Shown here: piece by piece, positions 1-64,000 of the stretch | How the letters are laid out: each line of letters opens with the position of its first letter | Position numbering within the stretch: the first letter of the stretch is position 1 | Notes under the pieces: generated by a model | What the model was told of the DNA's origin: nothing | Databases searched by the model: none | The model's input: only the letters and a program-made list of their open reading frames with translations | IMG/VR virus record: IMGVR_UViG_3300012007_000011 | Location: 155-64,154 of that record | Source of the DNA: a virus | Taxonomy: Duplodnaviria; Heunggongvirae; Uroviricota; Caudoviricetes | Reading direction: 5' to 3' (one strand) | DNA: 64,000 nucleotides | Translations under genes and position numbers: made by a program

Positions 1-179
1 AAAGTCCGAATAATCATTGTGATTTTGAAAAAGTCTCAAATATTTCTTCATTTTAACTTTAATTTTGTTTAAACAATTATTTTTATCTACAATATAAATA
101 TTGCAATTTTTCTTTAAAAAACATTTGGTAGTTTAATTTTTTTGCACTATCTTTGTAAAAGAACAAGTGAAAGTATAGT

Positions 180-515
180 ATGGCAACAGAATATGAAGGT
201 TTAGAAACGGTCAGTTCATTTTTAGATAAACATCAAGAATTAAGAGATGATATAGTTAATTTGTGGCACATTGAGAAAATATTAACCAACGTACAACTCA
301 GATATCTTTACCTTGTATCATTAATCAGTTCTGACAATATATACGATTTTGAGACTGCTGAAAAGGCAATGGAAAAGATAACTTTTCTCAAACGAAACCT
401 ACATTATCTTAATTTGGATGATGATGTTTTAAAAGAGGTGAAAAGATATATAAACAAAGGTATAAGAATCATTAATAAGGAAATCAAGGAGTATCAAGAT
501 GAAGTTAGAGATTAA
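180..515 (+). CDS. hypothetical protein (111 aa)
   Basis: Long ORF, first in a + strand gene run; 3' end overlaps the next gene. Confidence 0.4.
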   Translation: MATEYEGLETVSSFLDKHQELRDDIVNLWHIEKILTNVQLRYLYLVSLISSDNIYDFETAEKAMEKITFLKRNLHYLNLDDDVLKEVKRYINKGIRIINKEIKEYQDEVRD

Positions 516-954
516 TAACATTCCGTCAAAAAGTAAAAATGTAACGGAAAAAGATAGGGAGATTATAAACCGTGCATTATTTTCATATCAGATTGTATTG
601 GGTCAATATGAGAAATATACAGATGAAATGAAACAAAAGGATTTGGAAAGACTTGCAAAGCAAAATAACCAAAATCCGCTTGATACATTGAATCCGTTTA
701 ATGTTGACCTTACTGAAGAGAAAACATATGAACCAACGTTTGAAGATACAAAGACGTTTGTATATTCCTCTTGGGCAGAAGCAATTGCAAATGTCAAAAC
801 ACCACGTATATGTGATGGCGCAAAGAAAAAAGGTATCAGAAGACAAGCGTTTAGGGACGTACAAAACGGTAAATATCTTACAAAAAAAGTGAGAGACGTT
901 ATGAATGATTTCATAACAAGACTATCAGTTGGTAAAACAGAAAATGAAAAATAA
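499..954 (+). CDS. hypothetical protein (151 aa)
   Basis: ORF coupled to the upstream gene; no recognisable motif. Confidence 0.4.
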   Translation: MKLEINNIPSKSKNVTEKDREIINRALFSYQIVLGQYEKYTDEMKQKDLERLAKQNNQNPLDTLNPFNVDLTEEKTYEPTFEDTKTFVYSSWAEAIANVKTPRICDGAKKKGIRRQAFRDVQNGKYLTKKVRDVMNDFITRLSVGKTENEK

Positions 955-987
955 ATTTATGTTAAATTTTAAAACGTTTTAAAAATT

Positions 988-1464
988 ATGAGAACATTAC
1001 AAGTAACTGGCCACATTGTGGCTGATGCAGAGAAGAAACTTAGCAAAAGCGGTAAGGAATATCTTACATTCAGAATTGCAAACAATGAGTTTAATGACGA
1101 AAAGGGACAGGACGGAAAGCAAAAACCATATTGGATTAGCGTAACGTCACTTAATCAGAGACATTTCAGCATGACTCAGTATCTCACAAAGGGAAAACCC
1201 GTAATTGTCGTAGGTGATTATAGTGACAGAATTTATCAGAACAGAGAAGGAAATTGCGAGATTTCACGTGACATCCTTGCAAATGCTATCTATTTCCTTC
1301 CTGGTAGCGGAGAGAATGGAAACAGTTCTTCAACACCGAAGACAACAGAAACACCATCAGTTCAGACAAAGATGGAAACACCAAAGCCCACAACAGCAGA
1401 AATTAAAGTGCCACCTGTAACAAGTGCTGTAAACAATAGTGACGATGACGATTTGCCATTCTAA
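988..1464 (+). CDS. ssb: single-stranded DNA-binding protein
   Basis: OB-fold-like N-terminal region, Gly/Ser/Pro/Thr-rich linker and acidic C-terminal tail DDDDLPF (SSB tail consensus DDDIPF). Confidence 0.7.
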   Translation: MRTLQVTGHIVADAEKKLSKSGKEYLTFRIANNEFNDEKGQDGKQKPYWISVTSLNQRHFSMTQYLTKGKPVIVVGDYSDRIYQNREGNCEISRDILANAIYFLPGSGENGNSSSTPKTTETPSVQTKMETPKPTTAEIKVPPVTSAVNNSDDDDLPF

Positions 1465-1485
1465 TAGACACATAATGAAATATAA

Positions 1486-1520
1486 AAGGTGATAAACATT
1501 TAATTATCACCTTTTTATTT
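1486..1520. terminator. bidirectional rho-independent terminator
   Basis: AAGGTGATAA..loop..TTATCACCTT hairpin flanked by an A-run and a T-run, between convergent genes. Confidence 0.6.
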
Positions 1521-1526
1521 TGTATT

Positions 1527-2005
1527 TTATTTACCGTTCCATATATAATATGTTTGATAAGTCACATCTTCATTATTAATATTGAAAGTAATTGTAATTA
1601 CCCAATTAGTTGTTTTAGAAATAGTTGATGATAAATTACAGTTCCAGTTAATACCGTCTTCGCTTGTTGCTGATGCAGATTCCTTTAATTCTCCTGGTCC
1701 TAACATATTATCATTTTCATCATATTGTGGATAATGAATACTAATAATTGGATTATTAGCATTTACTGCACCGAGCATTGTCATAGTAAAAGGATTGTCA
1801 AAGAATGTAGTAGAATTACCGGTAATAAAAGGTACATTATAACCGTTTATTTGTGTAATTTTTTGTACCCAAGGATTGTAGTGTACCTCATTCTCAGTGA
1901 TACAGTGTGATACATTAGGTGTTATAAATGGGGTATCTCCCCCCCCCCCCCAATAAACGTTTCGTATTGGGTGTGTTCGTTAAAAAGTTTTAAATAATTT
2001 GCCAT
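1527..2005 (-). CDS. poly-G-interrupted adhesin-like gene (locus A), out of frame in this sequence; conserved 26-aa N-terminal module MANYLKLFNEHTQYETFIGGGG then a stop
   Basis: ATG at 2005 (- strand) opens a frame that runs into a G13 tract (C13 on + strand, 1939..1951) and stops at 1922..1924. The downstream 85-aa ORF (1527..1784) lies in the frame reached by adding 1 G (or removing 2). Paralogous to 11033..11619. Confidence 0.55.
1876..2005 (-). repeat. ~130-bp conserved 5' module shared with 11490..11619
   Basis: About 80-85% nucleotide identity from the ATG through the poly-G tract and ~80 bp beyond; similarity ends where the C-terminal domains diverge. Confidence 0.8.
1939..1951 (-). 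repeat. homopolymeric G13 tract (C13 on + strand) inside the coding sequence
   Basis: Counted directly; encodes the Gly run of FIGGGG; run length is 1 mod 3, which is the OFF state. Confidence 0.9.
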
Positions 2006-2071
2006 TATGTGTTTTTCTATATGAAATTAATTTTATCTTTTTCTATATAAATATCTGAATTTATTTTGAAA

Positions 2072-2095
2072 TTTGGGTGAAATGCACTATATTTG
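2072..2095 (+). promoter_or_regulatory. Bacteroidetes-type promoter (-7 TATATTTG at 2088..2095)
   Basis: TAnnTTTG motif ~35 bp upstream of the ATG at 2132; the nearest upstream TTTG (2072..2075) is only 12 bp away, so the -33 spacing is atypical. Confidence 0.4.
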
Positions 2096-2131
2096 CAACA
2101 AAGAATAACATAATATTTTTTAAATTGATAT

Positions 2132-2740
2132 ATGTTTAAACATAAATGTTATATAAGGAAAAATAATGAATTTCTCCGTGAAACATTAAAGAAATTGGGT
2201 TATAGTGAGTTTGCCCCCAATGATAAAGATACAATAATTGCCACTTTTGACGGACATGATACAAATTATTTTACGACAATAGATAAAGAAAGTATCAATA
2301 ATTTGGGTAATATGTTTATTGATTGCGGTACTTCTGAAACTTTATTCCTTGGTATTGCTTCAATTACGGATGAACATGATAAGTTTCAGTTTTTCACAAC
2401 ATTAGCCGATAGACATTGGTATAATTTGGGAACATATAGTCCAAAGGGTAGTCTTGAATTTTGCATGGTTACGGACAGACATATGGGACAACACCCATTG
2501 TTTGACAATATGACCGTGCCTGCAAAGAAATCAACCATTGAAGAACTTATGGCGAATTTCAAGGACAAGGAAGAGGACACTGAATTTTACAGCAAGATAC
2601 CAAATGAACGATGGAAAAAAGACATATATGACTTTGAATACTATCCACTTACAGAAGAGGAAAAGAAAGAGATAAATGAACTTTTAACCAAAGATGAAAA
2701 CATTGAATGTATATTCAGTTCAGCAAGTACTGAAGATTAA
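2132..2740 (+). CDS. hypothetical protein (202 aa)
   Basis: ORF downstream of the 2072..2095 promoter. Confidence 0.5.
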   Translation: MFKHKCYIRKNNEFLRETLKKLGYSEFAPNDKDTIIATFDGHDTNYFTTIDKESINNLGNMFIDCGTSETLFLGIASITDEHDKFQFFTTLADRHWYNLGTYSPKGSLEFCMVTDRHMGQHPLFDNMTVPAKKSTIEELMANFKDKEEDTEFYSKIPNERWKKDIYDFEYYPLTEEEKKEINELLTKDENIECIFSSASTED

Positions 2741-2814
2741 CTATTTTTAACATTATTTTCTTGGTTTATATAAAAAAATATTATTACTTTTGCAAAGTAA
2801 AATAGAGACAAAAT

Positions 2815-3057
2815 ATGCAGAAGAGGAAAATTGTAAAAGTAACTTATAAAAATGGCAAAGTTGACTATAAGGTAAAAAAGAGAATTTTTCCGTTTATTTG
2901 GATAACGGATTCCTATGACTATTGGTATGGTCCTGGTATTTGTGAAGTCGTATGTAGACATATGACACTGAAACAGGCGGAAAACTACATGGAATGCATT
3001 AGGAAAAAGGAAGATGAGCGGAAAGGTTCAAAAATAATAGAGGAAACTGATTTGTAA
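2815..3057 (+). CDS. hypothetical protein (80 aa)
   Basis: ORF after a TTTGCAAAG promoter-like motif at ~2795. Confidence 0.4.
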   Translation: MQKRKIVKVTYKNGKVDYKVKKRIFPFIWITDSYDYWYGPGICEVVCRHMTLKQAENYMECIRKKEDERKGSKIIEETDL

Positions 3058-3058
3058 T

Positions 3059-3604
3059 ATGGCAAAGATACATTATATCATAGGTGATGCAACACTTCCT
3101 ATTGAGACAGAAGCAGAGAACAGACTAATAGTTCATTGTTGCAATACGCTTGGTGCTTGGGGTGCGGGTTTTGTTGTTCCTCTTGGCAGACGTTATCCAT
3201 TGGCAAAAGAAAAGTATAAGAAGTTCATTGAGGAAAATAAGGGTAAATCCATTTTGGGTGAAGTGAACGAAGTACCTGTTGGGGAACATCTGTATGTTGA
3301 AAACCTTATTGGTCAGAGTTTTCTTTATAAGAAGCCAAATGGTGAAATACCTTGTAATTATATTGCAATTGAAACGGGTTTTCTCAACATAATAAGAAAA
3401 TGGTTTTCATATAACTCAACGATACACAAGGATAAGCAAAACTTTTCAATTCATATGCCACGTATAGGTTGTGGTCTTGCTGGTGGTGATTGGAAAACAA
3501 TTGAAGAAATTATATATAGAACATTCATTGATATTGCCGATGTGGATGTATATGTGTATGATTTAAAGGAACAAAAAGATACCATTTATGATAACAGAGG
3601 ATAA
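3059..3604 (+). CDS. Macro-domain protein (ADP-ribose binding/hydrolase fold)
   Basis: IIGDATLPIETEAENRLIVHCCNTLGAWGAGFV matches the macro-domain core GDIT..DAIVNAAN..L..GGGV; the later GCGLAGG motif matches; 181 aa is the right size. Confidence 0.5.
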   Translation: MAKIHYIIGDATLPIETEAENRLIVHCCNTLGAWGAGFVVPLGRRYPLAKEKYKKFIEENKGKSILGEVNEVPVGEHLYVENLIGQSFLYKKPNGEIPCNYIAIETGFLNIIRKWFSYNSTIHKDKQNFSIHMPRIGCGLAGGDWKTIEEIIYRTFIDIADVDVYVYDLKEQKDTIYDNRG

Positions 3605-3857
3605 GATAAAGGATATAATTCTAACAATGATTGAGAACAACATGTTGGATAGTACACGTATCTTTGACAAAGAATATGTCTTGGAGAGAGTTAATTCATA
3701 TATTAAATCAGCCAACATGGTACGTTCAATGATGAACATGCCACTATTATAAAAAACACAAAAAATATGAAGTTTAAGAAGGCAATGTATATTTTCATAC
3801 TTTTTCTGTTATTGTAATATTTATAATAAAAAGAAATAATATTTTAACATTTAAAGT

Positions 3858-5000
3858 ATGGCAAAAAAATTAACAACTGAAGAGTTTGTACAAAGAGCGA
3901 GAAAGGTACATGGTAATAAATACGATTATTCGAAAGTGGAGTACTTAAATAATAGGACAAAGGTATGTATAATTTGTCCCGAACATGGAGAGTTTTGGCA
4001 AACACCTGATAGTCATATGTCAGGGAATAAATGCCCAAAGTGTTCTGGAACCAAGAAATTAACAACAGAAGAATTTATAGAACAAGCAAGAAAGATTCAT
4101 GGAAATAAATATGATTATTCAAAAGTTGAATATATTAACAATCATAGCAAAGTATGCATCATATGTCCAGAACATGGAGAGTTTTGGCAAACACCAATAA
4201 ACCATTGTTCAAAAAATAATCATAATGGATGTCCAATATGTGCAAAAACAATAATTGGTAATAAATTAAGAAAAAATAATTCATGTTTTATTGAAAAAGC
4301 AAGAGAAGTACATGGTGATAAATATGATTATTCAAAGGTCGAATATATAAATAACAGAACAAAGGTTTGTATAATTTGTCCTAAACATGGAGAGTTTTGG
4401 CAAACACCTGTCAATCATTTAAAAGGTCATAATTGCCCTAAATGTATTGGAAGGGGTGCATATAAATTAACAACAGAAGAGTTTATTGAAAAAGCAAAAC
4501 AAATACATGGTGATAAATATGACTACTCAAAGGTCAAATATGTAAATGCAAAAACCAAAGTTTGTATAATCTGTCCGGAACATGGAGAGTTTTGGCAAAC
4601 ACCAACCAGTCATATTGATGGAAAATGTGGATGTCCAGATTGTAATAAATTATTCAATGAAAAGAAAATAGGCGTTTTTCTAAATGAAAATGGAATTAGA
4701 TATATAAAACAAAAAACATTTAAATGGTTAGGTAAATTAAGGTTGGATTATTATTTAGTAGATTATAATATAGCAATCGAATATCAAGGCGAACAACATT
4801 TTCACTCAGTAAAATATTTTGGTGGTAATAAAAGATTTATTGATAGAATAGAGAGAGATAAAAGAAAAAAAGAATTGTGTGATAAAAATAATGTAAAAAT
4901 ATTATATGTATCGTTTTATAAAAAACCAACATATGATGTTATAAATAATTTTAAAGATTTGTTATATGAAATTCAAAGAAATATTTACAGAAAATTATAG
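3858..5000 (+). CDS. homing-endonuclease-like protein: 4 tandem zinc-ribbon modules plus a Vsr/PD-(D/E)XK-like nuclease C-terminus
   Basis: Four ~48-aa repeats of KYDYSKVEY.NN.TKVCIICPEHGEFWQTP..H..G..CP.C; the C-terminus LDYYLVDYNIAIEYQGEQHF resembles the Vsr/DUF559 nuclease core. Paralogous to 33001..33996. Confidence 0.6.
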   Translation: MAKKLTTEEFVQRARKVHGNKYDYSKVEYLNNRTKVCIICPEHGEFWQTPDSHMSGNKCPKCSGTKKLTTEEFIEQARKIHGNKYDYSKVEYINNHSKVCIICPEHGEFWQTPINHCSKNNHNGCPICAKTIIGNKLRKNNSCFIEKAREVHGDKYDYSKVEYINNRTKVCIICPKHGEFWQTPVNHLKGHNCPKCIGRGAYKLTTEEFIEKAKQIHGDKYDYSKVKYVNAKTKVCIICPEHGEFWQTPTSHIDGKCGCPDCNKLFNEKKIGVFLNENGIRYIKQKTFKWLGKLRLDYYLVDYNIAIEYQGEQHFHSVKYFGGNKRFIDRIERDKRKKELCDKNNVKILYVSFYKKPTYDVINNFKDLLYEIQRNIYRKL

Positions 5001-6375
5001 CGTTAATTGGGATTTCCTATTAACAATATCGCCATTTTCAAAAATGGTTAATTTAGAACAAAACAAGGAGTGGCATAAGGAAGATTGTTGGAAACATACA
5101 GTACTGGTTACACAAGAAATGGAAAAATTACTTAAAAGAAATCTTATTGAGAGAGGTTCTGAGAATTGGGTTATGTGTATGGCTGCTGCCTTGTGTCACG
5201 ATTTGGGAAAGGCTGATACAACCAAATGGTCTGAGGAAAAAAATGATTGGACAACAAAGAATCATGGTGTTGTCGGTGAGAGGATTACACGTCATCTTTT
5301 CTATGATGAAAACATTGTTTTAAGGGAAAAGGTATGTTATATGGTACGTCACCATATGACACTTCATCATGTATATGACAAACCAGAGGAAACAAATAAA
5401 AGGTTGATAAAATTATCACATGGTATTGTTGAAATGAGATTTATGATTTTATTGAACATTGCAGATTCGTTAGGCTCATACAATGATATAGAAACTGAAG
5501 ATAGTATTTATGACAAAGAGATGAAACTTATTAACGATGTAAGTTGTCTGCGTTGTTATCAGAAACCTTATTCTTTTATTGATAAGTCGCAACTGATTAG
5601 GAATTTCATTGACTATACTGGTGAAGTTATAAACGATAGAAATGACTTTTGTGTTTATATTCTTTGTGGTTTTCCTGGTTGTGGTAAAAGTACGTATTAT
5701 AATATGTTTCTTAATTCAAAACCTATTATATCAAGAGATATAATTCGTGGTGAGTTAGGTATTGACGGTGCAACCACAACCAACGACAAAAAAGTTGTTG
5801 GTACAAGGGAAGAGGAAGATAAAGTATCTGAAATTTTTAATAAGAAAATGATTGAATATTGTGAAAATAAGGAAAGTTTTGTTCTTGACAATACTAATCT
5901 TAAATATCAATATCGTAAAGATTATCTGTTAAAAATAATGAAATATAATCCTAAAGTGAAGATTATATATATTGAAGCACCGAATTACATTAAGGACTGT
6001 ATTGACAGAAGAAAGGGTGAGATACCGAAGAGAGTCTATGACAGAATGGAGAATAATTTTGATTTTCCACAATTGTATGAATGTGATGAGTTAACAATTG
6101 TTAAACAAGTGACAATAGAACAAGACAATGTATTTGTGTTTAAAGGCGATTTTACACCTGATTTGATATGTAATACTAATACCGTTAATGGGCGTGATTA
6201 TATATCAAAAGTAAAAGTACTAAATGATTTGTACATAACAAGAGGCGCAATGATATTGGATGGCTATGAATGTTATGACAGTTGTGTCAAATATATGGAT
6301 GAATTAATCAGCACATATAAGAACATGTTTGACTATACCGAACTGTTTGGTGAAATACCCTTAAAAAATGATTAA
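4966..6375 (+). CDS. HD-phosphohydrolase fused to a T4-Pnk-like polynucleotide 5'-kinase
   Basis: N-terminus has H..HD (HTVLV...ALCHDLGKADT) plus further His clusters. C-terminus has Walker A GFPGCGKST, IISRDIIR, and VLDNTNL matching T4 Pnk GCPGSGKST...ISDTNLNPERR. The true start may be the ATG at 5044. Confidence 0.6.
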   Translation: MKFKEIFTENYSVNWDFLLTISPFSKMVNLEQNKEWHKEDCWKHTVLVTQEMEKLLKRNLIERGSENWVMCMAAALCHDLGKADTTKWSEEKNDWTTKNHGVVGERITRHLFYDENIVLREKVCYMVRHHMTLHHVYDKPEETNKRLIKLSHGIVEMRFMILLNIADSLGSYNDIETEDSIYDKEMKLINDVSCLRCYQKPYSFIDKSQLIRNFIDYTGEVINDRNDFCVYILCGFPGCGKSTYYNMFLNSKPIISRDIIRGELGIDGATTTNDKKVVGTREEEDKVSEIFNKKMIEYCENKESFVLDNTNLKYQYRKDYLLKIMKYNPKVKIIYIEAPNYIKDCIDRRKGEIPKRVYDRMENNFDFPQLYECDELTIVKQVTIEQDNVFVFKGDFTPDLICNTNTVNGRDYISKVKVLNDLYITRGAMILDGYECYDSCVKYMDELISTYKNMFDYTELFGEIPLKND

Positions 6376-6378
6376 TAT

Positions 6379-6672
6379 ATGGCTTGGTTTGAAATAAACG
6401 GAAATCGCATTGTAAGCAAAGATTACAACCCTTGGAGTGCGGATAATAGTGCTGTGTGGGGCTTATATATAGGTGGTAGGTGGTGTTTGGACTACACTTG
6501 GAAACTTATGTTTGGTATATCAACTGATGATTGGAATAACAGATGCAGCAACATTAAAACCGACAATGATTTTTACAATTTCTGTGAGTGGTTGGGGGTA
6601 TACTATAAAAAGGATGGTGTCATATATAGATGTGGTGAAAAATATAATGAATATGGTGAAAAGTTAAAATAA
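6379..6672 (+). CDS. hypothetical protein (97 aa, Trp-rich)
   Basis: ORF. Confidence 0.4.
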   Translation: MAWFEINGNRIVSKDYNPWSADNSAVWGLYIGGRWCLDYTWKLMFGISTDDWNNRCSNIKTDNDFYNFCEWLGVYYKKDGVIYRCGEKYNEYGEKLK

Positions 6673-6678
6673 AAAAAA

Positions 6679-6936
6679 ATGAAAGAAGAAAAATATAAAA
6701 GAGCCGTTGAGATAAAAGATAAAATTTACTCATTACAGAAAAACCTTGAAGACTTAAAAGGCGGCCATTGGGACAAAACCCGTATCGAACTTAAAACAGG
6801 TTATTCCGACATGGGAATGGATTTTACGGTTTCAACAACATTTGACGAGGAAATTGGATATAAAATTCGTGATTTTATAAATGACACGATTAACAGTAAA
6901 ATTGCTGAATTGGAAAATGAGTTTGAAAATTTATAG
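6679..6936 (+). CDS. hypothetical protein (85 aa, coiled-coil)
   Basis: ORF. Confidence 0.4.
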   Translation: MKEEKYKRAVEIKDKIYSLQKNLEDLKGGHWDKTRIELKTGYSDMGMDFTVSTTFDEEIGYKIRDFINDTINSKIAELENEFENL

Positions 6937-6943
6937 GTATTTT

Positions 6944-7783
6944 ATGGAAAAGATAGAAAAATGGATACCACAAGTGGGTGATACTGTTAGGTTAAAAGGT
7001 ACTGAAAAGCCATTGTATCATTTATGTGGAATAACAAATTATGGTATGTTTTCATTTGTACAAGAAATGGAAAATGGTATTGCTGGTGGTGAGGTTTCTG
7101 AATATAGTTTACTTAGGAACTATGAACTTGTGGAACGCCCACAAAAATTAGAGGATTTCTTAAATGATATGATAACAAAGCCAATTTTGGAAAATATGAA
7201 TAAAACAAGATTTGAAAAATTTGGGAATGTGATGATAGATTTGGAAACACTATCAACGCACAACAATGCTGCCATTATAGAGATTGGTGCTGTTGAGTTT
7301 AATAAATATACGGGTGAGGTTGGCGAGAAGTTCAATGTAATTATTGACCCAAAGGATTGGTGTAAAAATGATAGACACGTTGACGGTGAAACAATTCAGT
7401 GGTGGTTTAACCAGACAAATGAAGCAAGAAAAAGATTTACACGCAAAAATAATGCGTATGTTACACTTAAGCAAGCGTTATGGCAATTGAGATATTTCAT
7501 TATGGATTGTGACACTGTTGATGATGATAAAGATGTTGTTGTATGGGGAAACGGTGCAACAATGGACATTAGCATATTAGAAAGTGCATTCAATTATTTC
7601 GACATAGAAGTACCTTGGAAATTTTGGGCAGTGAATGATGTAAGAACTATTGTTGACCTTAATCCGTCAATTAAGAAGAATTGTGAATTTGATTGTGGTG
7701 TTCGGCATAGTGCTATTGCTGATTGTCTCTATCAGATAAAATATACAACAGATACCATAAAATCATTAAAACTGAAATCATGA
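6944..7783 (+). CDS. DEDDh-family 3'-5' exonuclease (DnaQ-like)
   Basis: MIDLETLS (Exo I D.E), a conserved acidic motif, and HSAIADC (Exo III H...D). Start taken at the first ATG after the upstream stop. Confidence 0.65.
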   Translation: MEKIEKWIPQVGDTVRLKGTEKPLYHLCGITNYGMFSFVQEMENGIAGGEVSEYSLLRNYELVERPQKLEDFLNDMITKPILENMNKTRFEKFGNVMIDLETLSTHNNAAIIEIGAVEFNKYTGEVGEKFNVIIDPKDWCKNDRHVDGETIQWWFNQTNEARKRFTRKNNAYVTLKQALWQLRYFIMDCDTVDDDKDVVVWGNGATMDISILESAFNYFDIEVPWKFWAVNDVRTIVDLNPSIKKNCEFDCGVRHSAIADCLYQIKYTTDTIKSLKLKS

Positions 7784-8430
7784 CATTAAAAGACTTGAAG
7801 CCATTTATTGAGAAGTTGGGGGAATATGATAAGATTTGTATTTTCGATAAAAAAGAAGGCTTTCTTATTGATACAATATATATTAACCCTATTGACAATA
7901 AACTTTATGAATATATTAGTATTTTTTATCAACATAAAGTTGACTATGATAAAACTCCTTATTTTTTAAGGAATTATAAATATGAGGATGTTGAAATAAA
8001 GATATTATCAATGAAAGAATGGTGTGCATTTGTGCGGAAACGTAATTATGATTCATTTATGGAAGCATTAAATGATACAAAAGGAATATACTTTTGGAGA
8101 AATGGTATGAATAACGCTAAATTAATATACAATCAGATTATTACAGACCAAGGAAAATTTGTGTCATTTGGTTTGTTTAAAAACGATGAAGACGAAAAAT
8201 ATAAGGGTGTCCTTTTATCGGTATGCGCAAGTGACGAGGATTATTATTATGTGTATTTAAAGGAAGATAATACTATAGGTCTAATGACTTGTGTCGGTTG
8301 CTATAAAGTAACAGACGAGAATTACCAAACAAAGATATCTGATAAAGAAATAGCAAAAATGTTAAGTGATAAATTTGATTCTGACACAAGTTTGGACGCA
8401 TTGATATATCGTGGAAAATACTCCATTTAA
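7780..8430 (+). CDS. hypothetical protein (~216 aa)
   Basis: ORF with an ATGA overlap onto the exonuclease gene. Confidence 0.45.
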   Translation: MTLKDLKPFIEKLGEYDKICIFDKKEGFLIDTIYINPIDNKLYEYISIFYQHKVDYDKTPYFLRNYKYEDVEIKILSMKEWCAFVRKRNYDSFMEALNDTKGIYFWRNGMNNAKLIYNQIITDQGKFVSFGLFKNDEDEKYKGVLLSVCASDEDYYYVYLKEDNTIGLMTCVGCYKVTDENYQTKISDKEIAKMLSDKFDSDTSLDALIYRGKYSI

Positions 8431-8449
8431 GTATTTTTAACATAAAGTA

Positions 8450-8481
8450 TTTGGTTAATGCAAATAAAAATATTAGTTTTG
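8450..8481 (+). promoter_or_regulatory. Bacteroidetes sigma-A type promoter (TTTG-N20-TAGTTTTG)
   Basis: -33 TTTG at 8450..8453, -7 TAnnTTTG at 8474..8481; part of the conserved TTTTTAAC..ATTTGG module. Confidence 0.6.
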
Positions 8482-8518
8482 TAAATGTAAAATAACTTTG
8501 AATAAAATTTGAATAACT

Positions 8519-8770
8519 ATGGGAATTTTTAATAAAAAGAAAGTAGAAAATGTAATATCTGTTGAGGGTTATGCAGATGATTTATATGAAATAAGTAAGA
8601 ATGGCGAGATGAAACAGACAAGATTGTTCTATGTAATTCCTGAGAATCTTGAAGAGAATCAAGAAACAATGGACTTATGTATTACTTCGACTAATCCATA
8701 TCATTCGTTTCCGATTTTTGATAATCTATTGGGTAAGAAAATTAGAATTACAGTTGACATTATTGATTAA
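8519..8770 (+). CDS. hypothetical protein (83 aa)
   Basis: ORF after the promoter. Confidence 0.45.
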   Translation: MGIFNKKKVENVISVEGYADDLYEISKNGEMKQTRLFYVIPENLEENQETMDLCITSTNPYHSFPIFDNLLGKKIRITVDIID

Positions 8771-8800
8771 ACAGAACTATTTATAGACAGTATCAAAAAA

Positions 8801-9658
8801 ATGAACAAGAAAAAATTGATAGACATTTTTAATATTGATAAACCCAACATTTGTTTTGTTGGTGATATACATGGTGAATTTAATTCACTGCAAGGTTTAA
8901 TGAAGAAAACAAATTTCAAAGATACTGCCTATATTGTGTGTGGTGATATTGGTTTTGGCTTTAATAAGAAAGAATATTATTCCAAAATCTTCAATAAACT
9001 GACAAAAACAGCCTCCAAACTTAATTGTGAATTTATTTTTATTAGGGGTAATCACGATGATAAGAAATATTTTGACAAACGTTTAATCAACAGAAAATGT
9101 TTTAAGACAATTCCTGATTATTCCGTCATACAGACACCTTTATATAATGTATTGTGTATTGGTGGTGCAATTTCAATTGACAGAACATATAGAAAATTGG
9201 TTTTAAAGGAAAATGCTTTGAAATATTCTATTTATCATGGTTGCACTCCCAATGAAGCTGAGAAGTTATGTCAGCAAGTATATTGGGATGATGAACCTTG
9301 TTACTATGATGAAGAGAAATTAACGCAATTAAAACTAAATAACATAAACATTGATATTGTTTGTACCCATACATGTCCGTCATTCACAAAACCCTTTGGA
9401 AAAGAAAATATTGGCTATTGGTTATCCAAAGATGAAAGCCTTGAACGTGATATTGACAATGAGCGTGAGGTAATGGATAAGGTTTATAATAAACTTAAAA
9501 CAGACGGTCACACCCTTGATATGTGGTTCTATGGACATTTTCATTATCATAACGTGCAATTTGTTGATAAGACTAAATTTGTAATGCTTGATATGTATCG
9601 TAACGGAAACTATGACATTTATGATGTTTACAATACAAAAGAAACTATTTATAATTGA
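8801..9658 (+). CDS. calcineurin-like metallophosphoesterase
   Basis: GDIHG, GDIGFG and GNHDD motifs in canonical order. Confidence 0.6.
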   Translation: MNKKKLIDIFNIDKPNICFVGDIHGEFNSLQGLMKKTNFKDTAYIVCGDIGFGFNKKEYYSKIFNKLTKTASKLNCEFIFIRGNHDDKKYFDKRLINRKCFKTIPDYSVIQTPLYNVLCIGGAISIDRTYRKLVLKENALKYSIYHGCTPNEAEKLCQQVYWDDEPCYYDEEKLTQLKLNNINIDIVCTHTCPSFTKPFGKENIGYWLSKDESLERDIDNEREVMDKVYNKLKTDGHTLDMWFYGHFHYHNVQFVDKTKFVMLDMYRNGNYDIYDVYNTKETIYN

Positions 9659-9687
9659 TATAATGTATTAATATTTGTTGTAAAATC

Positions 9688-10170
9688 ATGAAACAAACAA
9701 TAAGATTAACAGAATCAGAACTTAGAAATCTGATTACTAAGACAGTAAAAAGAGTTTTAAAAGAAAATAAAATAAATGAAGTAAGTGGTTGGACGCTTGA
9801 AAAAGATGATGTTACATGGGTAAATGATGCGGAAAGTGGTGCTTCTGATAAGGCTTGGATGGTAAGACTTTGGCCAGGTAGTGGCTATATTCTTCCTGCA
9901 TTTGGCGCATATGCTTCTTCAGAAGAAGATGCCCTTGAAAAAGTTGTAGCATATCTTGACCAAGAAGGTGATGATAGTTTCTTCTGTGACGATTATATCG
10001 ACCAAATGAGAGAGGAATTGGCAGAAGAAGGTAAAAACGAAGAGGAAATAAACGAAGAAATACAAGCAATGTTTTGTTATGTTGATGCAACAATGGATGG
10101 TGGTGAATGTCATTATGTATTTTGGGAAAATTTGAGTGTTTATCCATATGATGAAAAAAGGTTTAGGTAA
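9688..10170 (+). CDS. hypothetical protein with a conserved N-terminal I.L.ESEL.N.I..TVK.VL.E motif
   Basis: N-terminal 30 aa paralogous to 13173..13511; acidic C-terminal half. Confidence 0.45.
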   Translation: MKQTIRLTESELRNLITKTVKRVLKENKINEVSGWTLEKDDVTWVNDAESGASDKAWMVRLWPGSGYILPAFGAYASSEEDALEKVVAYLDQEGDDSFFCDDYIDQMREELAEEGKNEEEINEEIQAMFCYVDATMDGGECHYVFWENLSVYPYDEKRFR

Positions 10171-10195
10171 AACAAAATAAATAAAAAGTTAATTT

Positions 10196-11017
10196 ATGCA
10201 AATTAATAACAATTGTGAGATTTATAATGGTGACTGCATAGAAGTAATGCAGGAAATAATAGATAAAGGTGTTAAGGTGGATTTGACTGTTACAAGTCCA
10301 CCTTATGATAACCTTAGAAGTTATGAAAATGAAGTGACGTGGGATTTTGAGAAATTTAAGGATGTGGCTAACAAACTATATGAAATAACTGCTGATGGTG
10401 GTGTTGTTATATGGGTTGTAAATGACCAAGTAAGAAATGGTTCTGAGACAGGTACTTCATTTAAACAAGCACTTTATTTCATGGAAATTGGTTTCAGATT
10501 GCATGATACGATGATTTTTCAAAAAGCAAACTATATTCCTTTGACACATAACAGATATGAACAGTCATTTGAATATATGTTTTGTTTCTCAAAAGGTAAA
10601 CCAAAGACATTTAATCCCATTATGATTCCTTGTAAAAACGCAGGAAAGGTTGAAAGTTATGGTAATGAAAGACGTTCATTGTTAGACAAGAAGCAAGCGA
10701 TGAGAGCACCTGAGGGTAAAACTTTTATGAAGACAAAAGACACCAAGTATCACCCTAATATTTTTACATATACACTTGGTGGTCAAAAAACAGGACACCC
10801 TGCTGTGTTTCCTGACAAGTTGGCAGAAGACCAAATAATAACTTGGTCAAATGAAAATGATTTGGTTTTTGACCCATTTATGGGAAGTGGAACAACTGGT
10901 AAAATGGCAATAATAAATAATAGAAGATTTATTGGTGTTGAACTTGTAAAAGACTATTATGATATTTCAGTCAGAAGAATTGAAAATGAAACACAAATAG
11001 AAAAAGCAGCCTTTTGA
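10196..11017 (+). CDS. DNA methyltransferase (beta-class N6A/N4C; motif IV SPPY before motif I)
   Basis: TVTSPPYDN (motif IV) and VFDPFMGSGTTG (motif I) near the C-terminus; paralogous to 20184..20984. Confidence 0.7.
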   Translation: MQINNNCEIYNGDCIEVMQEIIDKGVKVDLTVTSPPYDNLRSYENEVTWDFEKFKDVANKLYEITADGGVVIWVVNDQVRNGSETGTSFKQALYFMEIGFRLHDTMIFQKANYIPLTHNRYEQSFEYMFCFSKGKPKTFNPIMIPCKNAGKVESYGNERRSLLDKKQAMRAPEGKTFMKTKDTKYHPNIFTYTLGGQKTGHPAVFPDKLAEDQIITWSNENDLVFDPFMGSGTTGKMAIINNRRFIGVELVKDYYDISVRRIENETQIEKAAF

Positions 11018-11031
11018 GACTGCTTTTTTAT
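11005..11031. terminator. weak bidirectional terminator
   Basis: AGCAG..CTGCT stem followed by a T-run between convergent genes; imperfect. Confidence 0.3.
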
Positions 11032-11032
11032 T

Positions 11033-11619
11033 TTATTTTTCCCATCTAAATGCTTGATTATTATAAGAATATATTGTATCTACAATATCACTATTCAAAG
11101 AATTGTTATTACAGTCAGCAAACGCATAGTCAGCAATTGTTGTAATAGAATCTGGTATATTAATTGTTTCTAAATTATCACAAAATCCGAAAGCATAACT
11201 TTCAATAGTGGTGACAGCATTATCAAGTGTAACTGATACAAATGCACAGTCACTAAAAGCCTTTCGGCCGATGACTGTGGGGTTTTTTAATGTGTATCTA
11301 ACAGTATGTTCACCAACAGACAACTGATATTCACCATACACTCTATCAAGGTCAGCAATTGACACCTCAACACCATCAACCTCAATTTTTTTAAATAATG
11401 AAGTAGGCGATACATTGCCATATAATTTTGTTGGAGAAGTTGCATCCTCTACATTAAATATAGCAATAACAGGTCCGGGTAGAACAATTGGGTTATAATG
11501 TACATCATTTTCCTCAATGCAATGTGACACGTTAGGTTTTATGAATGGGGTGTCTCCCCCCCCCCAATAAACGTTTCGTATTGGGTATGGTTTTCAAAAA
11601 GTTTTAAATATTTAGGCAT
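11033..11619 (-). CDS. poly-G-interrupted BspA-type leucine-rich-repeat adhesin-like gene (locus B), out of frame in this sequence
   Basis: ATG at 11619 gives MPKYLKLFENHTQYETFIGGG, then a G10 tract (C10 at 11556..11565), then a stop. Adding 1 G joins it to the 165-aa ORF 11033..11530. That ORF carries LRR units (IGRKAFSDCAFVSVTL / IESYAFGFCDNLETINIPDSITTIADYAFADC). Confidence 0.55.
11490..11619 (-). repeat. ~130-bp conserved 5' module shared with 1876..2005
   Basis: See locus A. Confidence 0.8.
11556..11565 (-). repeat. homopolymeric G10 tract (C10 on + strand) inside the coding sequence
   Basis: Counted directly; same phase (1 mod 3) as the locus A tract. Confidence 0.9.
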
Positions 11620-11764
11620 AGTTCCTTTTTTTAATTTATTATTTATTATAAATAGTTTAGTACTCTATCACTAAGTTTTATTGTTTTCTTCATATTAATA
11701 TTGCGTATACCTTTATTCATAAATAAATATGGAATTGAATATTAAAAAAAAAAACAATAAATAT

Positions 11765-11795
11765 TTTGTTAATTCACATTATTGAATTATATTTG
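11765..11795 (+). promoter_or_regulatory. Bacteroidetes-type promoter (TTTG-N19-TATATTTG)
   Basis: Motif match; ~100-nt leader before metK. Confidence 0.5.
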
Positions 11796-11894
11796 CAAAC
11801 AGAGGAAAGATTTGGGGCATATTGCAACCTCTTTAAAAATGCTAAAAAGTCCCATTTAATAAATTATTTGTTTAACTTTTTAAATATTGATTAA

Positions 11895-13079
11895 ATGGTA
11901 AAAAGAATTAGTGAGAATGGAAACAAACTCATTGCAAGCGAGTTTGTTAGTTTTGGACATCCCGACAAGATTGCTGACCAAATTGCTGATGCAATTGTTG
12001 ATAATTTTTTGGCACGTGATAAAAATGCACGTACAGGAATTGAAGTCTTGGTTAAGGATAATATTGTTGTCCTTGGTGGTGAGGTTAATTCAACAGCAAG
12101 TTTCGATTATGAAAAAATTGTTCGTTTTGTTTTTTCTGAACTTAATTTTCCGTCAAATCATCATTTGTCACCGGATGAAATTAAAATTATTAACTTGATT
12201 GGAAAACAGTCAGAGGAAATACATAGTGGTGTTGACAAGGTAGATGAAATTGGGGCAGGGGACCAGGGATTCATGGTTGGCTACGCTACAAATGAAACAA
12301 GTGTATATATGCCTCTTGGACATTACATTGCTAAGAAAATCTGTAATTATGTTGCAAATTGTAGTCAATTGGGTCCTGATACTAAATCACAAGTTATTAT
12401 AGAATATGATAGTAATAACAAGGCAATAGGTATTCATAGCATTCTTGTTTCCACTATGCACCAATGTTCTCTTGAAGTGTGTCGTGAACGTGTAACTAAC
12501 GCAATTATGAATAATTTGGTTGGTATTGATAAGGATATCTATGAAAAATTCATAAAGGATAAAAATGTTAGAGTTGATGTAAATCCTTGTGGTTCTTGGC
12601 AAATTGGCGGTCCGATTTCTGATTGTGGAATTACAGGACGAAAATTGGTGGTAGATTCCTATGGTGGTTATTGTAACGTTGGTGGTGGCAATTACAGTGG
12701 TAAGGATTTCTCAAAGGTTGACCGTTCAGGTGCATATATGGCACGTTATCTTGCAAAGAACATTGTTGCAAGTGGCTTCTGTGATACTTGCCGTGTTACC
12801 TTGTCGTATATGATTGGTGTTGCACAACCTTGTTCCGTTGAAATTGATGTCAATCGTAATTTTGACAAACTTCCACAATTGAAAAAATGGATTTTGGAGA
12901 ATATTGATTTAACTCCAAATGGAATTACAGAAAGATTGCGTCATGGTGTGCTTTTATATGATTGTTCAAAATACGGACATTTCGGTTTTAAAGACAAAAA
13001 AGACAAAGATGTAATAACACTTCAAGAAAGAAAGTGGGAAAATCTTGACCTTGTTGAAGACTTGAAACAATTTGTATAA
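11895..13079 (+). CDS. metK: S-adenosylmethionine synthetase
   Basis: EFVSFGHPDKIADQIADAIVD matches MetK ESVSEGHPDKIADQISDA; GAGDQGFMVGYA matches MetK GAGDQGLMFGYA; 394 aa. Confidence 0.85.
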   Translation: MVKRISENGNKLIASEFVSFGHPDKIADQIADAIVDNFLARDKNARTGIEVLVKDNIVVLGGEVNSTASFDYEKIVRFVFSELNFPSNHHLSPDEIKIINLIGKQSEEIHSGVDKVDEIGAGDQGFMVGYATNETSVYMPLGHYIAKKICNYVANCSQLGPDTKSQVIIEYDSNNKAIGIHSILVSTMHQCSLEVCRERVTNAIMNNLVGIDKDIYEKFIKDKNVRVDVNPCGSWQIGGPISDCGITGRKLVVDSYGGYCNVGGGNYSGKDFSKVDRSGAYMARYLAKNIVASGFCDTCRVTLSYMIGVAQPCSVEIDVNRNFDKLPQLKKWILENIDLTPNGITERLRHGVLLYDCSKYGHFGFKDKKDKDVITLQERKWENLDLVEDLKQFV

Positions 13080-13089
13080 TCATGTTGAA

Positions 13090-13127
13090 ATTAACCTCTG
13101 TTTTCTTTATGACAGAGGTTAATTTTC
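13090..13127 (+). terminator. rho-independent terminator
   Basis: TTAACCTCTGTC..GACAGAGGTTAA hairpin followed by TTTTCC, directly after metK. Confidence 0.65.
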
Positions 13128-13172
13128 CCTTTAAGATACTATTTATTTTTAAATATCTATTAATAAAATATT

Positions 13173-13511
13173 ATGGGAAAAATAGTGCATTTGAATGAAA
13201 GTGAATTGAAAAATATTATAGATGAAACAGTAAAAAAAGTGTTAAGTGAAGGAAAAACAAATTCATTTATTAATGAGGTTCGTAATTTCAATTCCATAAT
13301 AGATAAAACAAACAAGACCTTAAATGAAAGCAGCATTAACAGAATGTTGCAATGGCTGAAAAATTGTGACTGTGCTTTCATTAGTGCATTCAGGAATGAA
13401 TTGAAAGATGTTAGAGACATGAATGCGACTTATCTTGGACCTGACAATGAAAATCCGTGGCAATTGGAAAAGAATTTACCCATGAGGAAAATCGTCAGAA
13501 AAATAAGTTAA
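13173..13511 (+). CDS. hypothetical protein sharing the N-terminal motif with 9688..10170
   Basis: MGKIVHLNESELKNIIDETVKKVLSEGK versus MKQTIRLTESELRNLITKTVKRVLKENK. Confidence 0.45.
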   Translation: MGKIVHLNESELKNIIDETVKKVLSEGKTNSFINEVRNFNSIIDKTNKTLNESSINRMLQWLKNCDCAFISAFRNELKDVRDMNATYLGPDNENPWQLEKNLPMRKIVRKIS

Positions 13512-14119
13512 TGGTTGCTGAATTGTTACAATTAGGATATGGTGTTACAAAGGTAAAAGGTGTATATCCAGAAGGAATGACAGATGAAACATCAGAGGAA
13601 AGTTATTTGGTTGTCAATCGTAATGATGACAAGAACTTTTTGAATAACTTATTGCGTATTTCTGAATATTATAATCAAGATTCAATTTATTATAAAGAAA
13701 AGGGTAAAACAAAGGGTAATTTGATTGGCACTAATGATAACGGTTTCCCCGAATACCACCAAAAAGGTGAAGATAGTGAAATGAAAACCAGTACCGCTTC
13801 AAACTATATGTCAAGAATGGGTAATAAAGCGTTTTCTTTTGTTGGAAAGGATGCAGAAAAAGTAAATAACCGCAAAGAAGCAATGGATAGTATTGAAAAA
13901 AGTAGAGGTACTGATGATGAATGGAGACAAAGATATTGGCGTGACAATGACGGTACTTCATTTAGGGGACGTAAGGAAAACCGCAAAAATAAAATGTCTG
14001 AGGCTGTTAACTTTTGGAGAAACATGGTAGATGGCAAAATGATTATAAAAGAAGATATCCATCCATTGACAAGAAAAACAATGGGGGAGGCTTTGAGAAA
14101 AATGAGAAACAAGAAATGA
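13511..14119 (+). CDS. hypothetical protein (~202 aa)
   Basis: TAATG overlap with the upstream gene; start chosen at that ATG. Confidence 0.4.
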   Translation: MVAELLQLGYGVTKVKGVYPEGMTDETSEESYLVVNRNDDKNFLNNLLRISEYYNQDSIYYKEKGKTKGNLIGTNDNGFPEYHQKGEDSEMKTSTASNYMSRMGNKAFSFVGKDAEKVNNRKEAMDSIEKSRGTDDEWRQRYWRDNDGTSFRGRKENRKNKMSEAVNFWRNMVDGKMIIKEDIHPLTRKTMGEALRKMRNKK

Positions 14120-14901
14120 ACATTAAAAGAATACAAGAATTATATACATATAATCCGTCAAAGGGTATTATAAAGGAAGCCTATGGTGATGTAGATACAA
14201 GTAATTATATTTGTATTGGAGAAGTACCATATGACCCTTGGTTGAATGGTACTAAAAAACTGTATATAATGGTAAGTCCACAAAAGATAATGAAATATGG
14301 ACGAGAAGAATATGACGTAAGATATACAAAAAATAGTGATGGTAGTGGCGGTCAGATAGAAAGCATTCCAACAAATGTAAAGCATAATGCAGTAATCTAT
14401 CCGGAACATCAAGATGATGAATATGGTGAGATTTTTCTTGGTAAAAGAAAAGATAAGGATTTGTTAATTCAACAACATAAAGAATTTGAATCCAAACTCT
14501 TTAAATCCGGTGACAACATTATATTACATCACAATAGTTCTTTTAAGGTGAATGATGGTTTTGTCAAAAAAGGAAAGCCAAATGGATGGTCAAATAATTC
14601 AGATAAAGGAATATACTTTTGGGGAAGTAGAACAGGCGGAAAAGACCCATCTAATGGAGGATTGTATACATATTATTGCTTAATTAAAAAAGGAGATTTA
14701 TACGACCTTGAAACCAATGAAGAAAGACTTAGTTTGGAACAAGCAATGAAAAAATATCCCTATGTCGGCCAAAATTGGCAAGATGAGGAAAATGTAATTG
14801 TGGTTAATACTTATCAGCCCACACCAATTTGGTGCATTCTTGATACACAAACAGGTAAATGGTATGATAAGGATTGGAATGAGATACAAAAACCTTTTTA
14901 A
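14116..14901 (+). CDS. hypothetical protein (~261 aa)
   Basis: ATGA overlap start. Confidence 0.4.
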   Translation: MNIKRIQELYTYNPSKGIIKEAYGDVDTSNYICIGEVPYDPWLNGTKKLYIMVSPQKIMKYGREEYDVRYTKNSDGSGGQIESIPTNVKHNAVIYPEHQDDEYGEIFLGKRKDKDLLIQQHKEFESKLFKSGDNIILHHNSSFKVNDGFVKKGKPNGWSNNSDKGIYFWGSRTGGKDPSNGGLYTYYCLIKKGDLYDLETNEERLSLEQAMKKYPYVGQNWQDEENVIVVNTYQPTPIWCILDTQTGKWYDKDWNEIQKPF

Positions 14902-14974
14902 TATATTTTGTTATCTGGGTTTTTTGCATTATATTTGTTCACAGACAATAAAGTTTGTGAACATTTATTTTTTA

Positions 14975-15754
14975 GTGGAAATTTTTAAATTTGATATTAA
15001 CAAATGTATAGAGTGTAAGAAAATATTAAACAGCAATGCGAAATCAAGAACAATATATAAGACTAAATGTTCTTATAGCAGATTTATAGGTAATTGCACT
15101 AATCTTTATTACAAGTTAAAACCAACCAATTATTTTGATTTTTATGAGAAGGAATTGAAATATGCTGAAGAAAATCATGACTTACCAATTGAGGAAAGGG
15201 GTTTGACATATGAGGAATTTTATATGTTAGCACACAAATATAAAGTGCTTCTTGAAGACTGTACGACATTGAAATATGATATCAGCGTTTACTTCTATTC
15301 ATTGGTTTGTCATGCGATTGTTGAGACATTTGTCGGTCAAAAGAAAGAAGAAACAATAATGAAATACATATCAGACAAAGGTTTTACAGTAAATAAGGTA
15401 GAAGGTAAAAAGGATGCAAAATATGGAGTCGATATTGAAGTGTTTGGTAAAGGACAACATTTCTATTTACAAGTAAAACCTATTTCATTTTTTAAATCTG
15501 AATATCCCGATACACATGAAGATAGAATTGATGCATGTAGAAAAAGAGAAGAAGTATTGAAATTAGAGGGGCTTGACACATATTATATAATATACGATTT
15601 GGATTGGGAAACATCACAGATTAAATGGGTTAATAATAAAAACAGTGGTATTTTATTCAAAATAAACGACTTGTTTGACTATGATAAAGATAATATTAAA
15701 TCCACACTTATTAGGCATCAGTTACCAACAGAAGAAATAATAATAGGTTTTTAG
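14975..15754 (+). CDS. hypothetical protein with a Cys-cluster (zinc-ribbon-like) N-terminal region; start uncertain
   Basis: The frame stays open from a TATATTTG promoter at ~14930 and has no ATG before 15224. A GTG start at 14957 or 14975 is possible; the ORF-track start at 14798 lies inside the upstream gene. Confidence 0.3.
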   Translation: MEIFKFDINKCIECKKILNSNAKSRTIYKTKCSYSRFIGNCTNLYYKLKPTNYFDFYEKELKYAEENHDLPIEERGLTYEEFYMLAHKYKVLLEDCTTLKYDISVYFYSLVCHAIVETFVGQKKEETIMKYISDKGFTVNKVEGKKDAKYGVDIEVFGKGQHFYLQVKPISFFKSEYPDTHEDRIDACRKREEVLKLEGLDTYYIIYDLDWETSQIKWVNNKNSGILFKINDLFDYDKDNIKSTLIRHQLPTEEIIIGF

Positions 15755-15773
15755 CAATTTTTAACACAATTTT

Positions 15774-15805
15774 TTTGGTCATTTAAAAATAAATTCATAT
15801 TTTTG
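15774..15805 (+). promoter_or_regulatory. Bacteroidetes sigma-A type promoter (TTTG-N20-TATTTTTG)
   Basis: Motif and spacing match; TTTTAAC module upstream. Confidence 0.6.
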
Positions 15806-15854
15806 CATTGAAAAAGTTAATTAAATATATTGTTTAACATTTATTTTTAAAGAA

Positions 15855-16226
15855 ATGACGGAAGAAAAAGTTAAAGAATTTGAAAATTTGTACAACGAGT
15901 TTCTTACAAAGTGTAAGAAGGTTTGTGAAGAATTACAACGTTTGGAAGGTGGCTATGGTTATTGTAATGAATTTATACCTATGGGCGATGATGTGTATTG
16001 TCATGGACATGAATATTGGAGTTATGGAGGTCATCAGGAACATGAAAAATATTTTCCAACAATGTTATTGACCTATACAGAAGAAGAGGTTAAAAACTAT
16101 GTTGATAATATTTTGACGTTGGAAGAAGAAGAAGAACGTAAAAAAGCAGAACGTTTGAAAGAAGAGAAAGAAAAGAAAGAAATGGCTGAATATCAGCGTT
16201 TAAAAGAGAAATTTGAAAAAAAGTAA
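15855..16226 (+). CDS. hypothetical protein (Glu/Lys-rich coiled-coil C-terminus)
   Basis: ORF after the promoter. Confidence 0.45.
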   Translation: MTEEKVKEFENLYNEFLTKCKKVCEELQRLEGGYGYCNEFIPMGDDVYCHGHEYWSYGGHQEHEKYFPTMLLTYTEEEVKNYVDNILTLEEEEERKKAERLKEEKEKKEMAEYQRLKEKFEKK

Positions 16227-16234
16227 GAGAAAAT

Positions 16235-16537
16235 ATGGTAGAACCGATTAGTCCAAGTGACGTTAAAAAGTTTATCCCCGATTTTATAATTGAAACTGTG
16301 AATAAACTTATTGTGGAAAAGTGGGATGGTGATAAAGCAATCATCTTACAGGATGATATTATGGATATAGTTTCAAGCGATGACCCAGACATTGATAAAC
16401 CTTCAAGACGAGAGGTTTTTGATAAAGGATGGTTGGACTTTGAACCACTTTATAGAAAAAAGGGTTGGGATGTTGAATATGACAAACCCGGATATAATGA
16501 ATTTTATAAAGCACGTTTTATTTTTAAAAAGAAATAG
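16235..16537 (+). CDS. hypothetical protein (100 aa)
   Basis: ORF. Confidence 0.4.
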   Translation: MVEPISPSDVKKFIPDFIIETVNKLIVEKWDGDKAIILQDDIMDIVSSDDPDIDKPSRREVFDKGWLDFEPLYRKKGWDVEYDKPGYNEFYKARFIFKKK

Positions 16538-16543
16538 TATTTT

Positions 16544-18055
16544 ATGAGAACAGTTTATTTAAAGAATTTTAGAAAGGGATTTGCTACAAACAGTAGTTCA
16601 ACTCATTCTGTCATATACCGTAATAAAGAGGATTTATTCAAAGATTTGGATATTTTTGAATTAAACTATTATGATAGATTTGACAATACGATTGCGGCTT
16701 CAAAAGAAGCAAAAATCAAGTATGTTGCAGCCAATATTATGTGGCATGACAAATTATATGAAATAATGTCGTTGTATTATCCACAGATGAATGAATACAA
16801 AGAACTTATCAAAGAAACCAAAAATAAAGAAACATTATATGGTGATGATGAAAAGTTTGGAATGTATGCAAGGGGTAGACTGTATTTCGGTAATAGTAAA
16901 TACTTGGAGGCAAGTATTGATTATCTTCGTAATGTTATAGATAATGACGATATAATCATAGTTGGTGGTTCTGATGAAACTGATTTTGTTTGGGAAACCA
17001 TTGAAGGACATAAAACATTACCGCAACCAGATGAAATAAATGACTACAATGATAACTGTAATATTGTTAAAAATGGAAATTATTGGGTTGGTTTTGGCTA
17101 TAATGGAAAAGTGAGATTTTCTAATAGTAACGATAAATGTATTCCGAGTTATCCGGAACTGATTGACTTGAAAATTACAAATCAGTGTGACCACGGATGT
17201 AATTTTTGCTACATGGATTCGAATATGCAAGGAAAACATGCAGATATTAATTTTCTTAAAAAAATCATTAGTAGATTGTCTTCAAATGACAGTAATACCT
17301 ATGACACACGTGTTGAATTTTCAATCGGTGGCGGTAATGTACTTTTGTATCCACATCTTGAAGAGTTGTTTAGTTTCATGAAGGAGAAAAGACATATCAT
17401 TAATACAACAATTAATGTTAAGGATTGTCAGAAAATCTTAAATGACTCTAACTTACTTAAAGTTTTTAAAAAATATGTCAATGGAATTGGTGTATCAGTA
17501 AATTCTGATGAAAACATTAACGATGTTAAAGAATTAAAGGAAAAATTGAATGACACAAGCAATTATCCTTATTACACTTATAAAGAGATTGTAATACATA
17601 TGATACCAGAACTTCTTGGCAGGGAAAAAACCAAAAATCTTTTGAAAAAACTTTATGATAATAATTTATATGACATACTTTTCCTTGGTTATAAGACAAA
17701 TGGACGTGGTGTGACACAAAAGCACAATAGGCTAACAAATGAAGATTTAAGTTATATTCTTGAAGATGCTTATAGTATAAATGTTGACACAACATTTGCG
17801 AATACATACAAAGATTGGCTGCAAAACAATTTTGATATTAAATATAGTATCACGTTTGATGAAGGCGAATATAGTATGTATATTGATGGCGTTACAGAAA
17901 ATGCTTACAAATCTTCTTATCAACTTGACAAACCATATAATCTGACTTGTACAACTATGAATTGGCAAGCAAAAAATAAAGAATGGTTCGAAGTAATAGA
18001 TGCATTCAAAAACATAAGAAAAGACAATGGTTTTGAAAATATAGAAAAAGAATAA
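16544..18055 (+). CDS. radical-SAM protein (503 aa) with a ~200-aa N-terminal extension
   Basis: CDHGCNFCY is a CX3CX2C radical-SAM cluster motif; Gly-rich IGGGNVLLYP SAM-binding motif. Confidence 0.6.
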   Translation: MRTVYLKNFRKGFATNSSSTHSVIYRNKEDLFKDLDIFELNYYDRFDNTIAASKEAKIKYVAANIMWHDKLYEIMSLYYPQMNEYKELIKETKNKETLYGDDEKFGMYARGRLYFGNSKYLEASIDYLRNVIDNDDIIIVGGSDETDFVWETIEGHKTLPQPDEINDYNDNCNIVKNGNYWVGFGYNGKVRFSNSNDKCIPSYPELIDLKITNQCDHGCNFCYMDSNMQGKHADINFLKKIISRLSSNDSNTYDTRVEFSIGGGNVLLYPHLEELFSFMKEKRHIINTTINVKDCQKILNDSNLLKVFKKYVNGIGVSVNSDENINDVKELKEKLNDTSNYPYYTYKEIVIHMIPELLGREKTKNLLKKLYDNNLYDILFLGYKTNGRGVTQKHNRLTNEDLSYILEDAYSINVDTTFANTYKDWLQNNFDIKYSITFDEGEYSMYIDGVTENAYKSSYQLDKPYNLTCTTMNWQAKNKEWFEVIDAFKNIRKDNGFENIEKE

Positions 18056-18060
18056 AACTG

Positions 18061-18090
18061 ATATCCCAAGATTTTTCTTGGGATATTTTG
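18061..18090 (+). terminator. rho-independent terminator
   Basis: ATATCCCAAG..CTTGGGATAT hairpin followed by TTTTG. Confidence 0.65.
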
Positions 18091-18139
18091 TTATAACATT
18101 TATTTGAACTATATTTGCCATTGTAAAAAGAAAAATAGT

Positions 18140-18394
18140 ATGGATAAATTCTTAAACAATATTTTAATTGTTGTACCAGTGTGCATTGCTTTAGTGTTGT
18201 GGATAGCATTTTCATTTAAATGCTGTCTGATATTTTATGGACTATATTCATTGGGAATGTATCTTCATATAACAGTTACAACATTATCCAATGCATTTAT
18301 TGGTAGGGAAATAAATAGTAAGGGCGATTTATTTTGGAAAATAGTGTTTGTAATTTTAGCATCACTATGTCTAAGTGTTTCTTATTTTGTATAA
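18140..18394 (+). CDS. small membrane protein (2 predicted TM segments)
   Basis: TATATTTGCC promoter at ~18108; the first ATG after it is at 18140; hydrophobic segments. Confidence 0.4.
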   Translation: MDKFLNNILIVVPVCIALVLWIAFSFKCCLIFYGLYSLGMYLHITVTTLSNAFIGREINSKGDLFWKIVFVILASLCLSVSYFV

Positions 18395-18413
18395 CATTTT
18401 TTAACATAAAAAA

Positions 18414-18445
18414 TTTGGTGGTATAGAATTATTTATCTATCTTTG
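18414..18445 (+). promoter_or_regulatory. Bacteroidetes sigma-A type promoter (TTTG-N20-TATCTTTG)
   Basis: Motif and spacing match. Confidence 0.6.
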
Positions 18446-18474
18446 CACAAGTATTAAAAACAAAATTTTAAATT

Positions 18475-19497
18475 ATGGCTAATGAAATTTTAAACAACGC
18501 TAAAAATAGATTGCGTATTTTTGAAAACGCAATCGTGTATGATAAAGAACTTCCAAAATTTAAAACATTGGAAGAGTATAAAAGAGCGCATCGTAGCGAT
18601 GATAAAATGTCAATGAATACATTTGCGTTCCCAAATACAAATAATGAACCAATTGAAATAATGTCATATGAAAATTTGAAAAATTATTTCCTTTCAAAAA
18701 GTGAAATTAATATTAAAGATTTCAATATTGACATAACAGAAAAAATGCGTGATATTGCCAATAAAACAAAAGGCAATGCTCGTTTTACTGTTGAGGGTAG
18801 TTCAATGATGACTATTACAGATAATCGTAAGAAAAGTTTAGTTGATAATATCAAGGATTTCTTCAGCAAGAAAATACAACAAAATAAGGAAAAGAAAATT
18901 GCAAATAAATTTGATGTAGTAAAATTTTTCTCTGATGTAAAGTTATCTGCTGAAGATGAAGCAACCAAATACCGTGATAGGTTGGCAGAATATGTGAATT
19001 GTATTGGTATTGCCGAAAAGTCCGGACAAATTGCTTTAAAGGAGAAACTTTTCAATAATCTCGTTATTAACAAATATGAAACAATCCTTTTTTCAAAGGG
19101 TTTGGTAAAGGCTGTAACAGAAGAAACAATTGTCAAGTTGGCAAAAGATTCTCCAAAGGCTTTGGCACTTGATTATATTCAAAACTATATAAGGAATATA
19201 CCAATTAGTGTGATTAAAAAGAAGTTTGAAATTGACCAATTGGAAATTTTTGATAATTATGTAATTCTTCATTACGACCCAAATGGTGTTTCTTATGCTC
19301 AAACAAATAAAGAGAAAGAGGAAGAGGAAAAAAAGAAACGTGACCCTATTATGTTTGGCGTAATAGAAGGCAGCACCAAGTTATATTATATTGATTCTTG
19401 GGAAGACGAATATTGTGATTTGACTTGGGATAAAATGGTAGACATTATCGGTAAAAAAACTATTGAAAAAGATTTCATTTCAGAAACTATTAAATAA
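18475..19497 (+). CDS. hypothetical protein (340 aa)
   Basis: ORF after the promoter. Confidence 0.5.
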   Translation: MANEILNNAKNRLRIFENAIVYDKELPKFKTLEEYKRAHRSDDKMSMNTFAFPNTNNEPIEIMSYENLKNYFLSKSEINIKDFNIDITEKMRDIANKTKGNARFTVEGSSMMTITDNRKKSLVDNIKDFFSKKIQQNKEKKIANKFDVVKFFSDVKLSAEDEATKYRDRLAEYVNCIGIAEKSGQIALKEKLFNNLVINKYETILFSKGLVKAVTEETIVKLAKDSPKALALDYIQNYIRNIPISVIKKKFEIDQLEIFDNYVILHYDPNGVSYAQTNKEKEEEEKKKRDPIMFGVIEGSTKLYYIDSWEDEYCDLTWDKMVDIIGKKTIEKDFISETIK

Positions 19498-19499
19498 TA

Positions 19500-19718
19500 A
19501 TGTTAATTAAAAATACAAATACAAAAGACTGTTGGAGATATTCTTTGGTTGGGAATGGTGATTGTTGCTGTAATTGTAAGCATCGTTACACATTAACGAC
19601 TTGTGGAATACCAACAGGATTTGTATGTAAATTAGTATTTGAAAAGAATGATACAATAATTGTAAAATTACCAAATAACGGACATTCAATGTGTGAAATG
19701 CACGAAAGAAATTTTTAG
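19500..19718 (+). CDS. Cys-rich small protein (72 aa)
   Basis: ORF; CC.NC...C...C..H pattern. Confidence 0.35.
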   Translation: MLIKNTNTKDCWRYSLVGNGDCCCNCKHRYTLTTCGIPTGFVCKLVFEKNDTIIVKLPNNGHSMCEMHERNF

Positions 19719-19723
19719 AAAAT

Positions 19724-20179
19724 ATGGATAACAAACAGATAATTTATTTTTCGGAAACGCATCCCGGAATGACACTTAAAGAATTTGCCGACAGCCTTAA
19801 AGAAAAAGAAGAGGAATTAAAGAAAAAAGAAGAAATTCGAAGAGATAACGAAATAAAATGGTTTGACGATTTAATTGGTAAATACGTATCAATAAATCAC
19901 AACGGTGTTTCGTATACTGTTTTATATGTTGATAAAACTCCTGTATATGGCTTATGTACTAAATATGATGTCTTTAATGTTTACAGGTCAAAAAACAAAT
20001 TCTCTATTGAAAAAGAAGTTGGAAGAGAAATTAATAAATATTGGTTTAAATGCCCATATAGTGAAATTTCCTACGGTGGAGAACATAGCAGCATGAAGAT
20101 AATCACCAAGGAAGAATATCAAGAAATTGAAAAAACATTTAATGAATACAAAACAAAAGGTGAACTTTTAAATTTATAA
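19724..20179 (+). CDS. hypothetical protein (151 aa)
   Basis: ORF. Confidence 0.45.
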   Translation: MDNKQIIYFSETHPGMTLKEFADSLKEKEEELKKKEEIRRDNEIKWFDDLIGKYVSINHNGVSYTVLYVDKTPVYGLCTKYDVFNVYRSKNKFSIEKEVGREINKYWFKCPYSEISYGGEHSSMKIITKEEYQEIEKTFNEYKTKGELLNL

Positions 20180-20183
20180 ACAT

Positions 20184-20984
20184 ATGACAAAGATTCAATT
20201 TAGGAATGAAGATTGTTTTAAAACGATGGATTTATTCATTAGTAAAGGGAAAAAAGTTGATATTATATTGACTTCACCCCCTTATAATACGGCCAGAAAG
20301 GTTAAAACGCAAAAAGCGTTAGATACTCATAATAATCGTTATGATGAATATAATGACAATATGACTAATGAAGAGTATTGTAAATGGAGTGTTAACTTGT
20401 TCAATAAATTTGATGAGGTTCTTAACAAAAATGGTGTGATTCTTTATAATCTTTCATATGGTTCTGAAAATCCAGATGTAATGTGGCTTGCAATTTGCGA
20501 TATTCTTCGTAATACCAATTTTATGATTGCTGATACAATTATATGGAAGAAGAAATCCGCACTACCGAACAATGTAAGTCATAACAAGTTGACACGTATT
20601 ACTGAGTTTGTATTTGTTATTTGTCGAAAGGATGAATTTAAAACTTTCAATGCAAATAAAAAAGTAACAAAGGAAAGTGCAACTGGACAGAAATATTATG
20701 AAAATGTATACAACTTCATTGAAGCACCAAATAATGACGGTTCTTGCAGTATCAACAAAGCCACATATTCAAGTGAATTGTGTGAGAAACTATTAAATAT
20801 ATATGCAAAAACCAATTCTATTGTTTATGACCCATTTATGGGAACTGGCACAACGGCAATAGCTTGTCAGAAATTTAATAACATGAGTAATGATATGGTG
20901 TGCATTGGTAGTGAGATTTCTGAGAAACAAGTTGAGTATTCAAAAGAAAGATTAAATAAATTTTTAGAGGAAAATAAGTTATAG
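20184..20984 (+). CDS. DNA methyltransferase (beta-class, SPPY)
   Basis: ILTSPPYNTARK (motif IV) and VYDPFMGTGTTA (motif I). Confidence 0.7.
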   Translation: MTKIQFRNEDCFKTMDLFISKGKKVDIILTSPPYNTARKVKTQKALDTHNNRYDEYNDNMTNEEYCKWSVNLFNKFDEVLNKNGVILYNLSYGSENPDVMWLAICDILRNTNFMIADTIIWKKKSALPNNVSHNKLTRITEFVFVICRKDEFKTFNANKKVTKESATGQKYYENVYNFIEAPNNDGSCSINKATYSSELCEKLLNIYAKTNSIVYDPFMGTGTTAIACQKFNNMSNDMVCIGSEISEKQVEYSKERLNKFLEENKL

Positions 20985-20985
20985 T

Positions 20986-21450
20986 ATGGAAGAAATTGTA
21001 TATTTTGAAATTAACAATTGGTTTGCAGGCAGAGACTATCCAAATGATGAGATTTTCTACAAATGGATTAAGGATTGTCAGTTTAGGGATGATGAATGGT
21101 GCAAGCAAAATAAACTTTGCGTAATGTGTGGTGCAATTGATATGTCCATGAACTATTGTGTGGCAGCACCAAAATCATGGGTGGAAAAGAATTGTCCTAA
21201 ACTACTTACAGATGAAGAATATGAATATAAGATTATTACAAGTGGTTGGGATAAGGAAACAAATGACGTAAAAGAAACTATAACCACCTACACAAAGAAG
21301 TATTCAGATTTTCTATGTCAGCCAGACGAAGATGGATATGCGTATGGTCATATTAGCGGATGGGAGTTTCCAGAATATTGTGAAGAAAATTTTGGTGTAA
21401 CATGGAACAATAGTTGGTGGGGAGATGAAGACGAAGATGATGAAGATTAA
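20986..21450 (+). CDS. hypothetical protein with an acidic C-terminal tail
   Basis: ORF; ends DEDEDDED. Confidence 0.45.
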   Translation: MEEIVYFEINNWFAGRDYPNDEIFYKWIKDCQFRDDEWCKQNKLCVMCGAIDMSMNYCVAAPKSWVEKNCPKLLTDEEYEYKIITSGWDKETNDVKETITTYTKKYSDFLCQPDEDGYAYGHISGWEFPEYCEENFGVTWNNSWWGDEDEDDED

Positions 21451-21483
21451 AACATAATAAACATTTAAAATTTATAAAGACAT

Positions 21484-22608
21484 ATGTTAATAAAGGAAAT
21501 GAAATATTCTTACAATGATATTGGCATTGTACCCGCTATCAAGAGTAATATTGAACATCGTTCAGAATGTAATCCGTTTACAGGACAATTCAACAATAGT
21601 GACTTACCAATATTCACTGCGCCAATGAGCACTGTTGTTAACGAGCAAAATTTTAACTTATTTGAAAAAAACCATATTATACCAATTCTTCCAAGAAACT
21701 TTGACCTTGAAACACGTATTGACTACCTCAGACGTGGAAAATGGGCTGCTGTTGGACTTCAAGAATTTGAAACCTTGTTTATAAACAATGATTGGGATAT
21801 GGAAATATATCCTGATGTTAATGTCCTTATTGATATTGCAAACGGTCATATGTCTAAGTTGCATTGTCTGATACATGATGCAAAAGTTAAGTATAAATGG
21901 TCACTCAGATTCAAGATTATGGCAGGTAATATCGCCAATCCAATGACATATTATGAACTTGCAAAGGCTGGATGTGATTACGTAAGGTTATCAGTTGGTT
22001 CGGGAAGTGGTTGCATAACAAGCACACTCACAGGTATCCATTATCCAATTGTTTCATTAATTGACGAAACATACAAGATTAAAAAGAAATTAGAACAGAT
22101 AGGTGAATGGCCACCGATGATTATTGCCGATGGTGGTATCAGGGATTATGATGATGTAAATAAAGCATTGGTTTCAGGTGCCGATTATGTTATGATTGGC
22201 GGTCTTTTCTCAAAACTTGTTGAAAGTGCTGCACCGACATTTTATTATGATAAAGACGGTGTTTCAATACATGAAATCAACCCGTTTGAACACAAGATTG
22301 ACGCATATTCTGATGGAACATTTGATATTGATGAGGAATATATAGTTGATAATCTTCATAAAGTATTCTATGGTATGGCTTCACGTAGAGGACAAGAGGA
22401 TATTAATGGGGAGAAAACGAAAACAAGCGAAGGGGTTGAAAAAATGTTTGATTGTACAACCAATCTGAGAAAATGGAGTGAAAACATGGTTACTTTTATG
22501 CAGTCAGCAATGAGTTACACAAATTGTATGTATCTTGGTGATTTCAATCCTGAAAATGTTGATTGCTGCATTATTTCCAATCAGACACAAGAATCAATTA
22601 ATAAATGA
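21484..22608 (+). CDS. guaC: GMP reductase-like IMPDH/GMPR-family oxidoreductase (no CBS insert)
   Basis: Collinear with GuaC throughout. PMSTVV matches ANMDTV; LIDIANGH matches CIDVANGY. The catalytic-Cys loop LSVGSGSGCITS matches VGIGPGSVCTT. IIADGGIRDYDDVNKALVSGADYVMIGG matches IVSDGGC..GDVAKAFGGGADFVMLGG. Confidence 0.65.
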   Translation: MLIKEMKYSYNDIGIVPAIKSNIEHRSECNPFTGQFNNSDLPIFTAPMSTVVNEQNFNLFEKNHIIPILPRNFDLETRIDYLRRGKWAAVGLQEFETLFINNDWDMEIYPDVNVLIDIANGHMSKLHCLIHDAKVKYKWSLRFKIMAGNIANPMTYYELAKAGCDYVRLSVGSGSGCITSTLTGIHYPIVSLIDETYKIKKKLEQIGEWPPMIIADGGIRDYDDVNKALVSGADYVMIGGLFSKLVESAAPTFYYDKDGVSIHEINPFEHKIDAYSDGTFDIDEEYIVDNLHKVFYGMASRRGQEDINGEKTKTSEGVEKMFDCTTNLRKWSENMVTFMQSAMSYTNCMYLGDFNPENVDCCIISNQTQESINK

Positions 22609-22620
22609 TAAAACCAATTT

Positions 22621-23577
22621 ATGTTTAATAGTACTTTTAATAAGTTATTGACTGAAGAAATGGGGATTATCCGCAATGTCCAAACAGATACAACGGTTAT
22701 TGCGGATAAGATAAAACATTTAATAAAAAACACGGCTAGTAGTCCAACAAGTTTTGATATGACTACGTATAAAAATGGTATCTTTCAAATTGATGTGACA
22801 ACTTCTGTTGATGGTAATGTTTCTCAGTCAAAGAAAACAATAAATGTGAAATGGTATTATTTCAGTTTTTCTGATGAACAGACAAAAGAAGATGCTATAA
22901 CGAAAATCCCAATGAGGACAAGTTACAATAAAAGTATAAATACACTTTCCATTGTTGTTTTGGCAATAAGAGGGGTAATTGACAGTAATACGTTGGAAGA
23001 TTCTATCGCACATGAATTGACTCATAATTTCCAAACGCATTTAAAAGGTGACGAACTTTTAAGTAATGATAATATAAAGGCAAAGTATCAAGCAGCAAAC
23101 AGAAATTTTGTAAGTAGTAGTGAAAGTGTCAGAGTAATTGCATCGGTATTGTACCTTACATATAAATTTGAGCAAGATGCTTTTTTGAATGGTGCATATG
23201 CTTATATAATATCCGAGCATGAAAAAGGTAATGACATTACTGGGGCATACGAGAAAACCGATGCATATAAGTCATTACACTCATTGAGGTATTATCTTAA
23301 CATTATGCAGAATGCAATGGCAAACAACCGTATTGGCGAAACAACAAAACAACATTGCAAATCAGAATACAATCTCTCTTTTGAGAAAATTATTACTATT
23401 GGAGAGAAAGCATATTCAAGATACTCAAGGAAATTGGCAAGAATGTATGCACAAGCATTAGCAGATATACGTAATAAAAATATAATGGAAAGCAAAACAT
23501 ATCATACAATGAGTTTCTATATGCAACCACCATTGGAAGAGTTAAAGAAAACAATAAATGAAATAATTTTTAAGTAA
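22621..23577 (+). CDS. HExxH-motif protein (possible zinc metallopeptidase)
   Basis: IAHELTHNF is the only motif found. Confidence 0.3.
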   Translation: MFNSTFNKLLTEEMGIIRNVQTDTTVIADKIKHLIKNTASSPTSFDMTTYKNGIFQIDVTTSVDGNVSQSKKTINVKWYYFSFSDEQTKEDAITKIPMRTSYNKSINTLSIVVLAIRGVIDSNTLEDSIAHELTHNFQTHLKGDELLSNDNIKAKYQAANRNFVSSSESVRVIASVLYLTYKFEQDAFLNGAYAYIISEHEKGNDITGAYEKTDAYKSLHSLRYYLNIMQNAMANNRIGETTKQHCKSEYNLSFEKIITIGEKAYSRYSRKLARMYAQALADIRNKNIMESKTYHTMSFYMQPPLEELKKTINEIIFK

Positions 23578-23581
23578 TATT

Positions 23582-23977
23582 ATGAAGAAGAATAATTTTG
23601 AAGAGGTAAGGGATACGTTCAAAAAGTATGTTGTCAATTCTAACAACATGGACGTTATTGAGGACATTCTTGCAAAGGAATGCAGTGATGAAATGGTCAA
23701 TACATTTGTGTCAGAAAGTGGTAAATTCTTAACTGATAGTTTTACGTTCTTGAAAGAAATGGAAAATGTGCCACAAATGTATCGTGAAAGATTGTTTAAT
23801 AGTTTCTATGGTTCAAAGAAAACTGATTTGACAAAAAAGTGGTTTAAGACATTATTCAAGAATGATAATACTTTTGATAAGCATCTTTCAAGTCATGTTC
23901 TGTGTATTATGAGAGGCTTTATTAATGAACAGAAACGTAAATATCATATTGAAAATGTAAAAAGTATGCGCATTTAA
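23582..23977 (+). CDS. hypothetical protein (131 aa)
   Basis: ORF. Confidence 0.45.
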   Translation: MKKNNFEEVRDTFKKYVVNSNNMDVIEDILAKECSDEMVNTFVSESGKFLTDSFTFLKEMENVPQMYRERLFNSFYGSKKTDLTKKWFKTLFKNDNTFDKHLSSHVLCIMRGFINEQKRKYHIENVKSMRI

Positions 23978-23996
23978 TATTTTTTAACTAAAAATA

Positions 23997-24028
23997 TTTG
24001 GCTTATTCAATTTTAATGTGTATCTTTG
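23997..24028 (+). promoter_or_regulatory. Bacteroidetes sigma-A type promoter (TTTG-N20-TATCTTTG)
   Basis: Motif match; followed by an A10 tract (24035..24044) in the leader. Confidence 0.6.
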
Positions 24029-24049
24029 CAACGTAAAAAAAAAAGATTT

Positions 24050-24361
24050 ATGATGAAAGAAAAACAGATTTCAGAATCAATACTTAAACTTAAGTTATTA
24101 AAAGAAAGGTTTAATGAGAGACAACGTATTCAAGAAAAAAGTAGAAATGATTTAAAAAGGTATGAAAATCTTGATAAACAATATCCAGAACATAAATATG
24201 TAGAAAATTATATAAGATACCTTGAACAAATTGTTTTTGAAAATAAGGTACTTCTTAATGCTTTGCAAAAACAGTGCCTTGATATTAAGAAAAAAATCAA
24301 AAAATTGAATAAGGAACAAAATATTAGAAACAATAAAAAGTTAGAAAAACATGACAAATAA
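24050..24361 (+). CDS. coiled-coil small protein (~103 aa)
   Basis: First ATG downstream of the promoter; the ORF-track start at 24026 is a TTG inside the -7 box. Confidence 0.45.
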   Translation: MMKEKQISESILKLKLLKERFNERQRIQEKSRNDLKRYENLDKQYPEHKYVENYIRYLEQIVFENKVLLNALQKQCLDIKKKIKKLNKEQNIRNNKKLEKHDK

Positions 24362-26126
24362 CATTTTTACAAAGAGTGATTCGTTCAAGAGTGAGTACTG
24401 TTGCAGTATCATCCGTGTGGGTGAAGTAAAACCAATTGAGGGTAAGGACAAAATTGGCTACACTCTTGTCAATGGTGAGACAATTGTGGTACGTAAAGAC
24501 CAAATTAAAGAAGGTGATGTTTTGCTTTATGCAAGCAATGAAACACAACTTGACAAGGATTTCCTTGGAGCAAACAATCTTTTTGAAAGTTCTTCATACC
24601 AACTTAATAGTAATGCAAATGAGATTGAACCTTATATTTTAAAGAATAAGGAACTTAAGGCAGAAGCAGAAAATCTTGAAAAGGTAATAAAGAAACTTTT
24701 TGTTTGTTCTAAGTTCTTGATTGGCTATGATAGTGCTGTTATTGCAGCAGGAGACAATGAGGAAGAGAAGAGTGAGTTGGAAACTCGTCTTAATAATTCA
24801 CGCAAGACAATAAGTAAGTATATAGGTGGTAGTTTTAATGAGGATAGCACACTAATAGACTATGTGACAACAGCACAGAAATATTGTGCTGAGAAGAAAA
24901 CACAACTTGATATTATTAAAAAAGAAATTGATGAAACCACTGCTTATATTCGTGGACATGTAGGATTTTTTAATAAGACTGGACGTGTCCGCTCAATTCG
25001 TCTTGGTGGTGTACAATCAATGGGTTATCTTTTCACTCTTGATGAACTTGCAAAGTATAATCCCAATGTCAAAAATATTTCTCTTAACCAATATGTTGGG
25101 GAGGATTTTGATACAATTGAAGACAAACTGTTTATCAAGGCATATGTTCCCTTTGTGCCTGAACGCAGACAAGTCTCAAAGGTGGAAAAGAGAAATAAGA
25201 AAATTGAACAGTTTGACCGTATGGTGAAAGGTGAGTTTTCTTTCCATTATGATACTGCACCACTTCCAAAGTGTATCGGAAGACTAAAGCCAAGTGATGT
25301 CGTAACAATAACAAGCAAGTTACATGGAACTTCAATTTGTATTGGTAAACTCCACGTTAAGACACCAATTAAACTTCCATTCTATAAGTGGATTTGGAAT
25401 AAGTTTGTTGACTTGACAGGACTTTTCAAGGCACATCGTATTACCGATTATGTTATTGATTACGGTAATGTCACTGCTTCACGTACAGTAATCAAAAACC
25501 AATATATCAATGAAAATGTCTCTGACGGATACTATGGTGTTGATGTATGGTCTGAGTATGGTAATCTCATTTATCCTTTCCTTTCTGAAGGAATGATTAT
25601 CTATGGTGAAATCATTGGTTATCTCACTGATAGTGATAAGATGATTCAGAAGAATTATGACTATGGCTGTAATAAGGGTAAAAACAAACTCATGATATAT
25701 CGTATCACTACAAATAATGAAGATGGAACGAAGCATGAGTGGAATGTAACAGAAGTTAAGGAATGGACTGAGAAACTTGTCAAAGACCATCCAGAAATTG
25801 CTGATAGAATCCATGTTATTGACTTGTTGTATCATGGCACACTTGCAGACCTTTATCCAAATATTTCTTATATGGACCATTGGCATGAAAATGTCCTTGA
25901 GGCATTGAGAAATGAAAAGGAACGTTTCAATATGGAGAAAAATGACCCAATCTGTAAGAATAAAGTTCCATTTGAGGGGGTCGTTCTAAGAATTGATAAT
26001 GATGAGTTTGCAGAAGCATTCAAACTTAAATGTGCAAAATTCCTTTCTAAAGAAAGAGAGGAAATTGACAAGGGAGAAGTTGATATGGAAATGCTTGATA
26101 ACTACGGAAATAATGAGGGAGTATAA
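24351..26126 (+). CDS. ATP-dependent RNA ligase (Rnl2-type nucleotidyltransferase) with an N-terminal tRNA-binding OB (Myf/Trbp111-like) domain
   Basis: N-terminal IIRVGEVKPIEGKDKIGYTLVNGETIVV matches the tRNA-binding-domain consensus (vG.v....HP.ADKL.v..vd.G....iv). Ligase motifs: I SKLHGTS (KxHGxN), III YGEIIG, IV FEGVVLR, V KLKCAKF. Confidence 0.6.
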   Translation: MTNNIFTKSDSFKSEYCCSIIRVGEVKPIEGKDKIGYTLVNGETIVVRKDQIKEGDVLLYASNETQLDKDFLGANNLFESSSYQLNSNANEIEPYILKNKELKAEAENLEKVIKKLFVCSKFLIGYDSAVIAAGDNEEEKSELETRLNNSRKTISKYIGGSFNEDSTLIDYVTTAQKYCAEKKTQLDIIKKEIDETTAYIRGHVGFFNKTGRVRSIRLGGVQSMGYLFTLDELAKYNPNVKNISLNQYVGEDFDTIEDKLFIKAYVPFVPERRQVSKVEKRNKKIEQFDRMVKGEFSFHYDTAPLPKCIGRLKPSDVVTITSKLHGTSICIGKLHVKTPIKLPFYKWIWNKFVDLTGLFKAHRITDYVIDYGNVTASRTVIKNQYINENVSDGYYGVDVWSEYGNLIYPFLSEGMIIYGEIIGYLTDSDKMIQKNYDYGCNKGKNKLMIYRITTNNEDGTKHEWNVTEVKEWTEKLVKDHPEIADRIHVIDLLYHGTLADLYPNISYMDHWHENVLEALRNEKERFNMEKNDPICKNKVPFEGVVLRIDNDEFAEAFKLKCAKFLSKEREEIDKGEVDMEMLDNYGNNEGV

Positions 26127-26221
26127 AAATCCCTCATTTTTTTTTGTATATTTATACATTTTTTATACATTAAACACTATTTATTTGTATAAAAACTAAT
26201 CAATAATTTAGAATTATTCTT

Positions 26222-26329
26222 ATGAAGAAACTTTGGAAAAAATTAGATTGGAAACTACAGTATTTACTGATTGGTTGTGGCATTCTCGCAATAATTTGTG
26301 GTTTTGGATGGCTTAGTACCTTAACATAA
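26222..26329 (+). CDS. small hydrophobic peptide (35 aa)
   Basis: Short ORF MKKLWKKLDWKLQYLLIGCGILAIICGFGWLSTLT immediately upstream of a strong terminator. Confidence 0.25.
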   Translation: MKKLWKKLDWKLQYLLIGCGILAIICGFGWLSTLT

Positions 26330-26340
26330 ATTATCTTAAC

Positions 26341-26371
26341 ATGGAAGCATAGGAATGCTTCCATTTTTTTG
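26341..26371 (+). terminator. rho-independent terminator
   Basis: ATGGAAGCAT-agg-AATGCTTCCAT perfect hairpin followed by T7. Confidence 0.8.
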
Positions 26372-26469
26372 TTGTTTTAAGAAAATTTAACATAGAATAT
26401 TTTGTTATATTATTTTTTTATATTATTTTTGCAACTGTAAATGAGAATGGTTCAAAAATAAACTTTAAT

Positions 26470-26964
26470 ATGGAAAAAGATTTGACAATAGTTTCTTCTA
26501 AAACCGCAAAAGAATTAAAAGACTTCGGTTTTGATATTATTTGTCCTAACTGTTATGGTGTGGCTGTAATGCATAATGGTGAATATCTTGGGTGTGATGA
26601 AGAATATGAACTTCGTGCCGAAGGACGTGGTGATGAAATCGAATACATCGACTACGGAATGCTATATAATATGTGGTTTAAGAATAATGATAAAGAAGAC
26701 CACGATGTATGTGCGGCACCAGATATTGAAATTGTAAGGAAATGGTTTAGAGATAAATATAGTATTCATATTACCGCAATGCCATATATAACTGTTGAAG
26801 GATGTTTTTGGCTATCTGAAGTTTACACTTATAATGATGTAATGTATAATAAATTGCCACTGACAACAATGGTATGTGAGACATATGAAGAAGCCATTGA
26901 AAAAGGTATTAATAAAACAGTAAATTATCTTAAAGAGAAAGAAAAAGAAGATGAAACATTATGA
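26470..26964 (+). CDS. hypothetical protein (164 aa)
   Basis: ORF after a TTTTGCAACTG promoter at ~26435. Confidence 0.45.
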   Translation: MEKDLTIVSSKTAKELKDFGFDIICPNCYGVAVMHNGEYLGCDEEYELRAEGRGDEIEYIDYGMLYNMWFKNNDKEDHDVCAAPDIEIVRKWFRDKYSIHITAMPYITVEGCFWLSEVYTYNDVMYNKLPLTTMVCETYEEAIEKGINKTVNYLKEKEKEDETL

Positions 26965-27631
26965 TTCAATACCACGCATTCAAGATGATGGAACACTTCT
27001 TGGTTGTGATATTTGGGCATTTAACAAACTTGACGGACAAAATTTTTGTGTTAACTATTCTCCAAAAACAAAGGAGTTTAAAAATTTTGGCAGCAGAACT
27101 GTAATGGTTGATGAGACTTCTGACCAATTTGGTGATACGGTTCGTTATTTTAAAACAAGTAATATTCCAGATACACTTAAAGAAATCATTAAACAAAATA
27201 GTGGTAAAGGAAAAATTTTCAAGGGGATAGATGAAATAACTTTTTATTTTGAGTGGTATGGAGAACATTCCTTTGCAGGTAGGCATGACGAAAATGATAC
27301 GATGCATCTTGCGTTGATTGATGTCTTTTTGAAAAAGAAAGGTTATATTGAACCAAAGGATTTTTATGAAATTTTCGGTCAGAATGACAATATAGAAACA
27401 CCAGACTTGATTTATCATGGAAAATTAACAAAGGAGTTTATCAATGATATTTGGAACAACGAGGTAGGAAATGAAAACGCCCAATATCCAAGTGTGAAAG
27501 AAGGTGTTGTTTGCCGTAATAGCCATTTGTTAAAGGGACAGAGAATGCCAAAGGTCAAATTTAAGACAAAATGGTGGATTGACAAACTCCATTCAATGTA
27601 TAGCGAGGAAGAATGTAAAAAATTAGAATAA
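26951..27631 (+). CDS. minimal ATP-dependent ligase (nucleotidyltransferase domain only, 226 aa)
   Basis: Motifs I NKLDGQN (KxDGxN), III EWYGEH, IV KEGVVCRN, V KVKFKTK. Confidence 0.55.
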   Translation: MKHYDSIPRIQDDGTLLGCDIWAFNKLDGQNFCVNYSPKTKEFKNFGSRTVMVDETSDQFGDTVRYFKTSNIPDTLKEIIKQNSGKGKIFKGIDEITFYFEWYGEHSFAGRHDENDTMHLALIDVFLKKKGYIEPKDFYEIFGQNDNIETPDLIYHGKLTKEFINDIWNNEVGNENAQYPSVKEGVVCRNSHLLKGQRMPKVKFKTKWWIDKLHSMYSEEECKKLE

Positions 27632-27633
27632 AA

Positions 27634-27840
27634 ATGAGAAAAGTTACATTATTAAAACTTAATAACTGTATTAACACAGAAAATAACATAATTGCAGCCG
27701 AAAATGTTGTGTCAATTCTCCCGGTTATTGACAAAGAAGGAAAAGAGGGATTATTCGTTACATTTTATGATGAAGAGTTCTGTATAAACCGTACTTGGTA
27801 TTGTACAGATATTGAATTTGACACAAAAGAAGTTGATTAA
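27634..27840 (+). CDS. hypothetical protein (68 aa)
   Basis: ORF coupled to the ligase gene. Confidence 0.35.
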   Translation: MRKVTLLKLNNCINTENNIIAAENVVSILPVIDKEGKEGLFVTFYDEEFCINRTWYCTDIEFDTKEVD

Positions 27841-27918
27841 CACTTTTTAATATAAAAATTTTGTATTATTCAGTTTTTATTTGTATATTTGCACTGTCAA
27901 ACTGAAAATTTAAAATTT

Positions 27919-28461
27919 ATGAGAAAGAACAAAGGTTATCTAAAAGATATGCGTAAGTGTTGGCATAAGAAAGAACCCCATAATAGTTGTGCCAAAGGAG
28001 AAAACCTTACTCTTGAGCAATATGTCGGAAAGATAAATAACGCTTTTGATAGACGTATTGAAGGCTGCAAAAAAGACTATCAAAAGATATTAGAGAAAAC
28101 AACTCTTGTCGGTGATGATTTGCGAAAATATTGCCATGACCAACTAATGTGGGATGTGTTATTTGATGAAAAATCAAATTTAGTTCCGCTTAAAGATGCA
28201 ATTGCATATATTGAAGAACAAAGACGGAGAACTATTGGAAAACGTTTATATAGCAAATGGAACGGTTATCAGAAACGGATTGTTAATAAGGATAATCAGA
28301 AGTTTGTATATAATGATAGTAATGGCGGTAGTAATAAAAACACTATTCGTATTCCATCATTAAAACGTTCAAATGCGACTTGGAAAAGATTCTATGAGTT
28401 ATTTCCATTCCTAAAAGGTGAAAAAACATATAGAGGAATTAAATTAAAGAAAATTGATTAA
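27919..28461 (+). CDS. hypothetical protein (~180 aa)
   Basis: First ATG after the TATATTTGCACTG promoter (~27884). Confidence 0.45.
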   Translation: MRKNKGYLKDMRKCWHKKEPHNSCAKGENLTLEQYVGKINNAFDRRIEGCKKDYQKILEKTTLVGDDLRKYCHDQLMWDVLFDEKSNLVPLKDAIAYIEEQRRRTIGKRLYSKWNGYQKRIVNKDNQKFVYNDSNGGSNKNTIRIPSLKRSNATWKRFYELFPFLKGEKTYRGIKLKKID

Positions 28462-28746
28462 TTGACAATTATGGTAGAATTTGTATCTTATGACGGAAAG
28501 TACCCTTGTCTGTGTATGGGGACTCTTACAATTAAGGTTGACGGAAAGGCTTATCGTTTCAATCATGCTATGTCAAGCGGTGGCCATATTTGTGGCGGTC
28601 CCAGCACAGATTGGGATATGTGGGCTGAAGAAGGTGATTGGGAGGTTAATTTATATGAGCATCCTGAACTTGAACCTTACAAGGAAGAGATTACACGTGT
28701 AGTTAACGAAAATGTTGAACATGGTTGCTGTGGTGGCTGCATCTAA
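28462..28746 (+). CDS. Cys-rich small protein (94 aa)
   Basis: ORF. Confidence 0.4.
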   Translation: MTIMVEFVSYDGKYPCLCMGTLTIKVDGKAYRFNHAMSSGGHICGGPSTDWDMWAEEGDWEVNLYEHPELEPYKEEITRVVNENVEHGCCGGCI

Positions 28747-28751
28747 GTAAA

Positions 28752-29168
28752 ATGGAAATAAAAGATTACAAAATTGGAACATCTTTTGAGATAACATGTT
28801 CAAAAGAAAAACATAGAGTATCAGGAAAGGAAGATGGTAAATACTATTATCAAAATTTTGGAATAGTTAAAGAACATGCTTATATGTGGGGTGCTAATCC
28901 GGAGAATGTGATTACAGTAAAAGCCACTATTATTGAAGAAGACGTAATGTGTCAAAAATTAATGGTGGACAAAAACTATGATAACAATTCAATAGATTAT
29001 TTTGGTAGAATATCTTTTGATGAGGGGAAAATGGATATTCATTTAATATACCCAAATATTAAACAATATTTTATTTGTTTCCCTTATGGTACAGATGTTG
29101 GTCTATTTGACAAAGATGGAAATAGGGAAGAAATGAATGTCAGACTTAAAATTGAAGAATTATCATGA
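28752..29168 (+). CDS. hypothetical protein (~138 aa)
   Basis: ORF; start at the first ATG after the upstream stop. Confidence 0.4.
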   Translation: MEIKDYKIGTSFEITCSKEKHRVSGKEDGKYYYQNFGIVKEHAYMWGANPENVITVKATIIEEDVMCQKLMVDKNYDNNSIDYFGRISFDEGKMDIHLIYPNIKQYFICFPYGTDVGLFDKDGNREEMNVRLKIEELS

Positions 29169-29908
29169 GATATTGCGGAAGTAAAAGAAAATTTATGAAG
29201 TATCTTCTTCCTATTTTGACAAAGGATATGGACGAAAATACGCTGTTTGTTGACCTGTTTGGCGGTGGTATGAATGTTGTGTGTGAAATTCCTTGTGAAG
29301 TGAAAATTGCTGTTGATTATAATAAGTATGTTATTGCATTATGGAAAGAACTGCAAGAAAACGGCATGAAGAACATACCAACAGAGGTATCAGAGGAAAT
29401 GTATAATGATGTAAAATCAGATTACATAAATCACAGCAACAAATATGAAGACTATATTATTGGCTATGTCGGTACATGTTGCAGTTTTGGTGGCTCATGG
29501 TTCAATGGCTATGCAAGATTCAATCCAAACAAAAATGAAGACCACATCAAGGAGGCATATAATGGATTGAAAAAACAAGTTGAAAACTTTATTGGTCTTA
29601 AAAAGACTGTATTCCTGCATTGTACATATAATATGGTATTGCTGCACAAAAACGATATTGTGTATTGTGACCCACCATACGCTTCAACAAAGAAATATGA
29701 ATCTGATTTTGACAATAATCTGTTTTGGGAGTGGGCAAGGGAAGCAAGTAAAAAAGTGAAGAAACTTTATGTGTCGGAATATGACGCACCAGACGATTTC
29801 GAATGTATTTGGCAAATGGAAAAAAAGGATTCTCTTGGTACACAGAAAGGAAAGAAACAGAACACAAAAGTAGAGAAATTATTTGTATATAAAGGAAAAA
29901 ATAATTAA
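29165..29908 (+). CDS. Dam-like N6-adenine DNA methyltransferase (alpha-class)
   Basis: Motif I VDLFGGGMNV comes before motif IV VYCDPPYAS, the order typical of T4-Dam/Dam-family enzymes. Confidence 0.65.
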   Translation: MRYCGSKRKFMKYLLPILTKDMDENTLFVDLFGGGMNVVCEIPCEVKIAVDYNKYVIALWKELQENGMKNIPTEVSEEMYNDVKSDYINHSNKYEDYIIGYVGTCCSFGGSWFNGYARFNPNKNEDHIKEAYNGLKKQVENFIGLKKTVFLHCTYNMVLLHKNDIVYCDPPYASTKKYESDFDNNLFWEWAREASKKVKKLYVSEYDAPDDFECIWQMEKKDSLGTQKGKKQNTKVEKLFVYKGKNN

Positions 29909-29911
29909 GTT

Positions 29912-30409
29912 ATGAAAGTAGAAGGTATTACATTGGTCATTACCGACCCTTGTTACATTAAAAAATCACCTGGTGTAACAAAGTATCTTGATAGAAGTAC
30001 TATCTATGGTGATTGGAGTTGTATGTGTTATAAAGGTGACAAGGAAGAGGCAAAGAAGAAGTCAAAAGAGTGGGACAATTATTATTTTAATTTCTTCAAT
30101 ACATACAATTTTGGTGACTTAAATGAAGAAGAAAAGAAGAATTTATCCAAAGAGTTCGCTAAAACAAAGAAAGAATTTATTGAAGCAAACTGTTATGGTG
30201 AGTTTTGTGCTGATAGCGGTCAAGTTGCCGTGTTTGACTATGGTACATTGAGCGAAACGGATAAGGAGTGGATTAAACAACACGATTGGTGTGCTTGTAT
30301 AGTTCCAGATTACACTGGTGAGTTTGTATATGTTATAGAAGGTGAAGGTGACAATCGTTCAGCGCATATTGTCGGTGATGGTTTTTATACAACACAGAGT
30401 GGTCTTTAA
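29912..30409 (+). CDS. hypothetical protein (165 aa)
   Basis: ORF. Confidence 0.45.
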   Translation: MKVEGITLVITDPCYIKKSPGVTKYLDRSTIYGDWSCMCYKGDKEEAKKKSKEWDNYYFNFFNTYNFGDLNEEEKKNLSKEFAKTKKEFIEANCYGEFCADSGQVAVFDYGTLSETDKEWIKQHDWCACIVPDYTGEFVYVIEGEGDNRSAHIVGDGFYTTQSGL

Positions 30410-30428
30410 CATTATTTTAACAAAAAAA

Positions 30429-30460
30429 TTTGGTCATTTAAAAATTTTACACTAATTTTG
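30429..30460 (+). promoter_or_regulatory. Bacteroidetes sigma-A type promoter (TTTG-N20-TAATTTTG)
   Basis: Motif and spacing match. Confidence 0.6.
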
Positions 30461-30486
30461 CAAACAGAAATTAAAAACAGAACAAA

Positions 30487-31017
30487 ATGACTTGGTTTAA
30501 TATTTTATTTTTTAGCGTTTTTGCTATCCTATTTCTAAAATCATTTATATCATGGGTTATAGGTGATGTTGATGTGGATATTGATTTTGATGGTGACACT
30601 GATATTGATGTAAGTGGAATGTTGTCCTTTAAAGGTATGTTACATTTCTTATTGGGCTTCTCATCAGTTCTAACGGCTGTTGGTTATGAGAATACACATT
30701 CATTAGCCATACCGTATACATTCTCTCTAAGCACTTATATTTTCGCTGTATGCGTTGGAATCGTAATGATGGTATCATTGTTCTACTTATACAAATTTAT
30801 GCTTAAATTAAACCATTATACAAGTGATAACCCAAATTTAAATAATACGAATGGTAAAATATATTTGATTGATGGTGACGGACAATATCAAGTGTTGGTA
30901 GACACGCCAAATGGTACATTCAAAAAGACAGCATATTCAGAAAACAAGAATCACAAAATTGGTGAGGATATTATATTGAAATGGGATGAGGAAAATAAGA
31001 GATATTTTTTTAATTAA
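30487..31017 (+). CDS. YqiJ/NfeD-like membrane protein (partner of an SPFH protein)
   Basis: N-terminal TM segment, acidic DVDVDIDFDGDTDIDV repeat as in YqiJ (DUF1449), 2 further TM segments, and a C-terminal OB-like soluble domain. Confidence 0.55.
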   Translation: MTWFNILFFSVFAILFLKSFISWVIGDVDVDIDFDGDTDIDVSGMLSFKGMLHFLLGFSSVLTAVGYENTHSLAIPYTFSLSTYIFAVCVGIVMMVSLFYLYKFMLKLNHYTSDNPNLNNTNGKIYLIDGDGQYQVLVDTPNGTFKKTAYSENKNHKIGEDIILKWDEENKRYFFN

Positions 31018-31043
31018 TTAACTTTTAAAATTTATAACAAAAA

Positions 31044-32966
31044 ATGGAAACAGGAACAATTATTAGTTTGGTATTGATTGCAGTTGCTGCAATAGTTGTA
31101 ATTGGAACTATTTGGGGGCTTCTTTCACGTTATCGGAGGTCTGCACCTGATGAGTTGCTGGTTGTCTTTGGTAAGGCGGGAAAGATGAAGACTGAAGATG
31201 GTAAGACAATTGTGACACCCTCAAAGATTATTCAAGGTGGTGGTGCATTTGTGTGGCCAATTATTCAAGACTTCAAGAAAATGTCAATGAAGCCTATTCA
31301 GATTAAGGTTAATGTTGACGGTATTGATTCACAGGCGATTCCTATGCATTTGCCAGTTGTATTGACTACTGCAATTTCGCAAGACAAACTTATTCAGCAA
31401 AATGCTGCAACACGTTTTTTGAGTGCTAACCCTGCCGAGGTTGAACGACAGATTTCTGAGATTTTGGTTGGTGAGACACGTGCTATCATGGCAACAATGC
31501 TTATTGAGGAAATCAATGCAGACCGTAACACATTCTTGGGTAAGGTCCGTGAATCACTTGAACAAGAGTTAACCAAGGTTGGTTATGAACTTACCAATAT
31601 TAACATTTCAGAAATTACGGATGATGCAGATTATATCCGCAATATGGGTAAGAAAGCAGCAACCAAGGCAAAGGCTAATGCTGAAGCAGATATTGCCGAG
31701 CAGACCAAGCAAGGTAATGTAAAGATTGCCAATACTCGCAAGGAAGAGGAAATTGCAGTATCACAAGCAGAGCGTGACAAGCAGATTAGTGTTAACCAAG
31801 CAAAGCAGGAACAAGAGGTAAAGGTTGCCGAGATTAACCGAGAAAAGGAAATCAAACTTGCAGAAGCCGATAAGGAGCGTGAGTCTGGTATTGCTCTCCA
31901 AGAGGCTGAAAAGGTAGCCAATATTGCAAGGGCTAATGCTGATGCAGAGTCTAAAAAGGCCGAATATGAAGCACTTCAGACAAAGAACATTGCAAAGGCA
32001 GAAGCCGATGCCGAAGCCGCACAGAATGAGGCAGAAGCACAAAAGCAAGTACGTATTGCCAAAGCAAAGCAGGAACAAGAGGCTGAGACTATTAAGGCAA
32101 CACAGGAAAAGGAAGCAAAGGCCGCTGAGTATGAATCAAACAAACGTCAGCGCAAGGCAGAACAGGACAAGTTGGCTGGTGTTGCAGAGCAGGAAGCAAA
32201 GATTGATGTTGCCAAGGCACGTGCCAAGGCAGGACAAGCAGAAGCAGATGCTGTAAAGGTATCAGAGACCGCAAAGGTAGAGGCAGAAATGTCAGTTGCA
32301 AAGACACGTCAAGAACGTCAGTTGGAGGTAAATCAAGCAGAGGCAAAGGCACAGGAAGCAAAACTGAGAGCAACTGAGATTGTACCGGCAGAGAAGGCAA
32401 AGGAAAAGGCTGTGATTTTCGCAGAAGCCACAAAGAAGAAGGCTGAATTGGAAGCAGAAGCAACAAAGGCTAAGATTCTTCGTGAAGCAGAGGCAGAAGC
32501 AGAGAAAATCCGTTTGGCTAAGAATGCAGAAGCAGAGGGTGAAAAGAACATCCTTATGGCACAGGCAGAAGGTAAGAGGGCATCATTACTTGCAGAAGCA
32601 GAAGCTGAGCAGCAAAAAGCACTTGCAGAAGCAATGGCGTTTGAATATATGATTAAGGCTTCTGGAAGCCCTGATATGGCTGTTCAGTGGAAGATGGTTG
32701 ACCAATACAAGGGTATTGCGGAAGCACAGGCACACGCACTTGAACATATCAATTTGGGTAATGTGACGGTATGGGGGTCCGAAAATACGGGAGCATCTTT
32801 TGCAAGTAGTTTTGTAAAGAATTTCGCCCCGGTTCTTGCAACAATTAATTCGGAAGTTAAAGACCAATTTAAAGATTTGTTTGGAATTGCTAAAAATAAA
32901 GAAGAGGTAAAAGCTGTTGAAGATAAAAGTAAAGAATCTGAGAATAATTTTGAAAATGTAGATTGA
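31044..32966 (+). CDS. flotillin-like SPFH (band-7) protein, YqiK-like
   Basis: N-terminal TM segment, SPFH domain (PDELLVVFGKAG...WPIIQDF...), then a ~350-aa Ala/Glu/Lys/Gln-rich coiled coil typical of flotillin/YqiK. Confidence 0.75.
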   Translation: METGTIISLVLIAVAAIVVIGTIWGLLSRYRRSAPDELLVVFGKAGKMKTEDGKTIVTPSKIIQGGGAFVWPIIQDFKKMSMKPIQIKVNVDGIDSQAIPMHLPVVLTTAISQDKLIQQNAATRFLSANPAEVERQISEILVGETRAIMATMLIEEINADRNTFLGKVRESLEQELTKVGYELTNINISEITDDADYIRNMGKKAATKAKANAEADIAEQTKQGNVKIANTRKEEEIAVSQAERDKQISVNQAKQEQEVKVAEINREKEIKLAEADKERESGIALQEAEKVANIARANADAESKKAEYEALQTKNIAKAEADAEAAQNEAEAQKQVRIAKAKQEQEAETIKATQEKEAKAAEYESNKRQRKAEQDKLAGVAEQEAKIDVAKARAKAGQAEADAVKVSETAKVEAEMSVAKTRQERQLEVNQAEAKAQEAKLRATEIVPAEKAKEKAVIFAEATKKKAELEAEATKAKILREAEAEAEKIRLAKNAEAEGEKNILMAQAEGKRASLLAEAEAEQQKALAEAMAFEYMIKASGSPDMAVQWKMVDQYKGIAEAQAHALEHINLGNVTVWGSENTGASFASSFVKNFAPVLATINSEVKDQFKDLFGIAKNKEEVKAVEDKSKESENNFENVD

Positions 32967-32986
32967 GTTTACATTTGAAATCTTAA

Positions 32987-33021
32987 AAGATGGTGGACTA
33001 TTAGTGTATTCCACCATCTTT
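32987..33021. terminator. bidirectional terminator hairpin overlapping the 3' end of the - strand gene
   Basis: AAAGATGGTGGA..loop..TCCACCATCTTT. Confidence 0.4.
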
Positions 33022-33996
33022 CTTGTATTTAATGTCATATAACATTTCGTTTAAATCTGCATAATATGTGTGTTTATTTTTAAAAGTAGTTGGTACATTT
33101 TGGTCAGTGAAATAAAAAACATCAATACCATGTTCTTTGCATTGTTTAAATTTTAATTCATCTCGTTCTATTAATTCGTTAAATGTAAATATTTTTGTTT
33201 CTGTTGAAATGTTTGAAGAAAATGACGTTGCTTGAAAATGTTGTATTCCTTGACATTCAATTGCACTGTTATATTCCGGTAAATAAAAATCTAATTTCAT
33301 ATTAGTTTTATTTTTTAACCATTTAAACGTCTTTTCTTCAATAAAATATATTTTATTCTCTGACAAAAAATTAGATAAATATTTTTCAAGTTTTGATTTT
33401 TGACACTTTGGACAACCATTTCCTTGTAAATGTTTGTCTGGTGTTTGCCAAAACTCACCATGTTCTGGACATATGATACATACCTTTGTTTTGTTATTAA
33501 TATAATTTACGTTAGAATAATCATACAGGTTGTTATGTATATATTTTGCTTTCTCTATAAAAGTATTATTGTTTGAGGCTAATTTTTGTTTGTATTTTAT
33601 TTTTCCACATTCAGGACATCCGCAACCTCTGATATGTGAATTTGCTTCTTGCCAAAATTCACCATGTTCTGGACATATGATACAAACCTTTTTAGTGTTA
33701 TCAATATAGATTGTCTTAGAATAATCGTATTTGTTATTATGCACCCTTTGTGCTTCTTTAATAAAATCTTCATTTGTTTTGGTTAAACGCTTTTTATGGT
33801 TTTCGTATTTACATTTTCTACATCCTTTACCACTTAAATGGCAATTTGGCGTTTGCCAAAACTCTCCGTGTTCGGGACATATGATGCACACCTTTGTTTT
33901 ATTGTTAACATATTCCACCTTTGAATAATCATACTTGTCACCATGTACTTTTCTTGCATGTTCTATAAATTCCTCTGTTGTTACTCTTTGTTGCAT
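33001..33996 (-). CDS. homing-endonuclease-like protein: 3 zinc-ribbon modules plus a Vsr/PD-(D/E)XK-like C-terminus (paralogue of 3858..5000)
   Basis: The same repeat signature (YDYSKVEY.NN.TKVCIICPEHGEFWQ..H..G.GC..C) three times, and a C-terminal LDFYLPEYNSAIECQGIQHF. Start taken at the ATG at 33996 (the track start is a GTG at 34002). Confidence 0.6.
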   Translation of the reverse strand: MQQRVTTEEFIEHARKVHGDKYDYSKVEYVNNKTKVCIICPEHGEFWQTPNCHLSGKGCRKCKYENHKKRLTKTNEDFIKEAQRVHNNKYDYSKTIYIDNTKKVCIICPEHGEFWQEANSHIRGCGCPECGKIKYKQKLASNNNTFIEKAKYIHNNLYDYSNVNYINNKTKVCIICPEHGEFWQTPDKHLQGNGCPKCQKSKLEKYLSNFLSENKIYFIEEKTFKWLKNKTNMKLDFYLPEYNSAIECQGIQHFQATSFSSNISTETKIFTFNELIERDELKFKQCKEHGIDVFYFTDQNVPTTFKNKHTYYADLNEMLYDIKYKKDGGIH

Positions 33997-34003
33997 AATC
34001 ACA

Positions 34004-34174
34004 TCACTTGTTGTTAATTATATTATCAATATCCTCAATTCTATATTTCCGTCTGTTTGTCGGTGTGCGTACAGATTTCAATTTACCCCATTTGTCCCAA
34101 TTTCTTAAAGTTTGCTGTGTTACACCTAATATTTTGGCTGTCTCTTTAATTCCAAGTAAAGATTCGTTTGTCAT
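34004..34174 (-). CDS. small MerR/excisionase-type helix-turn-helix protein (56 aa)
   Basis: MTNESLLGIKETAKILGVTQQTLRNWDKWGKLKSVRTPTNRRKYRIEDI matches the MerR-N/Xis HTH pattern (..LGVS..TLR.WE..GLL.P.R...G.R.Y...D). Its stop overlaps the start of the endonuclease gene. Confidence 0.5.
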   Translation of the reverse strand: MTNESLLGIKETAKILGVTQQTLRNWDKWGKLKSVRTPTNRRKYRIEDIDNIINNK

Positions 34175-34251
34175 ATTTTTATAATTTTTGTTATTTATTT
34201 ATAATAAATATAATGTTTTTATAGTTTTTTTCAATTTTTAACATCAATATT

Positions 34252-34282
34252 TTTGCCGACTAAAATATTTGTATTATATTTG
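34252..34282 (+). promoter_or_regulatory. Bacteroidetes sigma-A type promoter (TTTG-N19-TATATTTG)
   Basis: Motif and spacing match. Confidence 0.55.
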
Positions 34283-34308
34283 CAGTAGTAAAATAAATAA
34301 GGAGAAAT

Positions 34309-35136
34309 ATGACAGAAAAAATAGTATTTGATTATAAGCGTGTTACAAAGGGTGATGTAAATGACCATGTTTTTGACAATTATGGAAATGAGTATATCCA
34401 CTTTAAAACAGATAATGATGGCATAGTGTGGTTTAAAAAATTGGAGAATAATGATTATTATGCTTTCAATAAAAAGGGCGAAATGCTAAACCGTAAAGAA
34501 GTATTTCTACACATTGAACATAAAACAGATATTAAGAAATATAAGTATTTGGTTCGTAATTTATCATGTAAAGAAAATAAGATTTTTTATTTAAAAATAA
34601 GTGATAATTGTTATTTTGAATTTAGAACTGATAATTTATATGTTGATTATAAGTTTGTAAAGGGTCATGAATATTATTTTGAAAATTGCCATGAACCTGA
34701 CTATGACGAAAAAAAAGTTATGTTTAACCGTCTATATGATTTGGGCTATGGTTATAATTGGGCAAAACAAGAAATATTCCAAAACATTGATTTAATACAA
34801 AGAGACAAATTTTATATATACAGTAATACGGTATTTAAAGCGTCTCATGACATTGTTTACGATTATAGAAAGGACAACATGTCAATTCCTTATGAATTTC
34901 TTGTTGATTTGGATTCTAAAAAACAAAGACGAATGTATGAGAATGCAACTTTGGGACTGCCGAGTTACATATGTGTAAGAGAAGCAACCGAACAGGAAAT
35001 AGGACAAGCAAAAGAAATTTATGAAAGTATGAAAGTAACTTTCCAGAATGTTGAACGTAAACTAATAAATATTAAAATTGATTTAGATGAAACATTACAA
35101 ATGTTGTACAAACTAAAAAACGAAAATGGACAATAA
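34309..35136 (+). CDS. hypothetical protein (275 aa)
   Basis: ORF after the promoter. Confidence 0.5.
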   Translation: MTEKIVFDYKRVTKGDVNDHVFDNYGNEYIHFKTDNDGIVWFKKLENNDYYAFNKKGEMLNRKEVFLHIEHKTDIKKYKYLVRNLSCKENKIFYLKISDNCYFEFRTDNLYVDYKFVKGHEYYFENCHEPDYDEKKVMFNRLYDLGYGYNWAKQEIFQNIDLIQRDKFYIYSNTVFKASHDIVYDYRKDNMSIPYEFLVDLDSKKQRRMYENATLGLPSYICVREATEQEIGQAKEIYESMKVTFQNVERKLINIKIDLDETLQMLYKLKNENGQ

Positions 35137-35368
35137 GGGTAGGAAATTCTTTTTTGGAAAATATAAAGGAAAATATATTAATGATATCATTATCAACGAT
35201 ACACAATATATCACATGGTCAATGAAAAATATTGATTGGTTTTGGTATAATCATGATGAAGTAGAACTCTACAAGCAACAGATTAAACTTGGAAAAAAGC
35301 CAAAAAACCAATATGAATTAATAATGGAAAACATTAAGCAAGAAGAAAATGGAAATACAAGAGGTTAA
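35126..35368 (+). CDS. small protein with an FGKYKGKYI motif (DUF3820-like)
   Basis: FFFGKYKGKYINDII..W motif; paralogous motif in 42734..43054. Confidence 0.4.
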   Translation: MDNKGRKFFFGKYKGKYINDIIINDTQYITWSMKNIDWFWYNHDEVELYKQQIKLGKKPKNQYELIMENIKQEENGNTRG

Positions 35369-35729
35369 AGACAAATTGAAAAAAGAAAAAGAAGAAAGAT
35401 ATAATACTGTTCTCAACCATTGGAAAGAACGAAAACCTTTCAGAGACGAGGATGATATTCCGCCAATACCAATTGTATTGCCAAAAGACTATGAGGAAAT
35501 AATTGTTCCAAACATTATAAGATGCGGAGGCATTCCAAAAGATAAACTGATAGTTGGCAAAACATATATTGGAGATTGTAGGAACGCAACAGAAGCTGTT
35601 TGGGATGGTGAGAAATTTACATATATGCGGACAAAGTTCGGAAGTACTTATCCAGAAACAATAAATCATTTTCAAGATGATGATGGATATGACCTATTTG
35701 TTCCATTAAAAATAAAAGATGAAAAATAA
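35349..35729 (+). CDS. hypothetical protein (126 aa)
   Basis: ORF. Confidence 0.4.
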   Translation: MEIQEVKDKLKKEKEERYNTVLNHWKERKPFRDEDDIPPIPIVLPKDYEEIIVPNIIRCGGIPKDKLIVGKTYIGDCRNATEAVWDGEKFTYMRTKFGSTYPETINHFQDDDGYDLFVPLKIKDEK

Positions 35730-35734
35730 CATAT

Positions 35735-36157
35735 ATGGCTAGCATTATTAACTTAAACAATATTTGTAAAATTGTTTTAAGGAAAAAAGAAAAAACTGAC
35801 GATTTTAAATGGGTAACAAGGCAAACTTTTTCACAGTGGTTTATGAACTTGTTTCGCAAAGATAAAGTTACAACAAGTTATGTCAAATTTCGTCTAAAAG
35901 GTGATTGCTACATAGTCACTGACATTGAAAATGATTTATTAGGAGAAGAATGGTTTAACAAAAAATATGAATATAATAGTGCAACCAAAATATTTTTTGA
36001 AAAACCACATGTTGCATTATGGTATTCTGATTTTAATCATTCATATGAAATACGATACTTCGAAAGTAATAAAGAAGCAACTGATTATTTTAACAAACTA
36101 AATGATTATGCGCAAAAACAGAATGTACCATTTATAAACATGGATGCCGGAAAATAA
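35735..36157 (+). CDS. hypothetical protein (140 aa)
   Basis: ORF. Confidence 0.45.
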   Translation: MASIINLNNICKIVLRKKEKTDDFKWVTRQTFSQWFMNLFRKDKVTTSYVKFRLKGDCYIVTDIENDLLGEEWFNKKYEYNSATKIFFEKPHVALWYSDFNHSYEIRYFESNKEATDYFNKLNDYAQKQNVPFINMDAGK

Positions 36158-36179
36158 ATTTGATATAATATAATTTTTT

Positions 36180-36470
36180 ATGTTTAAAGATGTTGAAGAA
36201 TTAAAGGATTTATTAAGAGAAATGGGATATGGGGACACTGTTGTGTTTGAAAATCCCTCATATATTAAAGCAATAATTGGAATAAGTGATGTTGGTGGTC
36301 TATGTTATTCATATGAAAAAATGATTCAATGCCTAATGGAAGAAGACGGAATGAATTATGAGGAAGCAATGGAATTTATTGATTATAATACTGTGAGAGC
36401 ATTACCTTATACTTCATCATATGGTAATAGACCGATTATAGTATATAATGATTTTTCCCAAGAGGAATAA
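36180..36470 (+). CDS. hypothetical protein (96 aa)
   Basis: ORF. Confidence 0.4.
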   Translation: MFKDVEELKDLLREMGYGDTVVFENPSYIKAIIGISDVGGLCYSYEKMIQCLMEEDGMNYEEAMEFIDYNTVRALPYTSSYGNRPIIVYNDFSQEE

Positions 36471-36488
36471 AACTTTAAAAATAATATA

Positions 36489-37361
36489 ATGTTAAACTTA
36501 AATAGAATAAAAGAAAGCAATGAGAATAAACATATTCCAAAGGAAATTGAGGAAACACGTAATCTGATTACTGAATCCTTTAAAGATTTGGAATTTGTTG
36601 AAGACGTTCATAAATACTTTTTGCCAAAAGGAAAAAAGAAAATTGAACTACCAAGTGTAAGTTCGATTATTAAACGTTGGGAACAAGAAGTTGATTGGGA
36701 TGAAAAGGCTGAACTTAAAGCATTAAGTTTGGGTATTCCAACAGAAGAATTGAAAAGGCAATGGCATGAAAACAATATAATCAGTACATCTTGTGGTTCA
36801 AAAACGCACTTTTTCGGTGAAAACGCAATGAATATGTTCATTGGTAGGGAGGATTTGGCGAAACAGAATATGCCTTTCCAATATACCGAAGATGGTTATC
36901 TTATACCATATTGTCCGAAAGAATGGGCGATTACGCAATATTATGAGGATATAATGAACAATGAAAACGTCTATCCTGTAATGCCGGAGGCAAAAATATA
37001 CACTAATTATAACAAGACGTTTAAAATGAAACAACCATATGCAGGTACTTTTGATATACTACTTGCATATAGATATAAAGGGGAAATAGTATACAGCATT
37101 CATGATTTCAAAACAAATAAGGATTTATATAAAGCATTTAGCAGAAGTAATGGCGTAATGATGCTTCCACCATTTGATGAAATGGGATTTTATGAAGAAC
37201 CATATTACCATTATGTAATTCAATTAAATTGTTATCAGTTAGGGTTAATGCAATTGGGTTTGAAAATTGTTGACAGAAATCTTATTTGGCTTAAAGAAGA
37301 TGGTACTTATGAAAAAATTAAAGTACCAGATATTACACAAGTTTTATTACCATTATTATAA
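36489..37361 (+). CDS. PD-(D/E)XK nuclease of the RecB/Cas4/YqaJ/lambda-exonuclease type
   Basis: Ordered motifs GTFDILLAY (motif II D), IHDFKTNK (D.K) and YHYVIQLNCYQ (QxxxY). Confidence 0.5.
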   Translation: MLNLNRIKESNENKHIPKEIEETRNLITESFKDLEFVEDVHKYFLPKGKKKIELPSVSSIIKRWEQEVDWDEKAELKALSLGIPTEELKRQWHENNIISTSCGSKTHFFGENAMNMFIGREDLAKQNMPFQYTEDGYLIPYCPKEWAITQYYEDIMNNENVYPVMPEAKIYTNYNKTFKMKQPYAGTFDILLAYRYKGEIVYSIHDFKTNKDLYKAFSRSNGVMMLPPFDEMGFYEEPYYHYVIQLNCYQLGLMQLGLKIVDRNLIWLKEDGTYEKIKVPDITQVLLPLL

Positions 37362-37373
37362 AAGAAGAAAATT

Positions 37374-38183
37374 ATGGAAACATTAAAGGAAAAATGTCAA
37401 GAGTTAAGAGCAAAATATGATGTCAGTATGCCAAAGAAAACATACGCAATGGCAATGATTGATGGTAAGAACTTTTCACGTCTTATTAAAAACAAATATG
37501 AAAAACCATTTGATGATAAATTCATTAATATGATGAATGAAGTGGCAATTTATGTTTGCAAGAACGTACAAGGTTGCAAATTCGCATATACACAATCAGA
37601 TGAAATTACATTTGTTCTAACTGATTTTGAAAACGAAGAAACAAGTGCATATTTTGATTATCGTTTATGCAAAATGTTATCAATTATACCGTCACTTGCA
37701 ACGGCAAAGTTTAACCAATTGGTAACATTGAATCTGCTTGATACACCTTGTTCAACAGAAGACATGAAACAAATCATCAAACATATGTCGCTTGCACAAT
37801 TTGACTGCAAAGTGTGGAATACAGATAACTTTAATGATGTGTTTGCATATTTCCTTTGGAGGCAGATAGATTGTGTGAGAAATTCAAAACAACAAGCAGC
37901 ACAAACATATCTTTCGCATAAAGAACTTATGGGAAAACATACAGATGAACAAATTAGACTGTTGTTCGAAAAGAAAGGAATTGATTGGAACGAATATTCT
38001 GATGATAAAAAATACGGACGTTTCATATATAAGGAACAAATCGAAAAGCCATTACCAAATCATGAAGAGAATACATGTCTGAGAAATGTGTGGCTTGCGC
38101 ACGATGCGTTTGAATTATACGAAAGTGGTGGAAAACAAAGACTTTTGGAACTTGGTGTCATTCCGATTAAGATTATTGAATAA
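37374..38183 (+). CDS. Thg1-like protein (tRNA-His guanylyltransferase family 3'-5' nucleotidyltransferase)
   Basis: AMAMIDGKNFSRL matches Thg1 VVRIDGKKFHEFS. YEKPFDDKF matches FAKPNDENA. KFAYTQSDEITFVL matches ILAFGESDEYSFIL. The catalytic D (in IDG) and SDE acidic residues are conserved. Confidence 0.6.
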   Translation: METLKEKCQELRAKYDVSMPKKTYAMAMIDGKNFSRLIKNKYEKPFDDKFINMMNEVAIYVCKNVQGCKFAYTQSDEITFVLTDFENEETSAYFDYRLCKMLSIIPSLATAKFNQLVTLNLLDTPCSTEDMKQIIKHMSLAQFDCKVWNTDNFNDVFAYFLWRQIDCVRNSKQQAAQTYLSHKELMGKHTDEQIRLLFEKKGIDWNEYSDDKKYGRFIYKEQIEKPLPNHEENTCLRNVWLAHDAFELYESGGKQRLLELGVIPIKIIE

Positions 38184-38330
38184 TGCACAACTATTTATAT
38201 GTAGTGAATAATTTCAAAAAGGCAAAAATTATGAAATGGTTATTATTCAAATACACGGAGAATGCATTTTTCTATAATCAATTCGTTACAGAGTGTTTGT
38301 TTTTAATACTTGGTTTATATGGATGAAAAA

Positions 38331-38363
38331 TGGGAGTAATTTATAACTACTCCCATATTTTAT
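38331..38363. terminator. bidirectional terminator
   Basis: TGGGAGTA..loop..TACTCCCA hairpin with an A-run on one side and a T-run on the other, between convergent genes. Confidence 0.55.
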
Positions 38364-38383
38364 ACTTTATGCAGTTGTGTTTT

Positions 38384-40126
38384 TTATCCTTCAGAAGTGC
38401 TTGCATTTTCAAGAGCGGTAACTCTTTGTGTAAGTTCGTCTATTTTATTTAATAATGAATTAATTGATGAAAGATTTGTTTCTACTCTCGTATTCAAGTC
38501 ATTTAATGAAGAAGAAATAACAAGTTCATCGTCTTCCATATCATTTCTTAATGTTTGAATATTTGCTTCTACATTTGCGATTTGAGTATTTTTCAAATCT
38601 TCAATTCTATCATTCAAGTCATTTAATGAAGAAGATACAACAAGTTCCAAATCATCAATACCCTCATCGAAATCAGTCATTCTTTCATTAATGGTAGTGA
38701 ATTGATTTGTGGTGTTGGTACTCAATTCTTCAATTCTTGTGTTGAGGTCATTAAGTGAAGCAGAAACTGTATGTTCGATTTCGTCAAACTGATTGTCAAC
38801 TTCTGATTTGGTATACGTATCTACCTTATCTGCTTTTGTTTCAAGTGTTGAATTAATTGCTTCATCTGCGGCAGTTCTTGCAGCAATTTCTTCATTCACA
38901 ACTGTTTGTGTTGCAAATGTACTATCAGCAGTTGTCTTGTCGTAATAATTTGCAGGATTGAAGATGTCTGTAAGTGCAATTGAGATTGGTTCTTGACCCG
39001 CATCAGTATTGAAAGTAATGACAAGATTACCTTCTGAAATCTCAACATTTGATACCATACCATCCTTAATGAAGTTAGTTGCATCAATTGTCGCAATTAC
39101 ATCAAGCCCATTTCTAAAAATGATTTCTTTGCTATTTGAATCATATCTTACATTATCAAAGAAATTAGAAGTTAAATCATTTACTTCTTGTTTGGTGTAT
39201 GTTTCGTCATTATGTTTTATGATACGAGTGTTAAGGTCATTGAGTGCGGCAGAGATAACAAGTTCGTTATCGTCAATTCTCTGATTTACTTCATCAAATT
39301 TAGCATTTGTTTCTTCTGCTTGTGTTTCACTATTGTTTGACAATTCATCAATTCTGCTGTTCAAGTCATTTAATGAAGAAGATACAACAAGTTCCAAATC
39401 ATCGATACCTTTATTAAATTCTTCTGCCTCATCATCAATTCTTTGGTTTATGGCATCTATTTTAGAATTAATATCTTCAAATGCAGCGTCTGAATCTTCA
39501 TCTAATTCTCTTATTCTTGTATTCAAGTCATTTAATGAAGAAGAAATAACAAGTTCAAGTTTTTCAACATTTTCGTCAAAAGTATCAAACCTGTTATCGA
39601 CACTTTCGCTGAGATTGTCAATTTTATTATTAAGTTCTTCATATCTTGCATTTCCGCCACCGTCAATATCATTAATTCTATCATTTAAATCATTAAGTGC
39701 GGCAGAGATAACAAGTTCGTTATCGTCAATATTCTTAGCGTTTTCCTCACTAATATCATTGAGTTTGTCAATTTTTTCTTCAAGTTTGGAAATACTTTCA
39801 ATTCTATCATTCTTTTCTTGTCCTAAAGCACTGGAAATTATTTCTTGGGCTTGGAAAAATTCATTTTCATTAACAAAACCAACAATTTCATCTTCTGAAT
39901 TTTTAATTGAGAGTGTTTCATGCCCTTTTAGATAGTTGACAGCAATTTCACCTTCGATAAGATTATCTTTGGTTGGAAGTTTTGGAAATTTGACTTTAAT
40001 AGGAGAACTACCTTCCGCATCACTATTATCTACTGTTGGTGTCAAACCATAAAACTCTTCAGGATTAATATTTTCTTTTGGGAGTTTACTTTTAATGTGA
40101 GATACGTGTTCAAAATTTTTTGCCAT
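38384..40126 (-). CDS. tail-fibre-like repeat protein (580 aa)
   Basis: At least 9 degenerate ~40-aa repeats with the core (D/N).ELV(I/V)S(S/A)(S/A)LNDLN.RI..L (coiled-coil/beta-helical fibre-like); low-complexity Asn/Asp/Glu-rich. Confidence 0.5.
   Translation of the reverse strand: MAKNFEHVSHIKSKLPKENINPEEFYGLTPTVDNSDAEGSSPIKVKFPKLPTKDNLIEGEIAVNYLKGHETLSIKNSEDEIVGFVNENEFFQAQEIISSALGQEKNDRIESISKLEEKIDKLNDISEENAKNIDDNELVISAALNDLNDRINDIDGGGNARYEELNNKIDNLSESVDNRFDTFDENVEKLELVISSSLNDLNTRIRELDEDSDAAFEDINSKIDAINQRIDDEAEEFNKGIDDLELVVSSSLNDLNSRIDELSNNSETQAEETNAKFDEVNQRIDDNELVISAALNDLNTRIIKHNDETYTKQEVNDLTSNFFDNVRYDSNSKEIIFRNGLDVIATIDATNFIKDGMVSNVEISEGNLVITFNTDAGQEPISIALTDIFNPANYYDKTTADSTFATQTVVNEEIAARTAADEAINSTLETKADKVDTYTKSEVDNQFDEIEHTVSASLNDLNTRIEELSTNTTNQFTTINERMTDFDEGIDDLELVVSSSLNDLNDRIEDLKNTQIANVEANIQTLRNDMEDDELVISSSLNDLNTRVETNLSSINSLLNKIDELTQRVTALENASTSEG
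38479..39760 (-). repeat. intragenic near-identical DNA repeats (35-50 bp) in the fibre gene
   Basis: tattcaagtcatttaatgaagaag(a/at)a(t/c)aacaagttc recurs at ~38484, 38610, 39360 and 39520; ttaaggtcattgagtgcggcagagataacaagttcgttatcgtcaat recurs at ~39228 and ~39686. Confidence 0.8.
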
Positions 40127-40344
40127 TTTATATAGACGTTTAAAGGTTATTTTATTTTAATTGAGATAATGACACTATACACCCTTAAAACAGATATATA
40201 AAAGAAACTGTTCAAATCATTTTTAAAATGCTTTAGGAATAGAGATTCCACTTATCAAGGGCAAGAATGCCATCACTTCAACATCATTTAATAATAAATA
40301 TCAGATATGTGTGGTAAATTTTATAATTTTTTAACTGAAAATAT

Positions 40345-40375
40345 TTTGTAATTTCTAAAAATTATCTTATATTTG
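40345..40375 (+). promoter_or_regulatory. Bacteroidetes sigma-A type promoter (TTTG-N19-TATATTTG)
   Basis: Motif and spacing match. Confidence 0.55.
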
Positions 40376-40413
40376 CAAATGGAAAAAGAATAGTAACAAT
40401 AAAAGTATAAAAT

Positions 40414-40782
40414 ATGGAAAAGTTTACAAAAGAGTTTTATCTTGAAAACAGACAGAAAAAACGTTATAACAAGCAGGCTTTTTTCTTCGGTCCTGGTGCT
40501 GCCTACAAATTTAGTGACCTGATACAGAAACTCAGTGAACTTGAAAAAGAATTTAAGGACAAAGAAGAAGTTGACCTTTGGGTTGATGCATCTGAGTATG
40601 ATGAACTTGGTGAGTGTTATCTTATGGTATCTTGGATAGATTGGGAAACAGAAGAAGATTTCGAATTGCGAATGTACGAAAAAGAATGGGCAAAGGAGAG
40701 AGCCGTAAATTCTCTAAAACAACTCATTACAAGAAATCCACAGGAGGCGGTTGAAATTATAAAAGAATTAAAACTTATATAA
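40414..40782 (+). CDS. hypothetical protein (122 aa)
   Basis: ORF after the promoter. Confidence 0.5.
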   Translation: MEKFTKEFYLENRQKKRYNKQAFFFGPGAAYKFSDLIQKLSELEKEFKDKEEVDLWVDASEYDELGECYLMVSWIDWETEEDFELRMYEKEWAKERAVNSLKQLITRNPQEAVEIIKELKLI

Positions 40783-40785
40783 AAT

Positions 40786-41259
40786 ATGAGTAGTTATTTA
40801 ACATTTTATCTTGTACCAAAGAAGACAAGAAAAAAGTATGATTTCAATAAAGATGATGGTCATACAGAAATAGAGGTAGAGTTATCAACCGGTACACCAC
40901 TTGTTTTCCTCAGTTATTCAAGAAGCAATGAAATATATCGTGCTTTCAATGAAACTTTAAACCCTGCATATGCAGGTATGGAAGAAAAGTATACAGAACT
41001 TACAAGTAAAGATTGCAAAAACGTAATTTATGATTTGGAATGTGAGATAAAATCAACAGAGAAACGCCTTGAAATAGATTACAAGATGTTAAAAGAGGGT
41101 GGTTTTAGTTCTGAGTTGTGGGAAGATATTCATTCAATGGAAGAATATTTGTCAGAACAGAACCAAACGCTTGATGAAATAAAATATATAAGTAGACTTG
41201 TATACGAATGTACAGAAGGCTACAACGATTTTGAAAAAGTATTGATAAATATTGATTAA
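40786..41259 (+). CDS. hypothetical protein (157 aa)
   Basis: ORF. Confidence 0.45.
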   Translation: MSSYLTFYLVPKKTRKKYDFNKDDGHTEIEVELSTGTPLVFLSYSRSNEIYRAFNETLNPAYAGMEEKYTELTSKDCKNVIYDLECEIKSTEKRLEIDYKMLKEGGFSSELWEDIHSMEEYLSEQNQTLDEIKYISRLVYECTEGYNDFEKVLINID

Positions 41260-41403
41260 TGATGAGTGACAATGAAATTATAGGACTTATTCGTACTTGT
41301 GTTGAATTGGCTACTGATGAGGAAGGTTGCCAGTTATTTACAATGCCCGAGTATGAGGAAATTGAAAATTTCTTGCAAAAAATTGAAAAGTTGAAGATTT
41401 AGT

Positions 41404-41778
41404 ATGGATAGTATTTTAAGTATTCTTCCGGAAAATGTGCATATTCGTATTGGTATTGAGGAAATGCCAACATTTATGAATCCGCATCCATCAACAGAAT
41501 GGCGTGATTATAAGATTCCCAAGAAATGGCTGAAGCATGGTGAACGTGGCTGTTACAATGAATGGACTATCAAAAAACACTATGAAAAGAAATATAAGCA
41601 GACTGTTGGAGAACATACATCGTCATTTGCAATTAGTGCCGTACTTGAGTGGAATCAGATTGAGAACATTTGCCAAGTTTTAAAGCATGCGAAAAAAATC
41701 GGTTTTGATAACATTATGGAACTTGTGCCACAAGTAGACAGTAAAGATGTTAAGTATTTCAATCAAATATTAATGTAA
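41404..41778 (+). CDS. hypothetical protein (124 aa)
   Basis: ORF. Gaps on either side hold 37-49-aa ORFs (41260..41403; 41786..41935 zinc-ribbon CxxC..CxxC; 41938..42049). Confidence 0.45.
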   Translation: MDSILSILPENVHIRIGIEEMPTFMNPHPSTEWRDYKIPKKWLKHGERGCYNEWTIKKHYEKKYKQTVGEHTSSFAISAVLEWNQIENICQVLKHAKKIGFDNIMELVPQVDSKDVKYFNQILM

Positions 41779-42052
41779 AGACAAATGGGATATTTTGTTT
41801 GTCAACATTGTGGAGCACACCTCCACGATAGTAAAGTAGAGGACTTGTATCAATGGGACGATGACAAATCAATGGGATGGTCATTTGTCTGCCCAAAATG
41901 TAAAGAAGAAAACTATAAGGAAATCACTTTTTAGAAATGAAAGAAATAAAAGATAAAATTAAACAATTGTTAATTGAAAACAAATGTTATGTAGGTAACT
42001 CAGAAGTGGCAAAAATGCTAAGAGAACTTGCTGACGAATGGGATGATTAGTT

Positions 42053-42730
42053 ATGGAAAAGGAAATTAAAAAACCGTCAGAAATATTCGGTGTTAAAGTG
42101 TGGTTTACGTCAGATAGCCACATACAACATAGGAATATTTTGAAACATTGTCCCAAACGTGCTGAGATTGGTGGTTTTGATATAGATGATGTTGAAGCAC
42201 ATGACAAATGGCTGATTGATATTTGGAACAAAACAATCGGTAAAAGGGATATTGTATATATTCTTGGTGATTTTTCTTTTGCCTCTCCTGAAATTATAAA
42301 GAAACAAATTCTTCCAAAACTTAATGGCCAGAAATATCTTATATTGGGAAACCATGACAAATCCTCTGAGCATCTTCAAGGCTATTTTACACAGATAACA
42401 CAAATGAAAGAAGTGGTTTTCAAAAAGAAAAACTTTCCGTTTATTGAAGAGGATAGTTTTAGGGTATTTATGTGCCATTATCCGATGGTAACTTGGCCCG
42501 GAAAACATCATGGTGTTGTAAATGCGCACGGGCACTGTCACTCACATTTAGATGACTTTAACGAACAAAGTAGTGACTTACGTGTGGATGTTGGCATAGA
42601 TGGTAAACTTGCTGATTTTAAACCGATTTCACTTGAAAAGTTATATTATCACTTTAAGAATAAAACAGGTGGTAAGACGTTTGAGGAATATGTAACATTA
42701 CAGAAAGAATTAGGTACAACGCAATTTTAA
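42053..42730 (+). CDS. calcineurin-like metallophosphoesterase
   Basis: SDSH, LGDFSF, LGNHD and HGHCH motifs in order. Confidence 0.55.
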   Translation: MEKEIKKPSEIFGVKVWFTSDSHIQHRNILKHCPKRAEIGGFDIDDVEAHDKWLIDIWNKTIGKRDIVYILGDFSFASPEIIKKQILPKLNGQKYLILGNHDKSSEHLQGYFTQITQMKEVVFKKKNFPFIEEDSFRVFMCHYPMVTWPGKHHGVVNAHGHCHSHLDDFNEQSSDLRVDVGIDGKLADFKPISLEKLYYHFKNKTGGKTFEEYVTLQKELGTTQF

Positions 42731-42733
42731 GTT

Positions 42734-43054
42734 ATGGATATTAAAGAAGTACTACAAAACAAAATAGATGACAGAAGTATTTGTGATGATGACCTTCTTA
42801 TTGGAAGACAAATGAGTTTTGGAAAATATAAAGGCAAATATATTCTTTGGCTTTTAAGCAAGCACCCATTTTATATGAAATGGATTATTGAGAATACTTC
42901 ATTTCAATTAAATGACATAGAACAATGGTGGAAAGAAGAGGTAGAAACTGCATTATTACTTGCTCATGTGGATTCTATTATTTACGGACTTGGTAAACAA
43001 GTTGTCAAATGTGGTGATTTACCTGAAAGCAACCCTCATTATATTATAGAGTAG
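42734..43054 (+). CDS. small protein with an FGKYKGKYI motif (DUF3820-like)
   Basis: MSFGKYKGKYILWLL..YMKW; paralogue of 35126..35368. Confidence 0.4.
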   Translation: MDIKEVLQNKIDDRSICDDDLLIGRQMSFGKYKGKYILWLLSKHPFYMKWIIENTSFQLNDIEQWWKEEVETALLLAHVDSIIYGLGKQVVKCGDLPESNPHYIIE

Positions 43055-43057
43055 AAC

Positions 43058-43312
43058 ATGAGTTTAGGCAATTGCATAGTATATAGGGCAACAAAGTTGG
43101 AAACTTTTTTATCAAAGTTTCTCCCATATCATTTGCCCTTTATCAGTAAACGCAAAAGGGTTAGGATAAGAAATTATTTCAGATATGCTTATCAACGTAG
43201 GTTAATGAAAGATATGACTAATGCACTTAAAGAACTTTATGCTGAACCACTTGATTCAATACGTGACAGTTTTGAGTGGAAAATAGAAGATTATGAGTGG
43301 GAAGTTGTTTAA
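43058..43312 (+). CDS. hypothetical protein (84 aa)
   Basis: ORF. Confidence 0.35.
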   Translation: MSLGNCIVYRATKLETFLSKFLPYHLPFISKRKRVRIRNYFRYAYQRRLMKDMTNALKELYAEPLDSIRDSFEWKIEDYEWEVV

Positions 43313-43331
43313 CTTTTTTTAACTAAAAAAA

Positions 43332-43363
43332 TTTGGACTTTTCAAAAATACGTATTATCTTTG
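43332..43363 (+). promoter_or_regulatory. Bacteroidetes sigma-A type promoter (TTTG-N20-TATCTTTG)
   Basis: Motif and spacing match. Confidence 0.6.
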
Positions 43364-43384
43364 CAGTGTAAAAATAAATAATAT

Positions 43385-43879
43385 ATGTATAAGATTAAAG
43401 AAATACTTCAAAAAGTAGATAAAAACTTAAAATTAGATTATGATAATAGACTGTGTGTTAAAGACACATTGTCAGAAAGTTTACATTTGTTATCAAAATC
43501 TGAACACAATGACAAAATTGTTGAAACACTTAACAATATACTTAGTAAATATAAGTATGGCTACTATATTGAATATACAGACATAATTCGTGGTGTTAAT
43601 ATACCATCATATACTGAAAAGTATGATGGCATTAACATCAATATTGAATATTTCAATGGTTCAGAATATTTTGGATATTATATCTTAAACATTGTTGACA
43701 GTAACGATAAAAAAGTAGATTCGGGAGCATGGTTTTTTAAAGAAAAAGACTATCGTGACGATGAATTTGATGAAGAATTTGCAAGAGCAACAAGACAATG
43801 TTTAAATCATATTGACGATATTAAAGAGACATTCAATTATACAATGGAACAATTTAATAAATCAGAATATAAAATATAG
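43385..43879 (+). CDS. hypothetical protein (164 aa)
   Basis: ORF after the promoter. Confidence 0.5.
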   Translation: MYKIKEILQKVDKNLKLDYDNRLCVKDTLSESLHLLSKSEHNDKIVETLNNILSKYKYGYYIEYTDIIRGVNIPSYTEKYDGININIEYFNGSEYFGYYILNIVDSNDKKVDSGAWFFKEKDYRDDEFDEEFARATRQCLNHIDDIKETFNYTMEQFNKSEYKI

Positions 43880-43880
43880 T

Positions 43881-44288
43881 ATGTTTAGCAGTAATCAAGA
43901 ATTTAAGATATCGGGTGATTTTAGTCAGTTGCAATCAGCATTGGAATTTGCGCTTGGCTATGACGAAACAAGTGGAAATCAGATTGTATATCAGACAACA
44001 GAGGATGGAAAGTATTGTATAGGGTGGAAACCTGATGATGGTCCAACTAAAGGTTGGCAAAATTTTCAATTTGACTATGATTCAGAAATTGTGGCAAAGA
44101 TAATTGTCCAGTTTCTTCAAAAACAGAAATATAAAGAGAGTCCTTATGAATATTTTGACGGTTGCACAAATAAAGGATTTCTGATGAAGAATATTCCGGA
44201 AACATTTTCAGATGAAGAGAATATGATTAAAAATCCGTTTTATGGTATTGTAAGTTTTGAAACATTTACTAATTTTTATTCAAAATAA
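43881..44288 (+). CDS. hypothetical protein (~135 aa)
   Basis: Start at the first ATG after the upstream stop. Confidence 0.4.
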   Translation: MFSSNQEFKISGDFSQLQSALEFALGYDETSGNQIVYQTTEDGKYCIGWKPDDGPTKGWQNFQFDYDSEIVAKIIVQFLQKQKYKESPYEYFDGCTNKGFLMKNIPETFSDEENMIKNPFYGIVSFETFTNFYSK

Positions 44289-44297
44289 TTTTTAATT

Positions 44298-44855
44298 ATG
44301 GGTTGTGATATACATTTAAGAATTGAAAAAAGGAAAAGGGTGAATCCTTATCCTAATGACCGACACGAATGGTATAATGTTGGTATTTATGGTGAATTTA
44401 GTAGCCGCATATACGGAATGTTTGCACGAATGGCAAATGTGAGAACATATGGTGATAAATATAAAGTTCAGTTTGAACCACGTGGACTTCCTGATGATAT
44501 GACCGATTGGGCTACTTGTGAAAGTTTCTATCTGCACGTAACAGACGATAAAGGTGCTATAGATTGGGGCAGAAACTACTGCTCCAAGGAGTCGGCTGAA
44601 AGTTGGGTAGAAAAAGGTTATTCAAAATGGGTAGACGAAAACCATACAAGAATAACAGACCCAGACCATCATTCTCATTCATGGCTTACTACACAGGAAT
44701 TAAGACAATGTTTTGATGATTGTTTCAAACAAGAAGATGGTACGTATATGCCAAACTCAGATTATGCCGAATGGCTTGGTTTGGTGTCCTTGTGTGAGGG
44801 GATTGAATCTGACGGAATACATGAATGCAGAGTAGTATTTGCATTTGATAATTAA
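44298..44855 (+). CDS. hypothetical protein (185 aa)
   Basis: ORF. Confidence 0.45.
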   Translation: MGCDIHLRIEKRKRVNPYPNDRHEWYNVGIYGEFSSRIYGMFARMANVRTYGDKYKVQFEPRGLPDDMTDWATCESFYLHVTDDKGAIDWGRNYCSKESAESWVEKGYSKWVDENHTRITDPDHHSHSWLTTQELRQCFDDCFKQEDGTYMPNSDYAEWLGLVSLCEGIESDGIHECRVVFAFDN

Positions 44856-44868
44856 TGTATAAAATGTC

Positions 44869-45075
44869 ATGGGTTTCAAAATTGGTGACATAGTAATGAG
44901 GTTGGATGGTGATAAGAGACCACATAAAATTGTGGATATTACCATCCATTATCCCCTCAATCATAATGAGCATACTTTCTTCCAATACCATTATGAGGAT
45001 GGCGGAAGTGATGTTGCAGAATGGGGAGACATATTGAGATTATATGATGGTAAATTTAAAAGAAGAAAAACATGA
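44869..45075 (+). CDS. hypothetical protein (68 aa)
   Basis: ORF. Confidence 0.35.
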   Translation: MGFKIGDIVMRLDGDKRPHKIVDITIHYPLNHNEHTFFQYHYEDGGSDVAEWGDILRLYDGKFKRRKT

Positions 45076-45380
45076 AAGCAAGGGTAATTGAAACAGGAGA
45101 AATGGTTAATGTAACTCCATATCCTACATGGTATCAAGAGAACGGTCAAGGACCGGATAGAAGAGAATGGGATGAAGACGAACTTGAGTTTATTTATTCT
45201 GATAAAAAACAAGAAAACTTTGATTTAGAAAAGGCATTATCAGATTTGGACAGAGAGATAAAGGACTTTGTAACTACTGACGAGTTTGAAAGGGATTCTG
45301 CAATTGCCGGTCATTATTGGGCTATTGCCAAACACGCTTTTTTATTGGGATTGAAAGTAAAGAAAGGAGAAGAGGTATGA
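45072..45380 (+). CDS. hypothetical protein (102 aa)
   Basis: ORF with ATGA coupling. Confidence 0.4.
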   Translation: MKARVIETGEMVNVTPYPTWYQENGQGPDRREWDEDELEFIYSDKKQENFDLEKALSDLDREIKDFVTTDEFERDSAIAGHYWAIAKHAFLLGLKVKKGEEV

Positions 45381-45559
45381 CATATACAATAGAAGAAATA
45401 TATAGAGTTGTTTGTACTGACCAATATCAATCAACTACACCTGAGACTTGTTGGACAACAAATAAACAATCTTGTGAAGAATATATTGCAAATAGTTACT
45501 ATAAACATTGTTTAAGCATTGAAACAAGTAGAATGTCAGATATAGCAGTAAAGTTATGA
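45377..45559 (+). CDS. hypothetical protein (60 aa)
   Basis: ATGA-coupled short ORF. Confidence 0.3.
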   Translation: MTYTIEEIYRVVCTDQYQSTTPETCWTTNKQSCEEYIANSYYKHCLSIETSRMSDIAVKL

Positions 45560-45792
45560 AAATACCAAAGAAAGTTTATATAGATGATTTTGGCTCAGGA
45601 TTCAGTCACGGTTGGCATACTGAGCATTCTTACGAAAAAGATATTGAGTATGTTCGCAAGGATGTTTTTATTGAGAATGCTTGTGATGCTTATTGCAAAG
45701 TTTGCGGGCATTATCCTCACACCGTTCCGTCTCATATATGCAGGCAAGACTGTGATTATTTCAAAGATTTCAAAAATCACATGAAAGAATAA
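45556..45792 (+). CDS. Cys/His-rich small protein (78 aa)
   Basis: CDAYCKVCGHYPH...HICRQDCDYF. Confidence 0.35.
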   Translation: MKIPKKVYIDDFGSGFSHGWHTEHSYEKDIEYVRKDVFIENACDAYCKVCGHYPHTVPSHICRQDCDYFKDFKNHMKE

Positions 45793-45963
45793 GTTATGAT
45801 GTGCAGAATGTTTGATGATACAAAGAAAAGGTGTCGAGAAGCCAATTGTGAAAAATGCAAAATGTTTTCACCTATACGAGAAGATGAATACGAACCTTTA
45901 TTTGATATTGAATATGGGCTTGGCATTAACCATTAATTAAAGCACAGAAAGGAGAATAAGGTT

Positions 45964-46335
45964 ATGAACATATTTAGAAAATTATTCAAGAAGAGGAAAA
46001 CGGAAAAAATTATGGAGTGTGAGACTAATAAGAAGAAAAAATTTATGGAATGTGAGACTCTTGAAGAGTTTATCAAAGACTATAAGATGTTTCACAAACA
46101 AGAGTTAGCACTGAAAGACGGACGTAGTTACTTTAACGTTGAAACGTCAAATGTTGACGGACATTTTTGGGGAGAATATTTTGATAATGGAATAAGGATT
46201 AAAGCACTTAATGACAATAATCCGCAATTCTTGGCACAAATTAATGAGGAAGAGTTACAAGCCGAAATACTCAAAGAGTATAAAGAGGACTTAGAAAAAT
46301 CAGAGTCAGTGGAAAATAACCCAAATGAAGAATAA
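45964..46335 (+). CDS. hypothetical protein (123 aa)
   Basis: ORF. Confidence 0.4.
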   Translation: MNIFRKLFKKRKTEKIMECETNKKKKFMECETLEEFIKDYKMFHKQELALKDGRSYFNVETSNVDGHFWGEYFDNGIRIKALNDNNPQFLAQINEEELQAEILKEYKEDLEKSESVENNPNEE

Positions 46336-46369
46336 TTATGGTATTTTTTACAAACTTTAACGTAAAATA

Positions 46370-46401
46370 TTTGGTTGTTTGAAAAATAAACACTATATTT
46401 G
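46370..46401 (+). promoter_or_regulatory. Bacteroidetes sigma-A type promoter (TTTG-N20-TATATTTG) driving the non-coding RNA
   Basis: Canonical module; the predicted start is ~46407..46412, exactly where the tRNA-like acceptor strand begins; no ORF follows. Confidence 0.6.
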
Positions 46402-46411
46402 CAAATGAAAA

Positions 46412-46616
46412 CGGTGGGATAGCTCAATTTGGAGCAGAGCGCAGTCGAGGCGGTGTCCATGACGATGGGATAACACTGCTGAACATGACTGAGGGCTTTA
46501 GAAAGTCACTAAACTGTTATGTACTATAATGACACTTGGATGTAGTCTAGAATGCATTGGGAAGTAGTTACGGGAGAAACGGTGAAGTATTGGGGGTTCG
46601 AATCCTTCCCCACTGA
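46412..46616 (+). ncRNA. tRNA-like structured RNA (~205 nt): acceptor stem, D-arm and T-arm enclosing a ~130-nt insert
   Basis: 5' CGGUGGG (46412..46418) pairs with 3' CCCACUG (46609..46615): 7 bp including one G-U, then discriminator A. D-arm AGCUC-AAUUUGGAGCA-GAGC resembles the tRNA consensus uAGCUCAgUUGGuAGAGC. T-arm GGGGG-UUCGAAU-CCUUC has a canonical T-loop. No anticodon arm can be folded; the surrounding region is ~45-50% GC against ~30% background. Confidence 0.5.
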
Positions 46617-46804
46617 CTAATTGGCAAGTTATATATGAGTGGCAGTCACACTCAAGTGTAATTGGGAAACGGTATCTGAGAATTATTCCTAACCTTGGGC
46701 TGAAGGAAAGGTGACAAAAGGGGTACAATGAGGCACGGTTAAGTACACGCACGGCAATATATAATCCAAGCCATTTTTTTTTTAACCAATGAAATGTGTA
46801 AAAT

Positions 46805-47359
46805 ATGAAAGGTAGCAGTAACACGAAAAAATTTAAGAAATTTCAGATAAGATGGGCAGAGAGGTTGGGTTATGAAAATAACCCATATCTTATTAGATGG
46901 ACTTTCATCTTTTTTGGATATTCAATGAGAATACACCATTGGATTAAATCTGATGACAATAGATTTTTTCATGACCATTCTGCTGACCTTCTCAGCATTG
47001 TACTAAAGGGAAGATATTGGAATGTAAAACCAATTGTCAATGACAAGAATCCAAATGATATGGTAAATGTAATCCAATATGAAAAGGATTTGGGTGAGGT
47101 TTTGGGAAGGAACGAAAAATGGTGTTATGTTGAAGGAATTTTCAATTCTTGGCGCAATTTCTTTCATATGAAAAATTCAATTTGGTTTTCAAAGGCAGAA
47201 GATAGACATTATCTCAGCATTCCAAAAGGTGGTGCTTGGACTTTAATGTTTGAAGGAAAACCAAGGCATAAATGGGGATTTTATGTGAACGGTCACAAAT
47301 GGAGACCATTGCGTTATTTTCATAAATATGGTATAAGACAAGATGCAGAATATCAATAA
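46805..47359 (+). CDS. hypothetical protein (184 aa), upstream partner of the radical-SAM gene
   Basis: ORF overlapping the radical-SAM gene by 17 nt. Confidence 0.45.
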   Translation: MKGSSNTKKFKKFQIRWAERLGYENNPYLIRWTFIFFGYSMRIHHWIKSDDNRFFHDHSADLLSIVLKGRYWNVKPIVNDKNPNDMVNVIQYEKDLGEVLGRNEKWCYVEGIFNSWRNFFHMKNSIWFSKAEDRHYLSIPKGGAWTLMFEGKPRHKWGFYVNGHKWRPLRYFHKYGIRQDAEYQ

Positions 47360-48497
47360 GTTACTATTTGTACAGTTTGCCAATAGTATGTTTTTAAGAC
47401 ATGGCGAATGTGATAGATATTGGGATGTATTTTATCGGAAATGGGAGAACATCGGCTATTATATGGGAAAATATGTATTTGAGATACCTAAGTGGGTGGC
47501 TGAAATTGCATATTTTCTTCCACAGGACAATAAGGAAATGTTCTATTGTAAATATAATACAGAGGAAGCAATTTCGAAGATAAAGAATGGTAACTATGAT
47601 TATGTGCTGATGTCATTGATGAATGCCAACCAGTATATGATTTATGAGGTTATCAAGAATTGTCCTAAACAGAAATTCCTTGTTGGCGGTTATAATGAGA
47701 AGTTTATGAGGGAGATGGAAAAAGAACTTCCAAACGTTCAAATTTGTGATACAACACAAGAGACCGCTATGCAATTGGGTGTACCTTATAAGTTTGGAAC
47801 TGATTATAGTCTTTTTAGGGGAGACCATGTTATTCCAAGACTGACACTATCTTACGGCTGTCTTAACAATTGTAAATTCTGCATAGTTCCACATGGAAAG
47901 GTAACACCAATACCGGATGGGGTTATAATTCAACAAATGAAATCTTTTACAGACTTGGATTATAGACTTGTATATATAGATGATAAAACATTTGGACAAT
48001 CCCCAAATTACAGAATATTAAAAGAACTTTCAAAATATTCGGATAGAAAGGATTTCAATGGTTTTATTGTACAAACCACGACAGGATTAGTTGCGAAGAA
48101 AGCAAAAGAGTTTAGGGAAATAAATGTAAAGGTCGCAGAAATAGGGCTTGAAACATATAATGACAGTATATTGAGAAAATACAGGAAACCAAGTAGTGAA
48201 AAGTTTATTCGTGAATCTGTGGATGCAGCAAATGAAAATGACTTGATGTTAATTGCAAACATTATCGTTGGTTTGCCGGGTGAAACGGAAGAAACTTACA
48301 CAAGAACATATGATTTTATCATGCCTTTGCTTGAAAATGGTAAATTAATAGGTATTAATCCTGCAATATATACTGATTATGATAATGATGAGAATCTTGG
48401 AGAAATTGACTTTTTAAAAGACGAACAATATGAACTTAATAAAATATGGTGGAATAAGTTTAATCAAACTGCTGCTAATATTTTAAACAAAAATTAA
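47343..48497 (+). CDS. radical-SAM protein with an N-terminal Rossmann-like (B12-binding-like) domain
   Basis: GCLNNCKFC is a CX3CX2C motif at ~aa 175; the N-terminal alternating hydrophobic/Gly pattern (KFLVGGYNE) resembles the cobalamin-binding domain of class-B radical-SAM enzymes. Confidence 0.55.
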   Translation: MQNINKLLFVQFANSMFLRHGECDRYWDVFYRKWENIGYYMGKYVFEIPKWVAEIAYFLPQDNKEMFYCKYNTEEAISKIKNGNYDYVLMSLMNANQYMIYEVIKNCPKQKFLVGGYNEKFMREMEKELPNVQICDTTQETAMQLGVPYKFGTDYSLFRGDHVIPRLTLSYGCLNNCKFCIVPHGKVTPIPDGVIIQQMKSFTDLDYRLVYIDDKTFGQSPNYRILKELSKYSDRKDFNGFIVQTTTGLVAKKAKEFREINVKVAEIGLETYNDSILRKYRKPSSEKFIRESVDAANENDLMLIANIIVGLPGETEETYTRTYDFIMPLLENGKLIGINPAIYTDYDNDENLGEIDFLKDEQYELNKIWWNKFNQTAANILNKN

Positions 48498-48506
48498 CAA
48501 AAAATA

Positions 48507-48538
48507 TTTGGTTGTTCCAAAAATATGTATTATCTTTG
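48507..48538 (+). promoter_or_regulatory. Bacteroidetes sigma-A type promoter (TTTG-N20-TATCTTTG)
   Basis: Motif and spacing match. Confidence 0.6.
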
Positions 48539-48587
48539 CAAACAGTAAGAAAAAGAAATGTTTAACGTTAAAAAAAAATGAGAAATT

Positions 48588-49136
48588 ATGAGTAAGATTA
48601 AGATTAACGACAAGGTAATTGTCAAGGCAACTGGAAAGACTGGCGTAGTAAAGGGTCGTGAGGTACATGACGAGGGAAATGGCCGTGTAAAGATTGAGTA
48701 TGTTGTGAAAACTGGCGAGGGTTTTAGCAATTGGGGTACATATAGTAAGAATGAACTTACTAAGGTTGTTAGAAAGAAGGATGAAAAGGTAAATCCAACT
48801 ATTGTACTTGATGCACCAAACGGCTATAAGGTAACTCTTGTTGCTATCGTGCGTAATGAGGATATATGGAAGGATGCCTTTGATAAGGACGGTTATTATT
48901 CTCCATATAGACGTAAGGGAAAGGATTTGACGATTGGAATGGCTATCTATAACCCAAATGACACATATGACTACAATTTTGGTGTACGTATCGCAACACA
49001 TCGTGCCAAGACTTCACCTTTCTGTCACCTTATCAGTGATTTCAATGGTGAGTTTAACAAGGAAACGGTTGAAGCACTTTTGAACGTCAAGGGTAATTAT
49101 ATTGTAAAGAATATTGAGCATTTTGTCACGCTCTAA
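48588..49136 (+). CDS. hypothetical protein (182 aa; KOW-like N-terminal KVIVKATGKTGVVKG)
   Basis: ORF after the promoter. Confidence 0.5.
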   Translation: MSKIKINDKVIVKATGKTGVVKGREVHDEGNGRVKIEYVVKTGEGFSNWGTYSKNELTKVVRKKDEKVNPTIVLDAPNGYKVTLVAIVRNEDIWKDAFDKDGYYSPYRRKGKDLTIGMAIYNPNDTYDYNFGVRIATHRAKTSPFCHLISDFNGEFNKETVEALLNVKGNYIVKNIEHFVTL

Positions 49137-49159
49137 GTTGACATACCTCCTTTCAGCCA

Positions 49160-49190
49160 ATATGGGACAATATATTGTCCCATATTTTTT
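49160..49190 (+). terminator. rho-independent terminator
   Basis: ATATGGGACAATA/TATTGTCCCATAT palindrome followed by T6. Confidence 0.7.
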
Positions 49191-49251
49191 GTTATATTAA
49201 CATTTTGCATTATATTTGTAAAAGATAATATAAAGTTATATAATTTTACAA

Positions 49252-49824
49252 ATGACGAAAATTACATATCGTACCATATTGGTAATTGGGGACAATCATG
49301 CGGATATTGCAAGAAAGTATAGTGCTGATTTAGAAGGAAATGAAAATGCATATTATAAATATGAACGTTGTCAACAACATCGTTTAGATGTTACTGGTGA
49401 AGAAGGAGATTTTTCAGACCCATTTCCCTTAAAAAATGGCGGAAAAGCCTACTCTGCACGTTTTAATGATATTGATTGGGAGAAAATACACAGAAATCCA
49501 AGACAGATGGAATTAAGCAAACGGGCTTGGGAAATCATAGTTGAGGGTTCTGAACCTGTCAATGAACAAGAAAGATATCTAAAAGCCAGAATGGAGCATA
49601 GAATTTCTTATTTTATAGATAATTTTGCAACAAAAGAAGTATATATGCAATATTATTCAAGTCTATGGTATTATGGGGTCGCAACTGAAGAAAAATACGA
49701 AGAAGTGGATACATGGAACTTTTCAATATTGGAATGGTGCATTAATTTCTTTGATAAATTCCTTAAAGGACTTGAAGAAACAAATCCATTGATTACTATA
49801 TATGAAACACATAGTTTAGATTAA
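49252..49824 (+). CDS. hypothetical protein (190 aa)
   Basis: ORF after a TATATTTGTAAAAG promoter at ~49215. Confidence 0.5.
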   Translation: MTKITYRTILVIGDNHADIARKYSADLEGNENAYYKYERCQQHRLDVTGEEGDFSDPFPLKNGGKAYSARFNDIDWEKIHRNPRQMELSKRAWEIIVEGSEPVNEQERYLKARMEHRISYFIDNFATKEVYMQYYSSLWYYGVATEEKYEEVDTWNFSILEWCINFFDKFLKGLEETNPLITIYETHSLD

Positions 49825-49855
49825 AATATAATAACACATTAAATATAAAATAGTT

Positions 49856-50107
49856 ATGGTAAATTCATTAAATGAAACTATTGAACTTATGACAAGTTCA
49901 GATTACAAAGACAGATTCAAGGCAGAATATTATCAACTTGAATATCGTTACAACAAATTGAAGAAAATGCTTGAAGATTGGGATGCTGATAAATTATCAT
50001 TCACACCAACCTGTAATAGAGACATTTACACATCACAAATTGTTTCAATGGGTGTTTACCTCAATGTACTACGTCAAAGGGCTGAAATCGAGAATGTTGA
50101 ATTGTAA
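49856..50107 (+). CDS. hypothetical protein (83 aa)
   Basis: ORF. Confidence 0.4.
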   Translation: MVNSLNETIELMTSSDYKDRFKAEYYQLEYRYNKLKKMLEDWDADKLSFTPTCNRDIYTSQIVSMGVYLNVLRQRAEIENVEL

Positions 50108-50109
50108 GG

Positions 50110-50418
50110 CTATTCTTCTTCGGGAGTAGCATCTTCTTCATCTTGTTTTTCCATAAAGTGGGTATTATACCTTTTTTCGTATTTCTCAGACCAAGCCTTT
50201 GTTATACCAGCTGTTGCAAACAAACTAGCAACAGAACCAATATAGGCGGCCATTGAAGATAAATCGGTTGCGATTGTGTGAGTGAAAAATGCTTCAATTG
50301 ACAAAGCAAAAACTGGCACTAAAAGTAACAAACAGCCAATAATTGTTATAACAACCAAAAAGAAATTTTTTGAACTTACACCTGTATTGTTAGAGACTAA
50401 TTTGCTGAAATAATTCAT
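50110..50418 (-). CDS. small 2-TM membrane protein with a charged C-terminus (holin-like topology); lone - strand ORF
   Basis: Two hydrophobic segments then an EKQDEEDATPEEE tail; convergent with the upstream gene; no canonical promoter on the - strand. Confidence 0.3.
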   Translation of the reverse strand: MNYFSKLVSNNTGVSSKNFFLVVITIIGCLLLLVPVFALSIEAFFTHTIATDLSSMAAYIGSVASLFATAGITKAWSEKYEKRYNTHFMEKQDEEDATPEEE

Positions 50419-50453
50419 TTTTTAAAGGGTTTAACATTTTTTATATAAATAGT

Positions 50454-50485
50454 TTTGGTTAATTGATTTTTTTGCTTTATCTTTG
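50454..50485 (+). promoter_or_regulatory. Bacteroidetes sigma-A type promoter (TTTG-N20-TATCTTTG)
   Basis: Motif and spacing match. Confidence 0.55.
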
Positions 50486-50510
50486 CAATGTAAATGTAAA
50501 AATAATAGTT

Positions 50511-51362
50511 ATGGGAATAAAACTTGAGAATGAGAAGAATCATAAGTATTTTGTAGATACAGTATATAATATTTTGAGCAGTTTAAAGTTCAAATATTCC
50601 TATGATGAGATAGAACAAATGTCAATTAAAGAAGGCTACTTACTATATTTTAAAAATAAGAAAATTACAGGAAGATGGCATCTTGGCATATGGGCTGTCG
50701 GAGAATGGGATATTAAATCGGAATATGATGGACATGTTTACAAAAGTGGGTATGGTATTGAAACATATAAACCGTTAACAATATGTGTTTTTCTGATTCA
50801 TGATTGGACGTTTGATAAATTCAGACCGTCATATGCTGATTGGGAGATACTGATAAAATATGGCGAAAGTTGTGATAATGTAAACAAACAATTGAAAGAC
50901 ATATTTGGTAATAAACTGAAAAGTTATTATAACATCGTTGATGAAGATTCATACAATTTTCAACATGTTTCAAAAAACAAATATGTTGCTTATTTAAAAG
51001 GATGGTATTATAATGTATTTGCAGCAACACTAAAAGCAAAGAAAAGACGTATAAATGGTTATATTGCCTCAAAAATTATATTGTTTTTAGCCGCATTAGA
51101 CAAACGTGTTGCTTATAAAAAGCATAAATTTCACAAAGATGAATGGAATGCAGAATTTGAGGTTGCAATAGTTTTCAAATATGGTGATACGGCTTGGGAC
51201 GATTGGAAGGCATGGAATGATTATAATAAATTATATAAATTTTTGCGTAAGCATCTAACATGGAACATTGGTATTGATTTTACATATTTTGACGAAGAAG
51301 GAAATATGCCAGACAATATATGGAGAGGCGTATATTGGACTGAAGAACCGGAAAAAGAATAA
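50511..51362 (+). CDS. hypothetical protein (~283 aa, Trp-rich)
   Basis: First ATG after the promoter (the track start at 50463 lies in the promoter). Confidence 0.5.
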   Translation: MGIKLENEKNHKYFVDTVYNILSSLKFKYSYDEIEQMSIKEGYLLYFKNKKITGRWHLGIWAVGEWDIKSEYDGHVYKSGYGIETYKPLTICVFLIHDWTFDKFRPSYADWEILIKYGESCDNVNKQLKDIFGNKLKSYYNIVDEDSYNFQHVSKNKYVAYLKGWYYNVFAATLKAKKRRINGYIASKIILFLAALDKRVAYKKHKFHKDEWNAEFEVAIVFKYGDTAWDDWKAWNDYNKLYKFLRKHLTWNIGIDFTYFDEEGNMPDNIWRGVYWTEEPEKE

Positions 51363-51374
51363 AAAATTAAAAAT

Positions 51375-51665
51375 ATGATTATGACTGACAATTTAAAGAA
51401 AACATTAGTTATTCTCCTTGATACATACAAGGAAGATAAAATAGATAAGGAAGATATACTTACTATTTTAGAAACAATACTCGATAATAATTGTTCATGT
51501 GGAACGAATGTTATTACTTATCCTGTGACATATCCTTATTCTAATCCAAAAAGAAATTGGTGGGATGATTTACCGCAATGGACAACAACATGCACAACAA
51601 CAGGGGACATCAAAGATTTTAAACAAAGCAGTACAGATAATGTCAACATTAAAAGTAATGTATAA
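51375..51665 (+). CDS. hypothetical protein (96 aa)
   Basis: ORF. Confidence 0.4.
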   Translation: MIMTDNLKKTLVILLDTYKEDKIDKEDILTILETILDNNCSCGTNVITYPVTYPYSNPKRNWWDDLPQWTTTCTTTGDIKDFKQSSTDNVNIKSNV

Positions 51666-51982
51666 TGGAAGATAAAATTTATCCTTTACAGAAATCTCAG
51701 GACAGAGATTTAAAGAAAAAATTCGATAATCTTCACGTTGAGATTGTTAACAAAGTTATTGATTTCTGTAAGGAAAACAATATACAGATTGATGAGTTCA
51801 ACATATATGCCGATGGTGTCAGAGAGAGTATTCCTTTTGGTAAATGGACTTCTGTCACCGATAGCAGTTTTAGAATGGATGAATCATTAAGCAATGAGAA
51901 CGGCAAAGATGTGTATAAAATGTCTGATAAAGAATATAAATTAGCAAAAATTAATCACAAACCATTTTTATTAAGTGTGTAA
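51665..51982 (+). CDS. hypothetical protein (105 aa)
   Basis: ORF. Confidence 0.4.
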   Translation: MEDKIYPLQKSQDRDLKKKFDNLHVEIVNKVIDFCKENNIQIDEFNIYADGVRESIPFGKWTSVTDSSFRMDESLSNENGKDVYKMSDKEYKLAKINHKPFLLSV

Positions 51983-52595
51983 AATTATGTGGAATACATT
52001 TAAAACAAGCATTATGGCCGGTATTTGTATCGGTCTTGGTGGACTTATCTTTATGAAAGTCGGTGGTGTCATTGGTGCTGTGATGTTTGCATTTGGTTTA
52101 TTGTGTGTGTTACAGTTTTCAATGCCACTTTATACCGGAACAGCAGGTTTTATAAACCTCAAGAAATACAAAGATTGGTTCTATATGATTTTTGTGCTTT
52201 TCGGTAACATTATCGGCTGTTTCTTGCTCTCGCTCATATTGCCGAATGAAGTCAATGCAGATAGTATAATTCAATCAAGGATTGATACCGGATTTCTGCA
52301 AGCAACATTGAATGGTATCGGTTGTGGAATCATAATGACACTAATTGTACAAGGTGGAAGAGATAAATTAGAATGGTTCAAAGGAAGCGTAATGGGCGGT
52401 AGGGAAAAAAACCTATTACTTACATTGTTTGGAATACCGTTGTTTATCCTGTGTGGTTTCTATCACAGTATTGCTGATGCATTCTATATGTTCAATGCTA
52501 ATTACAACTTATTGTTAGAATATCTTCCAACATATAGTTTTATTGTTCTTGGTAACTTTATTGGATGTAATATACCACGTTTTTTACTGAAATAA
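51975..52595 (+). CDS. formate/nitrite-transporter (FNT)-family-like membrane channel, compact (206 aa)
   Basis: IMAGICIGLGG matches the FNT N-terminal AGAYIGLG motif; LYTGTAG matches LFTGN; ILCGFYHSIADAFYM matches the FNT signature CGFEHSIANMF; multiple TM segments. Confidence 0.45.
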   Translation: MCKIMWNTFKTSIMAGICIGLGGLIFMKVGGVIGAVMFAFGLLCVLQFSMPLYTGTAGFINLKKYKDWFYMIFVLFGNIIGCFLLSLILPNEVNADSIIQSRIDTGFLQATLNGIGCGIIMTLIVQGGRDKLEWFKGSVMGGREKNLLLTLFGIPLFILCGFYHSIADAFYMFNANYNLLLEYLPTYSFIVLGNFIGCNIPRFLLK

Positions 52596-52688
52596 GTCCT
52601 TTTTTGAAAAATGTGCTTATCCCAACGTATATTTGCTTACGTTGGGATATTTATATTTTACACAATAACAAAACTAAACAATGAACAT

Positions 52689-53276
52689 ATGATTTTAGGG
52701 TCACATAATTCGTGGTCTTATTTAAAACCACAAAAATGGTGGATGAGGTTATTATCATTTACTGCTAAATGCCAGTGCAAAACAATAGAGGAACAATATG
52801 AAAAATATGGGGTAAGGTGTTTTGACTTACGTTTAAGATACATTAATGGCGAAGCATATGTTGTTCATAATGATTTTGTATATGCCAAATTTTGGGGCGA
52901 AATAAGTCAGACATTACAATGGCTTAATGATAAAAGAGACGTTGCAATACGTGTAATACATGATGTAAGAACAAAGAACAAATATAAACCATTAAGTGTC
53001 AAGTTATTTAAGGATGATTGCAAACGTCTGGAAGAAGAATATCCAAACATCTTATTTTGGAATGGTAAGAATCTTTATAATCTTGAATATGATTATAATT
53101 TTCAATATTTTCCCAAATGTATTGAAAAATATTCTTCTGCATGCCCACCAAGAATACTTGACGATTGGCTACCATTTTTATATGCAACAATTAAAAACAA
53201 ATGGATTTATAGAAAACATAAATTGGACAATACATATGCATCAATACTTTTAATTGATTTTGTTAACATAAAATAA
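52689..53276 (+). CDS. PI-PLC X-domain-like phosphodiesterase
   Basis: ILGSHNSWSY...YGVRCFDLRLRY matches the PI-PLC X-box (GTHNSY...GVRYLDLRV). Start at the first ATG after the hydrophobic leader ORF. Confidence 0.4.
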   Translation: MILGSHNSWSYLKPQKWWMRLLSFTAKCQCKTIEEQYEKYGVRCFDLRLRYINGEAYVVHNDFVYAKFWGEISQTLQWLNDKRDVAIRVIHDVRTKNKYKPLSVKLFKDDCKRLEEEYPNILFWNGKNLYNLEYDYNFQYFPKCIEKYSSACPPRILDDWLPFLYATIKNKWIYRKHKLDNTYASILLIDFVNIK

Positions 53277-53277
53277 T

Positions 53278-53321
53278 GGGATAACGTTTTTTGTTATCCC
53301 ATTATTATAGTTTTTTTTTTT
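53278..53321. terminator. bidirectional terminator
   Basis: GGGATAAC-GTTTTTT-GTTATCCC hairpin then T11 (53311..53321), between the + and - strand gene blocks. Confidence 0.65.
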
Positions 53322-53328
53322 AATTTTC

Positions 53329-54519
53329 TTACATTTTGCAGAAAGGAATTACATAAGCCTTATTAATATTACCACTATATGTAGTAACTTCTCCGTTATT
53401 TACTATTCCATAAAAAAGTATTTTGTTTTCACTTACCGTTTGATTCGGCATTTCGTGTGTTGGTGGCACTACAGGTTCTGTCTCAGGAAGAACAGATTGT
53501 TGTTTACATGTTGAAGAAGCAATGGGTACATTTACTTCGGATAATGTTTTACCAATTTGCTCTAAAGCATAATTTATTTTACTTTTACGTGAGAAATAAT
53601 AACCAATTTCACCCATTGATGGTATATACCAAGGCATTGTCTGTAAGTTTTCTTCTACACTTTTAGTTCTATCAAATGAACTTGGTTTTAATACAGAACC
53701 ATAACGCACACAAGCAATTGCAGCTGGATATGTCAGATATTCTTCTCCTATAGTAATACTGTCATCATTATGTATGGTTTCTGCATACAGTATTTCCTGT
53801 ATGGCATTTTCATTAATATTTTTAACTATATTCTTTGTATTATCTTCTCCGTCCATATCAGTAAATGGTGTTTCAGTAAATTCTGAAAAATCGCCAATGG
53901 AGTGGTATGCTTCATTTTTTGAACCATCATTATTATAAGGAGAAGGTAATATGTTATTAGGAAAACTTGTTCCGTTATCATAGTTTGTTTCAGCATCGAA
54001 AGGATTTAAAACACCTTCAATAGCATCACTAGGCATAGTTCCACAGTCACGTGTTCCAAATGTATATTCAGATGTTTGTCCATTAATTGCATCAAATGTT
54101 ACAAAGGAATCATATCGTTTTAAGATTTCTGGACTTATTTCTGCACCAAATATGATTTCTTCACCATTTCCACCTTCATTGGGGGTTTCAACACTTGCAT
54201 AGTTCAAACCCATAACCCGTACCGTACCATCACCAGTATGGCTATAAGGTACTACAACAATAGTATCAGCCTTCCAATAATCATCTTCTTTATTATATGC
54301 CTGTGCTTTCATGTATTTGACGGTTTTTGTACCATCTTCTTCTTCATGATAAACAACAATATCGCCAGCTTCTGCTAATTCTTTTGGAACAAATGCTGAA
54401 TTAATATATGTTTCACCTGTTTCGACAATTTTAGAAATATTAGGGACTAACAAGTGATTTCTTTTTGCTGTTTTATAATCTTCTTCTTTTTGAAATTTGA
54501 ATAAATGTTGTACTGACAT
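53329..54519 (-). CDS. hypothetical protein (396 aa; Asn/Gly/Thr/Ser-rich, possibly structural)
   Basis: Last gene of the - strand block. Confidence 0.5.
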   Translation of the reverse strand: MSVQHLFKFQKEEDYKTAKRNHLLVPNISKIVETGETYINSAFVPKELAEAGDIVVYHEEEDGTKTVKYMKAQAYNKEDDYWKADTIVVVPYSHTGDGTVRVMGLNYASVETPNEGGNGEEIIFGAEISPEILKRYDSFVTFDAINGQTSEYTFGTRDCGTMPSDAIEGVLNPFDAETNYDNGTSFPNNILPSPYNNDGSKNEAYHSIGDFSEFTETPFTDMDGEDNTKNIVKNINENAIQEILYAETIHNDDSITIGEEYLTYPAAIACVRYGSVLKPSSFDRTKSVEENLQTMPWYIPSMGEIGYYFSRKSKINYALEQIGKTLSEVNVPIASSTCKQQSVLPETEPVVPPTHEMPNQTVSENKILFYGIVNNGEVTTYSGNINKAYVIPFCKM

Positions 54520-54827
54520 TTTATATTGTGTTTTTAACTATTTTATTTTAAGTTCTGTAAAATCTGAGCGTGTATCCATCTTTTTGTTACCGTTTTCGTC
54601 AATATGATAACCTAACCAAACTTCTTTGTAGGTTTCTTTCAGATTTTTAATTCTTGCAATTACTTTGCCTTCCTTTGCAATAAGATGCTTTGGATTGTTT
54701 GGGTCTATAATCATATGTAATAAAAATACTATAAAATTATCTTAATAATAAATATCTTTAATATCAGATAAAAACACAAAGAAATATAAAAAATCCCCAA
54801 ACCTATTAAGTATGGGGATTTAATGTT

Positions 54828-55610
54828 TCACCTTCTCTTTTTGTTTACATTATATTTTCTTAAACCATTCAATGTATTCTCTATTTCTTCGTCATCCATA
54901 AAATCAAAATAGGTTATCTTTTTTTTCAATGATTTCTTGAATACAAGGAAATATGAATGGAACGACCTTGCGTGTTGTTGTTCTTTAACTTTTCCGCTAA
55001 TCAGTCTATTCTTTGCCAACAGTATAAACTCATCCAAACTGTCAAACCCAAGGCTTTCAGCAATCATTCTGCTATAATATGGAGTATTCAGCATTTTACT
55101 ACCAGTGATTGTTGCTTGAGTCTTGAAACACATTATTCCGTCTTCCTTCAGTACTCTGTATGCCTCCTCAATCCAATGCTTATATGATTCTAAAAGTTGC
55201 GCCACAGGATAGTATGCTGCAAATCTTCTTGATATGAGATTGTTTTTTACCTTATTACCGTTTTCATCATAATCAGGTGTTTTCATACTTGGACCGCAAC
55301 TAATAACAAACGGAAGGTCAATGCAAATACTACTAATTGAATTGTCTTCCAATGGAAGAGGTCCAAGCGGTTCAATCTTTTCAACACCATCAACTTGCGG
55401 ACAAACATCAAACTTATAGTTTGGTTGAGGTATCTCTATTTCAAGTGTTTCCCCATTGTCCTTTGTAATGTTGAACTTTCCATAAAAGTTTCCAATCGAA
55501 TAAGTAGGGTCACAATCAAACGGTTTCCCATCATTATGCAGTTGCATAATATTATATAAGATTTCGTGCTGATTGTAACCAATACTCTTTACTACTCCAT
55601 CATATGCCAT
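54828..55610 (-). CDS. hypothetical protein (260 aa)
   Basis: ORF in the - strand operon. FDCDPTYS loosely resembles an MTase motif IV but no motif I was found. Confidence 0.45.
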   Translation of the reverse strand: MAYDGVVKSIGYNQHEILYNIMQLHNDGKPFDCDPTYSIGNFYGKFNITKDNGETLEIEIPQPNYKFDVCPQVDGVEKIEPLGPLPLEDNSISSICIDLPFVISCGPSMKTPDYDENGNKVKNNLISRRFAAYYPVAQLLESYKHWIEEAYRVLKEDGIMCFKTQATITGSKMLNTPYYSRMIAESLGFDSLDEFILLAKNRLISGKVKEQQHARSFHSYFLVFKKSLKKKITYFDFMDDEEIENTLNGLRKYNVNKKRR

Positions 55611-55613
55611 ACT

Positions 55614-55883
55614 TTACACTTCCATATCTCCGTTATTACGATGCTTGCTTACATTCTTCCTAAGATTCTTGTAATTTCCACTCATAATAAGTTCATTCTT
55701 GCCAATCTTACATGTTGCATAGACATTGTTATTTCCATTCAAGAAATCAAGATTTCTTTTATTAACGATAATGTTATATCTGTTACAGAAATCAAGGAAA
55801 CAATCGTTGTCCAAGAAACCAATCGGCTGTCTATTTACATCAGACCACTCATAAAAAAGTACTTTTACATCATTACATTCCAT
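55614..55883 (-). CDS. hypothetical protein (89 aa)
   Basis: ORF. Confidence 0.4.
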   Translation of the reverse strand: MECNDVKVLFYEWSDVNRQPIGFLDNDCFLDFCNRYNIIVNKRNLDFLNGNNNVYATCKIGKNELIMSGNYKNLRKNVSKHRNNGDMEV

Positions 55884-55941
55884 AATTCAAAATATTTTAA
55901 CATTTTATTATCCTTTTACAAATATAATTCAAATTTTTCAC

Positions 55942-56652
55942 TTAACGAAATAATTTTGGGGTTTTTATTGGTTTTCCACCATTTTTAATTGAATCATACC
56001 ACTGACCATTGGTATCCAAACCAAGTATCTCTGTGCCGATTAACTTATCAGCAACTATCTTCACTATATCTTCACCACATCTTCCTTCATAATCCTTTTT
56101 CAAATAGTTTTCTCTTTCTTCTTGGTATTTCTTGCTCTGTATGAAACCACAACAAGACAACTCCGGACAAAATCCCCTATAAACACAATCGGGAACCATC
56201 TTGTCAGCCATTACCGGGTCAATCTTCCTAATTGCTTCCCTTACTTGTTTCCATGCTTCCCTTGTTTCCGTGCTTGCACAACCACACAAACGCTTTCTTG
56301 ATATGTTTATCAGTGACTGAGCGTTGCAACTCATCATCATATCGTTAAGGCTTCCTTGCGGCATTTCATCACGTGGAACAGGGTTATCACGTCTGTCTTG
56401 TCTTTGGGAATGTACAAACTTCTCACAACCTATGTAGTGTCGTACAAGATGTGTAGTAACCCAAGTCTTGATATTATTCCATTTGAAATCATATTCAACA
56501 AGTCTGATTGGAGAATGTTCTGCCAATAATATAGAAGCCCACCATTTCTTAGTAGGCTCTTTATTTATTTCTTCTTTGCCAATTGTTTCCCTTGCAGCGT
56601 TCAATGCCCTTTTCCATGTTGTAGCCATTGTACATTTTACTATCTCACTCAT
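55942..56652 (-). CDS. thyX: flavin-dependent thymidylate synthase ThyX-like
   Basis: LVRHYIGCEKFVHSQRQDR matches the ThyX signature RHR-x7-8-SQR; 236 aa is the right size. Confidence 0.5.
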   Translation of the reverse strand: MSEIVKCTMATTWKRALNAARETIGKEEINKEPTKKWWASILLAEHSPIRLVEYDFKWNNIKTWVTTHLVRHYIGCEKFVHSQRQDRRDNPVPRDEMPQGSLNDMMMSCNAQSLINISRKRLCGCASTETREAWKQVREAIRKIDPVMADKMVPDCVYRGFCPELSCCGFIQSKKYQEERENYLKKDYEGRCGEDIVKIVADKLIGTEILGLDTNGQWYDSIKNGGKPIKTPKLFR

Positions 56653-57676
56653 TGTCTGCTTCCATTAAATCCGTTATTATTACTGTTTTGTTTTCTCTGA
56701 AATATCTGAATCCATTTAGGAAATCCTCAATATTCATAATTTTCTTACTGGCAATCTGTATTCTCTTTATATAAACACATTTTCCACAATCCGCCAAATT
56801 CAATCTCACAAACGTTTTGCCATCACTTTCACAATACAAAGTCTGCACGTTCATTGGTGTTTCTTCTTTATTAACAACTTCAACATCATAAATCTTGGCT
56901 TCAAATTTCTTCTCATTATTGTCTTCGTCAATTACATAGATAATGCAAGGTAAACCAACATTGTCAACAGAATTGACCAACCTTTGCATTCTTTCACAAT
57001 CAAAATGAGACCAATGACAACGGAAATAATCTGAATTTATCTTATGTGCGTCAATAACATATTCATGTTCATGATTCCAACTTGGTTGTACAATCAAACA
57101 ATCCTTCCAATCTTCATGTTGAAGGACATCTTCAATGACATGTCCCGTAAAGTCCACACAAGCATTCGATAACTTCTTGTATAAGGTGGTATATTTCTCT
57201 CCTGCTGCGATTTTAACTCTTGTGTTGGCAATTATATCACCGTGGTCAATTTTGTCGTTTAGAACGAATGCTGTAAGTCCCGTCTCCTTATAACCAAGTT
57301 TGATTGCCCAATTGATTGGTGCTGCACCACGAAGAAATGGTAAAAGAGAAGCATGAACATTAAAAGCACACTTCTTCGCAAGTTTGATTATTTCCTTTGG
57401 CAGTTTCTTAAATGAAATAACACAGAAGATATCGGCATCCATTCTTTTCAACCAATCAATAAAGAAAGCATCTTCTTCAAACTTTTCTCCCTTTATCATA
57501 TAATAAGGAACTCTTAGTTCCTCTGCAACTTGTTTTATTGTCTTCTTGTGAAACCTGACTTTATCATTAGCACAAGTAACAAGACCAACAATATTGCTGC
57601 CATTATTTACCAATGTTTCAAACGTGTCAATTGCAAAATCACCATTTGCAAAAAATACTACTCTATCCTTTGTCAT
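56645..57676 (-). CDS. formyltransferase, methionyl-tRNA formyltransferase (Fmt)-like with a C-terminal domain
   Basis: N-terminal RVVFFANGDFAIDTFETLV...IVGLVTCAND matches the Fmt IVFMGTPDFA...VVT.PD motif; NVHASLLPFLRGAAPINWAI is the formyltransferase catalytic motif; the 343 aa include an Fmt-like C-terminal domain. Overlaps thyX by 8 nt. Confidence 0.6.
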   Translation of the reverse strand: MTKDRVVFFANGDFAIDTFETLVNNGSNIVGLVTCANDKVRFHKKTIKQVAEELRVPYYMIKGEKFEEDAFFIDWLKRMDADIFCVISFKKLPKEIIKLAKKCAFNVHASLLPFLRGAAPINWAIKLGYKETGLTAFVLNDKIDHGDIIANTRVKIAAGEKYTTLYKKLSNACVDFTGHVIEDVLQHEDWKDCLIVQPSWNHEHEYVIDAHKINSDYFRCHWSHFDCERMQRLVNSVDNVGLPCIIYVIDEDNNEKKFEAKIYDVEVVNKEETPMNVQTLYCESDGKTFVRLNLADCGKCVYIKRIQIASKKIMNIEDFLNGFRYFRENKTVIITDLMEADNE

Positions 57677-57947
57677 TATAGTTCCCTTTTATTTTCTTAT
57701 TATCAACGATTTTATTTCCATACCATACTGTTTCTGTTCCAATATCACCTTCAGAATTACCCAAATCAATGTATGACCGAAAATCATATATTTGGCCTTT
57801 TGTAGTTATATCTTTCTTCATCCTGTATGTCAAAAATAACTTCCTTGCAATCCTTTTTTGTTTCTCCCTCACCGCCACCACCATAACATACGTTAGGCAA
57901 TGATATGCCTGTTGGAATGCCATTCGCATTAGTATAGACCAGTGCAT
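57663..57947 (-). CDS. hypothetical protein (94 aa)
   Basis: ORF in the operon. Confidence 0.4.
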   Translation of the reverse strand: MHWSILMRMAFQQAYHCLTYVMVVAVREKQKRIARKLFLTYRMKKDITTKGQIYDFRSYIDLGNSEGDIGTETVWYGNKIVDNKKIKGNYNDKG

Positions 57948-57982
57948 CCATGTTATAATCTAATAATATGGTAATCAATTCT

Positions 57983-58264
57983 TTAACTGTTAAAATCTTT
58001 CTCATATCGTTCTATGTATTTTCGTTTTATTTTTTCTATGTATTTCAATACATCCTCTTTATTTTCAAATTCGCCATTTTCCAAAAAAAGTTCAATAAAC
58101 TCTTCCGTGTTGCATATTGGACAAGGAATGTCACCACCAATAAAATAACCCTCACTGTCCCAAGAATCCATATCATACAGATAGCCATCCAAACATACAG
58201 CATCAGGATACGATGCACCGAAAAGTGGAAATTCTATACCACATCCTTTTTTATTCTTCTCCAT
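57983..58264 (-). CDS. hypothetical protein (93 aa, CPIC zinc-binding-like)
   Basis: ORF. Confidence 0.4.
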   Translation of the reverse strand: MEKNKKGCGIEFPLFGASYPDAVCLDGYLYDMDSWDSEGYFIGGDIPCPICNTEEFIELFLENGEFENKEDVLKYIEKIKRKYIERYEKDFNS

Positions 58265-58730
58265 TTTTCAATTGTTTATATAATTCCTCAATATATTCTT
58301 CCCTTTGTCTCTTCCATTCATCATAATTGTCAATGACTTCCCCGTAATAATCAATAGGGGGTGTTATTCGTTCTGGTGATATAAATGGAAACACTACTCT
58401 TAAAGGAAGCATATAAAGCATTTGCTTGGTCACGTTCTTCCTCACATCAGGTGCCCATTTCATCACATCTTCCCTGATATAATCAAAACAGTATTTCTTC
58501 TTTTGTCCAAGTGTTCTTTTCCATTCTTCAAAAAAATCATTCAGTCCGATTTTATTGCAATACATACCAGGTGCTATTTCATATTTATTTTCGTTTATTT
58601 TCTTCGGATAAGGAAATTCAATTTCCATTTCCTTTAACTCTTTCGTGAAATCAAATGGCAAACTTGGTGCTCCACGTCTTATAGGCTCAAATAGTTTTTT
58701 CTTCTTCTCCATAATAATCTTTAATTTCAA
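58251..58730 (-). CDS. hypothetical protein (159 aa)
   Basis: ORF; start uncertain because it overlaps 58687..58908. Confidence 0.4.
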   Translation of the reverse strand: MKLKIIMEKKKKLFEPIRRGAPSLPFDFTKELKEMEIEFPYPKKINENKYEIAPGMYCNKIGLNDFFEEWKRTLGQKKKYCFDYIREDVMKWAPDVRKNVTKQMLYMLPLRVVFPFISPERITPPIDYYGEVIDNYDEWKRQREEYIEELYKQLKNGEE

Positions 58731-58908
58731 ATGTTACGTCATCGCCATACATTACAAGAGTGTTTCCAATATTTGACATATCGCTCACCTTTGGTTCATC
58801 AATCATATGTTCAAGACAATAGCCAACAATTGTTATAAATGCAGTTTCCAATGATATGTTTTCTATTATTTCATCAAATTCTTTATCTAATATCCTAAGT
58901 GTTACCAT
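58687..58908 (-). CDS. hypothetical protein (73 aa)
   Basis: ORF. Confidence 0.3.
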   Translation of the reverse strand: MVTLRILDKEFDEIIENISLETAFITIVGYCLEHMIDEPKVSDMSNIGNTLVMYGDDVTFEIKDYYGEEEKTI

Positions 58909-59064
58909 ATTAAAGGTATTTTTGTTTCTGTTTTACAATCATGATGTTGCATTTTCATCCTATCCAATTCATATTGCACGTGTTGTTTGTACCAACAATT
59001 GTTACAATCGTTGTTGTTGAAGCAATACCTATCACATCCGTAGTGTGCTAAAAGACGTTCTATT

Positions 59065-59328
59065 TCACTCATTTTCTAATGTTTTGTAGAACTCGTCAAA
59101 TGCTATACTAAGACTATTCCCTCCATCATTCCAAAATGGTATAGGTTCGTTTTCCTTATGTGACGGAATACCATACTTTTCACATTCCTCTATCCATTTC
59201 TCCTTTATTGGGGCAATATTTACAGGAATGGCATCACCTCTTCCGTTGTCAGTTACCCAACCTAACTGCTGTTTAGAACCATCGTCTAAAATTCTAAATA
59301 ATCTGTCGTTTTCTACTTTATATTCCAT
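59065..59328 (-). CDS. hypothetical protein (87 aa)
   Basis: ORF. Confidence 0.4.
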   Translation of the reverse strand: MEYKVENDRLFRILDDGSKQQLGWVTDNGRGDAIPVNIAPIKEKWIEECEKYGIPSHKENEPIPFWNDGGNSLSIAFDEFYKTLENE

Positions 59329-59331
59329 ATT

Positions 59332-59802
59332 TCATTCATTTATAAGATTATCTCTTACTGAAGGTTTAACATTACATTCTCCATATTTTTCTTCTATTAA
59401 AGTCTTCTGTTTTTTTAATACTGCTATTAAGGATGCGTTGTCATCACCTTCATCCTCATGGTCAACATACAGACATTCATATTCATATTGTCCAAAGTCC
59501 TCAATGAAATTATATCTTATCATTTCTCTGATATGGTCTTCAAAATCAAGATACCCTATTCTCATTTCACCTGCATTTCCAACTACTTTAACGTATACCT
59601 CATTATATGGTATGGATGTATAGAAAAGAAATGAACCATTTTCATTGGTTACTGGCTTTATTTCAGTATAAGGGACAAAAATCTCCGTTAAAAGCACATC
59701 ATCAAATGTCATTCCTAATGATTTTGGTTCTTTAAATATGTATCTTTCAAACGGATAACATTCATTGAAACACTTTAAAAAATCTTCATCATAACTATTC
59801 AT
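59332..59802 (-). CDS. hypothetical protein (156 aa)
   Basis: ORF. Confidence 0.45.
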   Translation of the reverse strand: MNSYDEDFLKCFNECYPFERYIFKEPKSLGMTFDDVLLTEIFVPYTEIKPVTNENGSFLFYTSIPYNEVYVKVVGNAGEMRIGYLDFEDHIREMIRYNFIEDFGQYEYECLYVDHEDEGDDNASLIAVLKKQKTLIEEKYGECNVKPSVRDNLINE

Positions 59803-59805
59803 AAC

Positions 59806-60204
59806 TTATTCCTTTCTATTTCCTAATTTTAATATAAACACTTCCTTATCCTCTGGTGCTCCCCATTCTGTTTTTCCCTTTCCAATTGTAATACCTTTTA
59901 ATTCAAACAACATTGTTCGTTTGGTATATCCATAACGGAATCGGATGTGCGTATAAGCCCTTGTTCCATACTTATTTATCAAATATTTGTAACTATGACA
60001 TAATGGGTTTTCAATATTCGTTTCTGTAACACAATCGAACATATGTCCCTCATAGCATTTTATCCCTAATGGGTAAGAATATAACAATCTATTGCACCAA
60101 TATGGCTTAATCTCACGATATTCTTCTTTCTTGATACCACTTTCAATCATTTCGTACCACTCTTTTTTCAGTGGTAAATCAAGTACTATATTTTGTTTTA
60201 TCAT
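59806..60204 (-). CDS. hypothetical protein (132 aa)
   Basis: ORF. Confidence 0.45.
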   Translation of the reverse strand: MIKQNIVLDLPLKKEWYEMIESGIKKEEYREIKPYWCNRLLYSYPLGIKCYEGHMFDCVTETNIENPLCHSYKYLINKYGTRAYTHIRFRYGYTKRTMLFELKGITIGKGKTEWGAPEDKEVFILKLGNRKE

Positions 60205-60232
60205 AACATTTAATCGTATTGGTTTGACTTAT

Positions 60233-60451
60233 TCAATGTGCTAAATAATCGAATTTCCAACAAAAATCCATGTTATACATTGGTGTATCAAGACTTTCAT
60301 CTGGATAGAAATCATTCTTCCTGATATCAATACCAACCAATTCAACATCATATTCTTCTGAAAAATCTCTTATTAATTTTGAGATTTTTGTTTTGAGTTT
60401 GATTTCGTCATCAACTCTTTTCTTCGCCTTTTTATCTTTACTCGTCATCAT
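60233..60451 (-). CDS. hypothetical protein (72 aa)
   Basis: ORF. Confidence 0.35.
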   Translation of the reverse strand: MMTSKDKKAKKRVDDEIKLKTKISKLIRDFSEEYDVELVGIDIRKNDFYPDESLDTPMYNMDFCWKFDYLAH

Positions 60452-60723
60452 TTATAATAATATTTTTGTTTAGTCATAAAAACCTTATCGTAATCATCAA
60501 ATGCTAATTGTATGTTATCCTTATATTCTGAAATTTGCGTATCACCATCCTCAATGTAAAATTCAAGCCATTCATACACTTTTTCCTTAAGTTTTTTATT
60601 ACCCTTTGTTTGTATTTTGATAATATTAATAAGGTGAGATGAAACACCACCAACTTCAATACCATTTCCTGGATAACAGATATAATATGCTAATGCTTGT
60701 GCTAATTTTTCAATTCTGCTCAT
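60448..60723 (-). CDS. hypothetical protein (91 aa)
   Basis: ORF. Confidence 0.4.
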   Translation of the reverse strand: MSRIEKLAQALAYYICYPGNGIEVGGVSSHLINIIKIQTKGNKKLKEKVYEWLEFYIEDGDTQISEYKDNIQLAFDDYDKVFMTKQKYYYK

Positions 60724-61441
60724 TTTCTTTTTCAGTATTTATTCCTTTCAAAAAATCAATAATCTCGTCATGATACGGGTTATCTTCACTTGGAAGCACG
60801 GCCTTTATCCTGTCTATAACCTCCCTGTCATGATTATAAGTCTTCCACAAGATTTCTGCGCTTACTCTATTCTTGTCATAATTGCCACTGAACAATTTCT
60901 GCTCAATTTCCTTTTCTTTATCCCTAATCTTCTTGAGTTGTTCCTCAGTTACTCTATCCTTACACATAAGTCCAAGATAGAAAGCATTAGTCCATTCATT
61001 TTCAAGGGAATCAGCACATGTACCTTCAAATTTGAACAGTCTTTGATAGTCTTGTCTTCGTCCTCTGAAATAGTTTGAAAGTTCGTTATTAACAATTTGA
61101 TTCTTCCTTTTCTTTATGGTTTGAAGCACTTCATATCCTTCCTTCAATGACGGACATTCAACAATCTCATTAAGAATGGTCTTTATTCTTGCACAAACCT
61201 CTGCACGTCCCTGACTTATCCAACCCTGATATGTTGTTGTCCATAGGTTTTTCCGTTCGTCTGAGCGCACTTTATCCACCTCCTTGAGATATTGTTCAAC
61301 AGCATCATAAAGACGCTTCACAACACGCCTAATTCGGTCTTGAAACTCTGCTTCAGATATTTCAAGTGTGTCTTTATCATTCAGTAATTGTGAGAGAAGT
61401 TCACTCTTCTCTTGTTTTGATAAACTACTTACATTAATCAT
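60710..61441 (-). CDS. hypothetical protein (243 aa)
   Basis: ORF. Confidence 0.5.
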   Translation of the reverse strand: MINVSSLSKQEKSELLSQLLNDKDTLEISEAEFQDRIRRVVKRLYDAVEQYLKEVDKVRSDERKNLWTTTYQGWISQGRAEVCARIKTILNEIVECPSLKEGYEVLQTIKKRKNQIVNNELSNYFRGRRQDYQRLFKFEGTCADSLENEWTNAFYLGLMCKDRVTEEQLKKIRDKEKEIEQKLFSGNYDKNRVSAEILWKTYNHDREVIDRIKAVLPSEDNPYHDEIIDFLKGINTEKENEQN

Positions 61442-61839
61442 AATTCAATCTCTTTTTTAATTCCGCATAAACGCATAAGATGTTGCAGTTCATAAAGATA
61501 TGTTATTGGCATTTCTCTAATGGTAATACAACCGATACTTGCATCAATGTAATTGTAGAGGTGAGTATAATTGTACTCTTTTAGCATAAAAATGATTTGA
61601 TATTCATGTTCAGAATCATAGTAAATACAAGCATCATTTCTCTTTTCCCATTCATTTTTCTCAAGAATTTCTGAGGTAATGGGGATAGGCTCAATATTAT
61701 CATAAGTTTCCCAAACAAGTTCATCACTCCCACCGCATGAAACTAATAAACAACATTCATTAGGGGTTATACTTTGGATTAATGCAAATCTATTGCCATA
61801 TTTCACCCAATCCCCAACCATAACTTCTTTTGCTTCCAT
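61438..61839 (-). CDS. hypothetical protein (133 aa)
   Basis: ORF. Confidence 0.45.
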   Translation of the reverse strand: MEAKEVMVGDWVKYGNRFALIQSITPNECCLLVSCGGSDELVWETYDNIEPIPITSEILEKNEWEKRNDACIYYDSEHEYQIIFMLKEYNYTHLYNYIDASIGCITIREMPITYLYELQHLMRLCGIKKEIEL

Positions 61840-61842
61840 GAC

Positions 61843-62454
61843 CTATTCTATATTTTTTAAAACTTCTTTATTCTTTGTATACACAATTAACCAACCAATA
61901 TCATCAAATATACAGCATACAGACCAAAGGAAAAGTGATACTTTCAGACTTGGTAATGCAATGAGTGCAGAAACGTATCCAATAATACAAACAATTCCGC
62001 TTACAATGCTTACATTGTTATCATATATTTCCCTCTCTTTTTCAACCCACAATTTTGCTTTAAATGCCATTATACATTTTCCAACAAATGTTGATATGAT
62101 GGTTGTATATACCAGTGAAGCAATGGCAAATATCCACACATTCCAATTTATAAAACAAAGATAAAATCCCAATAAACAACCGCATAGTGATTCAGCAAAA
62201 GCAAGATAGAAAAAATACCTTATTGCTTTTTTTCTCACATTTTTCTGCCAAAACATTCCTATTAACAGTCCTGCAATTGAAGCAGCCAAACTTTCAAATG
62301 CAATCCATTGTGCTGGTAAGTTTGAAATGATTTCCTTTACCAATGTGGGATGGGCATAAGTGATTAAAAGACCGCTTACTACAAGACTCATTAAAAGCCA
62401 AGATTGGTTTTTATCTGGGTGTATGTTAACATATCCCAAAAGTTTCTTAATCAT
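61843..62454 (-). CDS. integral membrane protein (203 aa, about 5-6 TM segments)
   Basis: Hydrophobic segments throughout. Confidence 0.45.
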   Translation of the reverse strand: MIKKLLGYVNIHPDKNQSWLLMSLVVSGLLITYAHPTLVKEIISNLPAQWIAFESLAASIAGLLIGMFWQKNVRKKAIRYFFYLAFAESLCGCLLGFYLCFINWNVWIFAIASLVYTTIISTFVGKCIMAFKAKLWVEKEREIYDNNVSIVSGIVCIIGYVSALIALPSLKVSLFLWSVCCIFDDIGWLIVYTKNKEVLKNIE

Positions 62455-62780
62455 AATTTCTTCAATTCTGTAATTAGAGCATTCGCTTGTGAAACTGCCA
62501 TTGAAGCAATTTGTTTTTCATTAAATGTCATTTCTGTATCAGAAGTAATCAAAGCGTTCATTGCAAACATAGCAGCCAAATTGCGTATTGCATCCCAATT
62601 CGTAGTATCTTTTACAGTTTCGTTAGTTTCTGTTTCTTCATCAATGTCATCTTCACTACAAAGTCCATATTCAGTATTACCACATTTAGGACATCTGTAC
62701 ATATATTGTGGTGGATAAGAAGTAAAAACTTGGCTTCTGTCTGCAATCATTTTTGCTCCACAGTTACTGCATTTCTTCAT
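62451..62780 (-). CDS. zinc-ribbon protein (109 aa)
   Basis: CSNCG...CPKCG pair. Confidence 0.45.
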   Translation of the reverse strand: MKKCSNCGAKMIADRSQVFTSYPPQYMYRCPKCGNTEYGLCSEDDIDEETETNETVKDTTNWDAIRNLAAMFAMNALITSDTEMTFNEKQIASMAVSQANALITELKKL

Positions 62781-63781
62781 TTTTTATTATTGTTTTTATT
62801 TGTTATTTCCTCAATATCAAATTCCTCACAAAATCTTGCATTCATACTCTCATAATCAAAATGGTAATCAATTTCACTTAATTCCTTCCCCTTATAAAGT
62901 TTATATGCAATGGAGTGATATTGTAATGGTACACCAATCAATTTGAATTTCCCATCAGTACAGAAATAATCTTTCATAAAGAAAGTTTTCCTTACGCTTC
63001 TGCTTTCTTTAAACACAAGATTATAGCCCCTTAAATGAAAAAATTCAACATGTACATCAAAACCGATTTCTTTTGCTATTTTTTCAATATCTCTTCTTAA
63101 TGCAAAACATGTAAGTTTATCATTATATAAAAGAAATTCAGTCTTAAATATGATTTCATCATTTGATAATGATACACATTTATCTGTAACATATGGGAAA
63201 TACTCGATAACCTTTTTATAAATTTGTGTTATAAAATATTTCTCTGCCGTAATGTGTCTCTTTGGATTGAGTTTTCCAAAAATAACCTCACGTGTATACT
63301 TGCTCGTCTTCACATAATCCAAATCAGTGAATTTACCAATAAAATCTTCATATGTATCAGCACCAAACACAATATCTTTATCAATATTTCTTAATGTTTG
63401 AAAATTAGCCTTTTTCAAGTCAATTGATATGAAAAATTCGCCAATGTTATCGTTGTTATAAATGTTATTAGAAGTTATATTTGGTCTATCCTTAATTGTA
63501 AAAACATTCATATCCATTGTGTTAAATTTCTGGAATGCCTCACTATCCATAACAGTAGTAATAATTTTATCCCTGACATTGTAGTAATCTTCCAAAAACT
63601 TATTGCAATCCCCATCATATTTTTTATTAATCATATCAAGAAGTTGGTTGTATTTTTCTAATGAACCATAGTCATCTTGATACAGATTTAAATGATAGAA
63701 AAAATATTCCTCATTAATCAGTGGAATTGGAAGTTTGTAATCACTGATAAACCTTTTTGCTAATTCTCTGTTGTATAACAT
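62777..63781 (-). CDS. hypothetical protein (334 aa), first gene of the - strand block
   Basis: Long ORF. Confidence 0.5.
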   Translation of the reverse strand: MLYNRELAKRFISDYKLPIPLINEEYFFYHLNLYQDDYGSLEKYNQLLDMINKKYDGDCNKFLEDYYNVRDKIITTVMDSEAFQKFNTMDMNVFTIKDRPNITSNNIYNNDNIGEFFISIDLKKANFQTLRNIDKDIVFGADTYEDFIGKFTDLDYVKTSKYTREVIFGKLNPKRHITAEKYFITQIYKKVIEYFPYVTDKCVSLSNDEIIFKTEFLLYNDKLTCFALRRDIEKIAKEIGFDVHVEFFHLRGYNLVFKESRSVRKTFFMKDYFCTDGKFKLIGVPLQYHSIAYKLYKGKELSEIDYHFDYESMNARFCEEFDIEEITNKNNNKK

Positions 63782-64000
63782 ATTGTAAAAATTAAAAACC
63801 CCAATAGAGACTTATCCTGCCATTCTCCTTATACGGTGGTCAAATCCGAAGCCTGCGTTTCAAACAGGTATGGGGTAGATTTTTGTTTAATATTAAAATG
63901 AATTGGTCATCCAAGTATCCAAGAAATCGGATAATACTGATTTTGCCTCTTTTTTACCGATATAGCCTTTACCATAGAGCATTCTGCAAATTTCCCCTAA

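Follow-up and report, generated by a model that had tools for sequence, protein, structure and literature searches.

The DNA analysed here (the window, 64,000 nucleotides in full) comes from a gut jumbo phage and carries, on its + strand, a nuclease gene followed after a 12-nt gap by the gene for a Thg1-like protein (TLP). Both open reading frames, which had been named in a preliminary description of this DNA, are present as listed below, together with the genes that precede them.

34309..36470, + strand: five closely spaced co-directional genes upstream of the nuclease gene (open reading frame list; gaps of -20 to +22 nt)
35126..35368, + strand: one of these five, an ExoX-C-terminal-like protein of 80 aa (ExoX-like_C PF20600 on a homologue; NCBIfam match to the exodeoxyribonuclease X C-terminal)
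36489..37361, + strand: RecB-type PD-(D/E)XK nuclease of 290 aa (PHROG 298, invariant motifs, AF2 model and Foldseek)
37374..38183, + strand: TLP of 269 aa (PF04446, PHROG 4717, and PDB 4kgk/4kgm by sequence and fold)

The order of the five upstream genes, the nuclease gene and the TLP gene is the same in the relatives L001 and L220, and judging by their spacing the seven genes probably form a single transcription unit. A scan for sigma-70-like promoters gave 39 sites against 41.9 in shuffled sequences, i.e. no excess, and the sole nearby terminator-like hairpin belongs to a convergent gene, so that it is gene spacing that defines this putative operon. No tRNA genes were found in the window. 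A TLP-family gene is present in 155 GenBank phage records and 486 IMG/VR contigs; a megablast of positions 36000..39000 against GenBank phages returned zero matches, indicating that the phage has no close sequenced relative.

Family, fold and active site of the TLP

As judged from sequence searches and a structural model, the product of 37374..38183 is a Thg1-family protein of the bacterial TLP type. It matched the Pfam profile PF04446 with an E value of 2.5e-25 and 89.4 bits, clearly above the gathering cut-off of 29.2, over profile positions 9-128 of 130, and PHROG 4717, 'tRNA-His guanylyltransferase', with an E value of 2.8e-56. The Pfam Thg1C domain alone scored 18.8 bits, under its cut-off of 26.3, and no NCBIfam model matched either the TLP or the nuclease. 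Searching the PDB by sequence returned the Bacillus thuringiensis TLP (BtTLP, 4kgk; E = 4.6e-28) and the enzymes of Candida (6.4e-10) and human (1.6e-05), with a profile comparison to BtTLP giving an E value of 1.2e-44, and the TLP segment WRQIDCVRNSKQQ aligned to WRQVDCHINNLYN of the Candida protein and WRQQDASKNSISM of BtTLP. The AF2 model (pLDDT 89.9) was likewise closest to BtTLP in Foldseek (4kgm, E = 5e-20, TM 0.76/0.88), followed by 7cv1 (TM 0.77/0.82) and 5axk (TM 0.70/0.78), the best match outside the Thg1 family reaching an E value of only 0.015, and its polymerase-like palm and C-terminal domain resemble solved Thg1/TLP structures over the full length. These results bear out the family assignment of the preliminary description, and the motifs on which it drew are all in the translation: MIDGKNF (D30), YEKPFDD (K44) and YTQSDEITFVL (S75, D76, E77).

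Thg1 and TLP enzymes have three active-site carboxylates (D29/D76/E77 in human THG1, D30/D75/E76 in BtTLP), two of which bind metals (PMC3701042). The metal-binding Asp and the Ser-Asp-Glu residues earlier proposed for the phage protein are intact on proper alignment by phmmer, profile and MAFFT, and none of D30, G31, S75, D76 and E77 varies among the 91 phage TLPs compared. For the activation step (K44 and S76 in ScThg1, K43 and S74 in BtTLP) the window TLP has K44 and S75; the serine is invariant among phage TLPs, and the Lys44 position is K or R in 80/91 and L, Q or V in the remainder. The nucleotide-site residues of the window TLP are K44, R97, K100 and K146. Of the basic residues of the nucleotidyl-transfer step (R27, K96 and R133 in ScThg1, R28 and R131 in BtTLP), which are functionally important and not family-defining, the TLP has K100 and K146 but M28 at the position of the arginine (R27/R28) that serves this step in the yeast, human and Bacillus enzymes. 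At the position of BtTLP E12 the window TLP has an invariant R12, which may be a relocated arginine that makes up for M28.

A new detail is that in this phage-only clade R12-M28 has taken the place of E12-R28 at the site of nucleotide transfer. This subfamily comes from gut and rumen jumbo phages, Lak megaphages included, the change goes together with N96R, R131K and I156K, and none of the cellular genomes sampled carried the variant. Given M28 and a K44 that is not conserved throughout, the kinetics or substrate preference of the TLP may differ from those of BtTLP, and the R12/M28 subfamily could reveal how reverse polymerases cope with a redesigned incoming-nucleotide site. It seems to us improbable that the rebuilt site shifts nucleotide or substrate specificity and that the TLP cooperates with SSB and the RecB-like exonuclease in 5'-end excision and resynthesis on tRNA or replication intermediates; were this so, the reaction of an R12-M28 TLP with SSB and exonuclease would be of a class undescribed for phages.

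The RecB-type nuclease

The protein encoded at 36489..37361 has the motifs FDILL (D189), HDFKTN (D206, K208) and QLNCY (Q245, Y249), and D189, D206-F-K208, Q245-xxx-Y249, H107, E111 and E167 do not vary across 25 homologues, the most divergent of which is 46% identical. It matched PHROG 298 'exonuclease' with an E value of 2.7e-19; no Pfam family (PDDEXK_1, Cas_Cas4, YqaJ and others) was found at E<=0.1, and a PDB sequence search gave noise only (E >= 0.06), so that with no curated Pfam or NCBIfam match its membership is at superfamily level. The AF2 model (pLDDT 93.9) matched MGME1 (E = 1e-4), 3l0a, AddA and AdnA with a Foldseek probability of 1.0, and also ACE1/Cas4, Dna2, RecB and RecE, with TM values of 0.3-0.5, and these structural matches are all DNA-end nucleases. 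The preliminary description had called the protein a RecB/Cas4-type nuclease: the PD-(D/E)XK core with QxxxY stands, and the Cas4 label was too specific. Cas4 proper has four Fe-S cysteines, and the three cysteines here (C102, C142 and C248) include none conserved in the alignment, which rules out a Cas4-type nuclease.

On structural grounds the protein is probably a RecB/MGME1-like exonuclease that trims DNA ends during replication or recombination, as a rule with SSB, whose gene adjoins that of the nuclease in L007, L012, L014 and L016. Relatives carry the SSB gene in between those of the TLP and the nuclease; in the window it is 36 kb off:

988..1464, + strand: SSB homologue (phmmer match; PHROG 44 single-strand DNA binding protein)

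Putative RNA-repair genes and the probable function of the TLP

Several further genes of the window have domains of RNA-repair enzymes.

4966..6375, + strand: HD phosphohydrolase with P-loop (AAA_33) kinase (Pfam HD and AAA_33; weak NCBIfam matches to bacterial Pnkp and a CCA-enzyme HD domain)
8801..9658: metallophosphoesterase
24351..26126, + strand: RNA ligase of 591 aa (PF09414, PHA02142 OB domain; PHROG 968 RNA ligase, 5.2e-39)
26951..27631, + strand: second, short RNA-ligase-family protein of 226 aa (PF09414, 31 bits against a cut-off of 27)
42053..42730, + strand: calcineurin-like metallophosphoesterase (PF00149), 3.9 kb downstream of the TLP gene

Going by their domains, these would make up a heal-and-seal set of 5'-kinase, phosphoesterases and RNA ligases, dispersed over ~38 kb. 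The HD-kinase is a candidate Pnkp-like RNA end-healing enzyme, and a homologue lies within an RNA-repair cassette in L005. The metallophosphoesterase at 42053..42730 is possibly a 2',3'-phosphate end-healing enzyme; its position is kept in L001, and homologues are <=0.4 kb from the TLP gene in L038 and L039.

TLP genes of related phages have RNA ligase, RlaP, CCA-adding enzyme, HD-kinase or Tpt1 genes as neighbours, or else tRNA gene arrays. In L005, whose TLP is 55% identical, a single co-directional cassette holds HD-kinase, CCA-adding enzyme, CPD, RlaP, RNA ligase and TLP, and the TLP gene of Lak-C1 has an RNA ligase gene 2.5 kb downstream. One or more RNA-repair genes could be detected <=10 kb from the TLP gene in 21/59 dereplicated clusters and <=5 kb in 16, counts that are lower bounds because the neighbour searches used single sequences or small profiles (two rounds of HMM iteration added almost nothing), whilst shared phage ancestry inflates apparent linkage. 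In L019, L067, L081, L082, L086 and L088 the TLP gene is part of a tRNA array or borders one. An SSB gene is <=2.5 kb away in 8/59 clusters, with the TLP directly upstream of SSB in several, and a DnaB-like helicase gene adjoins the TLP gene in Lak-C1, an arrangement as compatible with a neighbourhood of DNA replication as with one of RNA repair.

To our knowledge, Thg1-family enzymes are the only 3'-5' polymerases, and the case for what they do in bacteria and phages has drawn largely on in vitro experiments and on genomic context. We consider it fairly probable that the window TLP is an active phage enzyme that rebuilds tRNA 5' ends within an RNA-repair set, the adjacent nuclease being a separate DNA-end exonuclease. 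The TLP would activate the 5'-phosphate of a 5'-shortened tRNA with ATP or GTP, as in characterised TLPs, and then add the missing nucleotides in the 3'-5' direction templated by the 3' strand of the acceptor stem, including G-1 opposite C73 of tRNA-His; together with the RNA ligases, HD-kinase and phosphoesterases it would keep the tRNAs of host and phage in working order during infection. The tRNA-repair role put forward in the preliminary description thus gains support from context, both from the ligases, kinase and phosphoesterases of the window and from the cassettes and tRNA arrays of relatives. BtTLP and archaeal TLPs repair 5'-truncated tRNAs (PMC3701042, PMC4820378), and Iyer et al. 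(2021; PMC7824862) counted Thg1 among jumbo-phage RNA-repair enzymes; in the literature searched we found no activity measurement for any phage TLP.

The tRNA genes beside some TLP genes raise a narrower role, in which the TLP would be dedicated to the maturation of tRNA-His, supplying G-1 where the 5' end of the phage or host tRNA was cut at +1, and would not be a general repair enzyme. Genes for tRNA-His lie 15-500 nt from the TLP gene in L082, L086 and L088 (15 nt in L088), with another in the array beside L019; C73, which could template G-1, is present in 3/4 of them, and the tRNA-His of L082 has T at -1, so that its G-1 is not encoded. Three of the four already encode G at -1, however, as in bacteria, where RNase P cleavage normally retains G-1. 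Most TLP loci are without a nearby tRNA-His, the window is without any tRNA, and the TLP lacks the eukaryotic HINNLYN region and resembles the repair-type BtTLP, all of which makes tRNA-His maturation as the dedicated role unlikely. That phage tRNA-His genes in general lack an encoded G-1 was considered separately and largely ruled out, three of the four having both G at -1 and C73.

The preliminary description had also suggested that nuclease and TLP could act together on nucleic-acid ends. In such an excision-and-resynthesis pair, which would resemble mitochondrial tRNA 5'-editing (for which we know of no identified nuclease), the PD-(D/E)XK enzyme would cut damaged or mismatched 5' nucleotides off tRNA or some other nucleic acid, and the TLP would rebuild them from the 5'-phosphate left behind. 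The two genes run in the same direction with 12 nt between them in the window, L001 and L220, the nuclease gene is <=6 kb from the TLP gene in 10/59 TLP clusters despite rearrangements, including an inverted block in L006, and the PD-(D/E)XK superfamily does contain RNA 5'-end enzymes, for example Rai1/DXO. Immediate adjacency is seen in the closest relatives only, however; a TLP gene is <=10 kb away in only 5/49 nuclease-centred loci, and outside the closest relatives the nuclease has SSB as its more regular neighbour and mostly lacks a TLP in the vicinity, so that the suggestion of cooperation is unsupported. Where a contig has both genes, they are separated by anything from 0 to >130 kb, which together with TLP loci that have no nuclease rules out an obligate pairing. 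Moreover, the structural relatives of the nuclease all act on DNA, and acceptor stems are perfect over 7 bp in 119/129 phage tRNAs of TLP loci, which leaves no substrate class for 5'-editing; the idea that tRNAs linked to TLP genes have 5' acceptor-stem mismatches in need of such editing was rejected, since the few imperfect stems mostly have their mismatch at positions 5-7 or belong to odd tRNAs. We therefore hold a working pair to be very unlikely and infer that the two enzymes are independent, probably co-transcribed because they share an ancestral block of nucleic-acid-metabolism genes and not because they form a two-enzyme machine. Least likely of all, in our estimation, is that the TLP has as its substrates, instead of tRNA, primers or intermediates of DNA replication or recombination, on which it would work with SSB, nuclease and helicase, for example by filling in recessed 5' ends in the 3'-5' direction. 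L007, L014 and L016 retain a TLP>SSB>nuclease block amid otherwise unconserved flanks, the SSB and DnaB-like helicase neighbours described above point the same way, and the nucleotide-transfer site is remodelled in exactly the R12/M28 clade. That clade, however, covers both RNA-repair cassette (L005) and tRNA-array (L019) contexts, DNA and RNA metabolism genes are mixed in jumbo-phage neighbourhoods, and we know of no Thg1-family member that acts on DNA ends in vivo.

With tRNA 5'-end repair as the favoured role, the locus is a well-supported example of a phage TLP inside an RNA-repair-rich region. The discovery is modest, since phage Thg1 genes have already been annotated, in >100 phage genomes, and discussed in a survey (Iyer et al., 2021; PMC7824862). 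The repeated occurrence of phage TLP genes in RNA-repair cassettes and tRNA arrays lends weight to the idea that large phages protect the tRNA 5' end besides the anticodon loop and the CCA end, and the practical value of the work is a shortlist of testable enzymes.

Comparison with known systems

BtTLP (PDB 4KGK/4KGM), which serves bacterial tRNA 5'-end repair, is the best match to the window TLP in both sequence and structure, at ~27% identity. The two have in common D30/D75/E76 (D30/D76/E77 in the TLP), S74 (S75), K43 (K44), a C-terminal R..W and a TLP-type region in place of HINNLYN, where VRNSKQQ follows WRQIDC in the phage protein and BtTLP has ASKNSISM. They differ at the incoming-NTP site, where the E12-R28-R131 salt-bridge triad of BtTLP is R12-M28-K146 in the TLP, N96 is R97 and I156 is K172; the TLP is also phage-encoded, with an extra helical insertion of ~14 residues (residues ~122-137) and a longer C-terminus. 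The PHROG 4717 genes of Bacillus phages (BSP38 gp122, Bcp1, FADO) belong to the same family and are of the canonical E12/R28 type, with ~35-38% identity to the window TLP, whereas the unannotated TLPs of Prevotella Lak megaphages are 47% identical and share R12/M28; unlike in the window, neither group has a RecB-like nuclease gene adjacent or nearby. Eukaryotic Thg1 (human THG1 3OTB, Candida 3WBZ, yeast 5XOX) has the same fold and two-metal active site at ~19-22% identity, and the human D29/S75/D76/E77 numbering almost coincides with that of the TLP, but it carries HINNLYN and adds G-1 untemplated opposite A73.

The nuclease shares its PD-(D/E)XK core, D...DxK and QxxxY with MGME1, the nuclease domains of AddA, AdnA and RecB, and the Cas4 family, at 9-17% identity and TM values of 0.36-0.52. 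It differs in standing alone, as a protein of 290 aa extended by helices at its N-terminus, and in having no four-Cys Fe-S cluster of the kind found in Cas4, AddB and Dna2.

The logic of restoring broken tRNAs is common to the window and to T4 Pnkp with Rnl1, bacterial Pnkp/Hen1 and RlaP-ligase systems, although the kinase, phosphoesterase and ligase genes of the window are dispersed and not in a single operon. Those systems heal and seal breaks in the anticodon loop, whereas the TLP would instead rebuild missing 5' nucleotides.

The Thg1-like protein and its phage

Both genes that the preliminary description had paired, one for a Thg1-like protein (TLP) and one for a RecB/Cas4-type nuclease, were found in place with the quoted motifs in both translations. 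The Pfam profile search named beforehand as a check placed the TLP far above the gathering cut-off (PF04446, Thg1: E 2.5e-25, 89.4 bits; cut-off 29.2), whilst PHROG 4717 'tRNA-His guanylyltransferase' matched almost the entire protein length (2.8e-56). The top solved-structure match was the Bacillus thuringiensis TLP (BtTLP; 4kgk, E 4.6e-28, or 1.2e-44 using the family profile), followed by Candida, yeast and human Thg1 and the Methanosarcina TLP. An AlphaFold2 model with 20 homologues as input (pLDDT 89.9) matched BtTLP 4kgm with TM scores of 0.76/0.88 (E 5e-20); all 32 significant fold matches were Thg1/TLP structures, the next match having an E of 0.015. Membership of the Thg1/TLP family is thus confirmed. 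The catalytic carboxylates D30, D76 and E77 were kept on alignment, together with K44 and S75 of the activation step (assigned after PMC3701042), and K100 and K146 of the nucleotidyl-transfer step were also found; D30, G31, S75, D76 and E77 were invariant in 91/91 phage TLPs. Neither outcome stated beforehand as refuting the assignment, a missing profile match or lost acidic residues, was therefore seen. At the position of the eukaryotic Thg1 HINNLYN motif the window TLP instead has VRNSKQQ, as in BtTLP, which makes it a bacterial/archaeal-type TLP.

The window is AT-rich (GC ~31%) and densely coding, chiefly on the plus strand as far as ~53 kb. The nuclease and TLP genes, separated by 12 nt, close a co-directional, tightly packed run of seven genes starting at 34309.

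Genes of the window (coordinates, strand where noted, description)
3858..5000 (+) and 33001..34002 (-): paralogous homing-endonuclease-like genes; treble-clef zinc-finger repeats DUF4379/DUF723; PHROG 559 HNH endonuclease
10196..11017, 20184..20984, 29165..29908 and 54828..55610: DNA methyltransferase genes (at least four)
16544..18055 and 47343..48497: two radical-SAM proteins
36489..37361 (+): nuclease gene, 290-aa ORF
37374..38183 (+): TLP gene, 269-aa ORF
38384..40126 (-): next gene after TLP, convergent
51975..52595: formate/nitrite-transporter-like gene
55942..56652 (-): ThyX-like fragment, downstream of the ~53 kb flip
56645..57676 (-): Met-tRNA formyltransferase-like protein, downstream of the ~53 kb flip

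An identical TLP is present in human gut metagenome assemblies, relatives at 50-90% identity lie on 200-390 kb contigs and IMG/VR viral contigs, and the nearest GenBank phages by TLP are the Prevotella Lak megaphages (47% identity). The window also encodes homing endonucleases, several DNA methyltransferases, a single-stranded DNA-binding protein (SSB) and an RNA ligase matching PHROG. From the gut assemblies, large-contig relatives, Lak similarity and gene content we conclude that the window is a piece of a gut jumbo phage.

Several other features of the region were recorded. Gene orientation and GC skew both reverse near 53 kb (region ~52000..56000; cumulative skew maximum ~5.5). The gene at 38384..40126, the sole large minus-strand gene of its region, encodes an acidic coiled-coil protein of 580 aa in which a motif resembling ELVISSSLNDLNTRI is repeated ~10 times; its counterpart in the related locus L001 is shorter (361 aa). 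The homing-endonuclease-like gene at 33001..34002 breaks the plus-strand gene series immediately before the putative TLP operon, a transposase-like gene (PHROG 10081) lies at 18475..19497, and a complete MetK-like SAM synthetase (11895..13079) and a SAM-lyase-family protein (13457..14119) are encoded a few hundred bases apart. In the related locus L006 an IS605 OrfB/TnpB (Cas12f-like) gene (4955..6124) is close to the TLP gene.

The adjoining nuclease

The nuclease gave no Pfam or NCBIfam match; it matched PHROG 298 'exonuclease' (2.7e-19), and across 25 homologues, the most distant at 46% identity, the invariant residues include H107, E111, E167, D189, D206, K208, Q245 and Y249, a RecB-type PD-(D/E)XK signature with QxxxY. 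Its AlphaFold2 model (pLDDT 93.9) matched MGME1, 3l0a (a putative Eubacterium exonuclease), the AddA and AdnA nuclease domains, ACE1 (Cas4-family), Cas4, Dna2, RecB and RecE, every one a DNA-end processing enzyme; since TM scores were moderate (0.3-0.5), the assignment is at superfamily level. The invariant motif and fold matches bear out the earlier reading as a PD-(D/E)XK nuclease with QxxxY. The 'Cas4-type' label was rejected, as none of the three cysteines is conserved and the protein is therefore without a Cas4-type Fe-S cluster. Many nuclease homologues (L008 9487..11208; proteins P0181-P0226, 400-440 aa) have an insertion of ~130-285 aa right after the catalytic DxK (query 208/209), which may be an intein or inserted domain.

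A probable role in tRNA repair and the question of joint action

The window carries the following putative RNA-repair set.

RNA-repair genes of the window
4966..6375: HD+P-loop kinase
6881..7783: 3'-5' exoribonuclease
8801..9658 and 42053..42730: metallophosphoesterases
24351..26126 and 26951..27631: two RNA-ligase-family genes

In locus L005 (TLP 55% identical) one co-directional cassette comprises an HD-kinase, CCA-adding enzyme, CPD-like protein, RlaP, RNA ligase and the TLP, and in the megaphage Lak-C1 the TLP gene is followed, 2.5 kb on, by an RNA ligase. When 90 TLP loci were dereplicated at 75% TLP identity, one or more RNA-repair genes could be detected no further than 10 kb from the TLP in 21 of the resulting 59 clusters (in 16 of them within 5 kb). 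Large arrays of up to 35 tRNAs enclose or abut the TLP gene in six clusters (L081 9914..10723, L086 9914..10723, L088 9935..10786, L082, L019 and L067); tRNA-His follows the TLP gene by 15 nt in L088 and immediately precedes it in L082 and L086. Taken as a whole, the gene neighbourhoods support a function directed at tRNA, in line with what bacterial and archaeal TLPs do biochemically (PMC3701042, PMC4820378) and with the assignment of Thg1, sporadic among jumbo phages, to their RNA-repair enzymes (Iyer et al., 2021; PMC7824862). The earlier interpretation is partly borne out: it stands for the TLP and for tRNA repair, and is not supported for the 'Cas4-type' label or for joint action of the pair.

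In L006 a Tpt1/KptA RNA 2'-phosphotransferase (11392..11988) fills the slot equivalent to window 35735..36157, which is occupied there by an unrelated 140-aa ORF; the genes on either side belong to the same families in both. Suppressor-type tRNAs occur on several TLP-carrying phage contigs (CTA anticodon in L050 17261..17333 and L074 6205..6277; TCA anticodon in L081 4109..4184 and 5282..5354), and such readers of TAG or TGA hint at stop-codon recoding in those phages; the window ORFs read through normally under code 11.

Of the four phage tRNA-His genes that adjoin a TLP gene, three have G encoded at -1 together with C73, so that G-1 addition is not obligatory, although a lost G-1 could be put back opposite C73 by a TLP. 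A mitochondrial-style 5'-editing enzyme would have no obvious substrate, perfect 7-bp acceptor stems being present in 119 of 129 phage tRNAs of TLP loci. Templated repair of shortened tRNA 5' ends in general is the best-supported reading.

The preliminary description further suggested that nuclease and TLP could act together on nucleic-acid ends. The two genes adjoin in the nearest relatives (L001, L002 and L220), the nuclease-bearing block of L006 is inverted yet still beside the TLP gene, a TLP > SSB > nuclease block occurs in L007 (7998..10357), L014 and L016 with flanks otherwise not conserved, and the nuclease lies within 6 kb of the TLP in 10/59 clusters. However, no such nuclease is near the TLP in L003, L005, Lak or Bacillus phages, contig coordinates give spacings of 0 to >130 kb where both genes are present, and a TLP lies within 10 kb in just 5/49 nuclease-centred loci, versus an SSB in 10. 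We therefore consider a functional partnership very improbable; the linkage is real but loose, and common descent from an ancestral nucleic-acid-metabolism neighbourhood accounts for it best. The window SSB homologue (988..1464) lies 36 kb from the TLP and nuclease genes, and the three-gene block with its RecB-like nuclease was also noted for L016/L008, L012 and L015.

The incoming-nucleotide site and known Thg1 enzymes

In BtTLP, E12 is salt-bridged to R28 (equivalent to R27 in yeast and human Thg1) and R131, both arginines gripping the incoming-nucleotide triphosphate (PMC3701042), whereas the window TLP has R12, M28 and K146. Positions 12 and 28 co-varied without exception in 91 phage TLPs and 80 genome-derived sequences: the phage proteins comprised 38 with E-R, 47 with R paired with M, A, C or F, five intermediates with Q or K paired with H and one with Q-M, and neither E-M nor R-R occurred among the 91. 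The switch from E-R to R-M was accompanied by N96R, R131K and I156K (window R97, K146 and K172). The R12/M28 variant was seen in the window, L005, L009, L091-L096 and 40+ IMG/VR loci, and Lak megaphage TLPs carry it too. Among the best 80 loci from bacterial and archaeal genomes (one per species), 73 had the canonical E-R and the R-M type was confined to six MAG contigs from gut or rumen, which look like mis-binned phage (one measures 360 kb). The R12/M28 TLPs are a subfamily specific to phages whose incoming-nucleotide site has been rebuilt and in which R12 may stand in for R28; no account of the variant surfaced in a general literature search.

Among GenBank phages 155 records encode a TLP homologue, as do 486 IMG/VR contigs; many carry the annotation tRNA-His guanylyltransferase, and a PHROG family exists. 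Our literature search brought up no experimental work on any phage TLP. Phage Thg1 genes are already known and the window TLP is a further example; more work might be repaid only by the R12/M28 subfamily and by the TLP-SSB-nuclease block that recurs among relatives.

What the first reader, a model, noticed from the sequence alone, without database searches (positions are those of the whole stretch)
46336..46804. Promoter-driven ~205-nt tRNA-like RNA with acceptor, D- and T-arms but a ~130-nt insert instead of an anticodon arm, in a ~470-bp GC-rich non-coding island
A canonical phage/Bacteroidetes promoter (46370..46401) fires into a region with no plausible ORF; the only ORF called there is an antisense artefact. 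Transcription is predicted to start at ~46410. From there the sequence has three tRNA hallmarks:
- A 5' strand CGGUGGG that pairs over 7 bp (one G-U) with CCCACUG at 46609..46615, followed by a discriminator A.
- A D-arm very close to the tRNA consensus (AGCUCAAUUUGG..GAGC).
- A perfect T-arm (GGGGG-UUCGAAU-CCUUC).

The ~130 nt between the D-arm and the variable region cannot be folded into an anticodon stem. It is too short for a group I or II intron. It does not look like tmRNA: there is no resume codon with an ALAA-type tag, and the best tag frame ends LESH. A second ~180-nt GC-rich structured stretch (46617..46800) follows and ends in a T10 run. GC content here is ~45-50% against ~30% elsewhere.

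Candidate roles are a permuted, split or intron-containing tRNA, a decoy or substrate for host anticodon nucleases, or a processing scaffold for a small RNA. It sits in a genome that also encodes tRNA ligase, Pnk, Thg1-like and Fmt-like enzymes.
Basis: partly seen in the sequence, partly recalled or inferred. Interest (0 to 1): 0.8.

Follow-up and report, generated by a model that had tools for sequence, protein, structure and literature searches.

The report
Expanded tRNA-like RNA linked to cupin
A rumen/gut jumbo-phage genome carries a real, conserved 205-nucleotide RNA that descends from a valine tRNA, has lost a normal anticodon loop, has grown two long extra arms, and sits just upstream of the same small metal-enzyme (cupin) gene in nearly all related phages examined, so it probably acts as a tRNA mimic and not as a decoder.

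Summary
Window 46412-46616 (+) is a promoter-driven, non-coding, 205-nt tRNA-like RNA.

- **Not a known family.** ARAGORN finds no tRNA or tmRNA. Rfam gives only a 13.7-bit partial tRNA hit.
- **Structure is conserved.** Twelve close homologues from metagenomes keep the fold. 94.9% of cells are paired, 31 of 50 pairs show compensatory changes, and 0 of 500 shuffles reach this.
- **The "130-nt insert" is two arms.** A 5-bp stem sits at the anticodon-stem position. It continues into a long arm capped by an invariant CCAU-GACG-AUGG. A separate ~100-nt giant variable arm ends in a conserved UCUAGA loop.
- **Valine tRNA ancestry.** The 3' side of the former anticodon loop is always N-A-C-A-U, a valine anticodon plus 37/38. 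C1-G72 and A73 are fixed in nearly all of the ~30 linked copies, and position 2:71 is usually G.U or A-U.
- **Not a decoder.** Relatives without inserts carry G33 or an 8-nt loop, so the lineage is not an ordinary decoder.
- **Linked to a cupin gene.** The RNA lies upstream of a 3-His cupin gene in all 12 close members, and in about 30 of about 37 distinct cupin loci by my manual tally.
- **Second RNA.** The stretch at 46622-46773 is a separate conserved structured RNA.

Function is inferred: a tRNA mimic matured like a tRNA, possibly valylated, working with the cupin. I rate it a new variant of a known kind.

The parts
46370..46401 (+). Bacteroidetes-type promoter (TTTG ... TATATTTG). The predicted start is a few nt before 46412.
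   Evidence: Pattern match (27 sites in the window against 8 expected). The same TTTGG-N(19-21)-TAnnTTTGC sits upstream of the homologues in L008, L132, L121, L178, L179, L002 and L186. L003 has no promoter and directly follows another tRNA.
46412..46616 (+). RNA1: the whole 205-nt tRNA-derived RNA, from acceptor 5' strand to discriminator A73. No CCA is encoded.
   Evidence: CM R2 gives 211.6 bits. Twelve homologues are 202-206 nt long.
46412..46418 (+). Acceptor stem 5' strand CGGUGGG. It pairs with 46609-46615 CCCACUG. A73 is at 46616.
   Evidence: 7 of 7 pairs are kept in 12 sequences and 3 pairs are compensatory. C1-G72 is invariant and 2:71 is G.U or A-U. C1-G72/A73 is rare among ordinary tRNAs of the same loci: 9 of 109, and 4 of those 9 are the cupin-adjacent genes.
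46422..46440 (+). D-arm: GCUC / GAGC with loop AAUUUGGAGCA. U8, A14, G18, G19 and A21 are present.
   Evidence: The GCUC/GAGC to GUUC/GAAC compensatory change is seen in 4 of 12 sequences.
46442..46491 (+). Arm at the anticodon position. It comprises a 5-bp stem (46442-46446/46487-46491), the 5' junction GAG, a 7-bp helix (46450-46456/46473-46479), the 3' bulge GAUA, and a 4-bp cap CCAU-GACG-AUGG (46457-46468). There is no anticodon loop.
   Evidence: In the 10-sequence alignment A5, 96% of cells are paired and 13 of 20 pairs are compensatory, with 0 of 500 shuffles reaching this.
46480..46486 (+). 3' junction UGAACAU, the remnant of anticodon-loop positions 32-38 (AAC = valine anticodon, then A37 and U38).
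   Evidence: N-A-C-A-U lies before the 3' strand of the stem in all family members aligned. The insert-free relatives L010 (AGAACAU) and L018/L025 (UGAAACAU) are. UAC versions occur in L013, L030, L009, L187, L028 and L016.
46494..46507 (+). Hairpin A (GGCUU-UAGA-AAGUC), the first element of the variable-region domain.
   Evidence: Predicted in the separate MFE fold of each of the 12 sequences. Helix 6 is 84% paired, with 2 pairs compensatory.
46508..46588 (+). Giant variable arm: ACU/AGU, then ACUGUU/AACGGU, an irregular middle, and a terminal hairpin with the conserved loop GUCUAGAA (46545-46552).
   Evidence: MFE folds of 12 sequences agree. Helices 7-9 have 14 of 15 pairs compensatory. The domain length is conserved at 97-101 nt.
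46592..46608 (+). T-arm GGGGG-UUCGAAU-CCUUC.
   Evidence: Helix 10 is 100% paired.
46622..46773 (+). RNA2: a second, separate conserved structured RNA of unknown class. It has a closing helix UGGC/GCCA, hairpin GAGUG-GCAGUCA-CACUC (46637-46653), and hairpin CCUU-GGGCUG-AAGG (46693-46706). It is present in only some relatives.
   Evidence: Homologues are in L170, L121, L179 and L180. RNAalifold predicts 32 pairs, 5 of them compensatory. By eye the closing helix covaries: UGGC/GCCA, AUGAC/GUCAU, UGGCG/CGCCA, AUGACU/AGUCAU. There is no Rfam match and no match in IMG/VR.
46805..47359 (+). Linked gene: a 184-aa cupin with invariant His58 and His135 and near-invariant His56 (in at least 90% of sequences), giving a 3-His HxH...H pattern.
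   Evidence: PHROG 4786 "cysteine dioxygenase", E = 6.5e-21. No Pfam or NCBIfam match. The AF2 model has pLDDT 70.6 and the best Foldseek hits are generic cupins. The gene is downstream of RNA1 in all 12 close members.

Best explanation
**What it is (shown).** Window 46412-46616 encodes a 205-nt RNA that descends from a valine tRNA.
- It keeps the tRNA core: a 7-bp acceptor stem, D-arm, T-arm, and the nucleotides that build the L-shape (U8, A14, G18G19, T-loop).
- Two tolerated sites have been expanded. A hairpin capped by GACG is inserted on the 5' side of the former anticodon loop, turning it into a long continuous arm. The variable loop has grown into a ~100-nt domain ending in a UCUAGA loop.
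- It has its own Bacteroidetes-type promoter.
- It lies directly upstream of a small 3-His cupin gene.

**How it most likely works (inferred).**
- The transcript is trimmed by RNase P at C1 and by a 3' nuclease after A73, then receives CCA like any tRNA. This cut also releases the cupin mRNA with a short 5' leader.
- The mature RNA cannot decode. It has no 7-nt anticodon loop and no U33, and it carries two bulky arms.
- It still shows an aminoacylation-type identity set: A73, A35-C36 in the single-stranded junction, and a fixed C1-G72 with R2-U71.
- I therefore think it acts off the ribosome as a tRNA mimic. It is read at its acceptor end by a protein and is possibly charged by ValRS. The co-transcribed cupin is the most likely partner, using the RNA as substrate, carrier or cofactor. 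The long arms would provide lineage-specific binding surfaces and keep it out of translation.
For: - **Real structured RNA.** In 12 homologues 94.9% of cells pair, 31 of 50 pairs are compensatory, and 0 of 500 shuffles reach this. Slid controls give 36-53%. The 5' domain tested on an independent MAFFT alignment gives 96% paired and 13 of 20 compensatory.
- **tRNA core.**. The shorter relatives L187 and L186 pass Rfam's tRNA gathering score.
- **Valine ancestry.** N-A-C-A-U is conserved across divergent lineages, including canonical-size relatives that ARAGORN calls tRNA-Val. The valine identity set (A73 and A35, with C36 complementing A35 in valylatable viral tRNA-like structures) is taken from PMC9976931.
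- **Non-decoding.** Insert-free relatives have AGAACAU (G33) or the 8-nt UGAAACAU.
- **Fixed acceptor end.** C1-G72 is 12/12, and 2:71 is G.U or A-U. This end is rare in the other tRNAs of the same loci.
- **Linkage to the cupin.** 12 of 12 close members have it. By my manual tally, about 30 of about 37 distinct cupin loci have such a tRNA-like gene within ~350 nt, even at ~50% protein identity.
- **Co-transcription.** The gap between RNA and start codon is 7-31 nt in many loci, with no room for a promoter.
- **tRNA-end enzymes nearby.** Thg1, RNA ligase and an HD-kinase are in the window. A CCA-adding enzyme lies ~0.6 kb downstream of the cupin gene in L178.
Against: - No expression, end-mapping or charging data exist.
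- The cupin has no known RNA-related relative. Foldseek gives only generic cupins at E about 6e-4, and the model is of moderate confidence.
- The expansions differ greatly between lineages, so they may not be the functional part.
- C1-G72 is a proline or archaeal-tyrosine identity element, not a valine one.
- G.U pairs in the acceptor stem can weaken valylation.
- Linkage could reflect only operon history inside tRNA arrays.
- The full-length pair counts were made on an alignment fitted to the model.
Confidence: 0.5

Rival explanations
1. Intron-containing tRNA-Val. The hairpin between positions 31 and 32, and perhaps the giant variable domain, are removed by an unknown endonuclease. The halves are rejoined by the phage RNA ligase and kinase-phosphatase, giving a working (if odd) valine tRNA.
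For: - In L030, deleting the ~70-nt insert leaves a perfect 7-nt loop CUUACAU.
- In the window, deleting 46447-46479 leaves UGAACAU.
- The phage encodes an RNA ligase, an HD-kinase and Thg1.
- Lak megaphages were reported to have tRNAs with "enigmatic introns" (10.1101/356790).
Against: - There is no match to any self-splicing or self-cleaving RNA family at E<=10. The ~33-nt inserted segment is far too small for a group I intron.
- The two junctions face each other as a 3x7 internal loop. This is not a bulge-helix-bulge arrangement (read directly from the sequence).
- After removal, the AAC-type loop has G33 or A33, and insert-free relatives have the same defect or an 8-nt loop.
- Both expansions show compensatory changes and conserved loops.
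- The phages also carry ordinary tRNA-Val genes.
Confidence: 0.15
2. Decoy or sponge. A tRNA look-alike soaks up a host anti-phage factor that attacks tRNA acceptor ends or elbows (for example toxins that modify the CCA end), or a tRNA-binding enzyme. This would protect real tRNAs. The cupin linkage would be incidental.
For: - The acceptor stem, T-arm and D/T elbow are intact, and the RNA has a strong promoter of its own.
- The anticodon function is lost.
- The genome invests in RNA repair genes.
- Jumbo phages are known to counter tRNA-targeting defences (PMC7824862).
Against: - It does not explain the near-obligate pairing with the cupin gene over ~50% protein divergence.
- It does not explain why A35-C36 and one specific rare acceptor end are kept.
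- No defence or anti-defence annotation was found for the neighbours.
Confidence: 0.15
3. Purely cis-acting element. The tRNA-like fold exists only so that RNase P and RNase Z cut the transcript and create or stabilise the cupin mRNA (tRNA punctuation). The released RNA has no function of its own.
For: - The RNA lies 7-31 nt before the cupin start codon in many loci, with no intervening promoter.
- The L003 copy sits inside a tRNA array without its own promoter.
Against: - A processing signal needs only the acceptor and T-arm. It does not explain conservation of N-A-C-A-U, the GACG and UCUAGA loops, the length-conserved variable domain, or a fixed C1-G72/U71/A73.
- In the window, L170, L121 and L179 a second RNA separates the RNA from the gene. 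In L002, L093 and L171 a small ORF separates them.
Confidence: 0.15
4. A known RNA class (tmRNA, Y-RNA-like YrlA, group I/II intron, riboswitch), or a chance resemblance to tRNA in non-coding DNA.
For: The T-arm and acceptor alone give a weak Rfam tRNA hit. tmRNA and YrlA also contain tRNA-like modules.
Against: - ARAGORN finds no tmRNA.
- No Rfam family matches at E<=10 other than chance-level hits.
- The topology differs from tmRNA, where everything is nested inside the helix at the anticodon position. It also differs from YrlA, where the ends form the Ro-binding stem.
- Covariation rules out chance.
Confidence: 0.02

Closest known systems
Canonical bacterial/phage tRNA-Val, and class II tRNAs with long variable arms
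   Same: - Colinear cloverleaf order: 7-bp acceptor stem, U8, D-arm with G18G19, 5-bp stem at the anticodon-stem position, T-arm UUCGAAU, A73, and an A35-C36-A37-U38 remnant.
- Canonical-size relatives are called tRNA-Val by ARAGORN.
   Different: - No 7-nt anticodon loop and no U33.
- A 33-nt segment (GAG plus a hairpin) is inserted at 31/32.
- The variable domain is ~100 nt, against 21 nt or less in class II tRNAs.
- C1-G72 replaces G1-C72, and there is an extra A between position 7 and U8.
- Neither ARAGORN nor Rfam's tRNA model detects it.
Plant-virus valylatable tRNA-like structures (TYMV TLS-Val)
   Same: A viral, non-decoding tRNA mimic that keeps the valine identity nucleotides (A35, C36, often A73) while the rest of the anticodon domain is remodelled (PMC9976931).
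   Different: - The TLS is the 3' end of an RNA genome and builds its acceptor arm with a pseudoknot.
- This is a free-standing gene in a dsDNA phage with an ordinary acceptor helix and huge expansions.
- There is no sequence relationship, and charging has not been tested here.
tRNAs with "enigmatic introns" in Lak megaphages (Devoto et al., 10.1101/356790)
   Same: Over-long tRNA genes in very large gut and rumen phages. They are missed by bacterial tRNA finders, their inserts are highly conserved between cohorts, and no Rfam class was found for the inserts.
   Different: - Those were described as decoders (Phe, Gly, Thr, Tyr) with eukaryote-style predicted excision points.
- Here the lineage lacks a normal anticodon loop even without inserts, has two expansions, and is linked to a cupin gene.
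- Homology between the two sets was not tested.
tmRNA
   Same: A tRNA-like acceptor and T-arm combined with a large non-tRNA body. It acts in a role other than ordinary decoding.
   Different: - No G3.U70, no tag ORF, and no pseudoknots nested in the helix at the anticodon position.
- A full D-arm is present.
- ARAGORN and Rfam are negative.
Bacterial Y-RNA-like RNAs (YrlA) that work with Ro/Rsr
   Same: A tRNA-mimicking module in a non-coding RNA that partners with a specific protein. They occur in some jumbo phages (PMC7824862).
   Different: - In YrlA the 5' and 3' ends form the Ro-binding stem and the tRNA-like part is internal. Here the ends form a true acceptor stem.
- There is no Rfam YrlA hit on RNA1.
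- The Pfam, PHROG and NCBIfam scans covered only a subset of the window's ORFs and showed no Ro/TROVE match.
Phage T4 stable RNAs C and D (species 1 and 2) in the T4 tRNA cluster (recalled from my own knowledge, not tested)
   Same: Phage-encoded stable small RNAs of still unknown function. They sit among tRNA genes and are processed with them.
   Different: The T4 RNAs are ~120-140 nt and are not known to be linked to a cupin.

Membership tests
Canonical tRNA (Rfam RF00005 / ARAGORN definition) | Detected by tRNA covariance or heuristic models at family threshold | tested here: not met
   ARAGORN finds 0 genes in the window. Rfam tRNA scores 13.7 bits against a gathering score of 29, covering only the T-arm and acceptor. 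Shorter relatives do pass: L187 at 33.6 bits and L186 at 45.6 bits.
Canonical tRNA (Rfam RF00005 / ARAGORN definition) | Acceptor stem, D-arm, T-arm and tertiary-core nucleotides | tested here: met
   A 7-bp acceptor, GCUC/GAGC D-stem, U8, A14, G18G19, and T-loop UUCGAAU. All are kept with covariation.
Canonical tRNA (Rfam RF00005 / ARAGORN definition) | 7-nt anticodon loop with U33 and a purine at 37, closing a 5-bp stem | tested here: not met
   The 5-bp stem is present, but it encloses GAG + a 30-nt hairpin + UGAACAU. Insert-free relatives have G33 or 8-nt loops.
tmRNA | tRNA-Ala-like end with G3.U70, a resume codon with a tag ORF, and pseudoknots | tested here: not met
   ARAGORN in tmRNA mode is negative. 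There is no Rfam tmRNA hit. Position 3:70 is G-C or A-U.
tRNA interrupted by a group I intron | An intron with the P3-P9 catalytic core (about 200 nt or more) in the anticodon loop | tested here: not met
   No Rfam intron hit at E<=10. The insert in the loop is a simple ~33-nt segment (GAG plus a hairpin).
tRNA with an archaeal/eukaryal-type intron | Bulge-helix-bulge motif (two 3-nt bulges separated by 4 bp), usually at 37/38 | tested here: not met
   The junctions GAG and UGAACAU lie directly opposite each other, and the insert is at 31/32. No splicing endonuclease was identified. The weak Sen54-N Pfam hits come from zinc-finger repeat proteins with 0 significant stretches.
Aminoacylatable viral tRNA-like structure (valine type) | Valine identity nucleotides A35, C36 (and A73) presented in a tRNA-shaped fold | tested here: met
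   AAC-A-U or UAC-A-U is conserved at the junction, and A73 is conserved. The identity set is taken from PMC9976931.
Aminoacylatable viral tRNA-like structure (valine type) | Actually charged by ValRS, and ending in CCA | not testable with these tools
   CCA is not encoded (A73 is followed by CUA). Charging needs a biochemical assay.
YrlA / Y RNA | The 5'/3' ends form a Ro-binding helix, the tRNA-like module is internal, and a Ro/TROVE partner gene is present | tested here: not met
   The ends form an acceptor stem. There is no Rfam YrlA match on RNA1. No TROVE hit appeared among the scanned ORFs, which cover only part of the window.
Cupin-linked tRNA-Val-like family (defined here) | C1-G72, U71, A73; an N-A-C remnant; a position directly upstream of the 184-aa cupin gene | tested here: met
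   The window copy has all three features. 12 of 12 close members are cupin-linked. The wider family is shown.

The most novel reading that the evidence does not exclude
The RNA is a dedicated, non-ribosomal aminoacyl carrier. It would be matured and CCA-tailed like a tRNA and charged (most likely with valine) by a host or phage synthetase. The co-transcribed 3-His cupin oxygenase would then use it as its substrate or cofactor. This would be a tRNA-dependent enzymatic pathway encoded by a phage, with the long arms serving as the enzyme's docking sites. An equally novel alternative that the data do not exclude is a new protein-dependent tRNA splicing system in phages, with inserts at position 31/32 and in the variable loop that are rejoined by the phage RNA ligase and kinase.
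Probability: 0.15. Interest if true: 0.9.

Novelty: new variant of a known kind. Interest (0 to 1): 0.65.

Why it matters
- **Why phages carry tRNA-like genes.** Huge phages carry many tRNA genes, some oddly long and unexplained. This case shows that at least one such lineage is not a decoder. It is a tRNA-derived RNA under strong structural selection and is tied to one protein gene. That turns the vague problem of "enigmatic phage tRNA inserts" into a testable pair: one RNA and one small metal enzyme.
- **Possible parallel to plant viruses.** If the RNA is charged or bound by the cupin, it would be a DNA-phage counterpart of the plant-virus tRNA-like structures. It could also reveal a new tRNA-dependent reaction.
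- **Annotation.** It gives annotators a covariance model for genes that ARAGORN and Rfam miss.
- **Second unclassified RNA.** It flags another structured RNA of unknown class (RNA2) next to the first.

Tried and rejected
1. **BLAST against phage records.** The region and 12 kb around it gave no match in 50,697 INPHARED phage records.
2. **D-arm + TGACGATGG pattern in IMG/VR.** It mostly returned ordinary tRNAs in which TGACGATGG is variable loop plus T-stem.
3. **Metagenome pattern scan.** Only 5 new members were recovered, using nhmmer.
4. **RNA1 pattern in 185,579 species genomes.** No match. Cupin homologues there are only mis-binned phage contigs in MAGs.
5. **RNA2 pattern in IMG/VR.** No match.
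6. **Plain MAFFT + RNAalifold.** On 4 full-length sequences, and later on the 12-sequence variable domain, it gave poor consensus structures because of register errors. I replaced it with per-sequence folds and a CM-guided alignment.
7. **Automatic tally script.** My script for counting acceptor ends upstream of every cupin gene was too strict and missed known cases. The tally was made from inspected sequences and CM hits instead.
8. **Function of the cupin.** Pfam and NCBIfam give nothing. A PDB sequence search gives nothing. Foldseek gives generic cupins only.
9. **Hammerhead-like core.** I considered CUGA...GAAA around 46488-46504 and rejected it. The sequence is CUGAGGG, not CUGANGA, and no Rfam ribozyme hit exists.
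10. **RNA1-RNA2 kissing.** I considered pairing of the CAGUCA loop with UGACUG and rejected it. It does not covary in L121.
11. **The conserved ...TTGACA after the acceptor as a -35 box.** Rejected, because there is no room for a -10 box before the start codon.
Full report
**1. The observation**

The region 46336-46804 is the largest gap between genes in the window. It lies between + strand ORFs 45964-46335 and 46805-47359.
- GC rises to 0.41-0.455, against 0.29-0.37 around it.
TTTG-N21-TATATTTG occupies 46370-46401. This Bacteroidetes-type motif occurs 27 times in the window against 8 expected, mostly in front of + strand genes.
- The sigma-70 scan is uninformative for such promoters and finds no terminator inside the region.
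- From 46412 the sequence reads CGGUGGG-A-UA-GCUC-AAUUUGGAGCA-GAGC..., and it ends ...GGGGG-UUCGAAU-CCUUC-CCCACUG-A at 46616. The acceptor, D-arm, T-arm and discriminator are as described.
- ARAGORN reports no tRNA or tmRNA anywhere in the 64 kb.
- Rfam at gathering thresholds finds only an unrelated SAM-II riboswitch at 11796-11855. A permissive Rfam search of 46300-46850 gives only a 13.7-bit partial tRNA hit over the T-arm and acceptor, plus two chance hits.

**2. Homologues**

Nothing similar exists in 50,697 deposited phage genomes. Exact-word scans of IMG/VR found one relative. I recovered more through the downstream protein, one metagenome pattern scan filtered with nhmmer, and look-ups of contigs that encode close homologues of that protein.
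- The close family has 12 distinct members: window, L170, L008, L140, L132, L093, L091, L179, L181, L178, L002 and L121. All are 202-206 nt long.
- More distant members are L003, L167-169, L171-176, L187, L038, L007, L009, L011, L019/27/32, L030 and L186.
- All come from large phage contigs (100-640 kb) or short metagenome contigs. The labelled samples I could see are rumen-type: one search names a water-deer omasum, and the gut/rumen attribution is otherwise my inference.
- None is in 185,579 species-representative genomes, apart from phage contigs mis-binned into MAGs.

**3. Structure of the 5' half**

A plain MAFFT alignment of 10 sequences was tested against a structure I wrote from the sequences. 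It gave 96% of cells paired and 13 of 20 pairs with changes on both sides. None of 500 shuffles reached this, and slid controls gave 28-48%.

A 5-bp stem sits exactly where the anticodon stem belongs (46442-46446 with 46487-46491). It varies as CAGUC/GACUG, UAGUC/GACUA, CAAUC/GAUUG and CUAUU/AAUAG. All five pairs of this stem are compensatory.

That stem does not close a 7-nt loop. It opens into the following, in order:
- a 3-nt 5' junction (GAG);
- a 7-bp helix with heavy covariation;
- a 3' bulge (GAUA, GUAA or GCAA);
- an invariant cap CCAU-GACG-AUGG;
- a 7-8-nt 3' junction, UGAACAU or CGAAACAU.

**4. Structure of the rest**

About 100 nt lie between that arm and the T-arm. This stretch is 97-101 nt in every close member. 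Independent minimum-energy folds of all 12 sequences give the same layout:
- a short hairpin A with a GNRA-like loop;
- one long irregular arm that starts with ACU/AGU and ACUGUU/AACGGU and ends in a hairpin whose loop carries the conserved UCUAGA.

The second helix covaries fully, for example GCAAC/GUUGC in L093 and AUUAUCUU/AAGACAAU in L179.

I built a full-length covariance model on this structure and realigned the 12 sequences to it.
- 94.9% of cells pair, and 31 of 50 pairs have compensatory changes.
- 0 of 500 shuffles reach this, and slid controls give 36-53%.
- This alignment is fitted to the model, so it leans towards the structure. The unfitted test of the 5' half and the independent folds point the same way.

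RNA1 is therefore a colinear cloverleaf with two expansions. It is neither permuted nor split.

**5. Ancestry**

The cupin gene downstream of RNA1 (section 6) has homologues in 37 IMG/VR loci. Most sit inside tRNA arrays. In most of these loci a tRNA or tRNA-like gene lies immediately upstream.
- Some are of canonical size, and ARAGORN calls them tRNA-Val: L013 with loop AUUACCU and L010 with loop AGAACAU.
- Others have an 8-nt loop UGAAACAU (L025, and L018 further upstream).
- The expanded versions all keep the same letters just before the 3' strand of the stem: CUG-AAC-AU, GA-AAC-AU, UCG-AAC-AU, UUA-AAC-AA, or A-UAC-AU, CU-UAC-AU and AA-UAC-GG.

NAC is the valine anticodon family. A73 and A35 are valine identity elements, and C36 complements A35 in valylatable viral tRNA-like structures (PMC9976931).

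So the lineage derives from tRNA-Val, and the GACG-capped hairpin is an insertion between positions 31 and 32/33. The AAC-type members, including the window, have G or A at position 33 even when no insert is present. That is not what a working decoder looks like.

The acceptor end is also fixed.
- C1-G72 is found in all 12 close members, position 2:71 is G.U or A-U, and the end is A73 followed by C. Nearly all distant members share this.
- Among 109 distinct ordinary tRNAs in the same loci, only 9 have C1-G72/A73. Four of these are the cupin-adjacent genes and three are tRNA-Pro.

**6. The linked gene**

ORF 46805-47359 encodes a 184-aa protein.
- It has no Pfam or NCBIfam match.
- It matches PHROG 4786, "cysteine dioxygenase", at E = 6.5e-21.
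- It has 617 unannotated relatives in metagenomes.
- His58 and His135 are invariant and His56 is near-invariant (in at least 90% of sequences). Together they fit a 3-His cupin site.
- An AlphaFold model of moderate confidence (pLDDT 70.6) matches only generic cupins such as HppE, Mn-cupins and thiol/ergothioneine dioxygenases, at E about 6e-4.
- No PDB sequence relative exists.

All 12 close RNA1 copies have this gene downstream. It follows directly (12-31 nt), after RNA2, or after a tiny ORF. By my manual tally of the inspected sequences and CM hits, about 30 of about 37 distinct cupin loci have a C1-G72/A73 tRNA-like gene within ~350 nt. This holds even where the proteins are only ~50% identical. 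In one locus (L011) the RNA lies downstream.

The short gaps leave no room for a separate promoter, so co-transcription is the simplest reading. That is an inference.

In the window a B12-binding radical SAM gene follows the cupin. It is not a constant neighbour.

**7. The second RNA**

The stretch 46617-46800 is absent from most relatives. It is present in L170, L121, L179 and L180. It is a separate unit, roughly 46622-46773.
- **Closing helix:** UGGC/GCCA becomes AUGAC/GUCAU, UGGCG/CGCCA and AUGACU/AGUCAU. I read this by eye.
- **First hairpin:** it carries the conserved loop (R)CAGUCA.
- **Second hairpin:** CCUU-GGGCUG-AAGG, which covaries to CUUU/AAAG.
- **Long-range helices:** RNAalifold predicts further pairings, giving 32 pairs in all, 5 of them compensatory, from only 4 sequences.
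- **Database matches:** it matches no Rfam family and is not in IMG/VR.
- **T10 run:** the run at 46774-46783 is not conserved.
- **Role:** unknown. A regulatory leader of the cupin gene is a reasonable guess.

**8.

All four enzyme claims were confirmed:
- RNA ligase at 24351-26123;
- HD phosphohydrolase fused to a P-loop kinase at 4966-6372;
- Thg1 family at 37374-38180;
- a formyltransferase with the Fmt C-terminal domain at 56648-57676 (-).

The window also holds a 3'-5' exoribonuclease and a metallophosphoesterase. One relative has a CCA-adding enzyme gene ~0.6 kb downstream of its cupin gene.

**9. Interpretation**

*Shown:* a conserved, promoter-driven, tRNA-Val-derived RNA with an intact tRNA core, no normal anticodon loop, two structurally constrained expansions, a fixed unusual acceptor end, and tight linkage to a cupin gene.

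*Inferred:*
- It is matured by RNase P, a 3' nuclease and the CCA-adding enzyme.
- It does not decode.
- It is read at the acceptor end, and through A35-C36, by a protein. ValRS charging is the obvious candidate, by analogy with valylatable plant-virus tRNA-like structures.
- It works with the cupin.

I put about 0.9 on the "what it is" part and about 0.3 on the specific cupin-partner or charging mechanism. The overall figure of 0.5 reflects both.

*Rivals:*
- **Spliced tRNA-Val.** This is attractive because removing the insert restores a 7-nt loop, which is perfect in L030, and because the phage has a ligase and a kinase. It is weakened by the G33 and 8-nt loops of insert-free relatives, by the lack of any ribozyme or bulge-helix-bulge signature, and by selection on the inserts.
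- **Decoy for acceptor-end-targeting host factors.** It does not explain the cupin linkage.
- **Pure processing signal for the cupin mRNA.** It does not explain the conserved loops and identity nucleotides.
- **tmRNA, YrlA, known introns, or chance.** These are excluded.

**10. Comparison and novelty**

Over-long tRNA genes with "enigmatic introns" were reported in Lak megaphages, so the general phenomenon is known. Three literature searches found no description of four points:
- this family;
- its non-decoding loops;
- its architecture of two long arms;
- its cupin linkage.

Rfam 15 has no model for it. I rate it a new variant of a known kind (tRNA-derived or tRNA-mimicking RNAs), with interest 0.65.

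Noticed in passing
window 11765-13079 and 13511-14116: A SAM-II riboswitch (46.4 bits, above Rfam gathering) at 11796-11855 sits just after a Bacteroidetes-type promoter and just before a phage-encoded SAM synthetase (metK). A SAM-lyase-family gene follows shortly after. The phage thus carries both SAM-making and SAM-destroying genes, with a riboswitch on the former.
   Followed up: partly
window 46622-46773: RNA2 is a second conserved structured RNA between the tRNA-like RNA and the cupin gene. It is present only in some relatives (L170, L121, L179, L180), shows covarying helices, and has no Rfam match.
   Followed up: partly
L008 1235-1326; L012 1206-1299; L019 4395-4478 and 6098-6184; L171 3272-3360; L140 942-1025: Apparently functional decoder tRNAs of related jumbo phages for class I isotypes (Val, Lys, His, Ile) carry long variable arms like class II tRNAs.
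   Followed up: no
L018 2090-2166; L025 about 2911-2985: tRNAs of normal size carry the same 8-nt anticodon loop UGAAACAU in unrelated stems. ARAGORN reads L018 as a four-base anticodon (aaac); it did not call the L025 gene. They could be non-decoders or quadruplet readers.
   Followed up: no
L170 2736-2857; L186 941-1083; L004 about 1868-1990: Further tRNA genes with 50-70-nt insertions lie in the same phage tRNA arrays. L170 and L186 pass Rfam's tRNA threshold; L004 was only seen by eye. Their relation to the Lak-phage "introns" is unknown.
   Followed up: no
L030 512-655; L003 2786-2975: The L030 insert contains a second copy of the CGAAACAUGAUC module inside a UAC-type tRNA-like gene. L003 has two tandem GACG-capped hairpins in its long arm and sits directly after another tRNA without its own promoter.
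   Followed up: no
window 1-64000: No tRNA gene is detected in the whole window, although the cupin gene of most relatives lies inside dense tRNA arrays.
   Followed up: no
window 55945-57676 (-): A formyltransferase with the Met-tRNA-formyltransferase C-terminal domain lies next to a ThyX-like gene. It could act on nucleotides and not on tRNA.
   Followed up: no
window 3858-4997 (+) and 33004-33996 (-): Two paralogous zinc-finger repeat proteins (DUF4379/DUF723) collect many spurious short Pfam hits, including the tRNA-splicing endonuclease Sen54 N-terminal family. They should not be read as splicing enzymes.
   Followed up: no
L186-L189 (genome contigs): Contigs carrying the cupin gene are filed in MAGs labelled Mycoplasmatota, Bacilli, Woesearchaeota and Bacteroidaceae. 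One is a 376-kb contig from a deer omasum. These look like mis-binned jumbo-phage contigs.
   Followed up: no

Follow-up and report, generated by a model that had tools for sequence, protein, structure and literature searches.

Bacteria depend on formylation of the initiator tRNA as a core function. The bacterial methionyl-tRNA formyltransferase, Fmt (TIGR00460; PDB 1FMT/2FMT, 4IQF), joins a PF00551 domain to a PF02911 domain and carries an Asn/His/Asp triad, an SLLP..RG motif and, as a feature of its own, a 16-residue loop with the segment G41-R42-G43. This insertion loop and its Arg42 are reported to be critical for recognition of the initiator tRNA (PMC8843374, PMC13234167), and the activity of E. 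coli Fmt without residues 38–47 is down about 10^4-fold (PMC8843374). The N-terminal domain of ArnA, the UDP-Ara4N formyltransferase (2BLN, 1Z7E), has the same two-subdomain fold and triad with a short loop, and is fused to a dehydrogenase domain. The searchable literature yielded no account of an Fmt-type enzyme encoded by a phage. The only other viral two-domain Fmt-type protein in BFVD, which holds none from phages, is the 'methionyl-tRNA formyltransferase' A0A5K0UBN6 of Yasminevirus. A second family of interest is the 'Thy1' of the Crassvirales (cr116_1 gp_24126, bajarodcaudo virus ThyX; Yutin et al. 2021, PMC7886860), which has been regarded as the thymidylate synthase ancestral to crAss-like phages. 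It has a core of about 190 aa with a conserved Arg/His/Cys pattern, and its genes sit in the replication module beside dUTPase, DNA polymerase or thioredoxin-like genes, with no formyltransferase. Literature searches on the chemistry of crAss Thy1 gave nothing specific.

The window, a 64,000-nucleotide stretch of phage DNA with an A+T content of 69%, brings a gene of each kind together. Its source is probably a large AT-rich gut phage, by inference a jumbo phage of the 'Jug' type that infects Bacteroidota; a 14-kb megablast query found no counterpart among annotated phages, and the IMG/VR scan for relatives yielded six loci only. The first gene (56645..57676, minus strand, ATG start) encodes a protein of 343 aa, and the second (55942..56652, minus strand, ATG start) a ThyX-like protein of 236 aa. 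Both proteins have hundreds to thousands of metagenomic homologues, 7468 for the formyltransferase, some of them 97–98% identical, and both ORFs are real genes and not chance ORFs.

The 343-aa protein is, with high confidence on sequence and model, a two-domain folate-dependent formyltransferase of the Fmt/ArnA-type fold. The first-pass annotation had described a full-length Fmt-like protein with an N-terminal SLLP..RG motif and a Fmt-type C-terminal domain in a phage-like genome, and this description holds: Formyl_trans_N (PF00551) is found at 1e-23 (84.5 bits) and Formyl_trans_C (PF02911) at 22.8 bits against a cut-off of 21.1, while the motif reads HASLLPFLRG at residues 108–117. The AF2 model is confident over both domains (pLDDT 92.9). 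Fmt is the best match in profile, sequence and fold searches, and its Foldseek alignments span the full length of the model; the strong matches to Fmt (3.6e-24), ArnA (2e-21) and FDH (1e-20) mean, on the other hand, that fold alone cannot tell the three apart. The catalytic core (57245..57361, minus strand) is formed by N106, H108, the SLLP segment at residues 110–113, and D144. The triad residues N106, H108 and D144 align with N108, H110 and D146 of E. coli Fmt and are invariant in all 118 members of the phage family. The Yasminevirus protein, though matched in BFVD at E = 1.8e-15, is 16% identical and comes from a eukaryotic virus, with no kinship to the phage clade beyond the fold.

Within this fold the phage protein lies nearer to Fmt than to ArnA, but is not a regular member of either. 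It scores 129.3 bits against TIGR00460, below the equivalog cut-off of 201.5, and 101 bits against the NCBIfam ArnA model with its cut-off of 777. Identity to Fmt is 34% in the N-domain and 24% in the C-domain, compared with 28% and 14% to ArnA, and with 55% and 38% among bacterial Fmt proteins. The bacterial Fmt HMM gives 218.6 bits for the phage protein and 179.8 for ArnA (42 and 29 for the C-terminal halves), with a bacterial Fmt reference set that reuses loci from a metagenome scan, which had brought up mostly bacterial fmt instead of the phage family, and that has def/rsmB neighbours confirmed in 8 of 49 loci only. Neither def nor rsmB was found next to the phage formyltransferase. In the PDB sequence search, alignments that reach through the C-domain were obtained only with the Fmt structures 3q0i and 3r8x, and sugar N-formyltransferases gave weaker matches than ArnA in both the PDB sequence and the fold searches. 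At the Ala-x-Lys of the Fmt linker (A204 and K206) and at the C-terminal Gly-Lys the phage family agrees with Fmt, and ArnA departs from both with F, R and D-G. A grouping with ArnA-like formyltransferases, named at the first reading as grounds for refutation, was not found outright, identity and HMM scores being nearer to Fmt. On these sequence comparisons the best explanation would be that the phage clade is derived from, or sister to, Fmt and not ArnA. The clade, found here on phage-like metagenomic contigs only, nevertheless stands at about the same distance from bacterial Fmt as ArnA does, which makes a changed substrate plausible.

The clearest departure from Fmt is in the element that recognizes tRNA. 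The shortened 'loop 1' of the phage protein (residues 34–47, TCANDKVRFHKKTI; 57536..57577, minus strand) lacks the G41-R42-G43 segment. Of the 118 phage proteins, 103 have a loop of 11–12 residues, and all 75 bacterial Fmt proteins have one of 16–17. G41, R42 and G43 are present in 72, 74 and 69 of the 75 bacterial proteins respectively and in 0–1 of the 118 phage proteins, where the corresponding alignment columns are gaps in 116–117. The loop is still basic, with a net charge of +3 against −1 in ArnA. The C-domain also differs from that of Fmt: it contains insertions (about 155 residues versus 129) and, in the window protein, is acidic, the linker and C-domain of that protein together having a net charge of −8, against a mean of −1.5 for the phage family and +2.7 for bacterial Fmt, values that do not separate the groups cleanly. 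Such an acidic linker and C-domain would fit poorly to a tRNA-binding surface. A large clade, probably of gut jumbo phages, has kept a catalytically intact Fmt scaffold from which the tRNA-specificity element is gone.

The second gene encodes a crAss-type Thy1 that, judged from sequence and model, is a highly divergent protein of the ThyX fold. The earlier ThyX call is upheld by Pfam, where Thy1 (PF02511) scores 42.2 bits against a cut-off of 24.8, the best stretch being the C-terminal quarter of the model; TIGR02170, at 30.8 bits, misses its cut-off of 87.9. The structural model is of moderate quality (pLDDT 77), and its top 50 Foldseek matches in the PDB are all ThyX (E about 3e-5, TM 0.42–0.51, around 0.47). 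No ThyX came up in PDB sequence searches, whether the query was the single protein or a profile, so that the kinship is detected by Pfam and fold search only. Compared with canonical ThyX (PF02511/TIGR02170; T. maritima 1O26) the phage protein shares the fold and differs in its identity of about 12%, an altered RHR motif and extra cysteines.

The canonical ThyX motif is RHRxxSxxxxSxR(Y). In the window it reads R71-H72-Y73...S82-x-R84-Q, with the Arg-His pair and Ser-x-Arg kept; across the family RHR becomes RH(Y/H), one residue is inserted before SxR, and Tyr91 is lost. The C-terminal segment of the family contains four extra invariant cysteines. Equivalents of T. maritima ThyX H53, R78, H79, S88, R90, R147 and R174 are presumably conserved in the family, the invariant R94 and R121 being taken by us as the counterparts of R147 and R174, which contact the dUMP phosphate, from the Pfam register and an hhalign alignment whose score is non-significant. 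The abundant crAss-type 'Thy1' is thus non-canonical at ThyX motif positions and has a conserved cysteine cluster, and since it departs from the ThyX motif its routine annotation as a thymidylate synthase should be regarded as putative only.

The window copy is 57–67% identical to Crassvirales proteins and shares their core and Arg/His/Cys pattern, and its length of 236 aa is unusual for a family that normally has about 190. Unlike those Crassvirales proteins it carries a conserved C-terminal tail of about 45 aa (55942..56079, minus strand), fused to the ORF by an 11-nt indel, as seen in a DNA alignment with L003, the closest relative. In L003 the tail peptide is a separate overlapping ORF of 45 aa, and in P0121 it is fused. 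The gene is also set apart from the Crassvirales 'Thy1' genes beside dUTPase and DNA polymerase by its position directly after the formyltransferase.

The two genes overlap by 8 nt, ATGAGTGA (56645..56652, minus strand), as first annotated. The junction reads GAC AAT GAG TGA in the formyltransferase frame and ATG AGT GAG in the ThyX-like frame, from which it follows that the ThyX-like ATG (56652–56650) begins 8 nt before the end of the formyltransferase TGA (56647–56645). L003 and L005 have the same overlap geometry. The proposal that the genes form a functional pair fares less well. Of 14 related loci, 4 have a ThyX-like gene after the formyltransferase. The two recur, adjacent or nearby, in L003, L005, L098 and L225; in L099 its place is taken by an unrelated gene of 187 aa, and L001, L002 and L100, which are crAss-like and other jumbo phages, have a ThyX-like gene without the formyltransferase. 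The adjacency is a local, lineage-specific arrangement in these sequences and not a conserved or obligate pair.

The wider setting supplies a link to tRNA. The window encodes two RNA ligases, a Thg1-like protein, an HD+kinase protein and an Rv2179c-like exoribonuclease, in agreement with the tRNA-repair suite and phage context reported in the first-pass annotation, and L005, L007 and L226 have genes for a CCA-adding enzyme, YqeY and RlaP immediately upstream. The suggestion made there, that the enzyme formylates initiator tRNA during infection, stands in part: the Fmt-like protein and the tRNA-repair genes speak for it, and the loss of the Fmt loop and Arg42 against it, as does the ARAGORN scan of the window and 12 related loci, in which no tRNA gene was found. 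Among the matches listed for an initiator-tRNA anticodon-arm pattern in IMG/VR, none was on a contig of the family.

The reading favoured here, at a probability of roughly one half, is that the locus encodes an aminoacyl-tRNA formyltransferase with non-canonical recognition and, independently of it, a ThyX-like enzyme that makes dTMP, the substrates, the tRNA link and the host being those that we infer. The formyltransferase is predicted to be catalytically competent, with a Rossmann-type catalytic domain, a linker and a β-barrel C-domain, and with the 16-residue Arg42 loop of Fmt apparently replaced throughout the clade by a shorter basic loop. Its likeliest role would be formylation of the α-amino group of an aminoacyl-tRNA, most probably Met-tRNA, read in a non-canonical and possibly relaxed mode. 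It may belong to a phage tRNA maintenance kit made up of the CCA-adding enzyme, YqeY, RlaP, the Thg1-like protein, RNA ligases and end-healing enzymes. The ThyX-like protein would most likely methylate dUMP using FAD and 5,10-methylene-THF, and its product could supply dTMP to the 69% A+T genome. On this reading the two genes of the window are co-transcribed and, probably, translationally coupled. If it is correct, translation initiation would be controlled or protected by phages in a way not expected so far, which bears on defences and toxins directed against the initiator tRNA; otherwise the Fmt fold may have been taken over for a new substrate in jumbo phages.

Against the favoured reading stands the identity of the constant partner of the formyltransferase, which is no translation factor but an uncharacterized protein of 334 aa (62777..63781, minus strand). 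In each of the 13 loci that could be assessed its gene lies upstream on the same strand, and in eight of them it directly adjoins or overlaps that of the formyltransferase. The family is very large (1626 clusters at 50% identity), and its homologues in Salicola phage SCTP-2 are annotated as 'hypothetical'. Residues D121, N126, R164 and D208 are invariant, and sub-significant alignments were obtained to Pol I motifs A and C and to the SDE motif of Thg1, by which the protein is possibly a palm-type nucleotidyltransferase. Nothing significant came from Pfam, PHROGs, NCBIfam or the PDB sequences, the last searched with the protein by itself and with two profiles, or from hhalign comparisons with Pol I and Thg1-like proteins. 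In 11 of 14 loci the formyltransferase gene has downstream of it the gene for an amino-methyltransferase-like protein (260 aa; 54828..55610, minus strand), which matches phrog_24333 'DNA methyltransferase' at 1.9e-38 and, in part, PF01555 at 28.1 bits.

These neighbours give rise to the rival that survives best, although it is still unlikely, namely that the 334-aa putative palm nucleotidyltransferase, the formyltransferase and the amino-methyltransferase-like protein form a modification module in which a non-canonical amine is formylated and translation initiation plays no part. The substrate could be, for example, an amino group linked to a nucleotide or nucleic acid, or an aminoacyl group passed to DNA or RNA; aminoacyl-tRNA-dependent hypermodification of DNA has a precedent in Mom (PMC13219725). 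Beyond the recurrent gene order, the loss of the initiator-tRNA loop and the acidic C-domain fit an altered substrate, two invariant Asp and Arg/Lys stand in polymerase-like motifs of the 334-aa family, and DNA methylases and a RE_MjaI-like protein are encoded among the downstream genes. However, the remote-homology probabilities for the 334-aa protein are 0.2–2.6%, the gene order in related jumbo phages may mirror shared ancestry only, and the 334-aa family has remote members that are found without a formyltransferase. In the window, moreover, about 5 kb of other genes separate the two. This block of small ORFs (57784..62454, minus strand), in which no informative family match was found, is shared with L003 and L225 and absent where the genes abut (L007, L012–L016, L099 and L226); it appears as an insertion relative to the more distant relatives. 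A bolder form of the proposal, which we regard as doubtful, is an undescribed jumbo-phage system of the same three proteins that modifies tRNA, or nucleic acid through an aminoacyl-tRNA-like donor, with the Fmt scaffold repurposed by the loop swap and the 334-aa protein founding a new minimal family of palm-type nucleotidyltransferases.

Returning to translation, a phage enzyme equal to that of the host, which would sustain initiation during infection by canonical formylation of Met-tRNAfMet, is improbable. Fmt is indeed the best match in the NCBIfam, PDB sequence and fold searches, the JGI automatic annotation calls several members methionyl-tRNA formyltransferase, and the family retains the triad together with the linker Lys and the C-terminal GK motif. 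Yet the equivalog cut-off is missed (129 bits versus 201.5), the canonical recognition loop with its Arg42 is absent in 117–118 of 118 members, and identity in both domains falls well below that within bacterial Fmt, so that equivalog status does not survive.

A coupling of the two enzymes through folate has similarly slim prospects. Here the formyltransferase would hydrolyse 10-formyl-THF in the manner of PurU or the N-domain of FDH, freeing THF for thymidylate synthesis, or would contribute with the ThyX-like protein to a modified pyrimidine. The 8-nt overlap implies co-expression, the pair recurs in four other loci, the hydrolase domain of FDH is a close structural match, and the 69% A+T genome makes for a high demand for dTMP. 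The pairing is nevertheless absent in 10 of 14 loci, the ThyX-like gene occurs alone elsewhere, and the scanned ORFs of the window included no further folate-pathway enzyme. A simple hydrolase role would also leave the full Fmt-type C-domain with its conserved Lys unexplained. A formate-transporter-like ORF 3 kb away might be counted in favour, but it is rejected as a conserved associate because it is missing from the closest relative.

The weakest alternative, an ArnA-type or sugar-nucleotide N-formyltransferase making a formamido sugar for glycosylation of phage DNA or protein or for alteration of the host envelope, is highly improbable, since against significant sequence and fold matches to the ArnA N-domain and sugar N-formyltransferases and a loop 1 close to that of ArnA in length (12 versus 13 residues) stand the greater distance of ArnA than of Fmt in both domains, its deviation at the linker and C-terminal positions common to Fmt and the phage family, the lack of a dehydrogenase domain in the 343-aa protein, and the finding of no aminosugar pathway genes near the phage gene, with no aminotransferase, dehydratase or glycosyltransferase among the scanned window ORFs or related loci.

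Two further features of the minus-strand block deserve mention. Between the ThyX-like and methyltransferase-like genes lies an ORF of 89 aa (55614..55883, minus strand) for which family searches gave no match; L003, L005 and L099 have homologues of it (52–86% identity) at the corresponding place. A scan for sigma-70 promoters returned fewer sites than shuffled controls. A bidirectional terminator-like hairpin (53272..53306) separates the convergent plus- and minus-strand gene blocks, set between two ORFs that end at 53276 (+) and 53329 (−); its stem is 14–15 bp long and is followed by T runs on both strands.

The formyltransferase and the ThyX-like protein are encoded by adjacent minus-strand genes at 56645..57676 (343 aa) and 55942..56652 (236 aa), respectively, which overlap by 8 nt (ATGAGTGA, read from the minus strand), in agreement with the first-pass annotation. 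At this junction frame 1 ends with ...GAC AAT GAG TGA and frame 2 opens with ATG AGT GAG.... The pair belongs to a minus-strand gene block extending from beyond 63.8 kb down to 53329, at the end of which a bidirectional terminator-like hairpin (53272-53306) faces the plus-strand block. In Pfam the formyltransferase matches Formyl_trans_N (1e-23) and Formyl_trans_C (22.8 bits, cut-off 21.1), and the ThyX call passes its profile (Thy1/PF02511, 42.2 bits, cut-off 24.8). Both are considered real genes because their metagenomic homologues are abundant, some being near-identical.

An AlphaFold2 model of the formyltransferase, built on 118 family members, has a pLDDT of 92.9 with both domains predicted confidently. 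The top Foldseek match is Fmt (4iqf, 3.6e-24), closely followed by the N-domain of ArnA (2e-21) and the hydrolase domain of FDH (1e-20). As these matches lie so close together, the fold is evidence for architecture and not for substrate. Residues N106, H108 and D144 are invariant across the phage family and occupy the alignment positions of the catalytic residues N108, H110 and D146 in E. coli Fmt, on which basis the enzyme should be active.

The gene context was compared by an HMM scan of each gene in 14 independent loci that carry family members of 32-91% identity. A homologue of the 334-aa gene (62777..63781, minus strand) is found upstream on the same strand in all 13 assessable loci and abuts or overlaps the formyltransferase gene in 8; in the window and its closest relatives some 5 kb of small genes are inserted between the two. 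Downstream, a methyltransferase-like gene (phrog_24333; 54828..55610, minus strand) is present in 11 of the 14 loci. YqeY, a CCA-adding enzyme and RlaP are encoded further upstream in several of them, and distant members of the 334-aa family have RlaP, YpsA or CCA-adding enzyme genes as neighbours. From this locus-by-locus scan, what stays constant around the formyltransferase gene is a tRNA/RNA-repair neighbourhood with two uncharacterised partners. Of the N6_N4_Mtase Pfam model, the methyltransferase-like protein matches no more than the N-terminal half; it has a DLPF motif around residue 98 and, close to its N-terminus, DPTYSIGN as a possible motif-I-like element.

The 334-aa family comprises 1,626 clusters at 50% identity and has no sequence match in Pfam, PHROG, NCBIfam or the PDB. 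Its invariant residues (D121, N126, R164 and D208) fall in three motifs, SxDxxKANF, SKYxRxxxFG and (S/N)DE(I/V). With hhalign these motifs aligned to Pol I motif A, to Pol I motif C (E = 0.023) and to the catalytic SDE of the window's Thg1-like protein (E = 0.018), and 1 of 76 members matched a Y-family polymerase Pfam model (4.9e-5), none of which is significant. The protein may possibly be regarded, as a hypothesis from these motifs, as a candidate palm-type nucleotidyltransferase. Further members of the family occur at L007:7033-8004, L226:6934-8022 and L228:7001-7945; a 642-kb megaphage also has a homologue, as does the cultured Salicola phage SCTP-2, where it is gp208 ('hypothetical').

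The reading we favour, at a probability of roughly one half, is that the formyltransferase would formylate the amino group on an aminoacyl-tRNA, most likely Met-tRNA, by a mode of tRNA recognition differing from that of bacterial Fmt, and would do so inside a phage tRNA maintenance kit, with the ThyX-like protein supplying dTMP on its own, independently of the formyltransferase. The tRNA link suggested by the first-pass annotation is provisionally kept here as the best available reading. A less probable explanation is a three-gene modification module that acts on a non-canonical amine; such chemistry has a phage precedent in Mom, which modifies DNA using Gly-tRNA (PMC13219725).

That the enzyme is an ordinary Fmt with the same role as that of the host appears improbable. 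Loop 1 of Fmt is described as critical in initiator-tRNA recognition: Arg42 of the E. coli enzyme touches G70, and deletion of residues 38-47 costs four orders of magnitude in activity (PMC8843374, PMC13234167). The comparison set consisted of 75 full-length bacterial Fmt from metagenome loci, together with E. coli Fmt and ArnA; the bacterial set is unannotated and was taken to be Fmt from the loop signature and contig sizes of up to 2.25 Mb, and a def or rsmB neighbour was found at only 8 of the 49 loci with sufficient flanking sequence. Loop 1 has 16-17 residues in 75/75 bacterial Fmt, whereas it has 11-12 in 103 of 118 phage formyltransferases. The G41-R42-G43 columns are occupied in 72, 74 and 69 of the 75 bacterial proteins but in only 0-1 of the 118 phage proteins. 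The phage enzyme does not have this Fmt hallmark, and it misses the TIGR00460 cut-off (129.3 vs 201.5 bits). The short phage loop remains basic (+3); the linker plus C-domain of the window protein is net acidic (-8).

The ThyX-like protein shares 57-67% identity with the ~190-aa 'Thy1' of Crassvirales, which is regarded as the ancestral crAss thymidylate synthase (Yutin et al., PMC7886860). It stands at a great distance from canonical ThyX: the score against TIGR02170 is 30.8 bits, under the 87.9 cut-off, no PDB sequence match was obtained even with the family profile, and identity in structural alignments is about 12%. All of the top fold matches are nevertheless ThyX (E ~3e-5, TM ~0.47, model pLDDT 77). 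By hhalign against the T. maritima ThyX sequence, with a score that is not significant, the family-invariant residues presumably correspond to H53, R78, H79, S88, R90, R147 and R174. In what we take to be the RHR motif the third Arg is replaced by Tyr or His, and there is a one-residue insertion and no Tyr91. The family has four extra invariant cysteines (C123, C156, C162 and C168) and two near-invariant ones (C76 and C125), mostly within a C-terminal segment of low AlphaFold2 confidence. These may form a candidate metal-binding site, which canonical ThyX is not known to have. The window protein is some 45 aa longer than most relatives, its tail (55942-56079, minus strand) being a conserved ~45-aa peptide, VADKLIGTE.LGLDTNGQWYD..KNGGKPIKTPKLFR; in the closest relative, L003, this peptide is a separate overlapping ORF (L003:9581-9718), and an 11-nt indel makes the window fusion.

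The overlap indicates that the two genes are co-expressed in the window, but the ThyX-like gene was not found by the HMM scan in ten of the 14 loci, and the functional pair put forward earlier is supported only weakly. It lies directly behind the formyltransferase gene in L003 (91% identity), L005 (61%) and L098 (46%), and 1.2 kb downstream with two genes between in L225 (69%); L099 (52%) has an unrelated 187-aa gene there instead. Elsewhere it occurs without the formyltransferase, in crAss replication modules and beside PolB in the jumbo contig L100, where the genes after the ThyX-like gene (L100:8595-9134) encode a dTDP-sugar-isomerase-like (cupin) protein and a family-B DNA polymerase that contains an intein. 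As the gene is patchy across the 14 loci and found alone elsewhere, the pairing is a lineage-specific arrangement. Folate coupling of the two enzymes, for example by formyl-THF hydrolysis freeing THF, is improbable. TnpB/IS605-type elements flank the pair in L005 (2361-3560 and 10220-11368) and L098 (1901-4318 and 9825-11060), which fits rearrangements at this locus.

A sugar-nucleotide formyltransferase is very improbable, since no grouping with ArnA was seen in HMM scores, identities or motif residues, all of which favour Fmt. The bacterial Fmt HMM scores 218.6 bits for the window protein and 179.8 for ArnA, and in sequence alignment the C-domain matched Fmt structures only. The phage proteins are 34% (N-domain) and 24% (C-domain) identical to Fmt but 28% and 14% to ArnA. 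Ala-x-Lys in the linker (E. coli A204, K206) and Gly-Lys at the C-terminal end are common to the phage family and Fmt; ArnA has F, R and D-G there. The clade is nearer Fmt than ArnA. By these identities it is, putatively, a third lineage about as distant from Fmt as ArnA is, because its identity to Fmt resembles that between Fmt and ArnA (31% and 21%) and is well below that among bacterial Fmt (55% and 38%). Both protein superfamilies are already known, and crAss Thy1 is already annotated. What is new is a large clade of Fmt architecture, in this analysis on phage-like contigs only, without the initiator-tRNA recognition loop, and its constant association with the large uncharacterised 334-aa family. 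No account of the clade was found in the searchable phage literature, and the viral structure library does not contain it, its only matches there being two giant-virus proteins.

The window has a G+C content of ~31% and no near-identical relative among annotated phages. The best formyltransferase homologues lie on 180-390 kb contigs from gut samples, and as these agree in size and G+C with the 'Jug' gut jumbo phages, whose predicted hosts are Bacteroides/Phocaeicola (PMC12880540), we infer that the phage is of this type; that paper mentions neither a formyltransferase nor a ThyX-like gene. ARAGORN found no tRNA genes in the whole 64 kb. An RNA-repair set in the plus-strand block (4966-9658, 24351-27631 and 37374-38183) comprises an HD+AAA_33 kinase-like protein, an Rv2179c-like 3'-5' exoribonuclease, a metallophosphoesterase, two RNA ligases and a Thg1-like 3'-5' polymerase. 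The window is dense in auxiliary genes, and those for an SPFH protein and an SSB are among them. A SAM synthetase with all three MetK Pfam domains (11895-13079, plus strand) is shortly followed by an S-adenosylmethionine lyase family ORF (PF23780, 1.3e-11; 13457-14119, plus strand), so that genes for SAM synthesis and destruction are neighbours. DNA methylases number at least four in this window, and radical-SAM proteins two. A short formate/nitrite-transporter-like ORF (206 aa; 51975-52595, plus strand; PF01226 4e-14; FocA model 24 bits vs cut-off 290) is encoded on the opposite strand, 3 kb away from the formyltransferase gene, and has no counterpart at the corresponding place in L003. Finally, two paralogous treble-clef zinc-finger ORFs (DUF4379), at 3858-5000 (plus strand, also with DUF723) and 33001-34002 (minus strand, inverted inside the plus-strand block), may be mobile endonuclease-like genes.
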